Origin: Heptranchias perlo
Taxonomy: Eukaryota
DNA: 64,000 nucleotides
NCBI RefSeq assembly: GCF_035084215.1
Contig: NC_090329.1
Location: 100,378,001-100,442,000 of the forward strand
Direction of reading: 5' to 3'
A program made the translations under genes and the position numbers. The notes under the pieces are model-generated. The model did no database searches and was not told the DNA's origin. It saw only the letters and a list, made by a program, of their open reading frames with translations. Of this stretch, positions 1 through 64,000 are shown piece after piece (positions within the stretch are counted from its first letter, which is position 1; each line of letters opens with the position of its first letter).

Positions 1-247
1 CTACCCCTCTGTGGGACAACATTTCTTTAACAAGGGGCATGGTAGCCCCAATTTTATCCAAGGAGAAACTTAACACTGGCAGGAGGGTGTACTTATAATG
101 CAGCAAGTTTGCATAGGCAGTTTCCATTATAACTGCAGACATAGGAAATTATAATGGGAAAAGTTGACAGGAAGTGGCTACAAATGTAAGTTTTTAACAA
201 GTTATTGGTATGTAGATAATATTAAATCAAATATCAAATGACAGAAT

Positions 248-347
248 GAAGTTCTGATGAAAGGTCATCGACCTGAAACCTTAACTCTGTTTCTCTCTCC
301 ACAGATGCTACCTGACTTGCTGAGTGTTTCCAGCATTTTCTGTCTTT
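248..347 (+). mobile_element. ~100-bp non-coding Penelope-derived element carrying a hammerhead motif, flanked by 10-bp direct repeat ATGACAGAAT
   Basis: ATGACAGAAT lies at 238-247 and 348-357. The internal sequence recurs at ~27500-27636, ~43700-43830, 47271-47360 and, degenerate, at ~51195-51310. Confidence 0.75.
250..286 (+). ncRNA. minimal type I hammerhead ribozyme motif
   Basis: AGTT-CTGATGA-A-AGGTC(atc)GACCT-GAA-ACCTT-AACT gives a CUGANGA/GAAA core, a 5-bp helix II and a 4-bp helix I. The helix III palindrome AACGTT seen in the 43.8-kb copy is mutated here to AACCTT. Confidence 0.7.
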
Positions 348-449
348 ATGACAGAATATATGACTTTAAAATGGGGACTGAGTAACATTTTCGTGGCTTG
401 ACCCAATTATCCCCTCCCTCTAAGCTAGCTTCATTTGAAGACTACGTTT

Positions 450-1516
450 TGGGGTGAATGTTCATGTGGGCTATTCCATCTGGCAGGGTGGGGGGGGGAG
501 GTGGGCGTTAAGAGCCTGCCGCCCGCCCGATGGCATTGATACGAAACTGGAGCCATTTTCATGGTTGGGCCTCATTTGAATAATCTCGACAAGCTCTGGT
601 GCTGAACCATCACTGGCGGGCAGCTCGCCAATGGCGGGGGGGAGGAGGGGGGCACGGGAAATCTGGTGGCTCTTCTGTGGGGGGGGGGGGATTCAATCCA
701 GATGGGGTGGGGTGGGGTGGGGTGGGGTAGTGAGGACTGCCCGGGGGGGGGGGAGGGGGGGAGATTTTTGTGGGGCCAGGATGGAGCATTAATGCTCCTC
801 CTGATCTACAAAAAACATTTTAAAAATTTTTGGCTTTTTTTTTTCAACCGTTGCGGTCCCTTTTAAAGGGCGAAGGTTAGGCTGCTCAGCTCCAAGTGTC
901 AATGGGTGCAGCAGGAATAGCAGGGTACCTGAAAATTGCACCAGGGTCCTATATATGTCACAGGACTCCAATTTGTATAGCTTAATATGTAAGGGTGATC
1001 TAATTGAGGTGTTTAAGATGATTAAAGGAGTTGATAGGGTAGATAGAGAAACTATTTCCTCTATTGGGGGAGTCCAGAACAAGGGGGCATAATCTTAAAG
1101 TTAGAGCTAGGCCGCTCAAGGGTGATGTCAGAAAACACTTCTTCACACAAAGGGTAATGGAAATCTGGAACTCTCTCCCCCGAAAAGCTGTCGAGGTTGG
1201 GGAGGGTCAATTGAAAATTTCAAAACTGAGATTGATAGATTTTTGTTAGGCAAGGGTATTAAGAGCTATGGAACCAAGGCGGGTAGATGGATTTAAGATA
1301 CAGATCAGCCATGAGGTAATTGAATGGTGGGACAAGCTTGAGGGGCTGAATGGCCTACTCATGTCCCTATGTTCCTATTAATGAGGCAACCGCCCGAAAC
1401 AGGACCAGATGGAAATGGTGGCGGGCGGATCGGCAGTGGGAAGGGGGTGTAGAGCACTGCCATTTTCCTTGTGCTGCTGCCCTGTTCCCACCCGAAAACA
1501 GAGAAAAAAATTGGCC
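450..1516. mobile_element. degenerate GC-rich MITE-like (probably Harbinger-derived) remnant split by a CR1 fragment
   Basis: Ends resemble the GGGN...AATT termini of other MITEs in the window, the body has poly-G runs, and it is interrupted at ~985-1376. Confidence 0.4.
985..1376 (+). mobile_element. CR1 LINE 3' fragment
   Basis: Encodes the CR1 ORF2 C-terminus (GDLIEVFK, SRTRGHNLK, FFTQRVMEIWNSLP), followed by a 3' UTR ending in ctatgttcct. Confidence 0.9.
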
Positions 1517-2330
1517 TCTTGTTCTTGATTCCTCACATGCAACACCAGTGGGAGATTGTCTGCATGTGATTGCAGAAAGCAGTCTTCTGAAGAAAATTTT
1601 TATTACACTTGTGAGAATGGTCTTTATAACTCAAACATGATTTTTTAAAATTTGTAAGTTATTAGGTCATCCTGATTTGTAATAAAATTAGTATATAGTT
1701 CTCCAAGCCAGCGTCCTATATTTAGACAAGTTGTTTTCTTGGCTGCTTAAAGGTGCAAGTAGTAAAATCTTAACCATTGGATGGGCTTTTTCGCAAGGGA
1801 TAGCTGAACAAGGCAGTTAAATGAAAATATCCAGCATTTAGACAAGTTGATCCTGCACAGCTGTGCATGATTTATATTTAATGGTGACCTTTTGTCCTCA
1901 AATGCGACAGATCGCCCGTGTGATACAAATGAGTTGGCTGTGCTTTACCTCCCACATTAGCCTACAATGTGGAGATCTGGGATATTAGAGCTTGCTAAGA
2001 ATGAAATCTCCACACTGTACTTAGCCAGTTAGATGCCACAGGGTAGAACTCTGGATCGGTAAAGTTCATGCACGTATGTATAAGACACTCCTGTTACATT
2101 CCTCCGTGTGCTATTTTTACGCAGGCGCTAACCCATTCACAATAAGCACCTTAACACTTGGGTAACAATAGTCCACACAGGAATGTAGCGTGCATTAAGT
2201 GTTCCAATGTGAACTTCAAGTCTTGGAAGTTTTGACCTCATATTTTGCATATGTGTGCACATCTGTAGGATTTCCTGTATTGTACAGAAAAGACAATCCA
2301 AACAAAATTTGCACAGAGAACAATAATGAT

Positions 2331-2660
2331 CACTGCAACCTCCTCCAGCCCTACGAGCCTCCGAGAACTCTGCAGTCCTCCAACTCTGGCCTCTTGTGCA
2401 TCCCCCACGTCCTTCGCCCCATCACTGGTGACCGTGCCTTCAGCCGTCTTGGCCCTAAGCTCTGGAATTCTCTCCCTAAACCTCTCCACCTTTCTCTCCT
2501 CCTTTAAGATGCTCCTTAAAATCTACCTTATTGATCAAGCTTTTGGTCACCTATCCTAGTGTCTCCTTTTTTGGCTTGGTGTCAAATTTTGTCTGATTAC
2601 GCTCCTGTTATGCTCCTTTTACTATGTTACGGTCGCGATATAAATGCAAGTTGCTGCTTT
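2331..2660 (+). mobile_element. L2 LINE 3' fragment
   Basis: Encodes NLLQPYEPPRTLQSSNSGLL...GDRAFSRLGPKLWNSLP and ends in the tail atataaatgcaagttgctgc. Confidence 0.8.
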
Positions 2661-2954
2661 GAAAATATAAGACAGATGAGAGGGAGGACATGTGTGGTAC
2701 AGGGTGGAGTTGCCTGATGTTCCAAATTGTATAAAAACTATCTTGTTATGGTGAAAACCAAGTTGATAAATGCTGATGATAACCACACAATGTTGCCCCT
2801 TTCTTGCCCTGGCCATGCAAAAGATTTTAATGAATTCATTTTGTTTATGTTAAACTTTCATCCACAAACTGAATCATTTTGAAGCACATGGAAACTGCTC
2901 TAGTTATGAAACCGCACAAGGTTACTACAATAGCAAAAGATACATTTTAAAAAA

Positions 2955-3348
2955 TTAATTCTCGGGATGTGGGCGTCGCTGGCAAGGCTGTCTTTTATTG
3001 CCCATCCTTAGTTGCCCTGTACAACTGAGTGGCTTGCTAGGCCACATCAGAGGGCAATTAAGTGTCAAGCACATTGGTGTGGGGCTGGAGTCACATATAG
3101 GCCAGACTGGGTAAGGACGGCAGATTGCCTTCCCTAATGGACATTAGTGAGCTATTTGGGTTTTTACAAAAATCCGACAGCTTCATGGTTACTTTTATTG
3201 ATACCAGCTTTTTATTTCTAGATTTTTTTTTTAAACTGAATTCAAATTCTCAAACTGTCATGGTGGGATTTGAACTCACGTTCCCTAGATTACTATCCAG
3301 GCCTCTGAATTACTAGTCCACTGGCTTAATCACTACACCACCATACCC
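2955..3348 (-). mobile_element. tRNA-derived SINE with LINE-derived 3' tail
   Basis: The minus-strand head has A-box-like tggtgtagtg and B-box-like gagttcaaatccc. The last ~65 nt match the LINE 3' ends at 4525-4600, 33135-33205 and 44718-44785. Confidence 0.75.
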
Positions 3349-3690
3349 ATGATAATGTCTTACTAAAATGGTTGTTGAGAGCACAGAATGACCTGGAAAA
3401 TTAGTACTAGTAAACCAGAGCTTTGTCAGAGCATATGGAATATACCAGTAATCCGTCGTTCAAAGAGCGATGGTTAATTTTGTATCTGAGCTTCTAAATA
3501 CAAGGGTCAAAGTTCCAAGTGACGTCAGTCTGGAACAGTTCCACGTGCAGAGAAAGTAGAGTATGATAATTTACTGCTGCCATTTTGCACTGATATAGGA
3601 AACTGAGGTTCAAGTACAACAGCTCTTGCAATTGTGGATTTAACATGGAAGTTTGTCTTAAGCACTAGCACCTCTGCTAGTCCTCTCATA

Positions 3691-4232
3691 GGGTAGAAAT
3701 TGGTATGAGTTGCACCCATTTTTTGGGCATAAAATGGGTGCAAAGCATACTGAGTTAGCAGTGTGACAGCCTGTGCCCAATCTGCACAGGTGTTGGTCCT
3801 GCTGCCAAAATCGCAAAACCCATTTTTGAGGCTTCCACCTGATGTTAGGCCCCTTGAATATGTTAATTGGGGCCTAACGTGTGTTTAAGTATCCCTTTAC
3901 AAAATTAATCAACGAGGAGAGGGGCAGGCCCTGCAGAGGAGTCTTCCATGGCTGCCAACAACAGATAGGCTTATTTTAATTTTTAAAAAAAACTTTTCTG
4001 TGGAGCCAGGAGGAGCAGGAATGCTTCCCCACACTCAACACACCTAGAGATCCTCCAGAACTTACCTGATGGCCTCTGCCAGCGAGACAAATGGCCCAAA
4101 ATTCAATCCTGAAGAAAGGCAAAATGCCTGGTATATTTAGATTTTGGCCTGGCCTCGGGCTCTCTCTTCGGGCACACGTGCTCACACAACGCCAATTCTG
4201 GGCCCAGAAATGAGACATCTAATCTCTACCCC
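3691..4232. mobile_element. MITE-like non-autonomous DNA transposon
   Basis: Terminal inverted repeats are GGGTAGAAATT / AATCTCTACCC. Confidence 0.6.
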
Positions 4233-4409
4233 ATAATCGCCAATGTTATGGGGAAGAAATTCTGATAGGATATCCTCGTCTTACATAACAACAGTGAATG
4301 CACTTCAAAGTAGCTCATTAAGCGCTTTAAAACATTTCCGAGAATATGATGAAGCGTTATATAAATACAAGCTTTTTCTTCCTTTCTTTCTTTTCCAATC
4401 CACCAGCCT

Positions 4410-4605
4410 TAATCGTCCTTCATTGTCGCTGGGTCAAAATCCTGGAACTCCCTTCCTAACAGCACTGTGGGAGAACCTTCACCACACGGACTGCAGCGGT
4501 TCAAGAAGGCGGCTCATCACCACCTTCTCAAGGGCAATTAGGGATGGGCAATAAATGCTGGCCTCGCCAGTGACGCCCACATCCCATGAACGAATAAAGA
4601 AAAAT
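4410..4605 (+). mobile_element. 3' end of a CR1/L2-group LINE (second family)
   Basis: Contains a SKSWNSLP-type terminus and is near-identical to 33020-33205 and to the minus strand of 44718-44900. Confidence 0.75.
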
Positions 4606-6948
4606 AATGGCTTTAAGTTGCACTAGCCAAAGAGGAACAGATGAGGTTTCTTTGCTGGTTGCCAAACATTATTATCATTGCAAGGCACATGTAGAACACT
4701 AAAGTTGCTGAAAGAATAAATAGTCCCAGCTTTCCTGAGAATTCCCACTCTTCACCCACTATTCAAGCCAACTTTGGTAGTTATTTGCCCTAAGGTGATT
4801 AAACTGTAGTTACCAAGTCAAAGAGCTGAATGCTTATAACCATAGGAAGCTTAGCACTCTTTTAGATGAGAGTGTACCAGTGTCCTTGTAGGGGATATTT
4901 CACTTTGGAACGAAAGCTCTGTAACTATAATTAAAAATTAATTGTCCCAAAAACTTTGTGGTTCTAAAATCTCATCTTCCAAAGTCTTTTACTGTGTTGT
5001 TTGTGGCCTTAGCTTTGACCACATTATCAAATATAACAATCCAGTAATAACCTCCAGGTTATTAACTAGCTGTGATGCATCGCTAAGCACCAAAGCCAAT
5101 ATATCCTTGCTGTAGTAGGCAGCCTCTCATGTCTTAGGAGCGAATGGTGCCTGACTGCCTCAATGAGTGTATGTGCCTGACTTTCACTTCATAACATGCT
5201 ATTTTCTTCGGTGATGTAGCAACTGACAGTTATATCCTTTCAACTAAAATGACTGGCATAATTTAAATTACAGGCATGTTGAACCAAAGTGGTTTTATTA
5301 CCACTTACAGCTTAAAGGTTTAATGTGCACTTTACTCAAATGGAAATCCTAGGCATTGCAGAGTTTAACCGCCTGCCACATCTCAAAGATGAAATTAGCT
5401 CAGTGTCATAACAAGTTCAATGTGACAAACTGTTAACATTGTGAAGAATTTGATTTTTGTTTTAAAGAAATGGGAAGAGTTTCCAAGACGAGTAGGACTG
5501 CAAGCAGTTAATTTTTTGGAAAGTAATTGTAGCCAAATTTCTTGTAATTCTTTTTAAAAATGCATGGTGCTTGTTATTCCACTTTGTTGAATTGTTTTAT
5601 TTGGAATCATGAGCAAGTGACTGTAAGACATACATTTGAGGAATGTTTAAAAAAAAATGGAAAAATAAGGTCCAGTCTTTTCCCCATAAATTTGAGCTCT
5701 GGTCCCAAGTGAGGATTTCAGTGCTGGTATTAATTCTCCAGCATCAAATGAATTGGCAAAAATATTAGTAGTTATGAGAGCTTTTTTGCTTACTGCTTCC
5801 TCAACATGGTTGTGCACTGGAGCAAACATCTCTGCAAGAGTAGCCATTATCATTCGTAACCTTTTCACAAGTGTGCAAATGCTATTCTGAATCTGGCGCA
5901 CGCATTGCAAATGGGTGTCTGTTAGTGTTCTGAGGAGAAGCAATCTTTTCCAGCATGTCACTATTGTATGGTTAGTGCATGTCTCCATGTCTGCTATATG
6001 TATAACGCATGTAAGTTGTTTGTCTAACACAGCAGGGGAGCAAGTATGCGATAGCAGGACAAGCTGTGTTTGTTGGTGATGGAAGATTTGTTTGTCTTGT
6101 GTCTCGAATGGATAAAGGAGGCATAGAAGTGCATAATAACTCCTGTGCATATGCCAAATGTCTATATACTTTAGGGTCAGGGCATGCAAGTCAACATTTG
6201 TTCAGTAAGCATGGAGAGGGAGGCGAGTGCAATAAAAAAGAGCACAAACTGTACACATCAAAATGTTACAAGTTGTTAGTGGTTTTTCAAATTGAGGTTC
6301 TCAGATCCTTTGGGAGTTTGTGAGGCTTTAACTACTAAAGGTGTTCAGGTGGGGGAATGGAGCTTAATCAGAAGGGAGCAAGAGATGAGACAGTGAAGAA
6401 GAGAACACGAGGAGACTTACCTCAAATACTTCGGGCTAGAAATTGGGCCGTGTAACGCCTGTTTTTCAGGCATTACGCAGCCTCCTAAGGTCCCAAAATT
6501 GGGTCCGGAATGCGCACGCACGCTTCTAGCGCGACGTGTGCCAGACGCCATTTTGGTAAAGACGTTTGCGCACGCACAGATAACTAATGCCGGCATCATG
6601 CAAAGTAGGGAGAATATGCATTAGATCAGTGTGCAACACTGATTTAAAGATATGAACACCATTTTGGCACTCAATGCTCCAGCCAATGAACTTTCTTAAC
6701 CACGAACAGCTGAATATGGCTTGGACAGCCTGGAGGACCCGCCACCAGTGCTATTTAAAGGGATCATGCAGCTGTTGCAGGTTGGTGGCTGGATTATTCC
6801 TTCTGGCCACTGGTACAATTGTACATGTTTGTTGAAGCTTCCTAATAGTGGATAGAGTTGCTATAGTATATAAAGAGTGATTGGGCAGGTCCTGCATTAC
6901 TGTTGGTGTCATTTACAACAAGTGTACTGAACAAGATTCCTGGCAACC

Positions 6949-8094
6949 ATGGGTGGTCTGCTATGGCTCCCGCTGGGCATAGAACATGACTGGAAGCATG
7001 CAGAGAGGCCATGCAGAGCAGGTCAAGCTGTGAGGAGAGGGAGGAGGAGGAGGAGGCACAGGACAATGAGCAGTAGGCCATAGCCCATGAGGGCCTTCAG
7101 GGCACAATACTCTTACCTCAACATGAGCGAAGATCAGTGCATGGGACGGCTGCGGTTCACCAAGGAGGTTGTGACGGAGATATATGAAGTGCCGCAGCCA
7201 CAACTGCAGCCTCAGGGCAGAGCAAGGACAGCATTGTCAAGGTAACCGCGGCGCTGAACTTTTACGGCCCTGGGTCCTTTCAGGCCTCTGCTGACGATAT
7301 GTGCAATATCTCGTAGTTTGCAGTGCACAGCTACATAAGGGAGGTCACAGAGGCACTGTACGAGCTGCACAACAGATTAATAACGTTCCCTCTTGACACA
7401 GAAAGAAGCAGAATGAGCGAGCACGGGAGTTTGCTCGCATTGCAGGATGCCATTGACTGCACGCATATTGCCATGGATGCTCCACATCTCAACTTGGCCA
7501 TCTTTATGAGCAAAAAGGGGTTCCACTCCCTCAATGTGCTGCTGAGGTGCGACCACACGCAGCGCATGATGCAGGTCAATGCTCGCTACCCCGGTAACGA
7601 CACCTTCATTATGCGGCAGTCCAACATCCCAACTATTTTTGCACTGGGTCGGCAAGTCAAAGGCTGGCTACTGGGTGACGAGGACTATCACCTCATGAGG
7701 TGGCTGATGACCCCAGTCAGGCACGCACACACAAGTGCAGTGCAGGCATACAACGAGAGCCATGCGGCCACACGGAACGTCGTCGAGCACACTGGGCCTC
7801 CTAAAGCAGTACTTCCGCTGTCTGGACCGTTCTGGTGGAGCCCTGCAGTACTCAGTTGAGTGGATATCAAGATTCGTCATGGTATGCTGCATGCTGCACA
7901 ACCTGACCCTTATGAGGGAACAGCCCTTGTCACTGCCTATCCGCCAAGACCCAGAGCTAGAGGCAGAAGAGGAGGAGGAGGAAGAGGAGGAGATGGAGGA
8001 GGAAGTGGAGGAAGATGCAGGGAGGCAACAAGATGCACAGACCCTGTCTGCCAGGGCTCTGAGTGCTCACCTTATTCATGAGCGATATCAGTAA
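6949..8094 (+). pseudogene. Harbinger (HARBI1-like, DDE_Tnp_4) transposase, frameshifted
   Basis: Motifs DAIDCTHI, KKGFHSLNV, ARYPG, GWLLGD, YNESHAATRNVVE, LLKQYFRCLDRSGGALQYS and CCMLHN are spread across ORFs 7323-7859 and 7735-8094, followed by a Glu-rich tail. Confidence 0.9.
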
Positions 8095-8477
8095 CCTCGA
8101 CGACACCTCCCAAGTCACCAACAGTCCCACACTCCTCACCTTTCCTCTCCCACATAACCATCACATCGCCCTCCATATGATTACACATTGCCTCCTCCCG
8201 CAGCACATCACAGAAATAAATCCCACCACCAACTGCAACTTCAAATCCAAATTACAGCATAACACATTAATTGTAGTAGCAAACATTACATTATTCACCC
8301 TTGTGCATTCACTTAGTGCCTGTTATCCGTGTGCCTTTACCTTTCCTGGTGCTCCTATGAGGTACATCCTCAGTGGCTGGAGCATGGGTGGTGGAAGGCT
8401 GCTAGCCTTCAATTGAGGAGCATGCAGATGGCCTTGGAGGACGACCTGGAGCAGCTCTGGGCTTGGAGAACCAGATT

Positions 8478-10109
8478 TCAGACTGCATCATCTCGGCATG
8501 GGCTGCAGCAGTCTAGCCTGGCTGGCTTACGGGTAACAGCAAGGGCACTGACAGAGTGGGAGCAGGAATGCTGTCGTCCAGAGAGAGGACAGCGGGCTCG
8601 ACTGCCATGGCCACTGCCACTAGCACAGGACGGTGCCTCAGCATTCCTGGTGATCAGCTGGAGAACGGATTGCTGGAGTGCTGTGACGCCCTGGAAGCCC
8701 CGTTCCACAGTGGTACCCAGAGCCATGACAGCAGCGGTCTGGGCTTCAACTGAAGGATACAGACCTTTGATGACATCGGTTTGTGCTGCAATGGAAGCCG
8801 CGACATCAGCCGTCACGCGCTGCGTCATGGTGGGTTCCACAGGCATGCAGATGGAGGTGACCACCTGTTCCATGTTGGTAAGGATGGGCTCCAAGTTCTG
8901 CGCAAAGCCCTGTGCCAAGTTGGAGGTGGACTCCTCCGTGCCCCTTGACATTGTGCGCAGGCTTTCCAGTGCACCAAGCATTTGATGGTGTACACCTATC
9001 AGCCTTCTTCTGTAGCCTGGCTCATCGAAGTCAACATCTGATGCCTCGGCAGCGGAACGAACCGTGCGACCTCGCCCTCCGGCGAGCTGGCACCTGTGGT
9101 GTCCGTTCCCCCCGCCCCAGCTCCTGCGCACTTGTGCCCGGTGTCTCATGACGTGCAGATCCCTCCTCTAACCTGTGTCAGTACCTGAGCTGATGGATGC
9201 GAGTGTCAGATCGAGTCACGGTGCGACTTCAGTGTCCTCCTCCTCCTCCTCCTCCTCGGATGGTGCCGGCTCCAGTTCTTGGACACCTGCAACGACAAAG
9301 GGAGACGGGTTGAGTGGATCGGGGAGGGGTGTGAGTAAGACATACGTGCTGACACCATCTGCAGCACGTGAGTCAGAAAAGATTGTGGGATGAGGGCGTT
9401 GTGGGAAACGAGAAGGAGGATTAAGTATGCAGAGATCCCCTTCATCGGGACCTCCAGCACCAGCAGTGCTCATGGAAGCAGCAACAGCCCGCCCAATGAT
9501 GCGTAGCACAGTTTCCTTCAAGGGGGTGAGGAAGTGTAGGCGTGCCCGTCCGCCCTCGGGTCTCTCGGTCTGCCGGCTGTTATGCACCACCTTCTCCTGC
9601 AAGACAAAGGGAAGTGTGTCAGTGAGTGTCCTGCAATGTGTTTGGGTGATGTGCCTATCATGGTCGAATTGCTGCCAGTGTGTGTGGCCTGTGAGTGGTG
9701 GGTGCGTGGATTGCATGTGTGCTACTAGTAACGGTGAGATGCAGCATCCGAAGTTCAGCATTGCCTACGGATGGGCAGCGTTTGTTGGTGGGTGTGTGAG
9801 GGGTTGTGTCATGCGTGGAGCAGTGCTGCAATTGATAAGATGTGCCACTCAGCACTTGCATTCACTCACCTTGACCACTTGTGTCAAATCATTGAACTTT
9901 TTCCAGTACTGTATCCATGTGTATGGTGCTATACTCCTGCCATTCACCTCCACGGCCACTTCCTCCCACTGCCTCTACAGCTGGGATCTGGAGGGTCTGC
10001 TGCTTCCCTGCGGGTACAGGATGGCTCTCTGTTCCTGCACTCCCTCCACTAAGGCTTCCAGTGCGTTGTTGGAGAACCTCGGGGCACGCTCACTTGCCGC
10101 TCCAGCCAT
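8478..10109 (-). pseudogene. Harbinger accessory Myb/SANT-like DNA-binding gene, spliced, with helical C-terminal region
   Basis: Exon 1 (10109-9870) translates MAGAASERAPRFSNNALEALV...WEEVA...KKFNDL with one internal stop and ends at a GTGAGT donor. Acceptors lie at ~9597 and ~9287, and the C-terminal part is ORF 8478-9149. Confidence 0.8.
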
Positions 10110-10824
10110 TCTGCCTGCCATCCTGCACTGCTTACATTGACAGTGCACCTCCCTTTTAAGAAGTGCGGGTTGCCTTTAGCTAGTGCTGGTCACGCCCCAG
10201 ATCGGGCCTCCTGCTGGTGCATCCAGCCACTCAAGGGTGCGGGTAGCGCTGGCTGCACGTGGGAATCATGCTAATGAGGATGCAGCACGAATCTCGCATG
10301 CTGCCTGCATCGCTAACACCGGGCCCGGGCTAAGGGTTAACCATGCACCACGATCCCCGGTCCCCGTATTGGGCCTTATTGAATTTAACCCCCATTGTCT
10401 GAAACTCTGCTGAGGGATGAAGAGGAAGTCTAACACCAGGACAGACTCACCATAAAGCTGACAATGGATTTTGAGAAAAGTTTGAACGACTCTCTGTGAT
10501 TTAAAGTGGCCATTGACTTTGCAGCCGAAATTTTCCAATCAGTTTTATTTTGACACCGGCAATAAGCTATTTACTTCCACCCATTTATTTTAAGTAATTG
10601 CTGTTGCTGTTCGAACATGCCAATCAGAAAATCTAGACTTGCATTCCACAGCTCTGTTTTTAGGGAATAACCTTGATCTCTCAGGAAACAACTTCCAACG
10701 TTATGGCAACACACTCCCTTCACAATTTCTCTGCCAGAAACAATTCAGTACCTTGAATTTCAGAAGGCACACTTTCATGAAATTTCGAAAGTGATCATCA
10801 TACATGCCAACCAGTAGCATTTCA

Positions 10825-11475
10825 CATTCACAATCAAAAAGGCGAATGGAATGTTGGCTTTTATCTCAAGTGGGTTGGAATACAAAAGTGAGGAATTGAT
10901 GCTTCATTTCTACAGAACCTTTGGTCAGACCCTATCTGGAGAACTGTGTTCAATTTTGGGCCACTGTACCTCAGGAAAGGTACATTAACCGAGGAGGGGG
11001 TACAGCGCTGATTCAATGGAATGATACCAGGGCTTAGAGAGTTAAACTATGAGGTTGCATAAGTTTGTCTTGTATTCCCTTGACTTAAAAAGCTGAGGGG
11101 TGATGTAATCAAGGTGTTTAAAATGATAAAGAGATTCGATAAGATAGATACAGAGAAACCATTTCCTCTGGTGGGGGAATCCAGAACAAGGGGGCATAAT
11201 CTTAAAATTAGAGCTAGGGCCATTTAGAAGTGAAATCAGAAGGCACTTTTTAACACAAAGGGTAATGCAAATCTGGAACTCTCTTCCCAAAAATGCTGTG
11301 GATGCTGGGTCAATTCACATTTTCAAGATTGAGATTGATAGATTTTTGATGGGTAAGGGTATCAAGGGATATGGAGCAAAGCCAAATGGAGTTGAGGTAC
11401 AGATCAGCCATGTCTAATTGAATGGCGGAACAAGCTTGAGGGGCTGAATGGCCTACTTTTGTTACTATGTTCCTG
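10825..11475 (+). mobile_element. CR1 LINE 3' fragment
   Basis: Degenerate KKANGMLAF...LVRP...SRTRGHNLK...FTQRV coding, with the same 3' UTR as 985-1376. Confidence 0.85.
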
Positions 11476-11805
11476 ATACCTAAAATCATCTTGGTTGCCC
11501 AATTCTGTACCCTTTCGACAACAATAATATCCCACCGAGTGGAGAGAAAAAGGAAATATTCTGCCTAGCGATTGTCACTAGGAGGGTTCCACAAGGATCT
11601 TCCTGGGTCCCCTACAGTGTACTTTTAGTAGTGTTGTAAAATTTTCTGATGACTTAAAGCTACATAAGTAGGTAACAGGGAGATCGATAGTATTCAGGGG
11701 GATTCAGACCAATTAAGTATGTACGGTGAAAAAGGACAACAGGATTTTAATTTGTTTAAATGTAAGATCATGTATAAAGGAACAAGAAGCTGTAATCATG
11801 TGTAC

Positions 11806-12575
11806 CATAGAAAGGTTACAGCACGGAAGGAGGCCATTCGGCCCATCGAATCTGTGCTGGCTCTATGCAAGAGCAATTCAGCTAGTTCCACTCCCCTGCA
11901 CACTTTTTTCCTTTAAAGTACTTATCCAATTCCCTTTTGAAGGCCATGATTGAATCTGCCTGCACCACAACTTCTGGCAGTGCATTCCATATCCCAACCA
12001 CTCGCTGTGTAAAAAAGTTTTTCCGCATGTCACCTTTGGTTCTTTTGCCAATCATCTTAAATCTATGTCCTCTGGTCCTTGACCCTTCTGCCAATGGGAA
12101 CAGTTTCTCTCTATCTACTCTGTCTAGACACTTCATGATTTTGAATACCTCTATCAAATCTCCTTTCAACCTTCTCTGTTCCAAGGAGAACAACCCCAGC
12201 TTCTCCAGTCTATCCACGTAACTAAAGTCCCTCATCCCTGGAATCATTCTAGTAAATCTCTTCTGCACCCTCGGTAAAGCCTTCACATCTTTCCTAAAGG
12301 TTGGTGCCCAGAACTGGACAAAATAGTCCAGCTGTGGCCGAACCAGTGTTTTATAAAGGTTCATCATGACTTCCTTGCTTTTGTACTCTATGCTTCTATT
12401 TATAAAGCCCAGGATCCCGTATGCTTTTTTCTGTACCCCTTCTAGAATTGTGCCCTTTAGTTTAAATTGCCTCTCCTCATTCTTCCTACAGCAATGTATC
12501 ACCTCGCATTTTTCTGCGTTAAATTTCATCTGCCACGTGTCCGCCCATGTCACCAGCCTGTCTATATCCTCTTGA
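11806..12575 (-). mobile_element. CR1 LINE 3' fragment with internal deletion, inserted in an older decayed CR1 (~11530-12900)
   Basis: ORF 11882-12553 encodes WQMKFNAEKCEV, LYKTLVRPQL and FFTQRVVGIWNALP. It is the same subfamily as 61480-62152. Confidence 0.9.
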
Positions 12576-14904
12576 AACGGGGGTGGAAAAGGAAAATGAT
12601 TTGATCATTCCCTAAAAGTATCTATCCCACATGAAGCAGTTGTTAGTCAGGCAGATTACATTGTGGGATATATGTGCAGAGCAATGGATAACAAGTCAAA
12701 ACAAGTTAAAAGGGGCCACACTAATCTTTCTCGTGTTCTTATCCTTCCTATGACTGACAAGAACCTTTACTCCCATTTGATTTGTGATCTATCTCTTAAT
12801 GAGAACTTGACATTCAAGGTGTTTCAACTACTTAAGTTAAAAAAGTACATCCTACATAAACCTTGTGTAGTTATTTTGTAGCCTTGTACAATGTGAACTT
12901 TTACAGAGTTCAAGAAAAGTGGAAGATGTAATATAATGTAATATAATTTGGAGGGGTTGTCAGGTTAAGTAGGCCAAGGAAGCTGTCTTATTGTGATTAA
13001 TTTTATTGCAATTGTTTCATCCTAAATTTCAATTTTCCATGTGTTTTAGGTGAATGGAACTCAAGCATAAATCATTATTCTTCCTTCCCTGCTTTTCATT
13101 TTGAATATGGAAATTGTCCAGTATAAGCGCAGACTTCCAACCAGCTGCACTCCAGTACATTTATTTCTGCATGTTTTTCTGGGCTGAATCTACACTGAAA
13201 TCCATTGAGGAAATATAAGTTACAGCATTATTATCATTAGATCTTATATATACCTAGCAATGTGTTTTATTGTATAGATATTAATGTATTTTTAATGATG
13301 CAAGCTATTTTTTTGGCCTCTAAATATTGATGAATTTCCTTGTAGGAAGGGACCAATGGCAATGGTTACCATAGAGAATGTGGTGTCAAGAGTTTGCTAT
13401 TCCACTACTCACTGATTGTTTCCATAACATTGCTAAAACGCTGTTCATAGTAATGAAAATGTATTTATTATATATGTAGGGGTGTTTTTATTTCCACTGG
13501 TGTGAAACTCTCAATCACATTGAGAGATTGGGAAAACAATATTAATGTCTATAGATATTAATTGTTCTCTGTTTTAACTGGTGGAACAATTTTTAGCATA
13601 GGAATAAATTACTGCACTAATTCTCATGGTAATGTGAATTTAAAAATGTTATGATGTTCTCCATATTTCTCAATTTCTAATTTGTAATGTACAGAATTCT
13701 AAAATTATCAGGATGAGATAAATTGTGCAAGTTTCTTCAAGTCACCAAAGCCAACTTTGACATCTGGAATATTGGATGAATATTGCAATTTGGAACTCAA
13801 GATAACACAGAATTAATTGCTTTTCCTACAAGACTATTTGGGATATCCATCATTCAGTGTGGGGCTGGAGGCTTTATTCTGATCCCTGGCTTCACTTAAG
13901 CCAGGCTAGTTTTCTACTCTAGCTCAACAGTCACATTCAAAGCTGGAAAAAAAACTCTTCTTGCATCTTAATTCTCTATACCTCATCATTTTAAAGATCT
14001 GCCTACGTCATTTTTCATTCACCTTTATTCCAGTGAAAAGAAGCTGAGCTTTCTCTTCGTAACATCTGTAAGGCAAATATAGGTCGCAGAACGCATCCAG
14101 TACATATGGAATAGACCATCAAAATGTACAATATTCAACATATATATATTATATAAAGGATAACAGACAAATCTTTGTCCTTTTGCAGCAAGGTACTTGT
14201 GCCTTTTGCACATATCCCCACACACCTCTCCAAACTTTCTGAAGGTGGATTAAGAAAACAGTTGGTAAGATGAAGCCAGATCATTGAGCTGCTTTACTTG
14301 ACAGCAAGTGAGTGTACACAGCAAGTTAGAACTGGATCCATTTAATTTAATCAGTACAATTTGTCTTCACATAATGATACAAAATGACCAACACACTATG
14401 CTTTCCCACATCAGTGGGTCGCCTTGCTCAAATTGAACAAAATTACTCCTAACTACCTTTCTGCATACTAAGCTACCGAGCCTGACCAAAACTTACCCTC
14501 ACAGCTTCCTGTTTAAAAACCTTAAAAGCTTATGTCTCTTTTATTTTCCATCCTGTGTTCACAGCCAGAAGGGAAAGGCTTACCAAATCGTCCCTGCTGA
14601 GTGCCCTGGACCATAGTTTTCCAACACAATGGATTCGAGGTGTTTATCAATTACTGAGACAGGCTAGCAAACTGCTTATTATTCACAGTCTATGGGGAAA
14701 CAACACTAAGGCTAGCTCATTAGCATTTAACCACCAAAAGTGTCTACTTTTAAAACTTGTATAAATATACTTTGCTTCAAAATACAACATTTAAAAGTTA
14801 CACTTTTTTTCCAAATGCTTTCTTTAGAAAAATGGTGCAAAAATCCTGAAATGTGACAATACCCAATTTAGCTTTCCTATGAACAATCTTCCATAAATGT
14901 CAAC

Positions 14905-15356
14905 CTAGCCTTAGTGTTGGTACTCTCAGCTCAGAGTCAAAAGGTCATGGTTTCAAGCTCTCCAGAGACTTGAACACATAATCTAGGCTGACATTTCACT
15001 GTAGTACTGGGAAGTGCTTCAGTGCTGTAGATCTGTAGATGCCACCTTTTGGACAAGTTAAACTGAGGCCCCATCTGCCTTCTCAGGTGGTTGTAAAAGT
15101 TCCAATGGCACAATTGGAAGAACAGGGGAGTTTTCCTGGTATCCTGGCCAACATTTATGCCTCAACCAACATCAATATAACAGAATATTAGGTCACTCAT
15201 CTCATTGTTGTTTGTGCAACCTTGCTGTGTGCAAATTGGCTTCTGCATTCCTGACATTACAACAATGACTACACTTCAAAGGAATTCATTGGCTGTAAAG
15301 CACTTTGGGACATCCTGAGAATATGAAAGGTGCTATATAAATGTAAGTTCTTTCTT
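14905..15356 (+). mobile_element. Deu-domain SINE (SacSINE1/AmnSINE1-like), near full length
   Basis: Has a tRNA-like head, a central gttaaactgaggcccc...tcctggccaacatttat.cctcaaccaac block recalled as the Deu domain, and the L2-like tail gctatataaatgtaagttctttct. Confidence 0.75.
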
Positions 15357-16741
15357 ACCCAGTCCAGAGTACTTTAATGGATACACACTGAGCCAAACAA
15401 CATGGATCACAGTACAACTCTGAGCAGAATGAAATAACCAGGAGAATCACTAAAGATTAAATCAGACACAGAGATGTATAAGTCATTACTACTTTATTCA
15501 AACATTTAAGGTAATGGAACTAACATTATCATAGGTTTTATAAAATTAAGAATTACATTAGGCACTTGGGTAAACTTTCTTAATTGACAGAGTATAAGTT
15601 GTTGCAGACACACATGTCATTCCAATGCCTCACAGTAACACAGCCATAGCTGGACTCTCTCTCTTGATTACAGTACAACAAAGTTGGATGCAAAATCCAA
15701 GATTGCCATATGGTTTAGCAAAATTAGATTAATTCTTTGTATTCAATGTCACTGTCAAGTTAACAGCTTCAAATGTGCAGACTATACCCGTGGTGTGGGT
15801 GGAGATACTGGTTCTTTTGACTGGCTTTGTAACGCCAGCTGTTCAATTTCATTCAGGATGTTTCACTTCTCAGAACATCTGCAGTGAATCACCATCATTG
15901 GCCATCATTTCTTTCTTTAGTTATCTTCTTTTCATCCTGGTTTAATTATCCTTGCATGAGTGTGTTTCTCTGTATTGCTATACTATCAATAAGCTCTCAT
16001 TCTGTAGTTAACTCCAAAAATGCACCCCATGTAACTATTTGGAACTTTCAGTGTGAATAGGAATAGGAATCATTGTCTTGATAGGTTTATATAATGTTAA
16101 ATAACGTGGGTAACTAAGTTTAAAATGAAGGCTGTTCCTTTCTTAAGCTCAAATAGCAGTTTGCAGATGCACAGGCTATGAGAATGGTCATGGTTCAACT
16201 GTTCAACTAAGTTAAAACTCTCCTTGATAAGGCTTGGGTATTTTAAATGCCAATTCATTGACCATCATCAGTCCAGACAGAAAAATTGCTTTGCAATTTG
16301 TACATTTTGTGTGCCTCCTGATTCTGTATGGCCATGTACCAACTATTGTGCCAAATATGTATGAGTTCATTGATTATGTGGTTAAAATCTGTAAAGTGGG
16401 GTGACAGTCATGATGCTTGGATTCCAGATAATGCATGTTGACCTTCTCATTTAGCAGTCCATGGGATCTTTTATGCATATTCATCTTCAGGGATGGGACA
16501 GACTAAGGTATAATATTTGGCTATTGTCGTGGTACAAATAACATTTGCACTTTGATGTCCAACTTACTCAAACTTAATGGATGATCCCATCTTCATAGAG
16601 GATGGTATCCTTAAAAGAGTGTCGTGCTTCCACTCTGAGTCTGTTGGAAGGAAGCACTCCATGACAAAATCTACAATAATCTCACAAAGGGAATGATCCT
16701 GAAACCAACGATTGTGCTACTGTTGAGCTTGTTAGACTACT

Positions 16742-16871
16742 TGGAGTAGAATTTCTGCAGGGGTTCTCCCAGTCATTTCTTGTAACTTCACACCATTTCT
16801 CTGTGGTTTCCATCGATCTTCCACAACAGTTACACTGGATGATTGGGAGAATCCCCGTGGAAAATCCAGGC
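16742..16871. mobile_element. short (~130 bp) MITE-like inverted-repeat element
   Basis: Ends are gaatttctgcaggggttctccca...tgggagaatccccgtggaaaatc. Relatives lie at ~29485-29600, 44609-44694, ~48830-48950 and ~49015-49090. Confidence 0.5.
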
Positions 16872-17341
16872 ATTTATTTCGTCGAAATAAGTCAGATGCT
16901 TGAACAAATGGGCAAATTTAGACAGAATTGTAAATAAATCTAATCAATAGTTTTTATTATGTACAAGGCGATCTAATGCTTTATATGTTTTTCACCATTT
17001 GCGTTGACAGGAGAGATTATGGGTTGTGCTAACTTAGTACAGCAGAGTAAAAGATGCAGATTTCATTTTGTAGGGATGAGATCCGCTTAAGGAAACTATC
17101 ATCAAGCCAACTGATGCAAAATGAGTGTTGGAAAAAGCCTGAGCCATGACAGCATTCACTTGTAAACCAGAACTAAACACTACCCAACTGCAACTTAATA
17201 CCAAGACTGCAACTTATTCCATGCTGATAAGTTGGTGTATGAATTACTATTGGTTATGAAATCGGCCCAAACATCCTATGACTTCTTTATGACATAAACT
17301 TTACTCACTTCTTTGTACATCATAGATCACCGAGCCAAAAT

Positions 17342-17445
17342 GTTACATCGAGTTACATCAAAACTGCAGCACAGAAACAGGCCATTCAGCCCAACTGGTC
17401 TATACCATCGTTTATGCTCCACACAAGCTTCCTCACTCCCTCCCT
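17342..17445 (-). mobile_element. CR1 3' tail, left half of an element split by the 17446-24107 insertion
   Basis: Joined to 24108-24325, it is colinear with the uninterrupted copy at 26417-26850. Confidence 0.75.
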
Positions 17446-19364
17446 AGATCAGGGAAAAATAGTAAAAAGTTCAAATTAAAGGCGCTTTATCGCATGTAAC
17501 AAAGGTAATGCAATAATCGTGGGAGACTTTAATCTTCATATAGACTGGGCAAACCAAATTGGCAAAAGTAGTTTGGAGGATGAGTTCATGGAATGTATTC
17601 AAGATAGTTTCCTAGAACAATATGTCGAGGAACCAACCAGGGAACAGGCTAGTTTAGATCTTATCTTGTGTAATGAGACAAGATTAAGTAGTAATCTCAT
17701 AGTAAGGGATCCTCTGGGGAAGAGTGATGATAATATAATAGAATTTCACATTGAGTTCGAGAGTGACATCTTAAACTTAAACAAAGCCAATTACATAGGT
17801 ATGAGGGGCAACTTGGCTAAGGTAGATTGGGAAATTAGATTAAAAGGTATGACGGTAGATAAGCAATGGTGAACATTTAAAGAAATACTTCATAATTCTC
17901 AACGAATATACATTCCATTGAGGAATAAAAACTCCATGGGAAAAGTGATCCATCCGTGGCAACCTAAAGAAGTTAAGAATATTATTAGGTTAAAAGAAGA
18001 GGCTTATAATGTTGCCAAGAAGAGTAGTAAGTCTGAGGATGGGAGAGTTTTAGAAACTAGCAAAGGATGACCAAAAAATTGATAAAGAAGGAGAAAATAG
18101 AATGAGAGTAAACTAGTAAGAAATATGAAAACAGATTGTAAGAGCTTCTACAACTATGTAAAAAGGAAGAGAGCAGCAAAATTAAATGTGAGTCCCTTGG
18201 AGGCAGAGATAGGAGAAATTATAATGTGGAATAAGGAAATGGCAGAGACATTTTAAACAAATATTTTGTGTCTGTCTTCATAGTGGAAGACACAAAAAAC
18301 ATACCAGAAAAGTGGGGAACCAAGGGTCTAACAAGAGTGAGGAACTTAAAGTAAATTAATATTAGTAAAGAAAAAGTACTGGAGAAATTAATGGGACTAA
18401 AATCCGACAAATCCCCTGGACCTGATGGGCTACATCCTAGGGTTCGTAAAGAGGTGGCTGCAGAGATAGTGGATGCACTGGTTGTGATCTTCCAAAATTC
18501 CCTAGTTTCTAGAATGGTTCCAATGGGTTGGAAGGTAGCAAATGTAATCCTGCTATTCAAGAAAGGAGGGAGAAAGAAATCAGGGAATTACAGGCCAGTT
18601 AGTCTGTTATCAGTAGTCGGGAAAATGCTGGAATCCATTATTAAGGATATGGTAACAGGGCACTTAGAAAATCAAAATATGATTAGGCAGAGTCAACATG
18701 GTTTTATGAAAGGGGAAACATGTTTGACAAATCTACTGGAGTTTTTTGAGGATGTAACTGGCAGGGTAGATAAAGGGGAACCAGTGGATGTTGTATATTT
18801 GGATTTTCAAAAGGCATTCGATAAGGTGCCACATAAAAGATTGTTACACAAGATAAGGGTTCATGGGGCTGAGGGTAATATATTAACATGGATAGAGGAT
18901 TGGTTAATGGACAGAAAATAGAGAGTAGGGATAAACGAGTCATTTTCAGGTTGGCAGGCTGTAACTAGTGGGGTGCCGCAAGGATCAGTACTATCAGGGC
19001 CTCAGCTATTTACAATCTATATTAATGACTTAGATGAAGGGACTGAGTGTAATGTATCCAAGTTTGCTGACAATATAAAGCTAGGTGGGAAAGACGACAC
19101 AAAGGGCACGATTTTAAAATGCCGGTGGGATGGTAGTGAGGTGGGGGGGGGGGTCAATGGGTGCGCGGGTAGCCTGAGTACTAAAACCTTACCGTTCCCC
19201 ACGAGATTGCGATTTAATTGGTGGCCATTAACCTTATTTCCGAATTTGCCGTCCGAAAGCTGCACAGTGGGTGGACTGTGCACCCGCATGGCCTGCTGTC
19301 AGCTGGAGCGTCTGGATTTAAAGGGCCAGTGCACCAATGGCTTTTGCTGGAGCAAGGAGACAGA

Positions 19365-21279
19365 ATGGAGCAGCAGAGGGGCAAGCCAGCTCCAAGATTC
19401 AGCGACACCTCACTTGAGGTGCTGCTGGCCGGGATGAGGAGGAGGAGGGAACAATTCTACCCGGCCGACCGGAGGAAGTGCCCTGCCTCTGGCACCTAGA
19501 AGGCCTGGCTCGAGGTGGCAGAGGAGGTCACCAGCAGCAGCAACATCTCCTGCACTTGGGTCCAGTGCAGGAAGCGTTTCAATGACCTAACTAGGTCAGC
19601 AAAAGTGAGTACACTTACTGATTCTCCTACATTCGTGTTGCACATCACTGCCCCCGACCCCCCCCCCCACCCCAACTCATTCTGCACTGCCAAGACTACT
19701 CCATCATATCACTCCTCACACCCACTTAAGGCTCATCCTCAACTTACCTTCACTTCCTGAGCACTTCCTCACCTCCCCATTTGTGACCCCACCACTGCCA
19801 CTCACCCCAATCCTCATCCAATGTGATGTCTCTCTTTTATACTCACCCTCTGATGCACCTCTTTCACTGTCAGCCTCACCCTAAGCAATGCATTCATCGG
19901 TTGGCCACTTCACCATCACTCACTCACTCGTCTGTACTTTCTCCCCTGCTAGGAGAAGAGAGCGCAAAATGCACACGAGAGGGCGAGGACTGGAGGGGGG
20001 TCACAACAAATAGTGGTCCTCACAGAGGTGGAGGAGGAGGCCCTGGAGATCAGCTGCACCCTCGAGTGCCTGTCCGTCAGGGACGCTGAGACTGGCACCC
20101 CACAAACGTCAGGTGACACAACTTTAACATTCATCACACACAACATGAATTGATGTTAACAATGATTGGCATGTTGAACACCTCAGTATGCTCATCGCAA
20201 CATGATATATCTGTGACGATGCTTAATATTGCCTTCTGTTCTCTTCCAGGCCCTTCAACGACTGCAATGATGGAAGAGGGCGATTCCTCAGAGGAGCTCC
20301 CGGCCTCTGAGGGCGCACCATCACATCTTAGCGAGCCATCCACCAGTGCAGATACTCACACCTCGGTGGGTTCTATTAGTCAGTTAGTTGGGTTGGCACC
20401 TGGTGAGTCACCACACACAAGTGAGCACGAGCAGACACTGGTGTCGGGGCAGCTGTGGAGAGTACGCATCAGTGGGATCATTCCTCTTCAGGCTCTGCTC
20501 AGCTGGACACAGATGCTGAACCCCGGGGGCCATCCTTTAAAAGGAGAATGATAGAGGGGCAGCAGCACATTTGCGAGGTACTGGAACAGATGGCACACAC
20601 ACTCTCCACAATAGTGGAGAGGATGGAGGAGTCCAACTCCTGCATTAATGGAATGGTGGCCCAGGTACGTGAGGGAATCTCTGAGATAGTGTCACAGGGA
20701 TATGAGCAAATGTATGAGATAGTGTCGCACGTAAATGCAAGAATGTCTGAGATACTGTTGCAGTTAAGTGCGGAAATGTCTGTGATGGAGAGAAGGCTAG
20801 CCTCCATTGAGCTTCAAGCACGGCTCACAAATGAGTCCATTCAGGCCCTGACAACAGCCGTTCAGACTCGGGGTGAACAACATTCTGCAGCCTTAACCAG
20901 GCAGACAGAAACTTTACAACAAGGTTTCCAAGGCTTCACACATGTCCTCCAAACTGTTGTCCAGCAGGGTGGAAGGAGTGATGTAGGCCTGGTCCAGGAG
21001 AGGGATGATGGTGAAAAGGGACGTGGAAGTGGGGACGCCACTCAAAGCGCTCCCACATCTCACCCATTGCCCCCCTCTCAACCAGTACCTGCAATGCTGC
21101 CTCCTCTCCAGATGGCCGAGTCTGCCCCTGCACAGGTGCATGTGGAGCAGAGTTTGGCAGGGCCCTTATGGGCTCCAAACCCCAGAGGGCGTAGGCCAAA
21201 TGCATCTAGTCATTCAGGGCATGAACCTGCCACTACCTCTGCTGCAGCCACAGGGGAGGCACCACAAAGTACCAGGTAG
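19365..21279 (+). pseudogene. Harbinger accessory Myb/SANT-like gene, three predicted exons (19365-19604, 19953-20112, 20250-21279)
   Basis: Translates [21 protein letters not shown]...WLEVAEEV...TWVQCRKRFNDL. Introns are GT-AG with pyrimidine tracts. There is a stop at 19497-19499, and exon 3 has a frameshift. Confidence 0.82.
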
Positions 21280-21616
21280 AGAACGGCTAAGGATTTGTGA
21301 TCACAAAGGGTATGCACAAGGGTGTCTGACGGACTGTCATGTTTTTCATTTATATTTGTTTTTTGTTAAATTCACATTAAATGTTATCATTCTCACCACT
21401 ACTGCCACGTCTTGCCTATTCTTGACTGCCTTTTGTGATCGCGCCTTTTCATGTGATTCATCATGAACGGCGAGACTTGATGCCACCCAGTGGGTGCGTT
21501 CACAGTGGGTGCATGTGTAGTTGTAGGACTGTTTTGTGCAGGGGGTGGGGGCTGGTGTTGGTGCTGCCCTTTCCAGGTGGTCTGAGGACCGGACTATCCT
21601 CACTTTCCATATGTCA

Positions 21617-22843
21617 TTATGAGAATCGTTCAAATATTAGTGACTCCCTGGCCTCACGAGCAGCCAGGTGAGCCACTGCTCTACAGATGAGTTCCTCCTC
21701 CTTTTCCTTGTCCTCCTCCTCGTCCTCTTCCTCGTCCATCTCCTCCTCAACGTTGATGGTAGATGTGGATGCTAGATGAGGGCATGGGGCCTCATCAACC
21801 GGTAACCCTCTCTGTTGCGCCATGTTGTGCAGGACACAACAGATGACTATAATTCGATCCACTCTCGCTGGTGCGTATTGAAGCGCTCCCCCAGAACGAT
21901 CCAGGCACTGAAATCGCATCTTCAACAGCCCTATCACATGTTCAATGACAGACCTGGTTGTTTTATCGACGCTGTTGCTCGCTGATGGGGTTCCTCAGAG
22001 GTGTCATGAGCCACGTGTGCAAGGGGGTATCCCTTGTCCCCGAGGAGCCAGCCCTTAAGGCTGTTTGGTGCGTGGAAGAGGGGTGGTATGTTGGATTTCC
22101 TCAGAATGAATGAATCGTGGCAGCTGCCAGGGAATCTCACACACGTGAAGAAATCTTTTCCTGTGGTCACAAACAAGCTGAGCGTTGATGGAGTGATATC
22201 CCTTTCTGTTGATGAGCAGTCCTGAATCGTGTGGAGTTGCTCAGATTGCTATATACATACAATCGATTGCACCCTGTACACGTTGGAAGCCAGTCATAGA
22301 GTGGAATCCCACTGCCCTCTCCGTCTGGCTGAGGTCGTCCAGGGGGAAGTTGACGTATTGCGAGGCCCTGCGAAACAAACTGTCGGTGACCTGCCTTATG
22401 CACTTGTGTGCAGGCGACTGAGAGACCCCGGCAATGTCCTGGGTGACGCCCTGGAATGATCCACAGGTGACAAAGTTGAGGGCAGTGGTCACTTTAACTG
22501 AGACGGACAATGAAATGCCACCAGGCCCAGCCGGGAGCTGCTCGCCATGAAGGAGACTGCAGATGTCTGCGACCATCTGGCGACTCACTCTCAGCCTCCA
22601 TAGGCACTGCTCCTGAGAGAGGTCCATGGAGTTGAGCCTCGGTCTGTAAACCCTCTGACGAGGATAGTGCCTCCTGCAACGTCGCTCCCCCTGCTGCTCC
22701 CCTCTGTGCTCTTGTGCAGGTGCCTGTGGCGCAGCACTGTGTGGTGGAGCTGCAAGTAGTGGAAGTGCACACCATGCCTGGCGAGGATGGTGATGTTCCT
22801 CCTCCTTGGATTTACTGGTGAATGCAGCCATTGCGTCCCTCAT
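21617..22843 (-). pseudogene. Harbinger (HARBI1-like) DDE transposase, frameshifted
   Basis: Motifs RVYRPR, VKVTTALNF, VQGAIDC, RFPGSCHDSFILR, GWLLGDKGYPL, IGLLKMRFQCLDRSGGALQY and CCVLHN, followed by an acidic tail. Confidence 0.92.
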
Positions 22844-24107
22844 CCTGATGTCGTCAGCTTGAGGGGGGGTCCAAAAAGTAGGTAAATATGTATAAACAGA
22901 ACAATTCTGAGTGTAAACCAAGAATTTCATGTCTAAACACAAACGTTTGTCTGAGAGAACTGAGTACCCTGCTGCAATAACTCACCTTTTCTCCCCATCT
23001 GTCAAACAGGGATTTAAATGTCCAAATGCTGCCGGCTGCAACTCGCTGAGTTTCCCACGGCGTGTTTCACACAGCATGGGAAACACATTAAGGCAGCGTT
23101 GAAATCGCTTGCCATCATTGTTAATTACATGTATGCACATTTCAAGTACTTTAAGTACTTGAATTGCTGATTTAAATAGCTTCCCACTTCAGAAAATCCC
23201 AATTTTCGTTGCCCCCTCCCGGCCCCCAATGCACCCGCACTTTGCTTTTAAAATCGTGCCCAAAGAGTCTGCAAAGGGATATAGACAAGTTATGTAAGTG
23301 AGCAAGAAGGTGGCAGATGGAGTATAATCTGGGAAAATGTGAAGTTATTCACTTTGGTAGAAAGAATAGAAAAACAGAATATTTTTTAAATGGTGAGAAA
23401 CCATTAAATGTTGGTGTTCAGAGAGACTTGGATGTCCTTGTACACAAAACACAGAAAGTTAACATGCAAGCCAAGCAATTAGGAAGGCAAAGGGTATGTT
23501 GGTCTTTATTGCAAAGGGGTTGGAGTACAAGAGTGAGGAAATCTTGCTGCAATTATACAGGGCTTTGGTGAGACCACACCTGGAGTACTGTGTACAATTT
23601 TTGGTCTTCTTGTCTAAGGAAGGTTCACTCGATTGATTCCTGGGTTGAGAGGGTTGTCCTCTGAGGAGAGGTTGAGTAGAATGGGCCTGTACTCTCTGGA
23701 GTTTAGAAGAATGAGAGGTGATCTCATTGAAACATATAAGATTATGAGGAGGCTTGTCAGGGTAGATGCTGAGAAGCTGTTTCCCCTGGCTGGAGAGTAT
23801 AGAACTAGGGGTCATTGTCTCAGGATAAGGGGTCGGCCATTTAGGACTGAAATGAGGAGGAATTTCTTCACTCAGAGAGGTGTGAATCTTAGGAATTCTC
23901 TACTCCAGAGGGCTGTGGATGCTCAGTCGTTGAATATATTCAAGGCCGAGATTGATAGATCTTTGGACTCTAAGGGAATCAAGGGATATGGGGATCGGGA
24001 GAGAAAGTGGAGTTGAGGTCGAAGATCAACCATGATCTTATTGAATAGCGGAGCAGGCTCAAGGGTTCATATGGCCTACTCCTGCTCCTATTTCTTATGT
24101 TCTTATG

Positions 24108-24325
24108 TATTTCATCTAACCCTATCAGGATACCCTTCTATTCCTTTCTCCCTCATGTGCTTATCTAGCTTCCCCTTAAATGCATCTATGCTATTTACTT
24201 CACCTACTCCTTGTGGTAGCACATTCCACATTCTTACCACTCTTTAGGTAAAGAAGTTTCTCCTGAATTCCCTATTGGATTGATTATCAACTATTTTATA
24301 TTTACGACCTCTAGTTTTGGATCAT
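24108..24325 (-). mobile_element. CR1 3' fragment, right half of the element begun at 17342
   Basis: Matches 26515-26725 closely. Confidence 0.8.
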
Positions 24326-25289
24326 CATTCAGAGCGCGTTGACCGCTGTGCCCAAATCCCCGTCATTTGCATTTGCAAAGCTCTGCACTGAGAGCGCTAA
24401 TTCATAAAATGTATCCCCTATTTCCTTTTCATGTTCCTGAGAATAGTTTTTAAAATTATTTTTTCTCTTATTTAATCTTCCTAAAAGCTTTTCTCATAGC
24501 TCCCCCATACTTGGCTATCCTGTAGTCTTCCACATCTTTCTTGTTATTTTTGGCTTTCATTTTTATTACGTTATCAGATATAAGTATAAAATTATCATTA
24601 GCATGTGATTGTTCAGCCAACTCCACATTATAAATCATTTTTGGTGGACTGCAAGATATCAGTTCTAATCTACCATCTGCTTTTGTACCCAACTTCCGAG
24701 TTTGTGTTAAGAAGCAGTCACTGAGTACTTCTACGTCGTTGCTTTTACATTCATCCTGACCTTTCAGTCCTCTCTTGCTTTATCTCTGAGATATGGAAAT
24801 TTTGCAATGATTACGATTCCCTCAAGCTTTCTAATTTGCCTAAACCGGTTACGGTCTGCCACTTCCCCTTGAGTTGGCAGTGATCCATGGCAGCCATTAC
24901 TATTGCTACTCTTATCATTACTAATTTCTACCCATATCAGTTCTGCTAACTCCTTTCAGTAGCTATTACGTAAGGCTATATTTTTGTAGTGATGGTGCAG
25001 GGATGGGAAATCGTGCTGGTTGGAGATCTGACGCAGTTCCTGCCTCGACTGCAGTGCCTGAGAAATTCAGACATCACAGGGCCTGCCTACAAATGGAGGC
25101 TGTTGTCTGAGCACGATTGTCCACATGAGCCACTTGTATCCATACAAAATACCCTGCAAGGTCTAGGGAGGAGAAAAAAGGAGTGCACTATCCAGATTTG
25201 CACAGCCATGATGACCAATTATCTGCACTGCAGTCTACCAACTCAATGGCATCTACAGTGAAGCAATGGTACAGCTCACAAACACAAGC

Positions 25290-25694
25290 GGGTCAATTTT
25301 CAACTTGCCACCAGGGCGTAAAGGTGGCATTGTGGATTGGCCGCCTGTTATAGAAACCACCCGACTTTCAAAGGAACATAGGAATTGCCAGACGAAGAAA
25401 GTCCAAGGTCCACCTAATTCGCCTTCTACCATCCTTGTAGTCACATGATACAACAATAATGGAGCCGTTGACTAAGCATGGCAGGCAATCTCTATCATTT
25501 AGTCTGCAACAGAAGCAAAAATGATATGGAGAAAATCCCAGTGGTGGGGAGCTTTGGGAACCATAGGTCCAAAGTCACATTTTTCCTCCCAAGCCTGTTG
25601 CACTTGATTTCAATGAAAATGAAAATCTGGCGGCTTCCATGCTGCTGATCCGCAACATCAGATTTACCCGAATGGCAAGTTAAAAATCTATCCC
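25290..25694. mobile_element. MITE-like element with an internal LINE-tail fragment
   Basis: Inverted termini are GGGTCAATTTTCAACTTGCCA / TGGCAAGTTAAAAATCTATCCC. Confidence 0.55.
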
Positions 25695-26416
25695 AATGTG
25701 AACGTTGCTATTTTAAAGATGATCTCTACACCAGCTTCAATATGCTGAGAGATCAAATAAGAGAGAAGCAGCCTTGAGGCAAGGATTCACAGATCTCCTG
25801 GTTGCTGAAAAATCTTATCTCATGCAGACATGTTATGGGGAGTCCCAGGATCAGTGGAATGCATGCGGCTATCATGAAACAGGCAACTGGCTCTTAAGGC
25901 AACATAACACCCAGTCCATCAAACATCTATTCCTGTGCAAGGGACAGTAGAGGTGCTGGTTGATAGGCAGGATCAGACAGCCAACAGAATGTAGCTAACT
26001 CACATGTCAGGCTCCTGCAATGCATACCACAAGCATAGCCATGCCCACCAGAAACATAACGGGCTGTCAGTGAAACCCTGCAACCAGCCAGCACACGCCA
26101 AGAAAGAAAGCACTTGGAAAAACTGTTAAACACACACACACATGCAATCCACCAGCACAAAGGGAAACAACTTTGCAAAACACACTAACCACACAATTAA
26201 TGCAAAACACAATTTGCTTGATTTCATTCCTGTGAAGTGCCTTTGGACGTTTTACTACACTAAAGGCGCTACACAGGAGTGAAAGTAGTTGTTGTTGTGG
26301 TTGAATATTATACTGAGTATTTAATGACACTGGTTAGAATAAATCTGGAGCCAAGCCAAAGAGAGGACTGGATGGCATTTGAGGACATGTGCAGGAAAGT
26401 GTAGGAACAGGCGGAT

Positions 26417-26852
26417 TTACATAGATTTACATAGAATGTACAGCACAGAAACAAGCCATTCAGCCCTACAGGTCCAGGCCGGTGTTTATGCTCCCCACAA
26501 GCCTTCTCCCTCCCTTCTTTATCTAACCCCATCAACATATCCTTCTATTCCTTTCTCCCTCATGTGTTTATCTAGCTTCCCCTTAAATGCATCTATGCTC
26601 GTCACTTCAACTACTTCTTGTGACAGCAAGTTCCACATTCTGACCACTCTCTGGTAAAGAAGTTTCTCCTGAATTCCTCATTGGATTTATTAGTGACTAT
26701 CTTATACTTATAGCCCCTAGTTCTGGTCTCCCCCGCAAGTGGAAACATCTTCTTCACGTCTACCCTATCAAACCCTTTCATAATCTTAAAGACTTCTTTC
26801 AGGTTACCCCTCAGTCTTTGCTTTTCTAGAGAAAAGAGCCCCAACCTGTTCA
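26417..26852 (-). mobile_element. CR1 LINE 3' fragment
   Basis: ORF 26611-26853 encodes RLGLFSLEKQRLRG...RRNFFT, and the tail is (tctatgtaaa)n. Confidence 0.88.
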
Positions 26853-27499
26853 ATCTTTTGAACAGGTTAATCTGCAGCTGTGGTTTGCAGCTTTAAGAAA
26901 TGGGGCAGCTCTGGCACTTATTGAAAGACATCTTAAATACATTGCAAACCGATTAACTGAATAATGATTTTGCCACATAATTTTATTAAATTCTTTTATC
27001 CATGTTAACTTTTTGTACCAGGCTTGGCAAGAGATTAACAATGGAATGCAAATTGGATTGCAATTGCAGTCACACAGTTGTTATGAAAATACATTCTACA
27101 CATTACAGTGTAGCAAAACAAATCTTTTAAAAAGGGGTACTTAAAAACAGATTAATCACATCTAGCAATACCACGCAGTATTTAACAGTGAATCATTTTT
27201 TAAAAAAACAGTTCATCAATAAACTCCTGGCTTTTAGCTAGAAAACACCAACCTGACTGTATCCTCTAGCTGGTAGAAGCCTGAGCATTAGCACCTGATG
27301 AGGCGGTTTTCACACCTAAACAAAAGTGCTTGCCACATTGATTAGCGAAAGTGCAAGGCCCTAGCACCTGATGAATGAAAACGATTCTAAAATATCACTG
27401 AATTGGTTACTAGATGATTTTCACACCTAGACAACACTTGTAAAAAGGGCTTTACACATGGATTTAGCAAGGCAGTACAACGCTTGAAAGAATAAAATC

Positions 27500-27636
27500 T
27501 GAAATACTGCGGATGCTGGAAATCTGGCATCAAAACAGAAAATGCTGGAAATACTCAGCAAGTCAGGCAGCATCTGTGGAGAAAGAAACAGAGTTTACGG
27601 TTCAGTTCTGACGAAAGGTCATCGACCTGAAACATT
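27500..27636. mobile_element. head-to-head (inverted) fragment of the Penelope-derived hammerhead element
   Basis: 27500-27603 is the element body in minus orientation. It is immediately followed by plus-strand AGTT-CTGACGA-A-AGGTCatcGACCT-GAAACATT (27604-27636). Confidence 0.7.
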
Positions 27637-28985
27637 GGGCCCGATATTAGGAGGGCGGCAGGTTCGCAGCGGGGGGTCGACTGGGCGTATGGGTAACGTG
27701 CCCAGTGAAATCGGGGTGCTCTGCACGGAATCGCAGGCTAATTGGAGCCACTTACCAGGTCTTCGGGTCCCCCGCTGGTAAGCTGCGCGGCGGGTGGACT
27801 GCGCATGCGCAGCATAGGCTGTCAGCTGGAGGAGCCCTATTTAAAGGAGCAGTCCTCCACTGACTGATGCTGCAGAAAATAGGAAAAATTACAGCATGGA
27901 GCAGCCCAGGGGGAAGACTGCTCCCAGGTTTAATGATGCCTCATTCCAGGTATTATTGAATGGGGTGAGGAGGAGGAGGACAGAGATCTTCCCCCCGGCG
28001 GGCGGGAGGAAGTGGCCTGCCTCTGCCACCAAGAAGGCCTAGCCCGAGGTGGCAGAGGGGGTCACCTGCACCAACATATCGCGCACCTGCACACAGTGCA
28101 GGAGGCGCTTCAATGACCTAAGTAGGTCAGCCAAAGTGAGTACACTTACTCATTCCCCTACACTCCGTCTGCCACATCACCGGCCCCCACCCCACATCTC
28201 CTTCTGCACTGCCAACACTACTCTGTCACATCACCCCTCACACCCACTCAAAGCTCAACCTCATCTTACCTGCACTTACTCACCTCGCCAGTACTCATCC
28301 CACCACTACCACTCAACCCAATCCTCATACAATCTCATGGCTCTATCTCATACATCTCTTTCACGGTCAGCCTCACTCAACCTGCCACTACCTGTGCTGC
28401 AGCCACAGGGCATACATCACATATGTGCAGTAGGAAGTGTAAGGCAAACGTGTCAGCATGAAGGGGATGTACAAGGGTGTTTGAGGGTTTGTCATGGTTT
28501 TTACTTATATTTGATTTCTGACCAACTCACATTACATATTATATTGTCACCACTACTGCCACATCTTTGCAAATCTTGTCTGGTTTGTGCAATAATGCCC
28601 TTTCCTGAGGATCACTATGAAGACCCACAACTGATGCCACCCATTGTGTCACTGCAGAGTGGGTGTCGGTGTATTTGCAGGGCTCTTTTGTGCAGACGAC
28701 TGAGAGACGTCGGCGATGTCCCCGTTCGCACCCTGGAAGGATGCAGAGGAGAAGTTGTTGAGGGCAGTGGTGACTTTGACAGCGATAGGTAAGAAGATGG
28801 TGCTCGGGCCAGCCGGGAGTAGCTCAGCAGGAAGGAGGCTGGGATTAACCCAGGAGTGCTGGGGTTAATTGTAATGTCCTACATGTCGAGTGACTCTGAG
28901 CCTCCGTGTGCACTGCTGCTCAGAGAGGTCCAGGAAGCTGAGCCTCAGTCTGTAGACCCTGTGGCAAAGGTAGCCTTCGTCTCCC
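27637..28985 (+). mobile_element. internally deleted, one-ended Harbinger derivative
   Basis: Begins GGGCCCGATATTA, the same terminus as 58088. It carries Myb exon 1 (MEQPRGKTAPRFNDAS...CRRRFNDL), then jumps to the intergenic segment and the transposase 5' part. Confidence 0.85.
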
Positions 28986-31029
28986 TAGTGCCACCCTTCC
29001 ACTCTATATTAAGATAAACGTGGTCTTAAAATAAAGGTATCTTGAGGGCTCTTGGGGAGACTTGAATTCATTGATGTTATTCTGTGTTAGTGGTCACATA
29101 CCAGTTAGAGATCAAAAGAACGGAAACTCTTTTGGTATATATGGGGCACAGCATTGTGCACATGCATTCCACTGGCAATATGGGTGCAATCAATGACCCC
29201 TGACTTCTGGAAAAGTCAGTAGCTCTGCAGAATTATCCAGTCCTATCACATTGCTGCTATTGGTCGGTTGTTTAAATTGCCAGTGAGTGCAGTGCAGTAA
29301 ACTGTTTAAATGTTCTGAAGGTAGTCGATGCGGCAGGTGCTAAATGTCTAGCATAGCCTGTGCTCCTGGACAGCCCTCTCCCACCATCACTGAACCATTT
29401 AATTGCAGTGAAATCTTTCTTGAACAGCTAGGTCCTGAAGCGCTGTGGAAATTCTCCCAATCTCTCGCCGTGACATCATTTCCACTGGGAAATGGCGTAA
29501 ATATCTGAAAATGGCCATTCGCACCATTTGTCTGGGGGTTCTGCTGGTCTCTTGCCAAAATTACAGCAGGAAACTGGAAGATACCCATGGAACTTCAGGA
29601 GTTTGGCTGCTTCTCCAATGCCCATAAACATGTACTTTCCAGCAGGGTCATTAGATGGCAATTAGGAGCAGGAACCCTGGCTGATTTTTCCTCTTCCAAA
29701 CCCAGGAGTGCTGGGGTTAATTGTAATGTCCTAGCTGCTGCCCCTAAATGAGATCAGCTAACTTAGCACAGACTGAAAGAAAGAAAGACTTGCATTTACA
29801 TAGCACCTTTCATGAACTCAGGACGTCCCAAAACGTTTTGCAGCTTTTGAAGTATAGTCACTGTTGTAATGTAGGAAACGCTATATCATTAGATTGGGAA
29901 TTGAAACTGGAACCATCCAGTCTGTATGGCTTAGTTGTCAGAAGCACCCAAGATAGCAGTGCCACTGGAATAAAATACATATGATTTGAGCCTTTTCCCT
30001 CCATTCAGTTTACCTGTGTTTCAAGCTTTCCATTAGCCTTAAGATTCAACTAAAGCCAATGAGACAACAACACTGTTGTTCTGTATATCTGGCATAAATA
30101 TACTTTGCTGTATTTCATTAACCAGATATGAATGGCTGTTTTTCAGTAAAGGACTTTTAAATACTAGCACTTTTTCCAAACAATTTCTGATTTAAATAGT
30201 AACTACCATCATATATTTTATAAATGATGCTTTTTGACTATAATTGGGGTGCCAGATAGAGTGAAAACAGACAGCTACAGGATCAGGACAAATAATACAA
30301 GATCTATTTTCAGTCGTTTTTATCAACAGAAAAATTTAAGTGTTCCCAGGGTTAGTAGAAATGCAGTCGGTTAAATGCTGAGCACTTTCCAAAACGTCAG
30401 TATGTTGTTGCTTCCACATACAAATAAAGGGCACAAGATGCAAGATCCAAGAGCACTGAAAGAACATAACAACATCAAAAGTTTCAATATTAGCAATAAA
30501 GTAATTTCACGATCATTTCAAACATCTCAGCCTGATATGAACAGTTAAAATTTTACCAAAGCAGACCTCATTCTACGTTCACAATTACCTGCTGTATTTC
30601 ATTGGAACTGCTATCTTGGGTGCAAATTAAAGACCTTAATGACCATGCAACTTGCTGAACCAATTGGTACCTGGAGAGGCTAAATATATTACAGAATATT
30701 TTACTGCACTCTTCTGTAAGAATTTCTTTTTTCATTGCAGCCATATATGTATTATGTTAATGTCAATTTGCTTTGGTTAAATATTCTTTCTGAACATCCA
30801 TCTGCACACCCATCCCCAGAATCTCATGCTTGCAGATTTTTATAAACAAGCAGTACAATCAATTCACCTGGCTCGGCAGCTATTAGACATTTAGAAGCCC
30901 AGCTGGTTTGATGGGGGGGAGATCTCGAGTATCGATTCAGGATGTTTCCGATATCAATCCAAACCCGTGGCAATTTATCGGCAACAGGTTTAGTTAATCA
31001 TTTTTATTATAATGTTCTGGTGCAAACAG

Positions 31030-31300
31030 CGATCCTTTGACCCGCTGAAGGAATGTTTGCTTTTGCTGTCCTGGACTGGTTTCACTCACATAAGGGGGTC
31101 AAAGAGGAAATGTCCAGAGTTTTTTTCCCTTATTGGCCCTGGGCTTTTTTTCCCGTTTTTTTGCCTCTCCCAGGAGATTACATGGCTGCAGGTGAGGGGG
31201 GTGGGGGGAAGTGTCTAGTCATGATTGCTCCAGCCATTGTGAGTGTGAGGCAGGCTTCATGGACCAGCTGGTCTTTTCCTGCCCGTCATTGTCGTACGTT
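31030..31300 (+). mobile_element. LINE (CR1-like) 3' UTR fragment
   Basis: Similar to 50215-50515 and to the minus-strand tail at 39225-39480, which adjoins decayed CR1 coding sequence. Confidence 0.6.
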
Positions 31301-31301
31301 C

Positions 31302-31668
31302 AGACTAGACAGACTAGATGCAGGGAGGATGTTCCCGATGGTTGGGGGGTCCAGAACCAGGGGTCACAGTCTCAGGATATGGGGTATGCCATTTAGAACC
31401 GAGATGAGGAGAAATTTCTTCACTCAGAGGGTGGTGAACCTGTGGAATTCTCCACCACAGAAGGCAGTGGAGGCCAAGTCATTCGATGTATTCAAGAAGG
31501 AGATAGGTATATTTCTTAATGATAAAGGGATCAAGGGATATGAGGAAAAAACGGGAACAGGGTACTGAGTTAGACGATCAGCCATGATCATTTTGAATGG
31601 CGGAGCAGGCCCAAAGGGCCGAATGACCTACTCTTGTTCCTATTTTCTATGTTTCTATGTTTCTCTAT
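31302..31668 (+). mobile_element. CR1 LINE 3' fragment
   Basis: Encodes LDRLDAGRMFP...SRTRGHSLR...FFTQRVVNLWNS, with a (tttctatg)n tail. Confidence 0.9.
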
Positions 31669-32624
31669 TCGTATGTATGAGGTAGCCAGACGTAAACATG
31701 CTGTGGTAGGAGATCATTTCCATGAATTGCCGTATGAAATATTACCGCATTCATCAAAAATAAAAAATACCGGAAAATACAAACATCTCCACTTCACTGC
31801 AAGGTCTGCATTAGAGCAAGTTTGAGAACCATATATGGATTTTAGCCACAATTATTTAAGGCATGCTGTTTTGATTGAAAAGAAACCTCCTTCCAGCTAT
31901 AAGGAGCAGTGATGATCAAAGCTGGCCTTGCATTATTTTAGCCTGGTGAGTGCATCGTTCATAATCTTTTAGCAATCTAAAATAATAAAAATGTCATGGT
32001 ATATTGATAGTCTTGATAACGAGTGAGAATGATAAGATGACCTTAACACAAAAATGTAGTGTAGAAATGGCACTATTCAGGGGTTAGCTGTGGGTTACTG
32101 AAAGGTTTTGAAAGTAAAAAAAAATCTAGTGGTTGACATATGATTTTTCTTTGCCATTTGCAATGTGTGGGCTTAAATGTAGGTTATATTTTCTGCAAAG
32201 TGGGCCAGTCAATGAAAAGGGAAAAGAACTTATCCTCTCTCTAAGCTGCGAACTGCAATTAGGTGGTTTCTAAGCACTAGAAATAGCACTGGGAAGGCAA
32301 AACCATGTGTTTACTGAGCAAAATTGTTGTAGTACGGAGCATCGTAGAGTGATGGAAGGCTAGGTTACTGACCAGGCACTTTAAGACGAATGGTCATGTC
32401 CGCTACTCCCAGAAGCACCTGGTGCATCAGACGTGGAAGGTGGTCGTAAAAAGCAGGCAGCACCAGTCAGCCGCCACAGGCCTGGATATGGCTGACCTGC
32501 ATGCCTGGCCCTCACAATGCAATGCCCTAGGGGGTCTAAGACCACCATAATCCCAGTAAGCTGTAAGTGAAACCCTGCAGCCGGCCAGCATATCTACTTC
32601 TTCCATGAAGATGAGGAAGAGGAG

Positions 32625-32800
32625 AAGAATTTTTTTACACAGCGAGTTGTTAAGATCTGGAATGCACTGCCTGAAACAGTGGACGTAGATTCAATATTAA
32701 CTTTCAAAAGAGAGTGGGACTAATTGGATAGTTCTTTCAAAGAGCCAGCACGGGCACAATGGACCGAATGATCTCCTTCTGTGCTGTATGATTCTATGAG
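32625..32800 (+). mobile_element. short CR1 3' fragment
   Basis: Encodes NFFTQRVVKIWNALP and ends in atgattctatg. Confidence 0.75.
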
Positions 32801-32889
32801 GGAATAATTTAGAAGAAGTAGCAGGTTTACTCAATAGTGGTCACACTCAACCTACCAGTACAGATACCTTTAAAAAATATAGTGACACC

Positions 32890-33210
32890 TGATGCACTAC
32901 AGTTGGTGCACATGGTTTGTCCATTGTCCTAGAAGGACAAGGGCAGCAGGCACATGGGAACAACACCACCTGCACGTTCCCCTTCAAGTCACACTCCATC
33001 CCGACTTGGAAATATATCGCCGTTCCTTCATCGTCGCTGGGTCAAAATCCTGGAACTCCCTACCTAACAGCACTGTGGGAGAACCTTCACCACACGGACT
33101 GCAGCGGTTCAAGAAGGCGGCTCACCACCATCTTCTCAAGGACAATTAGGGATGGGCAATAAATGCTGGCCTTGCCAGCGATGCCCACATCCCATGAACA
33201 AATTTAAAAA
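32890..33210 (+). mobile_element. 3' fragment of the second CR1/L2-group LINE family
   Basis: Encodes RRTRAAG...FIVAGSKSWNSLPNSTV and matches 44718-45254. Confidence 0.8.
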
Positions 33211-36200
33211 ATGTATTTATGATTGCACAGAAAAATGCAGCACCACAGCAAAAGATGGGCATTTGTTTTGAAAATTCTTCAGGCGATTTTCTTCAGTAAT
33301 TATAGGTTCTTACGAAGGTTAATTGATCCGTTACAGACTTTTTCATTGTAGGTACACACCTCTGTGAAGACAGCATATGGAAAAACTGCATCTTCTGGAT
33401 CATAGGGAGCAAGTCTAATTTAAACTATTGAATAATTTAGAATGAAAATGTTATTTAAAAAAACAAAATTTGTAACAAGTTCATCAAGATGATGAACTGC
33501 CCATTAAATTTGGGCACACAGCTAAGAAATTCCAGCTTTGGATCCAAGATCTAAAATTGGGAGCTTCTAATTGATTATGCTCAAGTCCTATGCATTATAT
33601 TGTAAAATTAGCACAGGTAAAGGTAAGTGACTCAGAGATGTGTTACAACACCTGTCGAACATATGTCAGTCTGAACAAATAATACAGGACTGAATCTGGA
33701 GCTGGAAAAGGTCCAAAAGGTGTTGGCTCCCGTCCTGCAAGCTCATTTTACTCAACTCCCCCACAACCTTTATTTTTAGTTTTTTAATGTTTAAAGAATT
33801 AATACCCTACAGCTTTTTGTTTTCAAAATTCCTGGCAGTAAACAAGAATCCTGTTCTAAACTGTTCCACACCCACCAGCGGACATGAGATTTCACATTGT
33901 CAGATTTGTTCAGTTGATGCCACTGCTGGATGTTGAGTGCAAGCATCTCCAAGCAGATCAATAGAACTCCCTAAGGTCGGCGCGGACACGATGGGCCGAA
34001 GGGCCTCTATCCGTGCTGTATAACTCTATGACTATGACTCTGCTTTGGTTCTCTGGGCCAGAAAAATTGTTTTGGCAAATTCTGGTGGATTGTACTAAGA
34101 CCTGCTAAATTTCTCTCTCTCTGCTGTTCAGTTAGTAGGACACTTCTTCTTTCCCATACCTCCTTATCATTCAAAAATTCTGTGGCCAAGAAATTGGACC
34201 TCATTTCACCAGTCGAAAAACTGAGTTTGGAGAGACTAATTCTGGTAGTACTCTGGTTTACTGGGGAAAGAGGATAGCATTGTATTGGTACTGTAATGCA
34301 CCATCTTATCTATATAATTAAAACTGTCTGGCATGCATCTGATTTATCCAGAGTATAGGAAAGTATCCAACATGTAGTTAGACCATTGGAAAGTGTCCCT
34401 AGGGTGTGGGAAATGATCCAACCTGTCCATGTGGTGCAGGAAAGTGTTTGAGATTGGTCACAAAACACGCTGAAAGCTTCCAATTGCACATTCATTCAAA
34501 TGCAGCCGATCAGAAAATACTTAACCATCACAAACTAAATGACTCATAAAAAAAGAAACCAATCAAATCCTTCAAATGTATGAGAAAGCCTTTGGACACC
34601 ACAACAGTTTTCCTTCTCAATCTGTTCTTATTCTCCTCTGCCTGCTATTTCAACATGGAAATGTTGATTTCCTGCCTTCCTAAGTCTATCCTGGCCCTTA
34701 CTCTTCATTTTTCTTCAGGGGCCTTCTTACCAGCCTCATTTTTACATGTTGCTCCTTATCAGAGACTGCATAGCTGACTTAGCCATTCTTCCATGGTGTT
34801 TTCACAGCCATTTGTGCATGCCTGATCTTTCTGTGCAGTGTGCATGCACAACTGTTGTGGTCCAGTGACATTGCACATGTGCACAGCAAGAAAAAAATCT
34901 TCAATGCCCTCCAGTGTCACTTTTTACTCCTCAGTGACATAATTGGCACTCCCAACAATATGCTTGAAGGTGCAATCGACAGGAAGCTAACCAGGTCATG
35001 GTGTATAAACAGACCCAGCAAAGCTGAATAAAGAAAAGCAAAAAGGTGGAGGAGAAATACAGGAATAGAAGTGAGATAGGAAGAATTCAAAGAACAAAGA
35101 TTTAAAGATTTTAAAAGAATTATAGGAAAAAGAATACTGGAATGAGAAAGAAGTGAGAAATAAAGTATTGAGAATACAGAATCGACATTCAGCAAATATT
35201 TCACGAAAGGGAAACGAGAGCATGATGCAATGATAAGAGTAGAAAGCCATAGACTGGGAAGACAAATAAAGGCTGCAATTGTACTGCCACTTTCACAACA
35301 TGCAAAATTGTTTGGGAGTGCGTTAATGAGAAACTGCCAATATGACTGGCACCACCAAAACCTTCCCATTGTGACTCCGAAACTCACTAAAACTACAAGC
35401 AGTGTGAGTCCTCTTCCAGGCATCGTTCTCACACTGCTTGAACTGGTAATGGATGGAGTATAACTCCTGTCTGTGACTGTAGTGTCTGTCATTGATCATC
35501 CATCAATATTCTGCTTTGAAAATTGATCAGTTTTCTTTTTCCTCACTGGTTAAGTGAATTTTCTTCTCCTTCATGGGTCACAACTCCAAAAACTACTAAG
35601 GGGAGCACTGTTCCCGTGGTTTCTTTGCCTTTACCAGGAGATTGTGTGACTGCGGGCGGGATATGTGGATGTGCCATGTCAGATGGGGCTTGATGAACTA
35701 GATGGCCTTTTCCCATCCTTCTTTTCATACTTTGGTGGAGGGGGGAGATTGCTCCAGAGCAGGAACAGGAGTTCCAGGACCTCAGAGGAGAGCTACAATA
35801 AAAATGAAAATGTTCACTTGGGCTTTGAACTACCTGCAAGCTATTCCATAGGAAATCTATCATATTATATTGGAATACACTGTGTACCACAAAGTGTAAC
35901 ACCAAAACCTTCAACTCACCATGAGCAATACCAGGGAGATCAACTGGACTGAAATAATTACAAATATAATTACAAGTATAAATATATTTACACTGCATCA
36001 GAAAAGAGAAAGATGCTTTAATGTTTTGGCTTTCTGTGCGTTTCCAGGATTCTCTGTTTTCAGTTCAGTTTTTTTTTGGAAATGAAATAACCTGTATTTC
36101 TTCATAATGGAAAACAAGAAAGGGCTTATTATAGTCAACACAGAAACAAAACAATATACATACATCCAAGTAATGAAATTCATTTTCTCTAAACTAGATT

Positions 36201-37250
36201 TATGAGGATACAAATTTGGTACAATAATATATTAAGTAAGATAGAAATCAGACACCACCTTGGGAAAGACATTTGGGTCAGCTATTAAAACCACATTATT
36301 CACCACTACAGCATAAAAGGTTTGTCAATGACATGAGCTTAAAGCTCACTTACACTATGAAAGTTCTCTTGTCTGATAGAAATCTTAAGTCATAAGTTTC
36401 ACTGATTCAAAAATGACAGCTCAACTGTTTTGGATGGAGCTCTTCCCAAAAATAGTGAAAACACTCATAAAGATCAGTCTGGGCATTCTGGAAGATACCA
36501 TTCTGTTCACAGATTCACAGTGTATCTCCTAAACAGTGCTTTTTAGCCTAGTGGTGAACCCCTAATTAGACATCACAGATGGAATTAAACAGTTCATCAC
36601 AAGGTTATACTTACTGTGCAAAATAATTGCCACCAATATGAACATATGAGAAAGGACAGGAAAAGACCTTTGACCCTGTCCAGCCTACATGATGCAAACT
36701 ATTCACATCATCAAAGGATCGTACTTCTAGTTTTATGTTCAATCAGCCTAGTAATACATCCTAACACTCTATTTGCTTTCACAACACTGGTCAAGGAACT
36801 TGAGGAGGGGACAACATCTTCACTTGGTGCCCTAGGGATCCACACCAACAAAATGTTTCATTTGGAGATGTCATGAGACACTGCCCGTGGATTTGGTTAA
36901 CAGTTGTTGTTGAGACTGAACTCCAGTCGCTCCCTCTCTCTCACAGAATATCGATTGACCAACTCAGGTCAGCCTCCCTTTAAACCAAGATTAAAGTCGG
37001 CCCCACCCTCTCCTGTAAATACCATTGTCACCCCCCCATACACGGACAAGATGGAAATAGCTAGGAGCAACAGGTGGACATCATTTGATCTCCGGCATCA
37101 GTTGTGCACCTGTTGCCGGGAGCAGGTATTCTGAGAGGGAACTGAAAAATGGATGAGCGACCCACTGGGCCTGCTGCGGCCTGTGCTGGACAAGCTGCAC
37201 ACCTGCCGACAGCCGGGACTGGGACCCCATGGCCTTTTTAAACTTCCAAT

Positions 37251-37788
37251 GCTCAATATCACCAAACCCACCGACACCATCACCACAGCTCGATATCACC
37301 AAACCCACCGACACCATCACCACAGCTCGATATCACCAAACCCACCGACACCATCACCACAGCTCGATATCACCAAACCCACCGACACCATCACCACAGC
37401 TCGATATCACCAAACCCACCGACACCATCACCACAGCTCGATATCACCAAACCCACCGACACCATCACCACAGCTCGATATCACCAAACCCACCGACATC
37501 ATCACCACAGCTCGATATCACCAAACCCACCAACATCATCACCACAGCTCGATATCACCAAACCCACCGACATCATCACCACAGCTCGATATCACCAAAC
37601 CCACCAACATCATCACCACAGCTCGATATCACCAAACCCACCAACATCATCACCACAGCTCGATATCACCAAACCCACCGACACCATCACCACAGCTCGA
37701 TATCACCAAACCCACCGACACCATCACCACAGCTCGATATCACCAAACCCACCGACACCATCACCACAGCTCGATATCACCAAACCCA
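37251..37788. repeat. 37-bp minisatellite, ~14.5 copies (GCTCGATATCACCAAACCCACCGACACCATCACCACA)
   Basis: The 37-bp period is directly visible, and units 7-11 carry C>T and G>A variants. Confidence 0.97.
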
Positions 37789-37829
37789 TGACTCATGAAC
37801 CATGACCCTCAGGCCCTTTACCTCAGCTA

Positions 37830-38310
37830 CCTTATGTCTACATGCCTAGAAAAGCCCTGGTCCAAAGGCATCACCCAAATGTCTATATTAAAAGACATCT
37901 GCTAGCCATGAACTCATTCCTCCATTGCATCCAAATCCGCCTAAAACCCATTTTTCTCATCTAAGATCCTAACACTCGTTCATATCTTCATATCATCCAC
38001 AAACTTGCAGATTGTTTCTCCAGTTTATTAACTGAGATGGCGACAAGCAATGGCCCTGTCACCGATCCCTGTGGGGCTCTGCGAGCAACTGCCCCCCGGC
38101 AGATCTGCCAGCATTAATAGCTACCCTCTGTCTGTGTGAATGCAACCAGTTCTTTATCCAACCTAACGTCTGCCTACCAAACTCACAACAAGCAACCTTG
38201 CTCAACAACATTTTGTGTGGTCCATTATCAAAGGCTTTCTGAAAATCCAAAAACACAATCTGAATTTCCCTCATCCATCAACTTCATAACCTCTTAAAAA
38301 AATTCAATCA
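37830..38310 (-). mobile_element. old CR1 RT fragment
   Basis: Encodes IVFLDFQKAFD..PH.MLL.K...WIKNWL...QRVAING and a KFVDD-like motif. Confidence 0.75.
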
Positions 38311-39217
38311 TTTAGTGATAAAATAAAATTTAAAACAGAATAAAGCTTAGAATTCACCAGTATTATAAAAAAAAATCCCTTCAGTGGTACCCAAGTTTAT
38401 GGAAGATTTGTCATGTTACTTCCATACATGGAGCAACAAGTTGTCTCCTGAGACACCAAGATGGAACCCACATGATCATGTGACACAACCAGCAATTTTC
38501 CAGGAGCAACTTTACCTTGTTTGTCTGGACACAAGGATCTGTATAATTTTAGAGTGAGGATTGGTGGGTTCTTTGTGAATTTGGCCAGAAAAACTCAATC
38601 TGTAATGTTCCCGGATCTAGAAAGAATGTCTCCAGACTGAGTCTTCATCAAACAATCCCCAAATATGGACAAGCATCTGTGCCTCGATCCTTTGTTGCAA
38701 CACAGAGAATCTTTTTGCCAACACTTCAAGCGCTGTTGCCCAACTAAAAAGGGAGAGCGCTGTACCGATACTGTACCACGTGCTGCCTACTGAATATTCT
38801 GGGCCTTGGTTATGGTGTAGACAAATGGGGATGAGGAAACATGCATTCTGCATTTCTGCAGAGGCTAGCTAGACATTGGGCTGTACAGCTTCAATTTTGT
38901 TCCTTACAGTGCTGGCTGCTAACTAATTGCTAACAGAGTCAGAGAATTATGATATAATCTTCAGGAAAATACATTCCTCTGGGCAAACTTACTGCAAAAT
39001 GATCCTTATTACAGAAGTATAAAAACACCAGTTCCCCTCTCTCAATTGTTTTGGTTTGGCATTGAATATTCCTAACAATACTTAAGTTATTTTAACTACC
39101 CCACATATGCTTGGATTAGATCTTTTTCATTTTTCAAATTTAGTGGAACAGAGTCCAATTGAAGACAACTGTAACACAAGGAGAAATAAAAACAGAAAAA
39201 GCTGGAACGCAAACATA

Positions 39218-40192
39218 CATAAAAAGGACAGAGAAAGGCCAACTGATCCATCAAGCCTATCCCATCCCAACGTGGTGCACCACCACCCACACCCATAACC
39301 CTACACCACCCCCATGCACACACACACCATCACCCCCCCCCCCCCCATCACCCACAGTCATGCAAGCTCCCAGGAAAGACAAAGAACCAGAAAAAACCTT
39401 AGGCCAATTTAGGAAAAAATTCTGGGAAATTCCTCTCCAACTCCCAAAGGCAATCAAGCAAGCTCCAGGAGACCATTGGTGATTGGTATCACTAGTCCCA
39501 GTTAGCCCCTCTGTAACTCAAGATGTTTTCCACTCACAGGAACTTGTTCAACTTGCTTTTGAACACCTCCAGTAAATAAATACTCAGTGCGTATACAGGC
39601 AATTTTTTTCCAGAAGTTGACAACTCTGCAAAAAGAATGACTTCCTGGCACCTAACCTAATAATTTGTTTTTACAACTTGTACGGATTACCCCAGTTCTT
39701 TACCTAATCCCTTCATTATTTTAAAGACCTCAATCATATCCCCTCGAAGTCTGCCTTTTCCAGAGTAAAAAGCTTCAGTTCCCTAGCCCTATACTGATAA
39801 CTATTGTCCTTTAAGGTAGGTATCTATTGAGTTGCCCTCTTCTGTACTTTTTCTAGGTCCTCAATATTCCCTCCCATGTGAAAGGACCAAAACTGGATAG
39901 TATCCTAGATACAGCTGGACCAAAGAGTTGTACAAGGTAACAATTGTACTTATAGTTTTATATTTAATTGATCTAACTATATTTCCTAATACCCTTTGCA
40001 ACAGCCTCACGATACTGGGTATGGACTTTCAATGCTTCATGAACTACAACCTCAGATCTTTCTCCCGCTCAGGAGCCTTGCGCGCAACCCTCCATGGTGT
40101 GAACGTGCCTGGAAATGCCCCAGCCTAAATGCATCACGATGCACGTGTCTTTATTGAAAGGTATCCGCCACACGTAAGCCCATGCCCCGACT
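39218..40192 (-). mobile_element. decayed CR1 3' region
   Basis: Degenerate QFWS...LFTLEK.RLRGDMIEVFK coding, plus the 3' UTR shared with 31030-31300. Confidence 0.65.
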
Positions 40193-40883
40193 GGGGCCCC
40201 GATTTTCATAGGGGGAGGAAGCAGTTACAGAGCGCATGAGCCCTGAAAAGAGCGGCACACCTGAGGAGTCCGGGGACGTAGAGGCCTGGCCAATCTTAAC
40301 AGCCGGGCGTCATTACTATAACTTTCATCGTAGTCCCACCCAAACCCAGCCAGATGCACCACTTGGCCGGCGGGAGCAGAAGATCACAGGCAGGGGGTCG
40401 CGGCCTGGGACCCCCGGGATTAGTCTCTGGCAGTCAGCTAAGTGGTTAGAGTGGGGTTGTCTTGGGGCGAAGGAGATCGGGAGAAAGGGAGGGGGGAAGC
40501 TCGCCGCAAGGAAGGCCCAAGGCTTCCTTGTGGGGTTCGGAGGAGCAATCCTGTTCCTCGAGAGTTATCAACCTTGTACCTGATCAAATATTTCCTCTTT
40601 AGTTTAATTTGTCTTTCGAATTCAACAGTTATCCTGGATATGGGCCTACTCCAACCATAAGCTTAGTACTGTTGGTGATATCAGGAAATGAGCACGTAAT
40701 GTGTTTGCCTGATGTTTCTTTGTTTATTATACCACAGATGTTAATCCATTTTTTTTTTAAGTAGGTCAATGCATTTTCTAAAATAGTGAATAGACGAATG
40801 TCAGGCAAACAACTAAACACATTTGTTTCTCTAATAAGAGAAACAGTAATTTCTAGGCTGAAATCTTTTTGAGCATTAATGGT

Positions 40884-41677
40884 CCATGCATTTTGGTAGA
40901 TCGAATCAGACCAGGACCTACTCCGTTAATGGTAGGGCGTTGGGGAGAGTTATAGAACAAAGAGATCTAGGAGTACAGGTTCATAGCTCCTTGAAAGTGG
41001 AGTCACAGGTGGATAGGGTGGTGAAGAAGGCATTCAGCATGCTTGGTTTCATTGGTCAGAACATTGAATACAGGAGTTGGGATGTCTTGTTGAAGTTGTA
41101 CAAGACATTAGTTAGGCCACACTTGGAATACTGTGTACAGTTCTGGTCACCCTATTATAGAAAGGATATTATTAAACTAGAAAGAGTGCAGAAAAGATTT
41201 ACTAGGATGCTACCGGGACTTGATGGTTTGACTTATAGGGAGAGGTTGGATAGACTGAGACTTTTTTCCCTGGAGAGTAGGAGGTTGAGGGGTGATCTTA
41301 TAGAAGTCTATAAAATAATGAGGGGCATAGATAAGGTAGATAGTCAAAATCTTTTCCCAAAGGTAGGGGAGTCTATAACGAGGGGACATGGATTTAAGGT
41401 GGGAGGGGAGAGATACAAAAGGGTCCAGAGTGGCAATTTTTACACTCAAAGGGTGGTGAGTGTCTGGAACGAGCTGCCAGAGGCAGTAGTAGAGGCGGGT
41501 ACAATTTTGTCCTTTAAAAAGCATTTAGACAGTTACATGGGTAAGATGGGTATAGAGGGATATGGGCCAAGTGCAGGCAATTGGGACTAGCTTAGTGGTA
41601 TAAACTGGGCGACATGGACATGTTGGGCCGAAGGGCCTGTTTCCATGTTGTAAACTTCTATGATTCTATGATTCTAT
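40884..41677 (+). mobile_element. young 5'-truncated CR1 LINE
   Basis: Uninterrupted 234-aa ORF2 C-terminus (RDLGVQV, LYKTLVRPHLEYCVQFWSP, TQRVVSVWNELP) with the CR1 octamer tail (ATTCTATG)n. Confidence 0.95.
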
Positions 41678-42709
41678 CTATATCACTTCAGTGTTGTAAT
41701 GGGTCAACCTCATCAAGGTCACTGGGTTCAAAATGTATTGGGTATGGAGCAAGAAACAGCACATGATGGATTATGTCTGCTAGAGGAGTAGTGGCTGAAA
41801 CACATCTAAGATTGTAGACTATACAGGAGAGAGATGAGTGGCACCAAGCTATCATGAGACCTCAAAGCTAAAGGTCTTAGGCCAAAGCTGGACATGATGT
41901 GATGATGACAAAACTGGACAAAACTGGACAAAAATGCTGAACAATCCAATGGCTACAACTAACACAGGGAAAGCATAAAGCTACATTTGGTGAATGGCAA
42001 ACCCCAGTTTTAATATTCATGGTGAGGAAGGGGCTCATTCTTCACACAAATTAATTAACATAATCGTTTTGAAACTTCTCTGCATGTTTAGTAACATTGC
42101 CGAGAAAGTTTCTGCTGATATCTTGCATGCACAGTTTCAAACAAAGGTATTAATATTGCAGTGGCATAGAACATGTATAGGAACTCATTCTTATTTTGCA
42201 GATAGTTATGGTTTTGCTTTTGCATATCCAGACAGAGAAACATGGAAAAAGAATAAGTATAATTAGGAGTGAAGAGGTGCAGAGAAAATAGATGTAGATG
42301 AAAGATTAAAACAGAGCAGAACAGAGTAAAAGCAGAGACAGAAGTGGAATAGAGAGAGGGAGAGATTGGAGTTATGGATAGAGGTATATAATTCTACAGA
42401 AATAGAGACAAACCTAGATTGAAGATGAACGACTTAGAGACAGAGACAGAAACTGAGATACCAGAGAGCCAGTGTAGTCGAAGCAGAGTCACAGACAAGC
42501 ATACAGTAAACATTAGTAGAAACAGAGGTAGTATAGACAAATCGGATATGCGATGGTGCAAAGACATTAAGTGAAGGGGCTAGAGTTATCCGACCTGTCT
42601 GCAGCTACGTGTTTTAAGCTTAGATACCTGTTCATGATCGTCTTACCTAACTTTGATTTTTATCATGATCCCTGCAGTGTTTTTAATAAATAATTGTATT
42701 TGATAAACT

Positions 42710-43382
42710 GAGCCTCGATTTTAACTCTGCTTGTGTGGTGGGAGCGATGCGGGCGATGGGTTAAAATGGTGGCTGAACATTACCCCCTGCGTTCCCGCAA
42801 AGTCTGTACCGTCTGCCATTTTAACTCCAGGGTTTTCAGGAGCGTTGAGGCCGTCTGCCACAGGCAGGCAGGGGCTTCGTAAGTATTTCAGTGTCGGGGT
42901 CTGATGATGTAATTCAGACCCTGACGCGAATTTAACAAAGAATCACGCGAATCGCATATAGTCCCAGAGCTGCCAGCAAAAGCAAGCGGCAAGTAGGATC
43001 AGGGCAAGAAGAGGCCAAGGTAGGCTCAATCTCTTTATCTTTTTAACATTTCCTTGTGGGCCAAAAGTGCTCCATCTGGCCCTACAAGGTAACCTTGGAC
43101 TTCCTCTGCTCCAGACTCTCCCCCCCCCACCCCCCACCACCTTCGCTTACCCTGCTGGGAATTGTTTCATTGGGTCCCTGGCCCGCAGCCTCACTATTTC
43201 CCACTCCCGCCCTTCGGCCTCCAAGCCATCCCTGCCAGCTTTGGTTGGGAATCAGTACAGGGATATTTAAATGAGACCCGCGAGTGTATATTGCCCAGGC
43301 CTCGCGCAGGTGCCTGAGCGGGTTCTTCCCTCACGCTCCTGCACCCTCGCCGTACTTCCGGCCTGGGTCAAAATCAGGGTTC
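42710..43382. mobile_element. MITE-like GC-rich element
   Basis: Imperfect inverted termini GAGCCTCGATTTTTAAC / GGTCAAAATCAGGGTTC, with an internal layout like the other MITE remnants. Confidence 0.5.
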
Positions 43383-43771
43383 AAATCTCTTTCTGATCAA
43401 ATATCTAAACATAACTCAGTACAATATAAACAAATGTTTTTGGAGAATTATTAATCAGAATCTTGCATAGTTTGCCAACTATGTAATTTTGGATCTCAAC
43501 CCTCCTTCCCCCACGAACACTGCCATATATATAGAAGTCATATTCCGTTTGTTAACTGAAGCAAAAGAACTGCAATTGTAAATAGCAGACTTGCTCTGAT
43601 CCTCTCATTGATCTACACTTTGACTGAGGGATATCTTCGGTAGGCAAGAGTTATACAGCGTTACATTTGAATAGGGACATAACAAACAATCAGATCTATA
43701 CTAAAATAGAAACAGAAAATACTGGAAACACTTGGCAGGTCAGGCAGCATCTGTGGAGAGAGGAAGGTAGG

Positions 43772-43805
43772 GTTAACGTTTCAGTCGATGACCTCTCATC
43801 AGAAC
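43772..43805 (-). ncRNA. minimal hammerhead ribozyme motif within a Penelope-derived short element (~43700-43830)
   Basis: The minus strand reads GTT-CTGATGA-G-AGGTCatcGACT-GAA-ACGTT-AAC, with the AACGTT palindrome intact. Confidence 0.7.
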
Positions 43806-44608
43806 TGGGAGATGTTACAGATGAATCAGATAGACAATAATTAACTGCAAAATTTCATTTAAACTAAGCAGGTAATGGCAAAAGAATCACATTGAAAGGC
43901 GATCAATCCCCAATCAGACAGAAATTCAGTCGTGTCCCTGAACAAATATAACAAGTCAGTAAAGGTAAGGAGCACAATGAGGATTGGCTAAAATGCAGAA
44001 TCAACAAGAAAGAAGGAAAGAGCTTGTATTTATCCAGTGCCTTATCACATCTCTCAGAAATGTCCCAAAACGCTCGAGTTGATAAAGACAAGCTGAGCAA
44101 GTTGAGAGAATTTGGCCTGATCTAGAACTTGGCATTAGCATAGTTGGCTTGATGCTAATTTCAGTTATTTGAAATTTCAAGTCCTTTGAGCCCATTTATT
44201 ATGGCAGGACAGTGGAAACTGTTGTTATGGGGAACTTGCATAATGTGGGAGTTGCTGGAAAATATGAATGTCTAGGATAGTCACAGGTGTAAGGAGTGCC
44301 TCCAGGTGGACTTGCTCGAGCTCAAGGTTATTGAGTCTGAGGAACAGTTGGTCGTACTCAGCACTATATAGGAGAGCACATTCCAAGACATGGTCAGCCT
44401 ACAGCTAGAGTGGAATTGTGAGGAAGGGACTTGCTGGGATAACATAAAGGGGGCAGAGACCCAGCGAAACTGGCCTCCGCTCCTTTTTCCTGACCTTTAC
44501 ATCTGGGAAATGGACATTCCCAGCCGAATGACCTCCTTCTACTCCAGGTTCTACAATTCTACTTGAAGTGCAATCACTGTTGTTTTGTATGGAAAAGGTA
44601 TAGACAGT

Positions 44609-44694
44609 GGTCCTGAAATTCCACTGGTGTTCTACTGGCCAGCTGCTGGAGTTATCGGGAATGACTAGTAGAACTCCTGCAGAATTTCAGGGCC
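44609..44694. mobile_element. 86-bp miniature inverted-repeat element
   Basis: Termini are GGTCCTGAAATTC / GAATTTCAGGGCC, and the flanks are AGT / AGC. Confidence 0.55.
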
Positions 44695-44714
44695 AGCATT
44701 GGAAAGTATTTTTT

Positions 44715-45254
44715 TTTAATTCGTTCATGGGATGTGGGCGTCGCTGGCAAGGCCAACATTTATTACCCATCCCTAATTGCCCTTGAAAAGGTGGTGGTGA
44801 GCCACCTTCTTGAACCACTGCAGTCCGTGTGGTGAAAGTTCTCCCACAGTGCTGTTAGGTAGGGAGTTCCAGGATTTTGATCCAGCGACGATGAAGGAAT
44901 GGCGATATATTTCCAAGTCAGGATCGTGTGTGACTTGGAGGGGAACGTGCAGGTGGTGTTGTTCCCATGTGCCTGCTGCCCTTTTCCTTCTAGCTGGTAT
45001 AGGTCGCGGGTTTGGAAGACGCTGTCGAAGATGCCTTGGCAAATTGCTGCAGTGCATCCTGTGGATGGTACACACTGCAGCCGCAGTGCGCCGGTGGTGG
45101 AGGGAGTGAACGTTTAAGGTGGTGGATGGGGTGCCAATCAAGCGGGCTGCTTTGTCCTGGATGGTGTCGAGCTTCTTGATTGTTGTTGGAGCTGCACTCA
45201 TCCAGGCAAGTGGAGAGTATTCCATCACACTCCTGACTTGTGCCTTGTAGATGG
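44715..45254 (-). mobile_element. 3' part of the second CR1/L2-group LINE family
   Basis: Encodes YKAQVRSVMEYSPLAWMSAAPTTIKKLDTIQDKAARLIG...SLHHRR...WNSLP. Confidence 0.85.
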
Positions 45255-45399
45255 TTATGTGGGATGAATGGTTTAACTAAGGGGAATAGAAGTCAGTCAT
45301 GTAAATGTTCAAAGATTGCAATTATGCTAAATGTTTGCTAACAACTATCTTACAACTGAGAAACACGTGAGGAATGTGGCAAACATCACTACTGCCTCC

Positions 45400-46072
45400 A
45401 ATTTTAGGACATTTTAAAATTTAATGGCTGCAGGCCCAGTTTCCAAGGGCTCAGGAAACCCAGCAGCTAGATAGCAGTTGAAGCAAGCAGGTAAGTGCCT
45501 TTCCAGCACTGCCCGTGGGCCAGGAGGAGCAGAAGTGCTTCCCCCCGCCCACTTCGCCCCTGGCCCCTCAAGCAATCCTGCTTCCCTCCGACCCCTCACT
45601 GTGATTGGATCCCCACGATCAGACACCCCCCCACCCACGATCCGTTGCCCCTCCCCCTATCACCCCCACAACCCACGATCTTCTCTCTGGCCACCCCCTC
45701 CTCCCCCACCACCCCCGACCTATCCATGGCCTCCGATCTTCTCCCCCCCCCCCCCCCCCCCCGCCACCCGATGTCCTCTCCTCCCCATCCCCCCCCACAG
45801 ATGTCCCCCCGGACCCACAATCTCTCCCTCCCTCCCTCCACTCCACTCCACTCCCCGGCTGCAGCCTGGTACCACAGGCCTTCCCGTTCGACAGCCAGCC
45901 AGCCTCTCAAACTGGCTGGCAGCCGGCGGGGAAACAGAGTCGAAAAATTTAAATGAGGTCCTGCCATTAAGTTTGGCAAATCCTCCAGGAAACCCGTATT
46001 CCCCAGTTTCCCTGCCATTACACCCCACCACACCCCAACTCCCTTTCCACTTCCCTGTAAATATTAGGCCTT
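45400..46072. mobile_element. MITE-like remnant with C-rich low-complexity core
   Basis: Shares the ccaggaggagcag.agtgct.cc motif with 3691-4232 and ends in aaatattaggcc. Confidence 0.45.
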
Positions 46073-46154
46073 TAATTCATTTCTAGGACAATTCAGATAA
46101 ATGTCTGGTTTGGAGCGGTTTGCATTTCACATAGTAAACTTCATTAAAAAAAAA

Positions 46155-46590
46155 ATCACATTTTTATAGCCTCAGGACAACCCAAAGTGATTCACAGCCA
46201 ATAAAGAGTAGTAATTGTAATAATTAGGTGATTGCAGCAGCCACTTTGCATACAGCTCCACAAACAGCAATGTGATAAATGACCATATAATCTGTCTTCA
46301 GTGGTGTTGGTTGAGGGATAAATATTGGCCAGGGCAAATCACCTGCTCTTCTTTGTATACTGCCATGGGATCATTTCCAGCCATCTGAGAGGGCCTCAGT
46401 TTAACATCTCATCCAAAAGCATTGCCTCTGACGGTGCAGCACTGCTTCATTACTGCTCTGGATTGTCAATCTAGATTACATGCTCAAACCTCTGGAGTGG
46501 AGCTTGAACCCAAAATCTTCTGACTGAAAGGCAAGGGCTCTCACTAAGCCCCTTTAGGCAAGAGTGCCCTCACTAAGCCAAGGCTACATC
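46155..46590 (-). mobile_element. Deu-domain SINE
   Basis: Reverse-complement similarity to 14905-15356. Confidence 0.7.
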
Positions 46591-46844
46591 ACAGCAAAGC
46601 TTTCACAACAGTAGATTAACAGCAGCAATTAAACCAGTTTTGTGCATCTGATTATTTACCGCTAAGCAACAATTTCTGAATCATTACATGGCATAATTAT
46701 CTGACACTCAACGTTAATTTAAACCTAAGGGTGGAAAATTAGTGCCATGGATGTTATTTTATTATTATGCAGAATGTAGCAGCGAAAATGAATGATTAAT
46801 GATATGCTGATGAATGAAGAGCCATCTGCAACAATACAAAATCA

Positions 46845-47265
46845 TAGCAACAATAACAACTTGCATATATAGTGCATTTAACATAGAAAAATGTCCCGAG
46901 ATGCTTCACAGAGGCGTAAGGCAAAAAGTGAACACCAAGCCATAGGCGATATTAGGAGTGAGGACCAAAAGCTTGGTCAAAGACATGGGTTTAAAAAAGG
47001 GTCTTAAAGGAGGAGAGGAAGGTGGAGAGGCAGAGGCATAGATGGCTGATAGCATGAACACCAAAGGTAGGGCGAACAGAGGGGGGATGCACAAGAGACT
47101 GGAATCAGATGAACAGAGAACACAGGGGCAGGGAGGTCGAAGTGTCGGAGAGGATTACAGAGATATGGAGGGACAAGGCCATGAAGGGATTTAAACGCAA
47201 GGATGAGAATTTTAAACTTGAGGTGCTGGGGGATCAGGAGACAATGTCGGTCAGTGAAGGCAAAG
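46845..47265 (-). mobile_element. L2 LINE 3' fragment
   Basis: Encodes FKILILAFKSLHGLVPPYLCN, with the same tail as 2331-2660. Confidence 0.75.
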
Positions 47266-47270
47266 GTGGG

Positions 47271-47360
47271 GGTCATCGACCTGAAACGTGAACTCTGTTT
47301 CCTTCTCCACAGATGCTGCCTCACTTGCTGAGTATTTCCAGCATTTTCTGTTTTTATTTG
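47271..47360 (+). mobile_element. truncated copy of the Penelope-derived hammerhead element (lacks CUGANGA)
   Basis: Reads GGTCatcGACCT-GAAACGTGAAC followed by the same body as 248-347. Confidence 0.7.
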
Positions 47361-50214
47361 AGTAATTTTAACTTTTGGCGATTTTCGTATCCATTTTCAT
47401 CTTAATTCGAATATTGTTTTACATTACATATCAATGCAAGATGTCATTGTTGTATTTGAAGTGTAGAAGAGCAAAAGAGGACTATTCAGAGGAGTGTTGA
47501 TACTGATAAAACTGAGGAAGACAAGAAAGGCTGCAATGTGAGAGAGAGGAAGCTAGAGATGAGAGATGGATCATCTATCAGACAAGATTTTTTCTTGTAT
47601 CCTTACCAACACTGTCAGAGAGGTTATCAAAAAGTCACCACTGCTGTGGGACCAGTATTTAAGTCTTGGACAGATTTGGACTTTACAGAGAGCTATGAGT
47701 TGTTGAAGGAAAAAAAAGTATTTGGCAAAAAAGAGGCAGCGAGGAAATGCAAGACTTCCATTTAAGGTCAGAGGATATAGGAAGATCTAAAATGTCAGTC
47801 AATAAGAACAAAAAGGAGAGGAAGGTGGAGAGGCAGAGGCATAGATGGTTGATAGCATGAACACCAATGGTGGGGCGAACAGAGGCGGGATGCACAAGAG
47901 ACTGGAATCAGATGAACACATGACGGTAATTGTTGGTTACACTTGTGAAGAACACGGAGTAGTTGTTGGCATTTACTTCCGCCGGGGTTCTCCTGATCGT
48001 CCACCGTAATTTCAGTGGAAGAGTCATGGGGCGGAATTTGCTCTAAGTGGCGAATGAACAGCACCAGCTGTTTGTTAGACTTGCACTTGCCCACAGACTT
48101 TCCATGGGCTCTTGCACAGCGAGTTCCTATCATAAGGAGCTCTATACAGGACATCTGTGCAGAGTTTGGAATCATACGAGAAAAGTCCGATCACATGGGA
48201 CAATAAACAGTGAAGATAAGACATAGCTACCAATTCTACCAGGAAGGTGAGTAGGGTCTTCAAATGACCTCTTAAATATAGAAAGTTAGTTTAATTGTAA
48301 ATAAACTTTTAAAAACTTCTTATAAACAGTGGGATCCCGAGTGGAAAGGCTTTTTTTTTCCCACACAGGCCTCTTTAAGCACTTCCAGGACTCTTGATGT
48401 CACATAAATTTGAAAAAGATGTAGAAAAATCTGACACCTGGCTCTCACAGACTTTTTGAATATGTCTCTGACAGCTAAAAAGTTCCCTCCGGATGAATCC
48501 TGGCTTCATTAAATATGCGCGAACTTTAAATGATGACAAGACAGGCTCCTCACGTCACTTCAGACAAGTCCTAACTTTTTCTGGCGAGTTTAGTCCATAT
48601 CTACGACGCTAGTACAGGAGCTTCACGCCGTTCAATTCATTTGAATGGGGAGCCAGACGGCGAGATGCCGTTTTCGTGCAGCTTATGGAGGGGCGATGCA
48701 CTTCGGACAGCAACTTCCCGATTTCCGCGTTTAACTGCACATGTGCGCTCGTCGGAAGCTGCTGTCCAATTTGCACATAAATAACGGTGAGCGCTGTTGG
48801 CCTCATCATTATTCTCACAGTAAAATCCAGCCCATTGAAACTCCAGAGGAATGGTGTAAACGGTGTTTATGCAAATTCTCTGGGTTACCGCGGACCTCTG
48901 GCTGTAGTTACGCCGGACGATTGGGAGAACCCCTGCAGAAACTCAATCCCTGAAGAATTGAAAGAAATAAAAGCATTGTCGCCCCATTTCAGGGCGTAAA
49001 GGTATATCTACACTATTTCTACAGGGGTTCTGTCAACCTACTGCCAGAATTGACAGCAGGGAATCAGGAGAACTCTGCAGAAGTTCAGTGATTCAGCCAT
49101 TAGACTGCAAGAGGACTGGAAAATCAACAGCAAGAGAGTGGATAGGACTGGATAATGAGCAAAGGAGATGATTAATATAGGAAAGAACAGAGCAGGAGAG
49201 AGGATGGAGCCTTGGAGCCAAGAAAAAAAGTCAGAGAATGGATCATCAATGACAGCACAGATCCACAGGGCAGATAGAAAAATTTGAGAAGAAACTAGAT
49301 TGCCAAATGCATAGTTTTAGTGAGAAGCCACACAACGATAACTTTCTGAAAACTGCATGGTGCCAGGCATTATGCAAAGCTTTGGAAAAGATAAGACGAG
49401 GACAGATGATTCACCAAAGTATTCAAGAGTAGAGTTCCAGAGATGTGCGGAGGAGAGTGCACCAACTGTACTCAGCTCAACTGCATAATGCTTTAAAGAC
49501 TTTTATCACAGTGCTACTGAAGTTACATTGATGTGCAGTGCTTCTCCAATAACTGGGAGGCCGCATGGAAGGAGAGGCTATAATTTAAACTCAAGTCATC
49601 TCGAACCCTGAGAAGATGGGAACATAGGAACAGGAGTAGGCCATTCAGATGTTTCACCTTTTAGGATGAATTTGAAGAAATTTGCATTATTGTTTTCTTT
49701 AACAAAGTTCTGCAATGTTATTTTTTAAATCTATCATAGACCACATGTATGACTTTCATTCAGGGTTTTCTAACGTAGTTCTTCCAATTTAAAATATATT
49801 GATATTTGTAAAACTGCTTCAACAAGAATAAATAATTGACCTTTCCTACATTACAACAGTAACTGCACTTCAAAAAAGCACTTCATTGACTGTGAAGCAC
49901 TTTGGGATGTCCTAAGGTCGTGAATGGTGCTATATAAATGCAAGTCTTTCTTTCTTTCTTTGGAGAACCGGGACAGCTCTCACCTTCATCGGGACTCTGT
50001 TTTGCTCAATTACCACCACCAACATACGATGTGCTACAGCGCATTGTGTTGGGTAAAGGAATCATTACCTTGGTAGATTTGAATAATTACAACTAACGTC
50101 TGATTGGTTTTCTAAAGCTACTGCCAGTGCTAAATTAAGATGCTGATTTGTGAGAGTTGCAGCTTCTCACTTGAATGAAAGGTGTGGTGGGCACTGACTC
50201 TCTGCATGCCTTCT

Positions 50215-50515
50215 AAAGGGAGCTGGACCAGTTCTTGACTAGGACAGAGATCGCATCATAGAGAAGGTAAATGGTCCATGTGATCTCCTGGACAGGTTTC
50301 CAATGGGTTGGAGAGGAATTTTTCAGAGTATTTTGTCCCTTTTTGGCCCTAGATTTTTTTTCTCTTTTTTGCCTCTCCCAGGAGATTAAATGGCTGCTGG
50401 GGGGTGGGGGTGAGGGTGGGAAGTGTCTAGGCGTGATGCTCCAGCCATCATGAGTGTGGGGCAGGCTTGATAAACCAGCTGGTCTTTTCCTGCCCATCAA
50501 TTTTGTATGTTTGTA
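50215..50515 (+). mobile_element. LINE (CR1-like) 3' UTR fragment
   Basis: Similar to 31030-31300. Confidence 0.6.
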
Positions 50516-50578
50516 TCAACTAACATTATAAATGACACTTGGACCAAGTTTTAATAATGTCAACAAACTGGTATACCA

Positions 50579-51169
50579 GGGCCAATTTTCCTGCAACAGT
50601 CCCCCACCACCCCCCCCCCCCCCCCAACCCAACTCCCTGCCTCGCCCCAGTGCTGGACAGGATCAGTGCACCCAAAGTTTGCTGCTCATGTTCAAGCCCA
50701 GAAGCACCAGGATTTCCTGACCTGGGCCATTAACCCAGCCTGGGGGCACCCCCAGTGCAGCCGCCTGGGGGCACCCCCAGTGCAGCCCGAGCCTCCGGCA
50801 AGGCCTAATGTCAGCGGAAGATGCAGGAAATGTAGGCACAGCCTCTCCAGCATCAATTACATTTTCTAGTAAATTACCTCAAAGGGAGTCATGCTAGTTC
50901 TCAGCTGGTGTGAATTCCACTGAGGCCTTTTATGGGCAATAAAGGCAGATTTTTCCAGGAAAGCTCGTGAACTTCCCCCCAGCAAGGCCCCTTAACATGG
51001 CCAAGTGGGTAGGAGATCTGCCCACAGCCTCCCCAACTGGAATTTAGACGGTCAGAGCAAATGGTGCAAAATCTCACCTCACAAAACACCACCCCCCACC
51101 CCCCTACCACCATCACCAGAGGTAGAAATCAGGCTTTCCACCCTCTCCAGATGCAGGAATTTCAGGGCC
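50579..51169. mobile_element. MITE-like element
   Basis: Imperfect inverted termini GGGCCAATTTTCCTGCA / TGCAGGAATTTCAGGGCC. Confidence 0.5.
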
Positions 51170-52106
51170 TGAGATTCTAGCAGGAGATCCTAGCAGAAGG
51201 GCATAGCCCAAAACAATGACCCATTTGCTCTCTCCACGGGTGTTGGATGTCCTGCTGTGTGCCTCCAGCATTTTCTGTTTTTGGTTCAAATTTCCTGCAT
51301 TTGTATTTTTTTGTAATCTGCTCAATGCATTTTCCTAGTGTATTTTACATTACCTGTGAGTCCTACACTTCTATTTACCAGGCGGGCATGGTGTCAGTGA
51401 TATCTATATTCTCCCCTAAGGACAGCCCAGAAGTTGGTGATTGTTGATGCTCCTAACACTGAGGGCTCATTGTGACTGAAGTGGCAAATACTCCATATGT
51501 TCCTTCATCGGTATCAGAAGGCTTCAGCAATTGAGTCACTATGTGACACTGCTCTTGGAGGCAGAGCCACTTATACAGGACCTGTTGCTGGCACAGAACT
51601 CATTCTGACATCTCTGTCACTCACATGTATCTCAGCTACTCCTGTGCTCAGAGGCTGTTGATGTTGGAGAACATTTCCTCAGGACATCCACAGATTTGTC
51701 AAGAGACAAGACAGTGTGCGGTGCTGAGGTTCCTAAGTCTTTCCATGAAAAGGCCTCAACCCTTCTTTGGCTCCTCATCTTATACCTGCTAGCCCCTGTT
51801 CAGACCCTATCTCTTCTGCCCTTTCTCACCACCATGCCATGCGATATCCAGTGCTGCTCATTATCTTTAAGTCCCTAAATGCTAGTTTATGGGCTGGTTC
51901 TACTGTGGACCCTGTTAATGAGCAACACATTTTTCTAAAGTGACATAAGTAGACATTATTTGTAGGGTCCCTATACTTTTATGGCATGCAAAATACAAAT
52001 ATGATGAGATCCCTTTTTTAATAAACACCATTTTCGTTAGTGCACATTTATACAATTGTAAACAATTTTACAACACCAAGTTATAGTCCAGCAATTTTAT
52101 TTTAAA

Positions 52107-52145
52107 TTCACAAGCTTTCGGAGGCTACCTCCTTCCTCAGGTGAA
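52107..52145 (-). ncRNA. minimal type I hammerhead ribozyme in the 3' pLTR (sense to the ORF)
   Basis: Reads TTCAC-CTGAGGA-A-GGAGG(tag)CCTCC-GAA-AGCTT-GTGAA, with AATAAA just downstream. Confidence 0.85.
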
Positions 52146-52380
52146 CGATGTGGAAATGAAATCCTCGAAATGAAGTCGCATTTATAATTCACAGAACAAT
52201 GCTTGGTGAGTACAGACAGTTTTTTCAACTGCCCGTTGCCAAGGCAATCAGTGTGCAGACAGACAGGTGTTACCTGCCAGGTCTCACAGAATATACAAAT
52301 CACCAAAAAAAACAACAAACAAAAAAAAAACAGAGATAGAGAGGTAGAAACATAGAAAAGACAGCAACTGACCCGTTATA

Positions 52381-54374
52381 TTAAAAACAGATAACATTTG
52401 TTCGCTGGTGGGGTAACGTGTAGCGTGACATGAACCCAAGATCCTGGTTGAGGCCGTCCTCATGGGTGCGGAACTTGGCAATCAATTTCTGCTCGACGAT
52501 TTTGCGTTGTCGTGTGTCTCGAAGGCCGCCTTGGAGTACGCTTATCCGAAGGTCGGTGGCTGAATGTCCTTGACTGCTGAAGTGTTCCCCGACTGGGAGG
52601 GAACCCTCCTGTTTGGCGATTGTTGCGCGGTGTCCGTTCATCCGTTGTCGCAGTGTCTGCATGGTCTCGCCAATGTACCATGCTCTGGGGCATCCTTTCC
52701 TGCAACGTATGAGGTAGACAACGTTGGCCGAGTCACAGGAGTATGAACCATGCACCTGGTGGGTGGTGTCCTCTCGTGTGATGGTGGTATCTGTGTCGAT
52801 GATCTGGCATGTCTTGCAGAGGTTACCGCGGCAGGGTTGTGTGGTGTCGTGGATGCTGTTCTCTTGAAAGCTAGGTAATTTGCTGCGAACGATGGTCTGT
52901 TTGAGGTTGGGTGGCTGTTTAAAGGCGAGTAGTGGAGGTGTGGGGATGGCCATAGCGAGGTGTTCGTCGTCATTGATGACATGTTGAAGGCTGCGGAGAA
53001 CATGGCGTAGTTTCTCCGCTCCGGGGAAGTACTGGACGACAAAGGGTACTCTGTTGGTTGCGTCCCGTGTTAGTCTCCTGAGGAGGTCTATGCGATTTTT
53101 TGCTGTGGCCCGTCGGAACTGTCGATCGATGAGTTGAGCGTCATATCCCGTTCTTACTAGGGCGTCTTTCAGCGTCTGTAGGTGTCCATCGCGTTCCTCC
53201 TCGTCTGAGCAGACCCTGTGTATTCGCAGGGCCTGTCCATAGGGGATGGCCTCTTTGACGTGGTTAGGGTGGAAGCTGGAAAAGTGGAGCATCGTGAGGT
53301 TGTCCGTGGGCTTGCGGTAGAGTGAGGTGCTGAGATGCCCGTCTTTGATGGAGATTCGTGTGTCCAAGAAAGGAACTGATTCTGAGGAGTAGTCCATGGT
53401 GAGCTTGATGGTGGGATGGAACTTGTTGATGTTATCGTGTAGTCTCTTCAGTGATTCTTCGCCGTGGGTCCATAGAAAGAAAATGTCATCGATGTATCTG
53501 GTGTATAGTGTTGGTTGGAGGTCTTGTGCAGTGAAGAAGTCGTGCTCGAACTTGTGCATGAAAATGTTGGCGTATTGGGGTGCGAATTTGGTCCCCATGG
53601 CTGTTCCGTGTGTTTGGGTAAAGAACTGATTATTGAAGGTGAAGACATTGTGATCCAGGATGAAGCGGATGAGTTGTAGGATGGCGTCCGGAGATTGGCT
53701 GTTGTTGGTGTTGAGTATTGATGCTGTCGCAGCGATGCCGTCATCGTGGGGGATACTGGTGTAGAGTGCTGAGACGTCCATCGTGGTGAGAAGTGTTCCT
53801 GGTTCAACTGGTCCGTGGGTACTGAGTTTTTGTAGGAAGTCTGTAGTGTCGCGACAGAAGCTGGGGGTTCCCTGTATGATGGGTTTCAGGATGCCCTCGA
53901 TGTATCCAGAGAGGTTCTCACACAGGGTTCCGTTGCCTGATACAATAGGACGTCCGGGTGTGTTGGCTTTGTGTATCTTTGGGAGGCAGTAGAAGTCTCC
54001 CACGCGGGGAGTACGTGGGATGAGAGTGCGTAGGATGCTTTGAAGGTCTGGATCGAAGGTCTTGATCAGTTTGTTGAGCTGGTGGGTGTGTTCTTTGGTC
54101 GGGTCTGTGGGTAACCGTCTGTAGTGTTCCTGGTTGTCCAGTTGTCGGTATGCTTCTTTGCAATAGTCCGTTCTGTTCTGTATGACTATGGCTCCTCCTT
54201 TGTCCGCTGGTTTGATGACGATGTTGCGGTTGGTCTTGAGAGCGTTGATGGCGTTGCGTTGTGCTCGGGTGACATTCTGGACTGTCTTCTGAGTGCGGCT
54301 GATGAATCTGGCATTGACGCATTTCCTGACAGCTTGAGCATACATGTCCAGCTGAGGGCAGCGACCCTCACCTG
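52381..54374 (-). CDS. Penelope-like reverse transcriptase + GIY-YIG endonuclease (N-terminally truncated, no internal stops)
   Basis: Motifs KPADKG, LPKIHK..PGRPIVS, MDVSALYTSI, GTAMG...ANIFM, RYIDD, Cys linker PCRGNLCKTC and NVVYLIRC...YIGET..LRQRMNGH. The start at 54393 in the ORF track lies inside the inverted pLTR and is not native. Confidence 0.93.
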
Positions 54375-54514
54375 GAGACCTGGCAGGTAACACCTGTCTG
54401 TCTGCACACTGATTGCCTTGGCAACGGGCAGTTGAAAAAACTGTCTGTACTCACCAAGCATTGTTCTGTGAATTATAAATGCGACTTCATTTCGAGGATT
54501 TCATTTCCACATCG

Positions 54515-54553
54515 TTCACCTGAGGAAGGAGGTAGCCTCCGAAAGCTTGTGAA
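54515..54553 (+). ncRNA. identical hammerhead ribozyme in the inverted pLTR
   Basis: Helix I is TTCAC/GTGAA, the core is CTGAGGA...GAAA, helix II is GGAGG/CCTCC, and palindromic AAGCTT replaces helix III. Cleavage is predicted after 54548. Confidence 0.85.
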
Positions 54554-56351
54554 TTTAAAATAAAATTGCTGGACTATAACTTGGTGTTGTAAAATTGTTT
54601 ACAATTGTCAACCCCAGTCCATCACCGGCATCGCCACATCACATTTATACAGTTAGATCTATGTCACTACAGGACAAAATATGATTTGCAATGATAAACT
54701 ATGTTATTCAAATATGTGCAAACAATGCCTGGTGAAGGCTGTGGGAGTTAGAGTTCTATTTCTGCATCAACCTTAATGGCTGTCCTCAGCTCATGGTAGT
54801 TTTTCCTAACATTTTTCTAGGACACCCTTGGGTTTCTGAGCTGGCCTGTGATTCCCGAAAAGGTCATCCTGCTTTTCATGCATCCCAGACAAGAATGGTG
54901 AGATTACGGTGAGAAAGTGAGGGTGTCCAACCAGTATGAACAGCCATTGCTTAAGAAGTCTGACTTCCTCACTGCACAGCTGTATCAATGGCCTGGTCAG
55001 AGATACTGGTGATTAAATAGTCTGGAAAAGATGATTAATGCAGTTAAATGCAGCTTGGCTGCTTTCTGAAATTATGTGATACACGGTTCGTACTGGAAGA
55101 AACGCTGATGCACCTTTGGTTTGGTGAATCATTGATATTCATCAAGAGAAACAGGTAAACTTCAATAATTATTTCTAAATGGGGAAAATATAAATATTCG
55201 TGCATTAGATTTTTTTTTGTCCTGTTTGTGGAAATGTCTGCAATGCCAGTTAAACAATTAGATGGAATGTTACCAGCTTGGTGTGGTGTTTGGAGTCAGT
55301 TCTTGGATGAATTTTACACTTGTTGGCAGAATAAAACTGGTAATGGTTGAATTCTATGCTGTGTGTTTTGTTACACAGGATATGCACAGCTGACACTTTT
55401 TTGTAAGGTGTTTCACTGTTGGGGGGGACTGTCCTTCGAATGACGTGAGAAACTGAAGAGGCCCTCCCTACAGTGCATGTGTGTAAACGCACAAAGCATG
55501 TTAAACAAGGTTAAAGAGCTGCAGGCAAAATTAGCCACATGGAAATATGATGTTGTGGTGATAACGGAGACCTGGCTCAAAAAAAGGGCAGGATTGGGTA
55601 CTAAATATTCCTGGATACAAGGTGTTCAGGAAAGATAGGGAAGGAAAGAAAGGAGGTGGGGTGACAGTATTGATTAAGGAGAATATTGCAGTGCTGGAGA
55701 GAAAGGATGTCCTTGAGGGGTCAAGGACAGAATCTATTTGGTTAGAATTAAGAAACAATAGAAGTGCCGTTACACTACTGGGTGTATTCTATAGGCCACC
55801 AACTAGTGGGAAGGCGATAGAGGAACAAATTTGCAGGGAAATTACAGAGAGATGCAAAAACCATAGAGTAATGATAACTGGGACTTCAACTATCCCAATA
55901 TAGACTGGATAACAATAATAATATAAAGGGCAAAGAGGGGGAGGAATTTTTGAAGTGTGTTCAGGAGAATTTTCTCGACCAGTATGTTTCCGGCCCAACG
56001 AGGAAGGAGGCATTGCTGGACTTGGTTCTAGGGAATGAGCTGGGCAAAGTGGAGCAAGTGTCAGTGGGGGAACATTTAGGGAATAGTGATCATAGTATCA
56101 TAAGTTTTACAATAGCTATGGAAAAGGATATGGACCACTCTAAAGTAAAAATACTCAAATGGAGGAGGGCCAATTTCGGTGGGATGAGAACTGATCTGAC
56201 CCTGGTAAATTGGAATCAAGGATTGGAAGGCAAAACTGTAATTGAACAACTTTAAGGCGGAGATGGTTCGGGTACAGTCTAGGTACATTCCCACGAGGGG
56301 GAAAGGTAGGGCAACTAAAGCCAGAGCTCCCTGGATGACAAAAGAGATACA

Positions 56352-58088
56352 GGGGTCAATTTTCGGATGGCCGAGCAGGTGCATTCGTGGCGGGGGGGGG
56401 GCTCCTAAAATTGGGGATTCCCGGAGCAGGTCCGGAGCCTGACTCCAACCCGCCCACTTCCGGGTTCCCCAATGACACGAATCGGTGCATGTGCAGCCCC
56501 CGCATGCGGGACTCCCACCAGCAATCAAAGCCGACGGGATCCCACTTAAGATCATTATCTGGGTACTTGAGGCCGTTTACAGACCTCATTAGTTGGAGAT
56601 TTTAGGAGGATTCGGATTTTGAACTATCCAGAGCGTGTTTCCCATGCTGGGGGAAACACTCCCTGTTTAAACAGACGTGTTGCAGCCAGCAGCCTGTGGC
56701 AGCTGCAAAGATCCATTTAACAGGTGCGGGGTAAACCCTCATTCATTGCAGCAGGGCACTCTGTCACCTCAGACAAAGTTTTACCTGCCACACAGTTGTC
56801 TCCACACTCCAAATTATTAAATCATACCCTAAACTCTGCTGTTCAAACACATTTACCTACTTTGCGGACCCCCTCACACTCACACCGTCAGGATGGGGGT
56901 GGGGGGGTGGTTCTATTGCTGCATTCATCACTCCATTGGAGGATGAGCAACATCACCAGCCTCGCCAGGCACGCCGTCCACCTCCGTCACGTGGAGCTAC
57001 ACAACACGGAGCGGCGCACAGGCACCTGCACAAAGTAGTCGTGCAACTACACATACACCCACTGTAGGGTGACCCAATGGGTGGCATCTAGGGTGTTCAT
57101 TGAGAACCTCATGAAAGGGCCTTATTGCACAAGCCAGTCAAGAATGGCCAAGAAGTGGCAGTAGTGGTGCCAATATAATATGTAATGTGAGTTGATCAGA
57201 AATCAAATATAAGTAAAAACCATGACAAACCCTCAAACACCCTTGTGCATCCCCTTCATGCTCACGACATATTTGCCTTACGCTTCCTACTACACATATG
57301 TGATGCATGCCCTGTGGCTGCAGCACAGGTAGTGGCAGGTTGGGTGAGGCTGACTGTGAAAGAGATGCATGAGAGGGTGAGTATGAGACAGAGCCATGAG
57401 ATTGTATGAGGATTGGGTTGAGTGGTAGTGGTGGGATGAGTACTGGCGAGGTGAGGAAGTGCAGGTAAGATGAGGATGAGTTTTGAGTGGGTGTGAGGAG
57501 TGATGTGACAGAGTAGTGTTGGCAGTGGGGTGGGGGCGGTGATGTGGAAGACGGAGTGTAGGGGAATGAGTAAGTGTACTCACTTCGGCTGACCTACTTA
57601 GGTCATTGAAGCACCTCCTGCACTGTGTGCAGGTGCGTGATATGTTGTTGGTGCTGGTGACCTCCTCTGCCACCTCAAGCCAGGCCTTCTTGGTGGCAGA
57701 GTCAGGCCACTTCCTCCCGTCCGCCGGGGGGAAGATCTCTGTCCTCCCCCTCCTCCTCCCCCATCCACTAAGACCTGGAGTGAGGCATCATTAAACCTGG
57801 GAGCACCCTTCCCCCTGGGCTGCTCCATGCTGTAATTTTGGCTCCTTTCTGCAGCATCAGTCAGTGGAGGACTGCCCCTTTAAATAGAGCTCCTCCAGCT
57901 GACAGCATATGATGCGGGTGCGCAGTCCGCCCGCTGCGCAGCTTTCCAGCGCGAAACCCGGAAGCAAAGGTAAGTGGCTTCAATTTACTTACGATCGCGT
58001 GGGGAACCCACCGATTTTACTGGGCGGGTTACCCATGCGCCCAGTCAACCCCCCGCTGGCAACCCGCCTCCCTGTTAATATCGGGCCC
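56352..58088 (-). mobile_element. non-autonomous Harbinger deletion derivative, both ends present
   Basis: Termini are GGGGTCAATTTT / AATATCGGGCCC with TSD ACA/ACG. It carries Myb exon 1 (MEQPRGKGAPRFNDASL, CTQCRRCFNDL) and closely resembles 27637-28985. Confidence 0.88.
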
Positions 58089-58528
58089 ACGGAGTAAGAT
58101 GAAGCAGAAAAAAGGGGCATATGACAGATGTCAGGTTAATAACACAAGTGAGAACCAGATAGAATATAGAAAGTTCAGAGGGGAAATGAAAAAGGAAATA
58201 AGAGGGTCAAAGAGAGAGTATGAGAATATGCGGCCAACATAAAAGGGAATCCAAAAGTCTTCTATGGGCATGTAAACAGTAAATGGGTAGTAAGAGGAGG
58301 GGTGGGGCTGATCAGGGACCAAAAAGGAGATCTACTCATGGAGGCAGAAGGCATGGCTGAGTTACAAAAAGAGTACTTTGCATCTGTCTTTACCAAGGAA
58401 GAAGATGCTGCCAGAGTAAAGGAAAATGTAGTTGAGATACTGGATGGGCTAATAATTGATAAAGAGGAGGTACTAGAAAGGCTAGCTGTACCTAAAGTAG
58501 ATAAGTCACCCGGTCTGATGGCATGCAT

Positions 58529-61010
58529 CATAGAATCATAGAATCATAGAAAATTTATGGGACAGAAGGAGGCCATTCAGCCCATTGTGTCCACGCTGGC
58601 TGAGAAACGAGCCATCCAGCCTAATCCCACTTCCCCGCATTTGGTCCATAGCCCTGCAGGTCACTGCTCTTCAGGTCTACATCCAGGTATTTTTAAAATG
58701 AGTTGAGGGTTTCTGCCTCTACCACCCTCTCAGGCAGTGAGTTCCAGACCCCCACCACCATCTGGGTGAAAACATGTTTCCTCATTTCCGCTCTAATCCT
58801 TCTACCAATTACTTTAAATCAATGCCCCCCTGGTTATTGACCCCTCTGCTAAGGGAAATAGGTCCTTCCTACTCACTCTATCTAGGCCCCTCATCATTTT
58901 GTACACCTCAATCAAATCACCCCTCAGCCTCCTCTGTTCCAAGGAAAACAAACCCAGCCTATCCAATCTGTCATCATAGCTAAAATTCTCCAGTCCTGGC
59001 AACATCCTTGTAAATCTCCTCTGCACCCTCTCTCGTGCAATTACATCCTTGCTGTAATGTGGTGACCAGAACTGTGCACAGTACTCAAGCTGTGGCCTAA
59101 CTAGTGTTTTATACAGTTCCAGCATAACATCCCTGCTTTTATATTCTATGCCTTGGCTAATAAAGGAAAGCATTCCATATGCCTTCTTAACCACCTTATC
59201 TACCTGTCCTGCTACCTTCAGGGATCTGTGGACATGCACTCCAAGGTCCCTCACTTTCTTTACACCTCTCATTATCCTCCCATTTATTGTATATTCCCTT
59301 GCCTTGTTTGCTCTCCCCAAATGCATTATCTCACACTTCTCCAGATTGAACTCCATTTGCCACTCTTCTGCCCATCTGACCAGTCCATTGATATCTTCCT
59401 GCAGTCTACAGCTTTCCTCCTCACTATCAACCACACAGCCTATCTTTGTGTCATCCACAAATCTCTTAATTATGCCCCCTACGTTTAAGTCCAAATCGTT
59501 AATGAATACCACAAAAAGCAAAGGACCTAGTACCGAGCCCTGCAGCACCTAAGCTTTCCGTAGTATTGAGTTCCCGGTGTCTATCATAAGCTTTCTTTTT
59601 CTGCCTTATCTTACGCTGAGTGCTTCTTGACATCCAGGGGGCTCTAGATTTGGCAGCCCCTCCGTTTTTCTTTGTGGGAACATGTTTACCCTGAACCCAT
59701 TGAATCACCCCCTTGAATGCCTCCTACTGCTCTGACACTGATTTACCTTCAAGTAGCTGTTTCCAGTTTACTTCTGCCAAATCACTTCTCAGTTTAGTAA
59801 AATTGGCCTTTCCCCAATTGAAAGCTTTAACTCCTGCTCTGCTTTGTCCTTTTCCATAACTATGCTAAAACTAACTGTATTATGATCACTGCCACCGAAA
59901 TGCTCTCCCACTGCTACTTCTTCCTCCTGCCCCTCTTCATTTCCTGGAACTAAATCCAGAACTGCCCCCACTCTCGTTGGGCTTGCTATATACTGGCTAC
60001 AAAAATTCTCCTGTATGCAATTTAAGAATTCTGCGCCCTCTATACCATTCACACTGTTTGTATCCCAGTTAATATTAAGGTAGATGAAATCCCCTACTAT
60101 TTCTGCCCTATTGTTTTTGCACTTCTCAGAAATTTGCCTACATATTTGCTCCTCTATCTCGCTCTTACTGTTTGAGGGTCTATAGTACACTCCCAGTAGT
60201 GTGACTGCCCTTTTTTTGTACTTTAGCTCAACCCATAAGGCCTCATTTGATGCTCCTTCTAAAATATCATCCCTCCTCACAACTGTAATTGTTTCCTGAA
60301 CCAAAATTGCCACCCCTCCTCCTTTTTTATCCCCCTCTCTATCGCGTCTCAAAACCCTGTAACCAGGGACGTTGAGCTGCCAGTCCTGCACCTCTTTAAG
60401 ACATGTTTCTGTAATAGTTAAGATATCATACTACCACGTGTCTACCTATGACCTCAGCTCATCCGCCTTATTTCCTATACTCCTTGCTTTGAGGTAAATA
60501 CATTTAAGGACTGCCAAATTCCTCTGTTGTTTATTTTCTAACCTTCGTTCCCTCTGCCTTCCAGACTCACTCACTAATTTTCTGCCTTCCATTTCCAGTT
60601 CTGACTTTATTCCATCTGAATCCACAGTCAGGTTCCCATCCCCCTGCCAAGCTAGTTTAAACCCTCCCCGACAGCACGAGCAAACCTCCCCGCAAGGATA
60701 TTGGTCCCGGCCCTGTTGAGGTGCAACCTGTCCGGCTTGTACAGGTCCCACCTCCCCCAGAACCGGTCCCAATGCCCCAGGAATCTAAAGCCCTCCCCCT
60801 TGCACCACCTTTGCAGCCACGCATTCATCTGCTCTATCCTCCTATTTCTATTCTCACTGGCGCGTGGCACTGGGAGTAATCTGGAGATTACTACCTTTGA
60901 GGTCCTACTTTTTAATCTTTTTCCTAACTCCTTAAACTCTGCCTGCAGGACCTCATCCCTCTTTCTACCTCTGTCGTTGGTCCCGATATGGACCACGACC
61001 TCTGGCTGTT
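58529..61010 (-). mobile_element. CR1 LINE with partial ORF1 (SGNH esterase-like), APE, internally deleted RT and 3' tail
   Basis: 60652-60996 encodes VHIGTND...D.LHLN..G, 59789-60391 encodes APE, 58814-59548 encodes QGSVLGP..FVDDTK, and the (ATTCTATG)n tail is at 58529. Confidence 0.92.
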
Positions 61011-64000
61011 CCTAGGTTGCTGAGGGAAGTAAGGGTAGAAATTGCGGCCATAATCTTCCAAACATCCTTAGATTCGAGGGTGGTGCCAGAGGGCTGGAGA
61101 ATTGCAAATGTTACACCTTTGTTCAATAAAGGGTGTAAGGATAAACCCAGCAGCTACAGGCCAGTCAATTTAACTTCGGTGGTGGGGAAACTTTTAGAAA
61201 TGATAATCCTGGACAGAATTAGCAGTCACTTGGACAAGTGTGGATTGATTAGGGAAAGCCAGCACAGATTTGTTAAAGGCAAATCATGTTAAACTAATGA
61301 GTTTTTTGATGAAGTAACAGAGGGTCAATGAGGGCAATGCAGTTGATGTGGTGTGTATGGACTTTCAAAAGGCGTTTAATAAAGTGCCGCATAATAGGCT
61401 TGTCATCAAGATTGAAGCCAATGGAATAAAATTGGCTAAGTAACAGAAAGCAGAGAGTAGTAGTGAACAGTGTGCATAAATCGTTGAAAGAGGCAGGGCA
61501 GGTTGAGAAAGTGGTTAAAAAAGCATACAGGATCCTGGGCTTTATAAATAGAGGCATAGAGTACAAAAGCAAGAAGTCATGATGAACCTTTATAAAACAT
61601 TGGTTCGACCACAACTGGAGTATTGTGTCCAGTTCTGGGCACCGCACTTTAGGAAAGATGTGGAGGCCTTAGAGAGGATGCAGAAAAGCTTTACTAGAAT
61701 GATTCCAGGGATGAGGGAGTTTAGTTACATGGATAGACTGGAGAAGCTGGGGTTGTTCTCCTTGGAACTGAGGAGGTTGCGAGGAGATTTGATAGAGCTG
61801 TTCAAAATCATGAAGGGTCTAGACAAAATAGATAGAGAGAAACTGTTCCCATTGGCGGAAGGGTCAAAAACCAGAGGACATAGATTTAAGGTGATTGGCA
61901 AAAGAACCAAAGGTGACATGAGGAAATTTTTTTTATGCAGCAAATGGTCTGGAATGCACTGCCCGAAGAGGGGAGGAGGCAGATTCAATCATGGCCTTCA
62001 AAAGGGAACTGGATAAGAACTTGAAAGGAAAGAATTTGCAGGGCTATGGGGATAGGGCGGGGGAATGGGACTAGCTGAATTGCTCTTGCATAGTGCCGGC
62101 ACGGACTCGATGGACTAAATGGCCTCCTTCCGTGCTGTAACCTTTCTATGATCCTATAATTCTACAGAAGGCCCCAGAGAGTGGGGCTTTCACTTCAGTA
62201 GTCATTACTAAAACTGGATTAACCCTGGTGTCATGTCAAATATTTCCCTAAAAAAAACTTTTATTTCTACTTTTACCATTAGATAAGATCGGATGATTCA
62301 AGTTGACTTACAGTTCAGTTAAATATCTTCAAAATGCAAGATATAAGTGCCTGATTTTTGAGCATAAAAGCATAAATTATGAGTTATCTTATTTTTCCTG
62401 GAGTTTAAATGTGAGGCAGGCACCTCTTCACAACTGTAGAATTCCTTCTTTCTTCATAGGACAAACTGTGCCTTCAGCACTTAAGAGATCTGCCAATGTA
62501 AAGTTTGCTGCTGTTCTGCCCATTTTAATTGGCACCTCAAATCCTTACCTTCACTAGGACTTTGTCATCAGGCTGCCTGAAGCTATTAGGGAAGAGAGAA
62601 CTCCTTCGTGATTTCTCTTGTACTTTGAATGGTCTAGTAGAAGTCATACATAACTGAAACTTTTAGTTTCTTTGTGCTTTCACTGCTAGGTGCCAGTATA
62701 AACTGCAGCTTGATAAAATACATACTGCCTCAGCTCTGCCAAATATGAGTTCAACCTGGCATGCTAGAACAGCAAGATAAGATAGTCTGGCGAATTTGAA
62801 AACTACACACCAAAATATCTTCAGAGCTGGAACTTATTAGTACTGACTTCTGGTGATTTTTCCAATATGTAAGGCTTCCTAACATTAACTATTTGAGTAC
62901 GGCTCAGAGTAACAGCCCTGGCAATGCTCCACTATTAGCTCATTTTACAATCCTTGTGATATGCTGTCACCATCATATGTACCAATTAAAAATGACTGAC
63001 TAGACACTCCAAATTTAAACAAATCAAATTTTTTTAACTGCATTTGGAGGAAATATTAATAGTTGTGGAAAATGCCAGTTTTTTTTTCAATATGTTCTTG
63101 TTAATTATATCATTGAGTTCTAAAAGTCCAGGTCTAAACTAAGACTTCCTGTATATAATTATTTGTGATTAAACTTAAGATCCTGAATTTAATTATCCAT
63201 GTAATACTCATGCATGTGTATTTGTGGTTGAATACCATAAAAAGACTGGCATAGTGACCCTAGAGTTATTTGTCTGCAAACTCGTGGAATAGCTGGAAGC
63301 TTTTGAGATGGAAAGCACAATAAATCTGAACAAAGCCCTACTGTTTAGATCTAGTTAGTTAGACCTCCTCAATTAAACTGTAAGGGGCGATGTATTATAA
63401 TGTTCAGTGGGAACTTCCTCTGTTCACTAAATGCAGCAAAACTGTAAACATGTTCTTTATAAACAATTTCACTACAAAGAGCGAACAGAGGAAATCATCG
63501 CTAAATATTGCAATACCACCACCGTAGAGTTCCATTTGCAATTAACATACATTCCTGCTTCATATGTATGAACTAGATGAGTAAATACAGCAAGGTCATT
63601 CAGTGCATGACAGAAAAGATTGCACAACCAGCATAAACCCATAACCCATGAACATTTAGTCATATATAGATATGGTCAGGAATGGGCTAGTTAATTGCAT
63701 GACTGAATGTGTGGCTTTGAATTTATGCCATGAAAGTGTTTGAAAACATTATACTTTTTTGTCCATTTATTTTGATTTTTGACAAGTTCATAGATGATTT
63801 CTTTTAACTTTGTGCAAGAATTTTATGTGAGTGTTTGATTCTGTGTAGGAGACTATTGAAGGCAGGGAGATAGGTAGTGGTTTGGGGGGGAAGAAGTTCA
63901 GAGGGCAGGGATGCCCTCTTTAGTCCTCTGCTCCCAGTAGAGCGAGCAGCTTCTTGGGGAAGGTAATCGATCTCCTCTGGGATTGATAACCCTCCCCTGC

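Follow-up and report, generated by a model that had tools for sequence, protein, structure and literature searches.

At positions 248–347 of the window (the whole 64,000-nucleotide stretch of DNA analysed here) lies a 100-nt hammerhead-bearing unit which, judged by its sequence, is the terminal-repeat (pLTR) end of a second, high-copy Penelope-like family, with parents of about 3.15 kb that carry RT and GIY-YIG domains. The ends of its short copies are not those of random truncation: 5′ ends heap at +3/+4, in an initiator-like CCAGTT about 30 nt behind a TTAAAA motif, and 3′ ends heap at two tail sites. The unit was probably made from a cDNA primed internally about 100 nt from the RNA start, which would have run off at the RNA 5′ end (+3) and been joined to the cut target with a 10-nt duplication. 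In the unit numbering used throughout, +1 is window position 248. Family 1 is the family of the 248–347 insertion and family 2 that of the Penelope at window 52–54.7 kb.

The insertion is bounded by ATGACAGAAT at 238–247 and 348–357, identical over 10 nt, not extendable, and separated by exactly 100 nt, as the first-pass annotation of this DNA had described. A 10-mer repeat bounding a 100-nt stretch (within 5 nt of both ends) occurs at 154 of 21,200 window positions tested (0.7%). The parts of the insertion are:

238–247 (+): left target-site duplication (TSD), ATGACAGAAT, an exact repeat of 348–357
248–249 (+): 2-nt junction filler GA, where the parent has CC; differs from the family 1 majority
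250–253 (+): element 5′ end (+3 A, the predicted transcription start) and 5′ strand of hammerhead helix I (AGTT); lies at the 5′-end peak, with a TTAAAA-like motif 29–30 nt upstream in long copies
254–282 (+): minimal type I hammerhead core, helix II and helix III stub, read from the sequence; C at 280 interrupts the palindrome; cleavage predicted after 282 (+35)
283–286 (+): 3′ strand of helix I (AACT), pairing with 250–253; 92.6% of cells paired over 45 distinct copies
287–347 (+): 3′ part of the pLTR, ending in the first 3′-end cluster (+100 to +108, from 3′-end counts), a putative internal RT priming site; full-length parents continue through the tail into the body
348–357 (+): right TSD, ATGACAGAAT; the AT at its start is shared with parent +101/+102

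Long family 1 copies have C at +1 in 65 of 70 cases and C at +2 in 67 of 70. The hammerhead consists of a 4-bp helix I (AGTT/AACT, 250–253/283–286), the core CTGATGA (254–260), one extra A, a 5-bp helix II (AGGTC/GACCT, 262–266/270–274) and GAAA (275–278), and shows all elements of the minimal type I motif (core CUGANGA/GAAA, helices I and II, an extra base before helix II; 89.9% of cells paired). The earlier reading of this motif and of the missing tRNA head agrees with the sequence, no tRNA gene being found in window 1–2000. The AACGTT-type palindrome also reported then is correct for family 1 and incorrect for this copy, which reads AACCTT in helix III, with C at 280; G is the majority at that position in contigs of all four sequencing runs examined and in genomic copies. 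The palindromic helix III for dimer formation is missing here, and the self-duplex of 277–282 is calculated at +3.5 kcal/mol as against −3.5 for the intact form (sampled locus L011). An Rfam scan of the window returned no hammerhead match and nothing at 248–347, its sole hit being mir-891 at 26 kb (E 0.31). Single-strand folding showed no unusual stability (z −1.29, 0.24 and −0.06; 0.24 is that of the 248–347 unit against shuffles), a phage collection held no match to the unit, and no contig from four DNA-type or unlabelled sequencing runs spans the insertion site, so that no empty allele was seen. The 248–347 copy is predicted to be inert because it has no upstream TATA-like motif, body sequence or partner ribozyme and its palindrome is broken. 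Both flanks (window 100–176 and 350–395) match another short repeat family in sequencing-run contigs, some of which join the 132–162 region to about 350; the unit may be lodged within an older small repeat.

Family 1 has 1,325 exact genome-wide matches to a 26-nt core and 3,238 to a 35-nt pattern from the unit's 3′ part, and related copies are plentiful in all four organisms whose sequencing runs were examined. The search for an RT-linked parent, suggested at first pass, succeeded: full-length copies with RT and GIY-YIG are arranged as pLTR, tail, body, ORF (RT, GIY-YIG) and pLTR, with periods of 3,129–3,218 nt (L233, L235, L236 and L238). The unit corresponds to the 3′ part of this pLTR. What had been taken for a tail of about 60 nt is pLTR sequence, the optional Penelope tail (+104 to +137) being absent from this copy. 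Upstream, family 1 copies run into a decayed ORF that is 22–44% identical to the family 2 protein. The parent ORFs are broken; their RVT_1 matches (E 9e-6 and 2e-5) fall below the Pfam cut-off, and the GIY-YIG-type segment (VYCIRC..YTGET) is recognised by alignment, with no Pfam match. A C-x4-C-x2-C motif (CERRRCNIC in L238) lies in the linker joining RT to EN and agrees with the Cx2-5CxxC of the Neptune clade; the same motif has been described for Nematis. The unit is colinear with the terminal repeat of an element with RT and C-terminal GIY-YIG, as in EN+ Penelope-like elements, and family 1 also shows the optional 30–40-nt tail and inverted upstream copies. Partial tandems, running from the upstream pLTR through the tail into the body, are present in L194, L201, L233, L235, L236 and L238, and the junction has 91 exact matches. 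Three splice-acceptor-like stretches (polypyrimidine plus CAG/TAG) were noticed in the pLTR and tail (window 283–305; parent +90 to +145), at about +57, +108 and +143; the first has TTAAC upstream and ATG behind. No nearby in-frame ATG for the parent ORF was seen in the family 1 copies read.

The window contains four further family 1 sequences:

27502–27636: head-to-head pair, interrupted after +35
43701–43822 (−): copy from −13
47271–47362 (+): copy from +16
51225–51313 (+): diverged copy from +43

Random sampling elsewhere (18 stretches of 10 kb, 180 kb in all) yielded one family 1 fragment; the window is richer. This sampling was too sparse, and copies were therefore collected by anchored sampling. 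Among them is a near-twin of the unit at L062:3277–3392 (−). It spans +3/+5 to +100 (about 100 nt), its 14-nt TSD starts with ATT, and it lies upstream of a long family 1 copy, at a distance of about 360 nt. The suggestion that the segment was inserted as a discrete unit is borne out, in the form of a TSD-flanked retroinsertion of a second Penelope lineage that recurs at this size. The distinction from the Penelope at 52–54 kb was likewise sound, since family 2 has the helices TTCAC/GTGAA and GGAGG/CCTCC and the palindrome AAGCTT.

Copy ends were read in two sets from one contig. Set A comprises 70 of the first 71 core matches among those listed (one skipped as a duplicate). Set B comprises 70 of the first 73 3′-anchored matches among those listed (three skipped as duplicates or partner arms), reduced to 68 by dropping two duplicates. 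The 5′ ends range from +41 to beyond −1,490, and copies extend past −300 into the ORF in 12 of 70 cases in set A and 18 of 68 in set B (30 of the 138 sampled). In set A, which is blind to ends inside the core, 29 of 70 5′ ends fall at +1 to +8 (5.2% per nt) as against 4 of 41 at −19 to 0 (0.5% per nt). Set B shows the same peak, with 9 of 48 copies at risk ending at +1 to +8 (2.3% per nt, compared with 0.9% downstream and 0.6% upstream). Genome-wide, copies with the exact 26-nt core lose the match to the parent at +3 in 186 of 1,023 cases, at +2 in 166 of 837 and at +1 in 106 of 671; for comparison, long copies differ from the parent at 3–5 of 70 per position over +1 to +3. Parent sequence upstream is retained in only 23 of the 166 copies that lose the match at +2. 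When 30 copies were anchored on the pLTR–body junction, 8 reached +8 or further, and 3 of those 8 start at +3.

The 3′ ends of the 138 copies form two clusters, 50 at +100 to +108 and 53 at +128 to +137 (where the reference ends), with 16 between them and 19 below +100. No pile-up was seen at the ribozyme cut site (+35/+36) in the sampled copies. Among non-inverted peak copies, 8 of 19 have TSDs; the figure is 1 of 7 for copies whose end falls within the ribozyme, 4 of 49 for long copies and 4 of 400 for mismatched controls. The enrichment in the peak class is 8/19 versus 5/56 for the others (Fisher p 0.003), and a wider search in long copies gave 6 of 67. Of the two points raised for checking at first pass, copy ends do cluster, and TSDs are enriched in the peak class. 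The alternative offered there, an extreme truncation of a second Penelope family, was right about the origin but left out of account that both ends are defined (5′ at the predicted transcription start, 3′ at two tail sites).

The retrozyme- or SINE-like candidacy raised at first pass was to fall if copy lengths ran on into a Penelope ORF or if the core were no better conserved than its surroundings, and both were found. On the tests made, the 248–347 unit is neither a retrozyme nor a SINE, because the lengths continue into the Penelope ORF and the short copies form no lineage of their own. Conservation among family 1 copies is 0.938 at core positions and 0.948 elsewhere (n=47). Comparison of 34 short with 73 long copies revealed no lineage split (permutation p 0.20 and 0.64), at low power over about 92 nt. 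Position +79 differs between short and long copies (p 0.02, uncorrected), and two more sites are confounded by set. A non-autonomous element that propagates itself, its master being the 100–135-nt unit mobilised in trans by Penelope protein, would account for the hundreds of copies that share both ends, for TSDs in 8 of 19 peak copies, and for short copies that differ at +79 and are slightly less diverged (0.083 versus 0.089 and 0.071 versus 0.099); the internal promoter described for Drosophila virilis Penelope (PMC2377424) would also suit it. We regard it as highly improbable. Besides the missing lineage split, the copies have no shared 5′ terminus or private segment; the 248–347 locus is a single unit with one ribozyme and no tandem array, and no head-to-tail array was noticed among the 138 sampled copies. 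The RT of a lizard element, as reported in PMC11167929, requires RNA some 55 nt downstream of where it primes, which a 100-nt unit does not have. The defined length and the TSDs of the short copies are SINE-like, whereas neither an own lineage with diagnostic variants nor a private head was found, at low power. Neat ends and TSDs do not in themselves make a single genomic hammerhead a retrozyme or a SINE.

The covariation in helices I and II that was to be looked for did not emerge within family 1: four compensatory cells were found, each in one copy, and 11 of 500 shuffles scored as high. Weak conservation and covariation of this kind is what copies that are dead should show. When family 1 is set beside family 2, the core is preserved, and both helices, though of different sequence, still pair, which argues that the hammerhead motif is under selection in the parent elements.

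Helix I of family 1 begins at +3, and the same base is the A of the initiator-like CC-A-GTT. Of 68 long copies examined, 59 had a motif match, and in 50 a TTAAAA-type motif lies 29–30 nt upstream of that A, a spacing that counts as one family trait and not as many independent observations. The coincidence at +3 admits the reading that a long Penelope RNA is truncated at its 5′ end in the ordinary way, structure setting a hot spot for stops, either at the edge of helix I in the RNA or by fold-back of the cDNA end onto the helix I complement. Such a stop would fit the exact position of the peak at the first base of helix I, the otherwise continuous copy lengths, the joining of some inverted arms at +33 to +38, the reading AGAGTT in 11 of 20 G-AGTT copies, and the abundance of head-to-head pairs (17 of 39 peak copies are inverted or complex). 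Helix I has only 4 bp, however, folding of the unit is no more stable than that of shuffles (z 0.24), and TSDs are enriched in the peak class, none of which favours a structural stop. Family 2, in which the two candidate boundaries can be separated, also tells against it, and we consider this explanation unlikely, if by no means negligible.

Family 2 is young and very abundant, with 6,221 exact 30-mer matches genome-wide. Its features in the window are:

52001–54700: family 2 copy, a 689-codon open stretch with RT at 52381–54450 (−)
54520–54544 (+): hammerhead of the inverted upstream pLTR, which has a tail
52186/52157 (−): TATAAA/TCATTT pair

TATAAA stands 29 nt before the A of TCA-TTT. Counted upstream from the core, helix I begins at 5 nt and that A lies at 17 nt, a separation of 12 nt. 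We read 80 arms from the first 100 among those listed (20 unpaired copies, 20 short-gap pairs and 10 long-gap pairs), the arms of a pair not being independent. Fifty-five stop within 0–17 nt of the core on its upstream side, most often at 17 (10 arms); 2 stop at 18–40 (at 24 and 32), and 23 continue beyond 60. Only 2 of the 80 thus end in the 23 nt beyond the initiator A, and only 3 at the helix edge (4–6 nt). A second TCATTT nearer the TATA box was not an end site in these arms. A subfamily has TCATTT directly against helix I (L237:3383–3524, L220:1547–1640 and L040:2542–2732), and its few copies end there, 4–7 nt from the core on the upstream side; here too the ends go with the initiator-like motif. 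The 5′ boundary therefore follows the predicted start site and not the ribozyme, because the family 2 wall lies at the initiator-like A, 12 nt upstream of helix I. In head-to-head pairs (L309–L348), both arms are short in 20 of 20 short-gap pairs, a result partly built into the grouping, and both run past the wall in 10 of 10 long-gap pairs, a result that is not; this suggests one RNA class per family 2 head-to-head insertion.

Some observations speak against the start-site reading. Many ends lie inside the predicted start site (20 of 68 in set B of family 1, at +10 to +41; 45 of 80 arms in family 2, at 0–16 nt), so that erosion or early stops must be added to the mechanism. Moreover, among 28 bystander family 1 copies only 3 of the 18 at risk, the window copy included, end at +1 to +8.

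The base preceding the +3 A is G in 49 copies, A in 23 and T in 28 (hand count of the first 100 among the non-C copies listed; for G, p 2e-6 against 0.27); among the copies listed there is no G excess before +2 (14/100) or +4 (33/100). Capped 5′ ends of LINE-1 and SVA carry an untemplated G (PMC4859970), and the excess before +3 weakly suggests the trace of a copied cap. The signal is not clean, because fold-back copying onto +36 to +41 gives the same G: the 11 AGAGTT sequences among the 20 G-AGTT copies read are the reverse complement of +36 to +41, 7 of the 20 abut an inverted arm, and 2 have a TSD. The filler GA of the 248–347 copy fits neither a lone cap G nor fold-back, and no clear G excess was seen at the family 2 wall in the 80 arms. 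Two further candidate signals were rejected. A cap-derived G scar left by strand transfer in long copies (6 G, 3 A and 14 T in 23 copies changed at +2) is indistinguishable from mutation, and a G excess at +1 proved partly an alignment artefact, being 9 of 22 in ungapped copies and not seen genome-wide before CAG.

The same junction bases bear on splice capture, in which CTAAC-TTCTTC-CAG at −10 to +4 would be a 3′ splice site and short copies would stem from RNAs with another exon spliced onto +5. The ratio of G to A before AG (49:23 among the copies listed) is the opposite of that at exon ends (p 2e-8), although the acceptor-like sequence is indeed present in long copies and many short copies read G-TT or AG-TT at +4/+5. 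TSDs often end at +3 to +6, leaving no room for an exon; the 14 peak copies without a near TSD have no distant one within 1 kb; the single flank tested (L284) is unique in the genome; and no common first exon exists. The intron end of D. virilis Penelope maps to the 5′ end of helix I (PMC4209133), as splice capture would have it, but the family 2 wall is left unexplained, and we give this origin very little credence.

Returning to internal priming and run-off, the account builds on what was seen directly: the parent, the end clusters, the TSD enrichment and the absence of an own lineage. A parent with its TATA-like TTAAAA about 30 nt upstream of the initiator-like CC-A-GTT would be transcribed from +3. 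The GIY-YIG endonuclease would cut AT-rich DNA, and RT would start at +100 to +108 or at about +137, where the 3′ ends cluster; internal priming has been shown in vitro for another Penelope-like element (PMC11167929). The cDNA would terminate at the RNA 5′ end or a few bases inside it, as the 5′ cluster suggests, and would be joined to the target through 1–3 nt of microhomology or a short filler, such as are seen in TSD-bearing copies. RNA from +3 primed at these two sites would give cDNAs of 100 or 135 nt, and longer copies would come from RNAs started upstream, in tandems or by read-through. The many short copies would be explained if, as is likely, their shared start is where the element RNA begins. 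Start site, priming and run-off are what we infer from sequence. D. virilis Penelope has its start site about 120 nt upstream of helix I and a TATA-less promoter (PMC2377424, PMC4209133), so the TATA/initiator geometry is not universal.

More tentatively, and with somewhat less than even confidence, we propose that Penelope-like elements by default prime near their own transcript 5′ end. The commonest product would be a strong-stop-like cDNA, from tail site to cap, that integrates alone or as head-to-head pairs with one RNA class for both arms. Long copies would need tandem RNA started upstream or template transfer, and the hundreds to thousands of stubs per genome would map the transcription start of every family to the base, whether the family is living or dead.

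Truncated copies, tails, inverted pLTRs, single minimal hammerheads and putative pLTR TATA/initiator motifs have all been published for Penelope-like elements (PMC8557442, PMC3846280, PMC4209133, PMC6765202, PMC2377424), the putative TATA and initiator in a rotifer pLTR (PMC3846280). Family 1 itself may already be catalogued; what is new in the stub is that both its ends are defined. EN+ Penelope-like elements as presented in PMC8557442 and PMC3846280 share with family 1 a single ORF with RT and C-terminal GIY-YIG, partial tandems forming pLTRs, an optional 30–40-nt tail, head-to-head inverted copies, TSDs of 8–14 nt and many short copies. In those accounts, as far as their available text goes, truncation has no fixed 5′ boundary and the solo pLTRs of PMC3846280 lack TSDs, whereas the short copies of family 1 have a sharp 5′ wall at the predicted start site and are TSD-enriched. 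Minimal type I hammerheads of metazoan Penelope-like elements (PMC4209133) resemble this unit in their 4-bp helix I and the extra base before helix II. They have a palindromic 15.2–16.2 and are mostly single genomic copies, which the authors consider probably truncated elements; the 248–347 copy differs in its 5-bp helix II and broken palindrome, and copy ends are not mapped in the available text of that paper.

Poseidon of Anolis carolinensis (PMC11167929) likewise has two internal RT start sites bounding the tail and AT-rich (ATT) targets; ribozyme cleavage is not needed there, and cDNA length is set by the template 5′ end in vitro. It belongs to another clade, and the portion of the article available maps 3′ ends only and describes no short run-off insertions or start site. 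Animal non-LTR retrozymes (PMC7229834; bioRxiv 10.64898/2026.07.22.740005) are, according to the available text, similarly non-coding and pLTR-related, with a type I hammerhead, larger TSDs and some monomers. They are defined by tandem repeats with a ribozyme per unit and by circular RNA, whereas the 248–347 unit is single, colinear with a coding parent, and without an own lineage.

How Penelope-like elements form pseudo-LTRs, why they leave many tiny copies and why these occur as head-to-head pairs are questions still open in the field. A search of the open literature found no description of a fixed 5′ boundary at a start site. One testable account, predicting start sites to the base, would follow from combining the internal priming sites already published with the fixed boundary that two unrelated families of this genome show at a TATA/initiator-like site. 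Apart from the Penelope-like families, the window holds broken LINE-type ORFs, with RVT_1 at 18355–19437 (+) and 58814–59548 (−), and a LINE-type endonuclease (Exo_endo_phos_2) at 59789–60430 (−), within 58814–60430 (−).

Follow-up and report, generated by a model that had tools for sequence, protein, structure and literature searches.

How a retrotransposon copy comes to lie between two oppositely directed copies of its own pseudo-LTR (pLTR), with a tail on only one of them, is the question raised by positions 52043..54651 of the 64-kb window (the window being the whole stretch of DNA analysed, 64,000 nucleotides). The locus is, with good confidence, a single 5'-truncated insertion of a Neptune-type Penelope-like element (PLE) in the genome of Heptranchias perlo or a close relative. 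Its parts, all coordinates being those of the window, are as follows.

52043..52054, no strand: left copy of the target-site duplication (TSD), whose final 3 nt are also in arm 1 (microhomology)
52052..52285, minus: arm 1, the tail-less 3' pLTR (in ORF sense)
52096..52101, minus: arm 1 AATAAA, mirroring 54559-54564
52106..52146, minus: minimal type I hammerhead of arm 1, descriptor hit mirroring the arm 2 motif, predicted cut after 52112
52286..52380, minus: unique 3' UTR stretch of 95 nt with a T-rich run
52381..54369, minus: native ORF, 5'-truncated, 662 codons and stop
54370..54374, no strand: internal junction of ~5 nt, of inferred origin
54375..54608, plus: arm 2, the inverted pLTR, same sequence as arm 1 and directed away from the ORF
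54514..54554, plus: minimal type I hammerhead of arm 2, predicted cut after 54548
54559..54564, plus: AATAAA hexamer of arm 2, 11 nt past the predicted cut
54567..54630, plus: predicted stem-loop across arm end and tail (z -1.96; 5 of 200 shuffles fold equally well)
54609..54639, plus: tail of 31 nt, 74% A+C, possibly 33 nt (2 nt common to the TSD)
54640..54651, no strand: right copy of the TSD

The first-pass annotation had taken the locus for a PLE, and the reverse transcriptase (RT)/GIY-YIG ORF, the pLTR arms, the TSD and the hammerheads bear this out. The stop-free frame of ~660 codons that it had noted runs from 54450 to 52381 on the minus strand (689 codons from stop to stop, 662 of them native and the first 27 derived from the inverted arm and junction), with its first in-frame methionine at 54345. 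The native ORF encodes a DKG motif, RT motifs including YIDD, a CX4CXXC linker (52807-52833, residues 540-548) and, at the C-terminus, a GIY-YIG endonuclease with CCHH. Pfam matched RVT_1 in the ORF (E 2.8e-10) and GIY-YIG in the C-terminal piece alone (E 5.6e-4, score 20.6, below the cut-off of 22.6); the GIY-YIG motif is conserved together with R603, E653 and N668, and C583, C587, H607 and H623 are invariant or almost so in the homologue alignment. This single ORF, the hammerhead motif within the pLTR, and pLTRs (direct or inverted in such elements) accompanied by a TSD and the optional tail of 30-40 bp make up the canonical PLE EN+ organization. The Zn-finger-like CX2-5CxxC linker preceding the endonuclease is common to the Neptune and Nematis clades and missing from Penelope/Poseidon, and Neptune is favoured over Nematis because one survey of vertebrate PLE clades recorded only Neptune and Poseidon. 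In the tree, the element groups inside a clade with three H. perlo copies (support 100/98), and H. perlo RefSeq models (XP_067848012.1 and its cluster) share 89-98% amino acid identity with the window copy in 24 of 24 comparisons. The protein collection searched holds no entry identical to the sequence from the first methionine, and solved structures gave 0 matches. A non-LTR retrozyme, defined by non-coding tandem repeats with at least two same-sense hammerheads, was ruled out, as the body is coding and the two hammerheads lie on opposite strands.

Measured against its homologues, the ORF is missing some 225 codons at its N-terminus. Among 120 homologues, 62 are at least 780 aa long and have a median of 224 residues upstream of the junction; 55 of these 62 carry an upstream GxxF/Y-x-P motif that is missing from the window ORF, and a complete ORF is thereby ruled out. 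Within the same family, P0128 (H. perlo, 95% identical) and P0140 (S. torazame) reach 43 and 167 residues further upstream, respectively. An N-terminal query from P0140 matched 3 of 210 candidates in the search for a full-length shark protein, none of them from H. perlo, in a collection of cluster representatives whose annotation masks repeats. An autonomous PLE has a complete N-terminus including a GxKF/Y motif and a direct upstream pLTR (partial tandem), which supplies the promoter of an active element, whereas here ~225 codons are missing and the upstream arm is inverted only. Because the ORF is truncated and the sense upstream pLTR is missing, the copy was probably dead on arrival, inactive or non-autonomous; a protein starting at Met 54345, with the RT and endonuclease motifs intact, could still be encoded.

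The first-pass annotation overlooked this truncation and, while right about the PLE, the hammerhead type and the inverted pLTR, overstated how young the copy is in calling it "very recent". The window copy has seven private amino acid changes in 632 columns, all transitions and four of them CpG losses, and 8 of the 24 H. perlo copies have fewer; its non-CpG divergence is ~0.2%. At the age implied by these changes, perfectly identical arms would be expected with P about 0.2, and the 234/234 identity bounds divergence to 0.64% per arm and no tighter, which is a long time given shark mutation rates (PMC10587355). Identical repeats in a shark genome need not, then, mean a very recent insertion. 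The insertion is young and not brand-new, it stems from a family burst that counts as recent by the time scale of sharks, and the element is an ordinary kind of shark Penelope-like copy, fairly young and shortened.

The layout itself is as first described. The arms (52052-52285 and 54375-54608) are complementary at 234 of 234 positions, the 31-nt extension (54609-54639) is restricted to the inverted arm, and the 12-bp flanking direct repeat is present at just two places in the 64 kb, 52043-52054 and 54640-54651; a 12-mer common to both neighbourhoods of random position pairs was found in 9 of 200,000 trials. Arm 1 shares the final 3 nt of the left copy, which makes the true TSD 9-12 bp and not simply 12; counting 2 nt at the end of the tail as element-derived would widen the range to 7-12 bp. 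The tail sequence is unique within the 64-kb window, and no further copies of the element's family were found there apart from the arms. The ~5 nt at the junction (54370..54374) match neither the context of arm 1 nor the family residue at that codon; the same 5-mer also occurs 8 nt away within the arm end, and possibly it is a templated filler. The end point of arm 1 (equivalent to 54605-54608) falls at the base of the apical hairpin of the predicted stem-loop, a structure of modest stability (z -1.96).

The hammerhead at 54514..54554 consists of a 6-bp stem I, the core, one additional A between A9 and G10.1, a 4-bp stem II and a CUU triplet, without helix III. The minimal type I is defined by a conserved core with stems I and II, an NUH triplet, a palindromic 15.2-16.2 and a nucleotide between 9 and 10.1, all of them present here, and the earlier assignment to the known minimal dimer type is correct. 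A minimal-hammerhead descriptor matched three loci across the window, two of them in the arms (54520+ and 52140-) and the third, at 254+, unrelated, and none in 100 simulated windows. With Rfam, the window as a whole gave 0 matches when gathering scores were applied, and 54370-54660 gave 0 at E up to 10; Rfam is not known to contain a minimal-hammerhead model. The predicted cut after 54548 and the AATAAA (54559-54564) agree with the first-pass annotation, which found a full core in each arm; of the palindrome AAGCTT that it put in place of helix III, only the inner 4 nt would make that helix in a dimer, whereas the flanking A and U occupy core positions 14 and 17. Cofolding gave -37.0 kcal/mol for the dimer vs 2 x -13.6 kcal/mol, with stem II swapped and A14-U17 paired. 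A cis dimer of the two ribozymes was ruled out: they face outward on opposite strands, so that no transcript can form one. Both are passive copies of the one ribozyme of the family pLTR, the usual by-product of insertion; judging by the literature, the ribozyme of the parent element probably acts slowly on tandem transcripts, either dimerized or aided by protein.

The likeliest origin, to which we give about even odds, is that cDNA was primed from both nicks in the target, each using a different one of the two known start sites, and that the two cDNAs were end-joined. The RT/endonuclease would have cut the two target strands at points 7-12 bp apart; the first nick would have primed cDNA at the inner start site (the arm 1 end), with extension over ~2.3 kb, and the other at the outer start site (the tail end), with extension over ~265 nt, before host end-joining united the converging cDNA ends and left a few filler bases. 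One such event would yield the inverted arm, the one-sided tail, the TSD and the truncation. Each end of the insertion is an element 3' end; the two are separated by 31-33 nt around the AC-rich stem-loop and lie 57-93 nt past the cut site. In an anole element, two RT start sites bound the tail in an AC-rich stem-loop, and this element nicks and extends both strands, uses uncleaved RNA and has been modelled as a dimer (PMC11167929); it belongs to the Poseidon clade and not to Neptune. Because both cDNAs cross the cut site, we infer that the template RNA was neither cleaved nor polyadenylated at the ribozyme and AATAAA. The earlier prediction of transcripts ending in ribozyme and AATAAA is right as to the DNA motifs but would not hold for the RNA used as template. 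A gene model from Chiloscyllium (P0113) has an antisense tail and hammerhead ahead of an RT truncated at a different point, the match requiring a minimum of 38 base differences in 126 (mean 71 and minimum 51 in 100,000 controls); as a gene model, P0113 may be spliced. A search for more such chimeras returned only P0113 itself among 3 candidates, and one weak match (E 1.9e-4) covered 23 residues. The end microhomologies of 3 and probably 2 nt have a joint chance of about 1-2% and are only suggestive, and priming by the anole element is reported to occur without homology (PMC11167929). The fuller picture, of a fossil of double-ended target-primed reverse transcription by a dimeric PLE particle with the cDNAs fused by host end-joining, is plausible and held tentatively. 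Its components are already published (PMC11167929); the joined model for inverted pLTRs was not found in the non-subscription literature or in the main text of PMC11167929.

Alternatively, an originally longer insertion, with an inverted pLTR followed by a direct pLTR, the full ORF and a pLTR, could have arrived whole and lost the direct pLTR and ~225 codons by a later microhomology-mediated deletion, which a single locus cannot distinguish from double priming. A. vaga offers published examples of that complete layout and of derivatives disabled by deletion, and the junction filler is compatible with any end-joining event, yet this course would require a second event in a copy with only ~0.2% non-CpG divergence, 5' truncation is common among PLEs, and P0113 suggests the same joined form with another breakpoint; we regard it as unlikely. 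Similarly improbable is the earlier proposal, based on palindromes at inverted junctions, that an antisense template primes itself to give the inverted arm, while the tail results when the endonuclease resolves the intermediate. A near-palindrome does lie a few bases inside the arm end, but none is centred on this junction, the arm adjoins mid-ORF rather than a direct pLTR, and the tail has since been linked to two RT start sites on the sense template (PMC11167929). Tandem and inverted PLE structures also cause assembly trouble, but it is very hard to credit that assembly or polishing created the inverted arm or made the arms perfectly identical, given that a unique 12-bp TSD encloses the whole unit, that the tail has no other occurrence in the window, and that the layout agrees with published copies (PMC3846280).

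The first-pass annotation had further suggested that read-through RNA of this very recent copy could fold into a 234-bp duplex, which would hide the ribozyme and supply small-RNA silencing; the reading weighed here is that of a brand-new copy whose duplex silences its family in this way. Masking is thermodynamically possible, as judged by folding: the arm duplex reaches -444 kcal/mol vs -62 and -52 for local folds, and the hammerhead is buried when the entire element is folded, on either strand. The element's CpG observed/expected ratio (0.85 vs 0.35 in the rest of the window), the small RNAs given by A. vaga PLE copies and the suggested bidirectional pLTR promoter (PMC3846280) also fit. Against this stand both pLTRs, which point outward, the seven private changes with four CpG losses, and the A. 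vaga small RNAs themselves, which are piRNA-like, mostly antisense along the element and not tied to arm duplexes. A host exon is likewise absent among 205 ORFs of at least 75 aa, a search that short exons would escape; Pfam, run on 204 of them and an endonuclease piece replacing the remaining antisense ORF inside the element, found no host gene in the window, its matches being LINE and Harbinger domains and otherwise weak sub-cut-off ones. Overall, this suggestion is quite unlikely as an account of the copy.

By itself the locus is of little consequence, as all its features are described PLE properties and the copy is probably immobile. It is a useful example for two open PLE questions, the origin of inverted pLTRs and tails and the role of minimal hammerheads when retrotransposition requires uncut RNA. 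If true, double-ended priming explains with a single step why pLTRs are inverted, tails one-sided and 5' ends truncated; the two-start-site rule of Poseidon would then extend to Neptune as well, and shark genomes, given how many lightly diverged copies they contain, would become a good test set.

An inverted-pLTR layout with tail and TSD has been described as general for PLEs, and the earlier view of the inverted pLTR as a typical insertion product agrees with a layout already published (PMC3846280). In Adineta vaga, the Pen2a_Av / Pen2_Av derivative resembles the window element in its inverted pLTRs of ~200 bp, a 31-bp tail on one of them and a TSD of 9-10 bp; Pen2a_Av, however, keeps its ORF at full length along with a direct 5' pLTR, whereas the window arm joins mid-ORF, and its pLTR and tail encode the first 22 residues, whereas the stretch from hammerhead to tail end here is without an ATG (PMC3846280). 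The Poseidon element PAc of Anolis carolinensis likewise combines RT and C-terminal GIY-YIG with a pLTR hammerhead, a tail in an AC-rich stem-loop and an AT-rich target, but it lacks the linker Zn-finger, its ORF begins inside the hammerhead, and it was tested in vitro, whereas the window element is known from sequence alone (PMC11167929). The minimal hammerheads of metazoan PLEs are similarly of type I, without helix III, with palindromic 15.2-16.2, an additional nucleotide between 9 and 10.1 and G10.1-C11.1, and opposite-strand pairs are already recorded in Schistosoma (PMC4209133). Compared with these, stem II is shorter here (4 bp, or 5 with a predicted closing pair, vs 7-8), and U17 lengthens the palindrome to 6 nt, with an A14-U17 pair predicted in the dimer.

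The Penelope-like element (PLE) at 52043..54651 contains all of the features listed by the first-pass annotation, namely the inverted arms, the extension, the direct repeat, the open frame and the hammerheads.

Components of the element
52052-52285, minus strand: left pLTR arm, same sense as the ORF
54375-54608, plus strand: right, inverted pLTR arm
54609-54639: 31-nt extension (tail), on the right arm only
~54370-54374: internal junction between ORF and inverted arm

Complementarity between the arms is 234/234 across a spacing of 2089 nt, and the unit is bracketed by a 12-mer with exactly two occurrences in the window. A chance origin of this pair is excluded because only 9/200,000 random position pairs have a nearby common 12-mer, and since three bases of the left repeat are common to the arm, the target duplication is 9-12 bp. 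On the minus strand, the frame runs for 689 codons from stop to stop, with Pfam matches to RVT_1 (E 2.8e-10) and, weakly, to GIY-YIG in its C-terminal piece. Its CX4CXXC linker, DKG, YIDD and CCHH endonuclease motif mean Neptune or Nematis under published definitions (PMC8557442); of the two, it is Neptune that vertebrates are reported to have (bioRxiv 10.64898/2026.07.22.740005), and the element is probably of that clade. Among protein matches, gene models from sharks rank first (Heptranchias perlo, 94-95%; Scyliorhinus torazame, 85%), followed by proteins of 881-882 aa at 66% and 56% and by turtles at ~45%. In the tree of 32 rows, the window copy and three H. perlo models form a starred clade (100/98), which is enclosed by another starred clade holding every one of the tree's six H. 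perlo models. This placement makes H. perlo or a near relative the probable host. Family copies are also annotated inside host gene models of H. perlo (P0128 and P0025; divergent protein kinase domain 2Ab and epn2 isoforms), reflecting either exonisation or annotation error.

Minimal hammerhead descriptor matches occur at 54520(+), 52140(-) and an unrelated locus, 254(+), compared with 0 in 100 simulated windows, and Rfam returned no match. Each hammerhead combines a complete core, a single additional A following A9 and a CUU triplet with a 6-bp stem I and a 4-bp stem II containing G10.1-C11.1, and a 2-nt palindrome takes the place of helix III; the hallmarks listed for PLE minimal hammerheads are those seen in both arms, and opposite-strand pairs, inactive monomers and low dimer activity have been reported for that class (PMC4209133). 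The CUU triplet fits the NUH rule, the fastest triplets being GUC and GUA (PMC3138052). Cofolding of two copies favours the dimer (-37.0 vs 2 x -13.6 kcal/mol), with A14 paired to U17, positions that should be free. A cis dimer is impossible at this locus, since in any transcript the single sense ribozyme is accompanied by an antisense copy that matches it perfectly. The suggestion that the arm duplex masks the ribozyme agrees with predicted folding, which would bury it on both strands (-444 kcal/mol). The further suggestion that read-through RNA feeds small-RNA silencing is hypothetical. In vertebrate cells, long duplexes are edited more often than diced. Measured downstream from the predicted cut site, the two ends of the element are at 57-60 and 91-93 nt; they are 41-77 nt beyond AATAAA and carry no poly(A) tail, and we infer from this that the reverse-transcribed RNA was uncut at the ribozyme site. 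This agrees with the anole element, in which ribozyme mutants insert normally and protein is required for cleavage (PMC11167929). Unlike the anole and rotifer elements, where pLTR and tail are coding, the window copy has no ATG from hammerhead to tail end (54514-54641(+)); the family would be expected to start translation where the tail ends or immediately beyond.

Each outer junction is a 3' end of the element RNA, the two lying 31-33 nt apart, and the inner one falls at the base of the apical hairpin in a predicted stem-loop (z -1.96; 5/200 shuffles) whose 3' side is the tail (74% A+C). The anole protein nicks and extends both strands, and its cDNA starts at two sites bounding the tail inside a stem-loop rich in A and C (PMC11167929). 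The simplest reading, tentatively held at about an even chance or slightly less, is double-ended priming, in which each target nick would prime a cDNA of its own, long in one case and short in the other, and end-joining would then unite the two. At the internal junction, ~5 bases repeat a nearby 5-mer and stand in place of a family proline codon, and the end microhomologies, 3 nt at one end and probably 2 nt at the other, would arise together by chance with a probability of 1-2%. A single further case is the Chiloscyllium gene model P0113, in which antisense tail and hammerhead appear to be read ahead of an RT truncated elsewhere. A longer insertion that was shortened afterwards by deletion, and self-priming on an antisense template (PMC3846280), are less likely alternatives. 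Double-ended priming was not found stated in the text of the literature searched, including PMC11167929.

By comparison with its homologues, the ORF is truncated. Frame residues 1-27 come from the inverted arm and junction, and homologue alignments begin at residue 25-28; 62/120 protein matches are at least 780 aa long and carry a median of 224 residues (10-90%: 178-277) upstream of the junction, beyond which P0128 (95% identical) extends 43 residues and the S. torazame homologue P0140 extends 167. An upstream GxxF/Y-x-P motif, present in 55/62 of these long homologues, is absent from the window copy. Both pLTRs are directed outward from the ORF, unlike the D. virilis layout, where the promoter is located in the direct upstream pLTR (PMC2377424). 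Because of the truncation, the missing motif and the outward pLTRs, the copy is most likely non-autonomous, and it was probably dead on arrival; given its intact catalytic motifs and a Met at 54345, expression from a foreign promoter may occur.

The proposal that the copy is very recent is overstated: the open frame, the identical arms and the CpG observed/expected ratio (0.85 in the ORF vs 0.35 elsewhere) count for youth, whereas 7 private residues in 632 columns (1.1%) count against a very recent insertion. Among the 24 H. perlo models compared (15/54 members of one cluster, 6/6 of another and 3 others), 8 have fewer private residues, 1 ties and 15 have more (median 1.7%). All 7 changes are single transitions and 4/7 remove a CpG, a pattern that matches methylation decay following insertion. 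The implied non-CpG divergence of ~0.2% (95% range 0.05-0.64%) predicts 1.5 differences between the arms (P(0) = 0.22). At the rate of another shark, the epaulette shark (7e-10 per base per generation; PMC10587355), insertion would date to the order of a million generations ago or more, an age subject to the facts that gene models favour young copies and that private residues could derive from another species or a source element outside the sample. The presence of younger copies shows that the family moved after this insertion.

The window is repeat-rich, with Pfam matches to LINE (RT, endonuclease, esterase) and Harbinger-type domains and to no host exon.

Other repeats in the window
251-349(+), 43706-43806(-), 47271-47357(+), weaker 51225-51282(+): second short repeat family, ~100 nt
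27523-27636: two divergent second-family pieces with a short fold-back palindrome where they meet, at ~27604-27608
7317-8091, 21620-22981, 57293-57787: decayed Harbinger-type transposons (DDE_Tnp_4 and Myb-like domains)
17480-19434, 58817-61289, 55565-56252: CR1/L2-type LINE relics (RT, endonuclease and esterase pieces)
~37135-37805: tandem repeat, open in each of the three plus-strand frames
50738-50787: 25 nt duplicated perfectly in tandem, 1.3 kb to the left of the element

The LINE piece at 55.6-56.3 kb was recognised by eye, with no Pfam match, and Pfam matches to the ~37135-37805 repeat fall below cut-off and look spurious. Second-family copies are 78-91% identical to the copy at 251 and are probably either solo pLTRs or a SINE-like element derived from a different PLE; the pieces at 27523-27636 represent a small PLE-type insertion, inverted and lacking a body. 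The second family starts with a minimal hammerhead built like those of the arms (extra A, 4-bp stem II, 6-nt palindrome, U at position 17).

The ribozyme link of PLEs is restated in review (PMC6765202, PMC6155905). Treatment of the inverted pLTR as a typical insertion product accords with the literature, in which a unit has, like the window copy, inverted pLTRs, a 31-bp tail and a 9-10 bp TSD (PMC3846280), and in which such a unit is termed typical (PMC8557442). The layout is already known, and the window copy is a further example of it.
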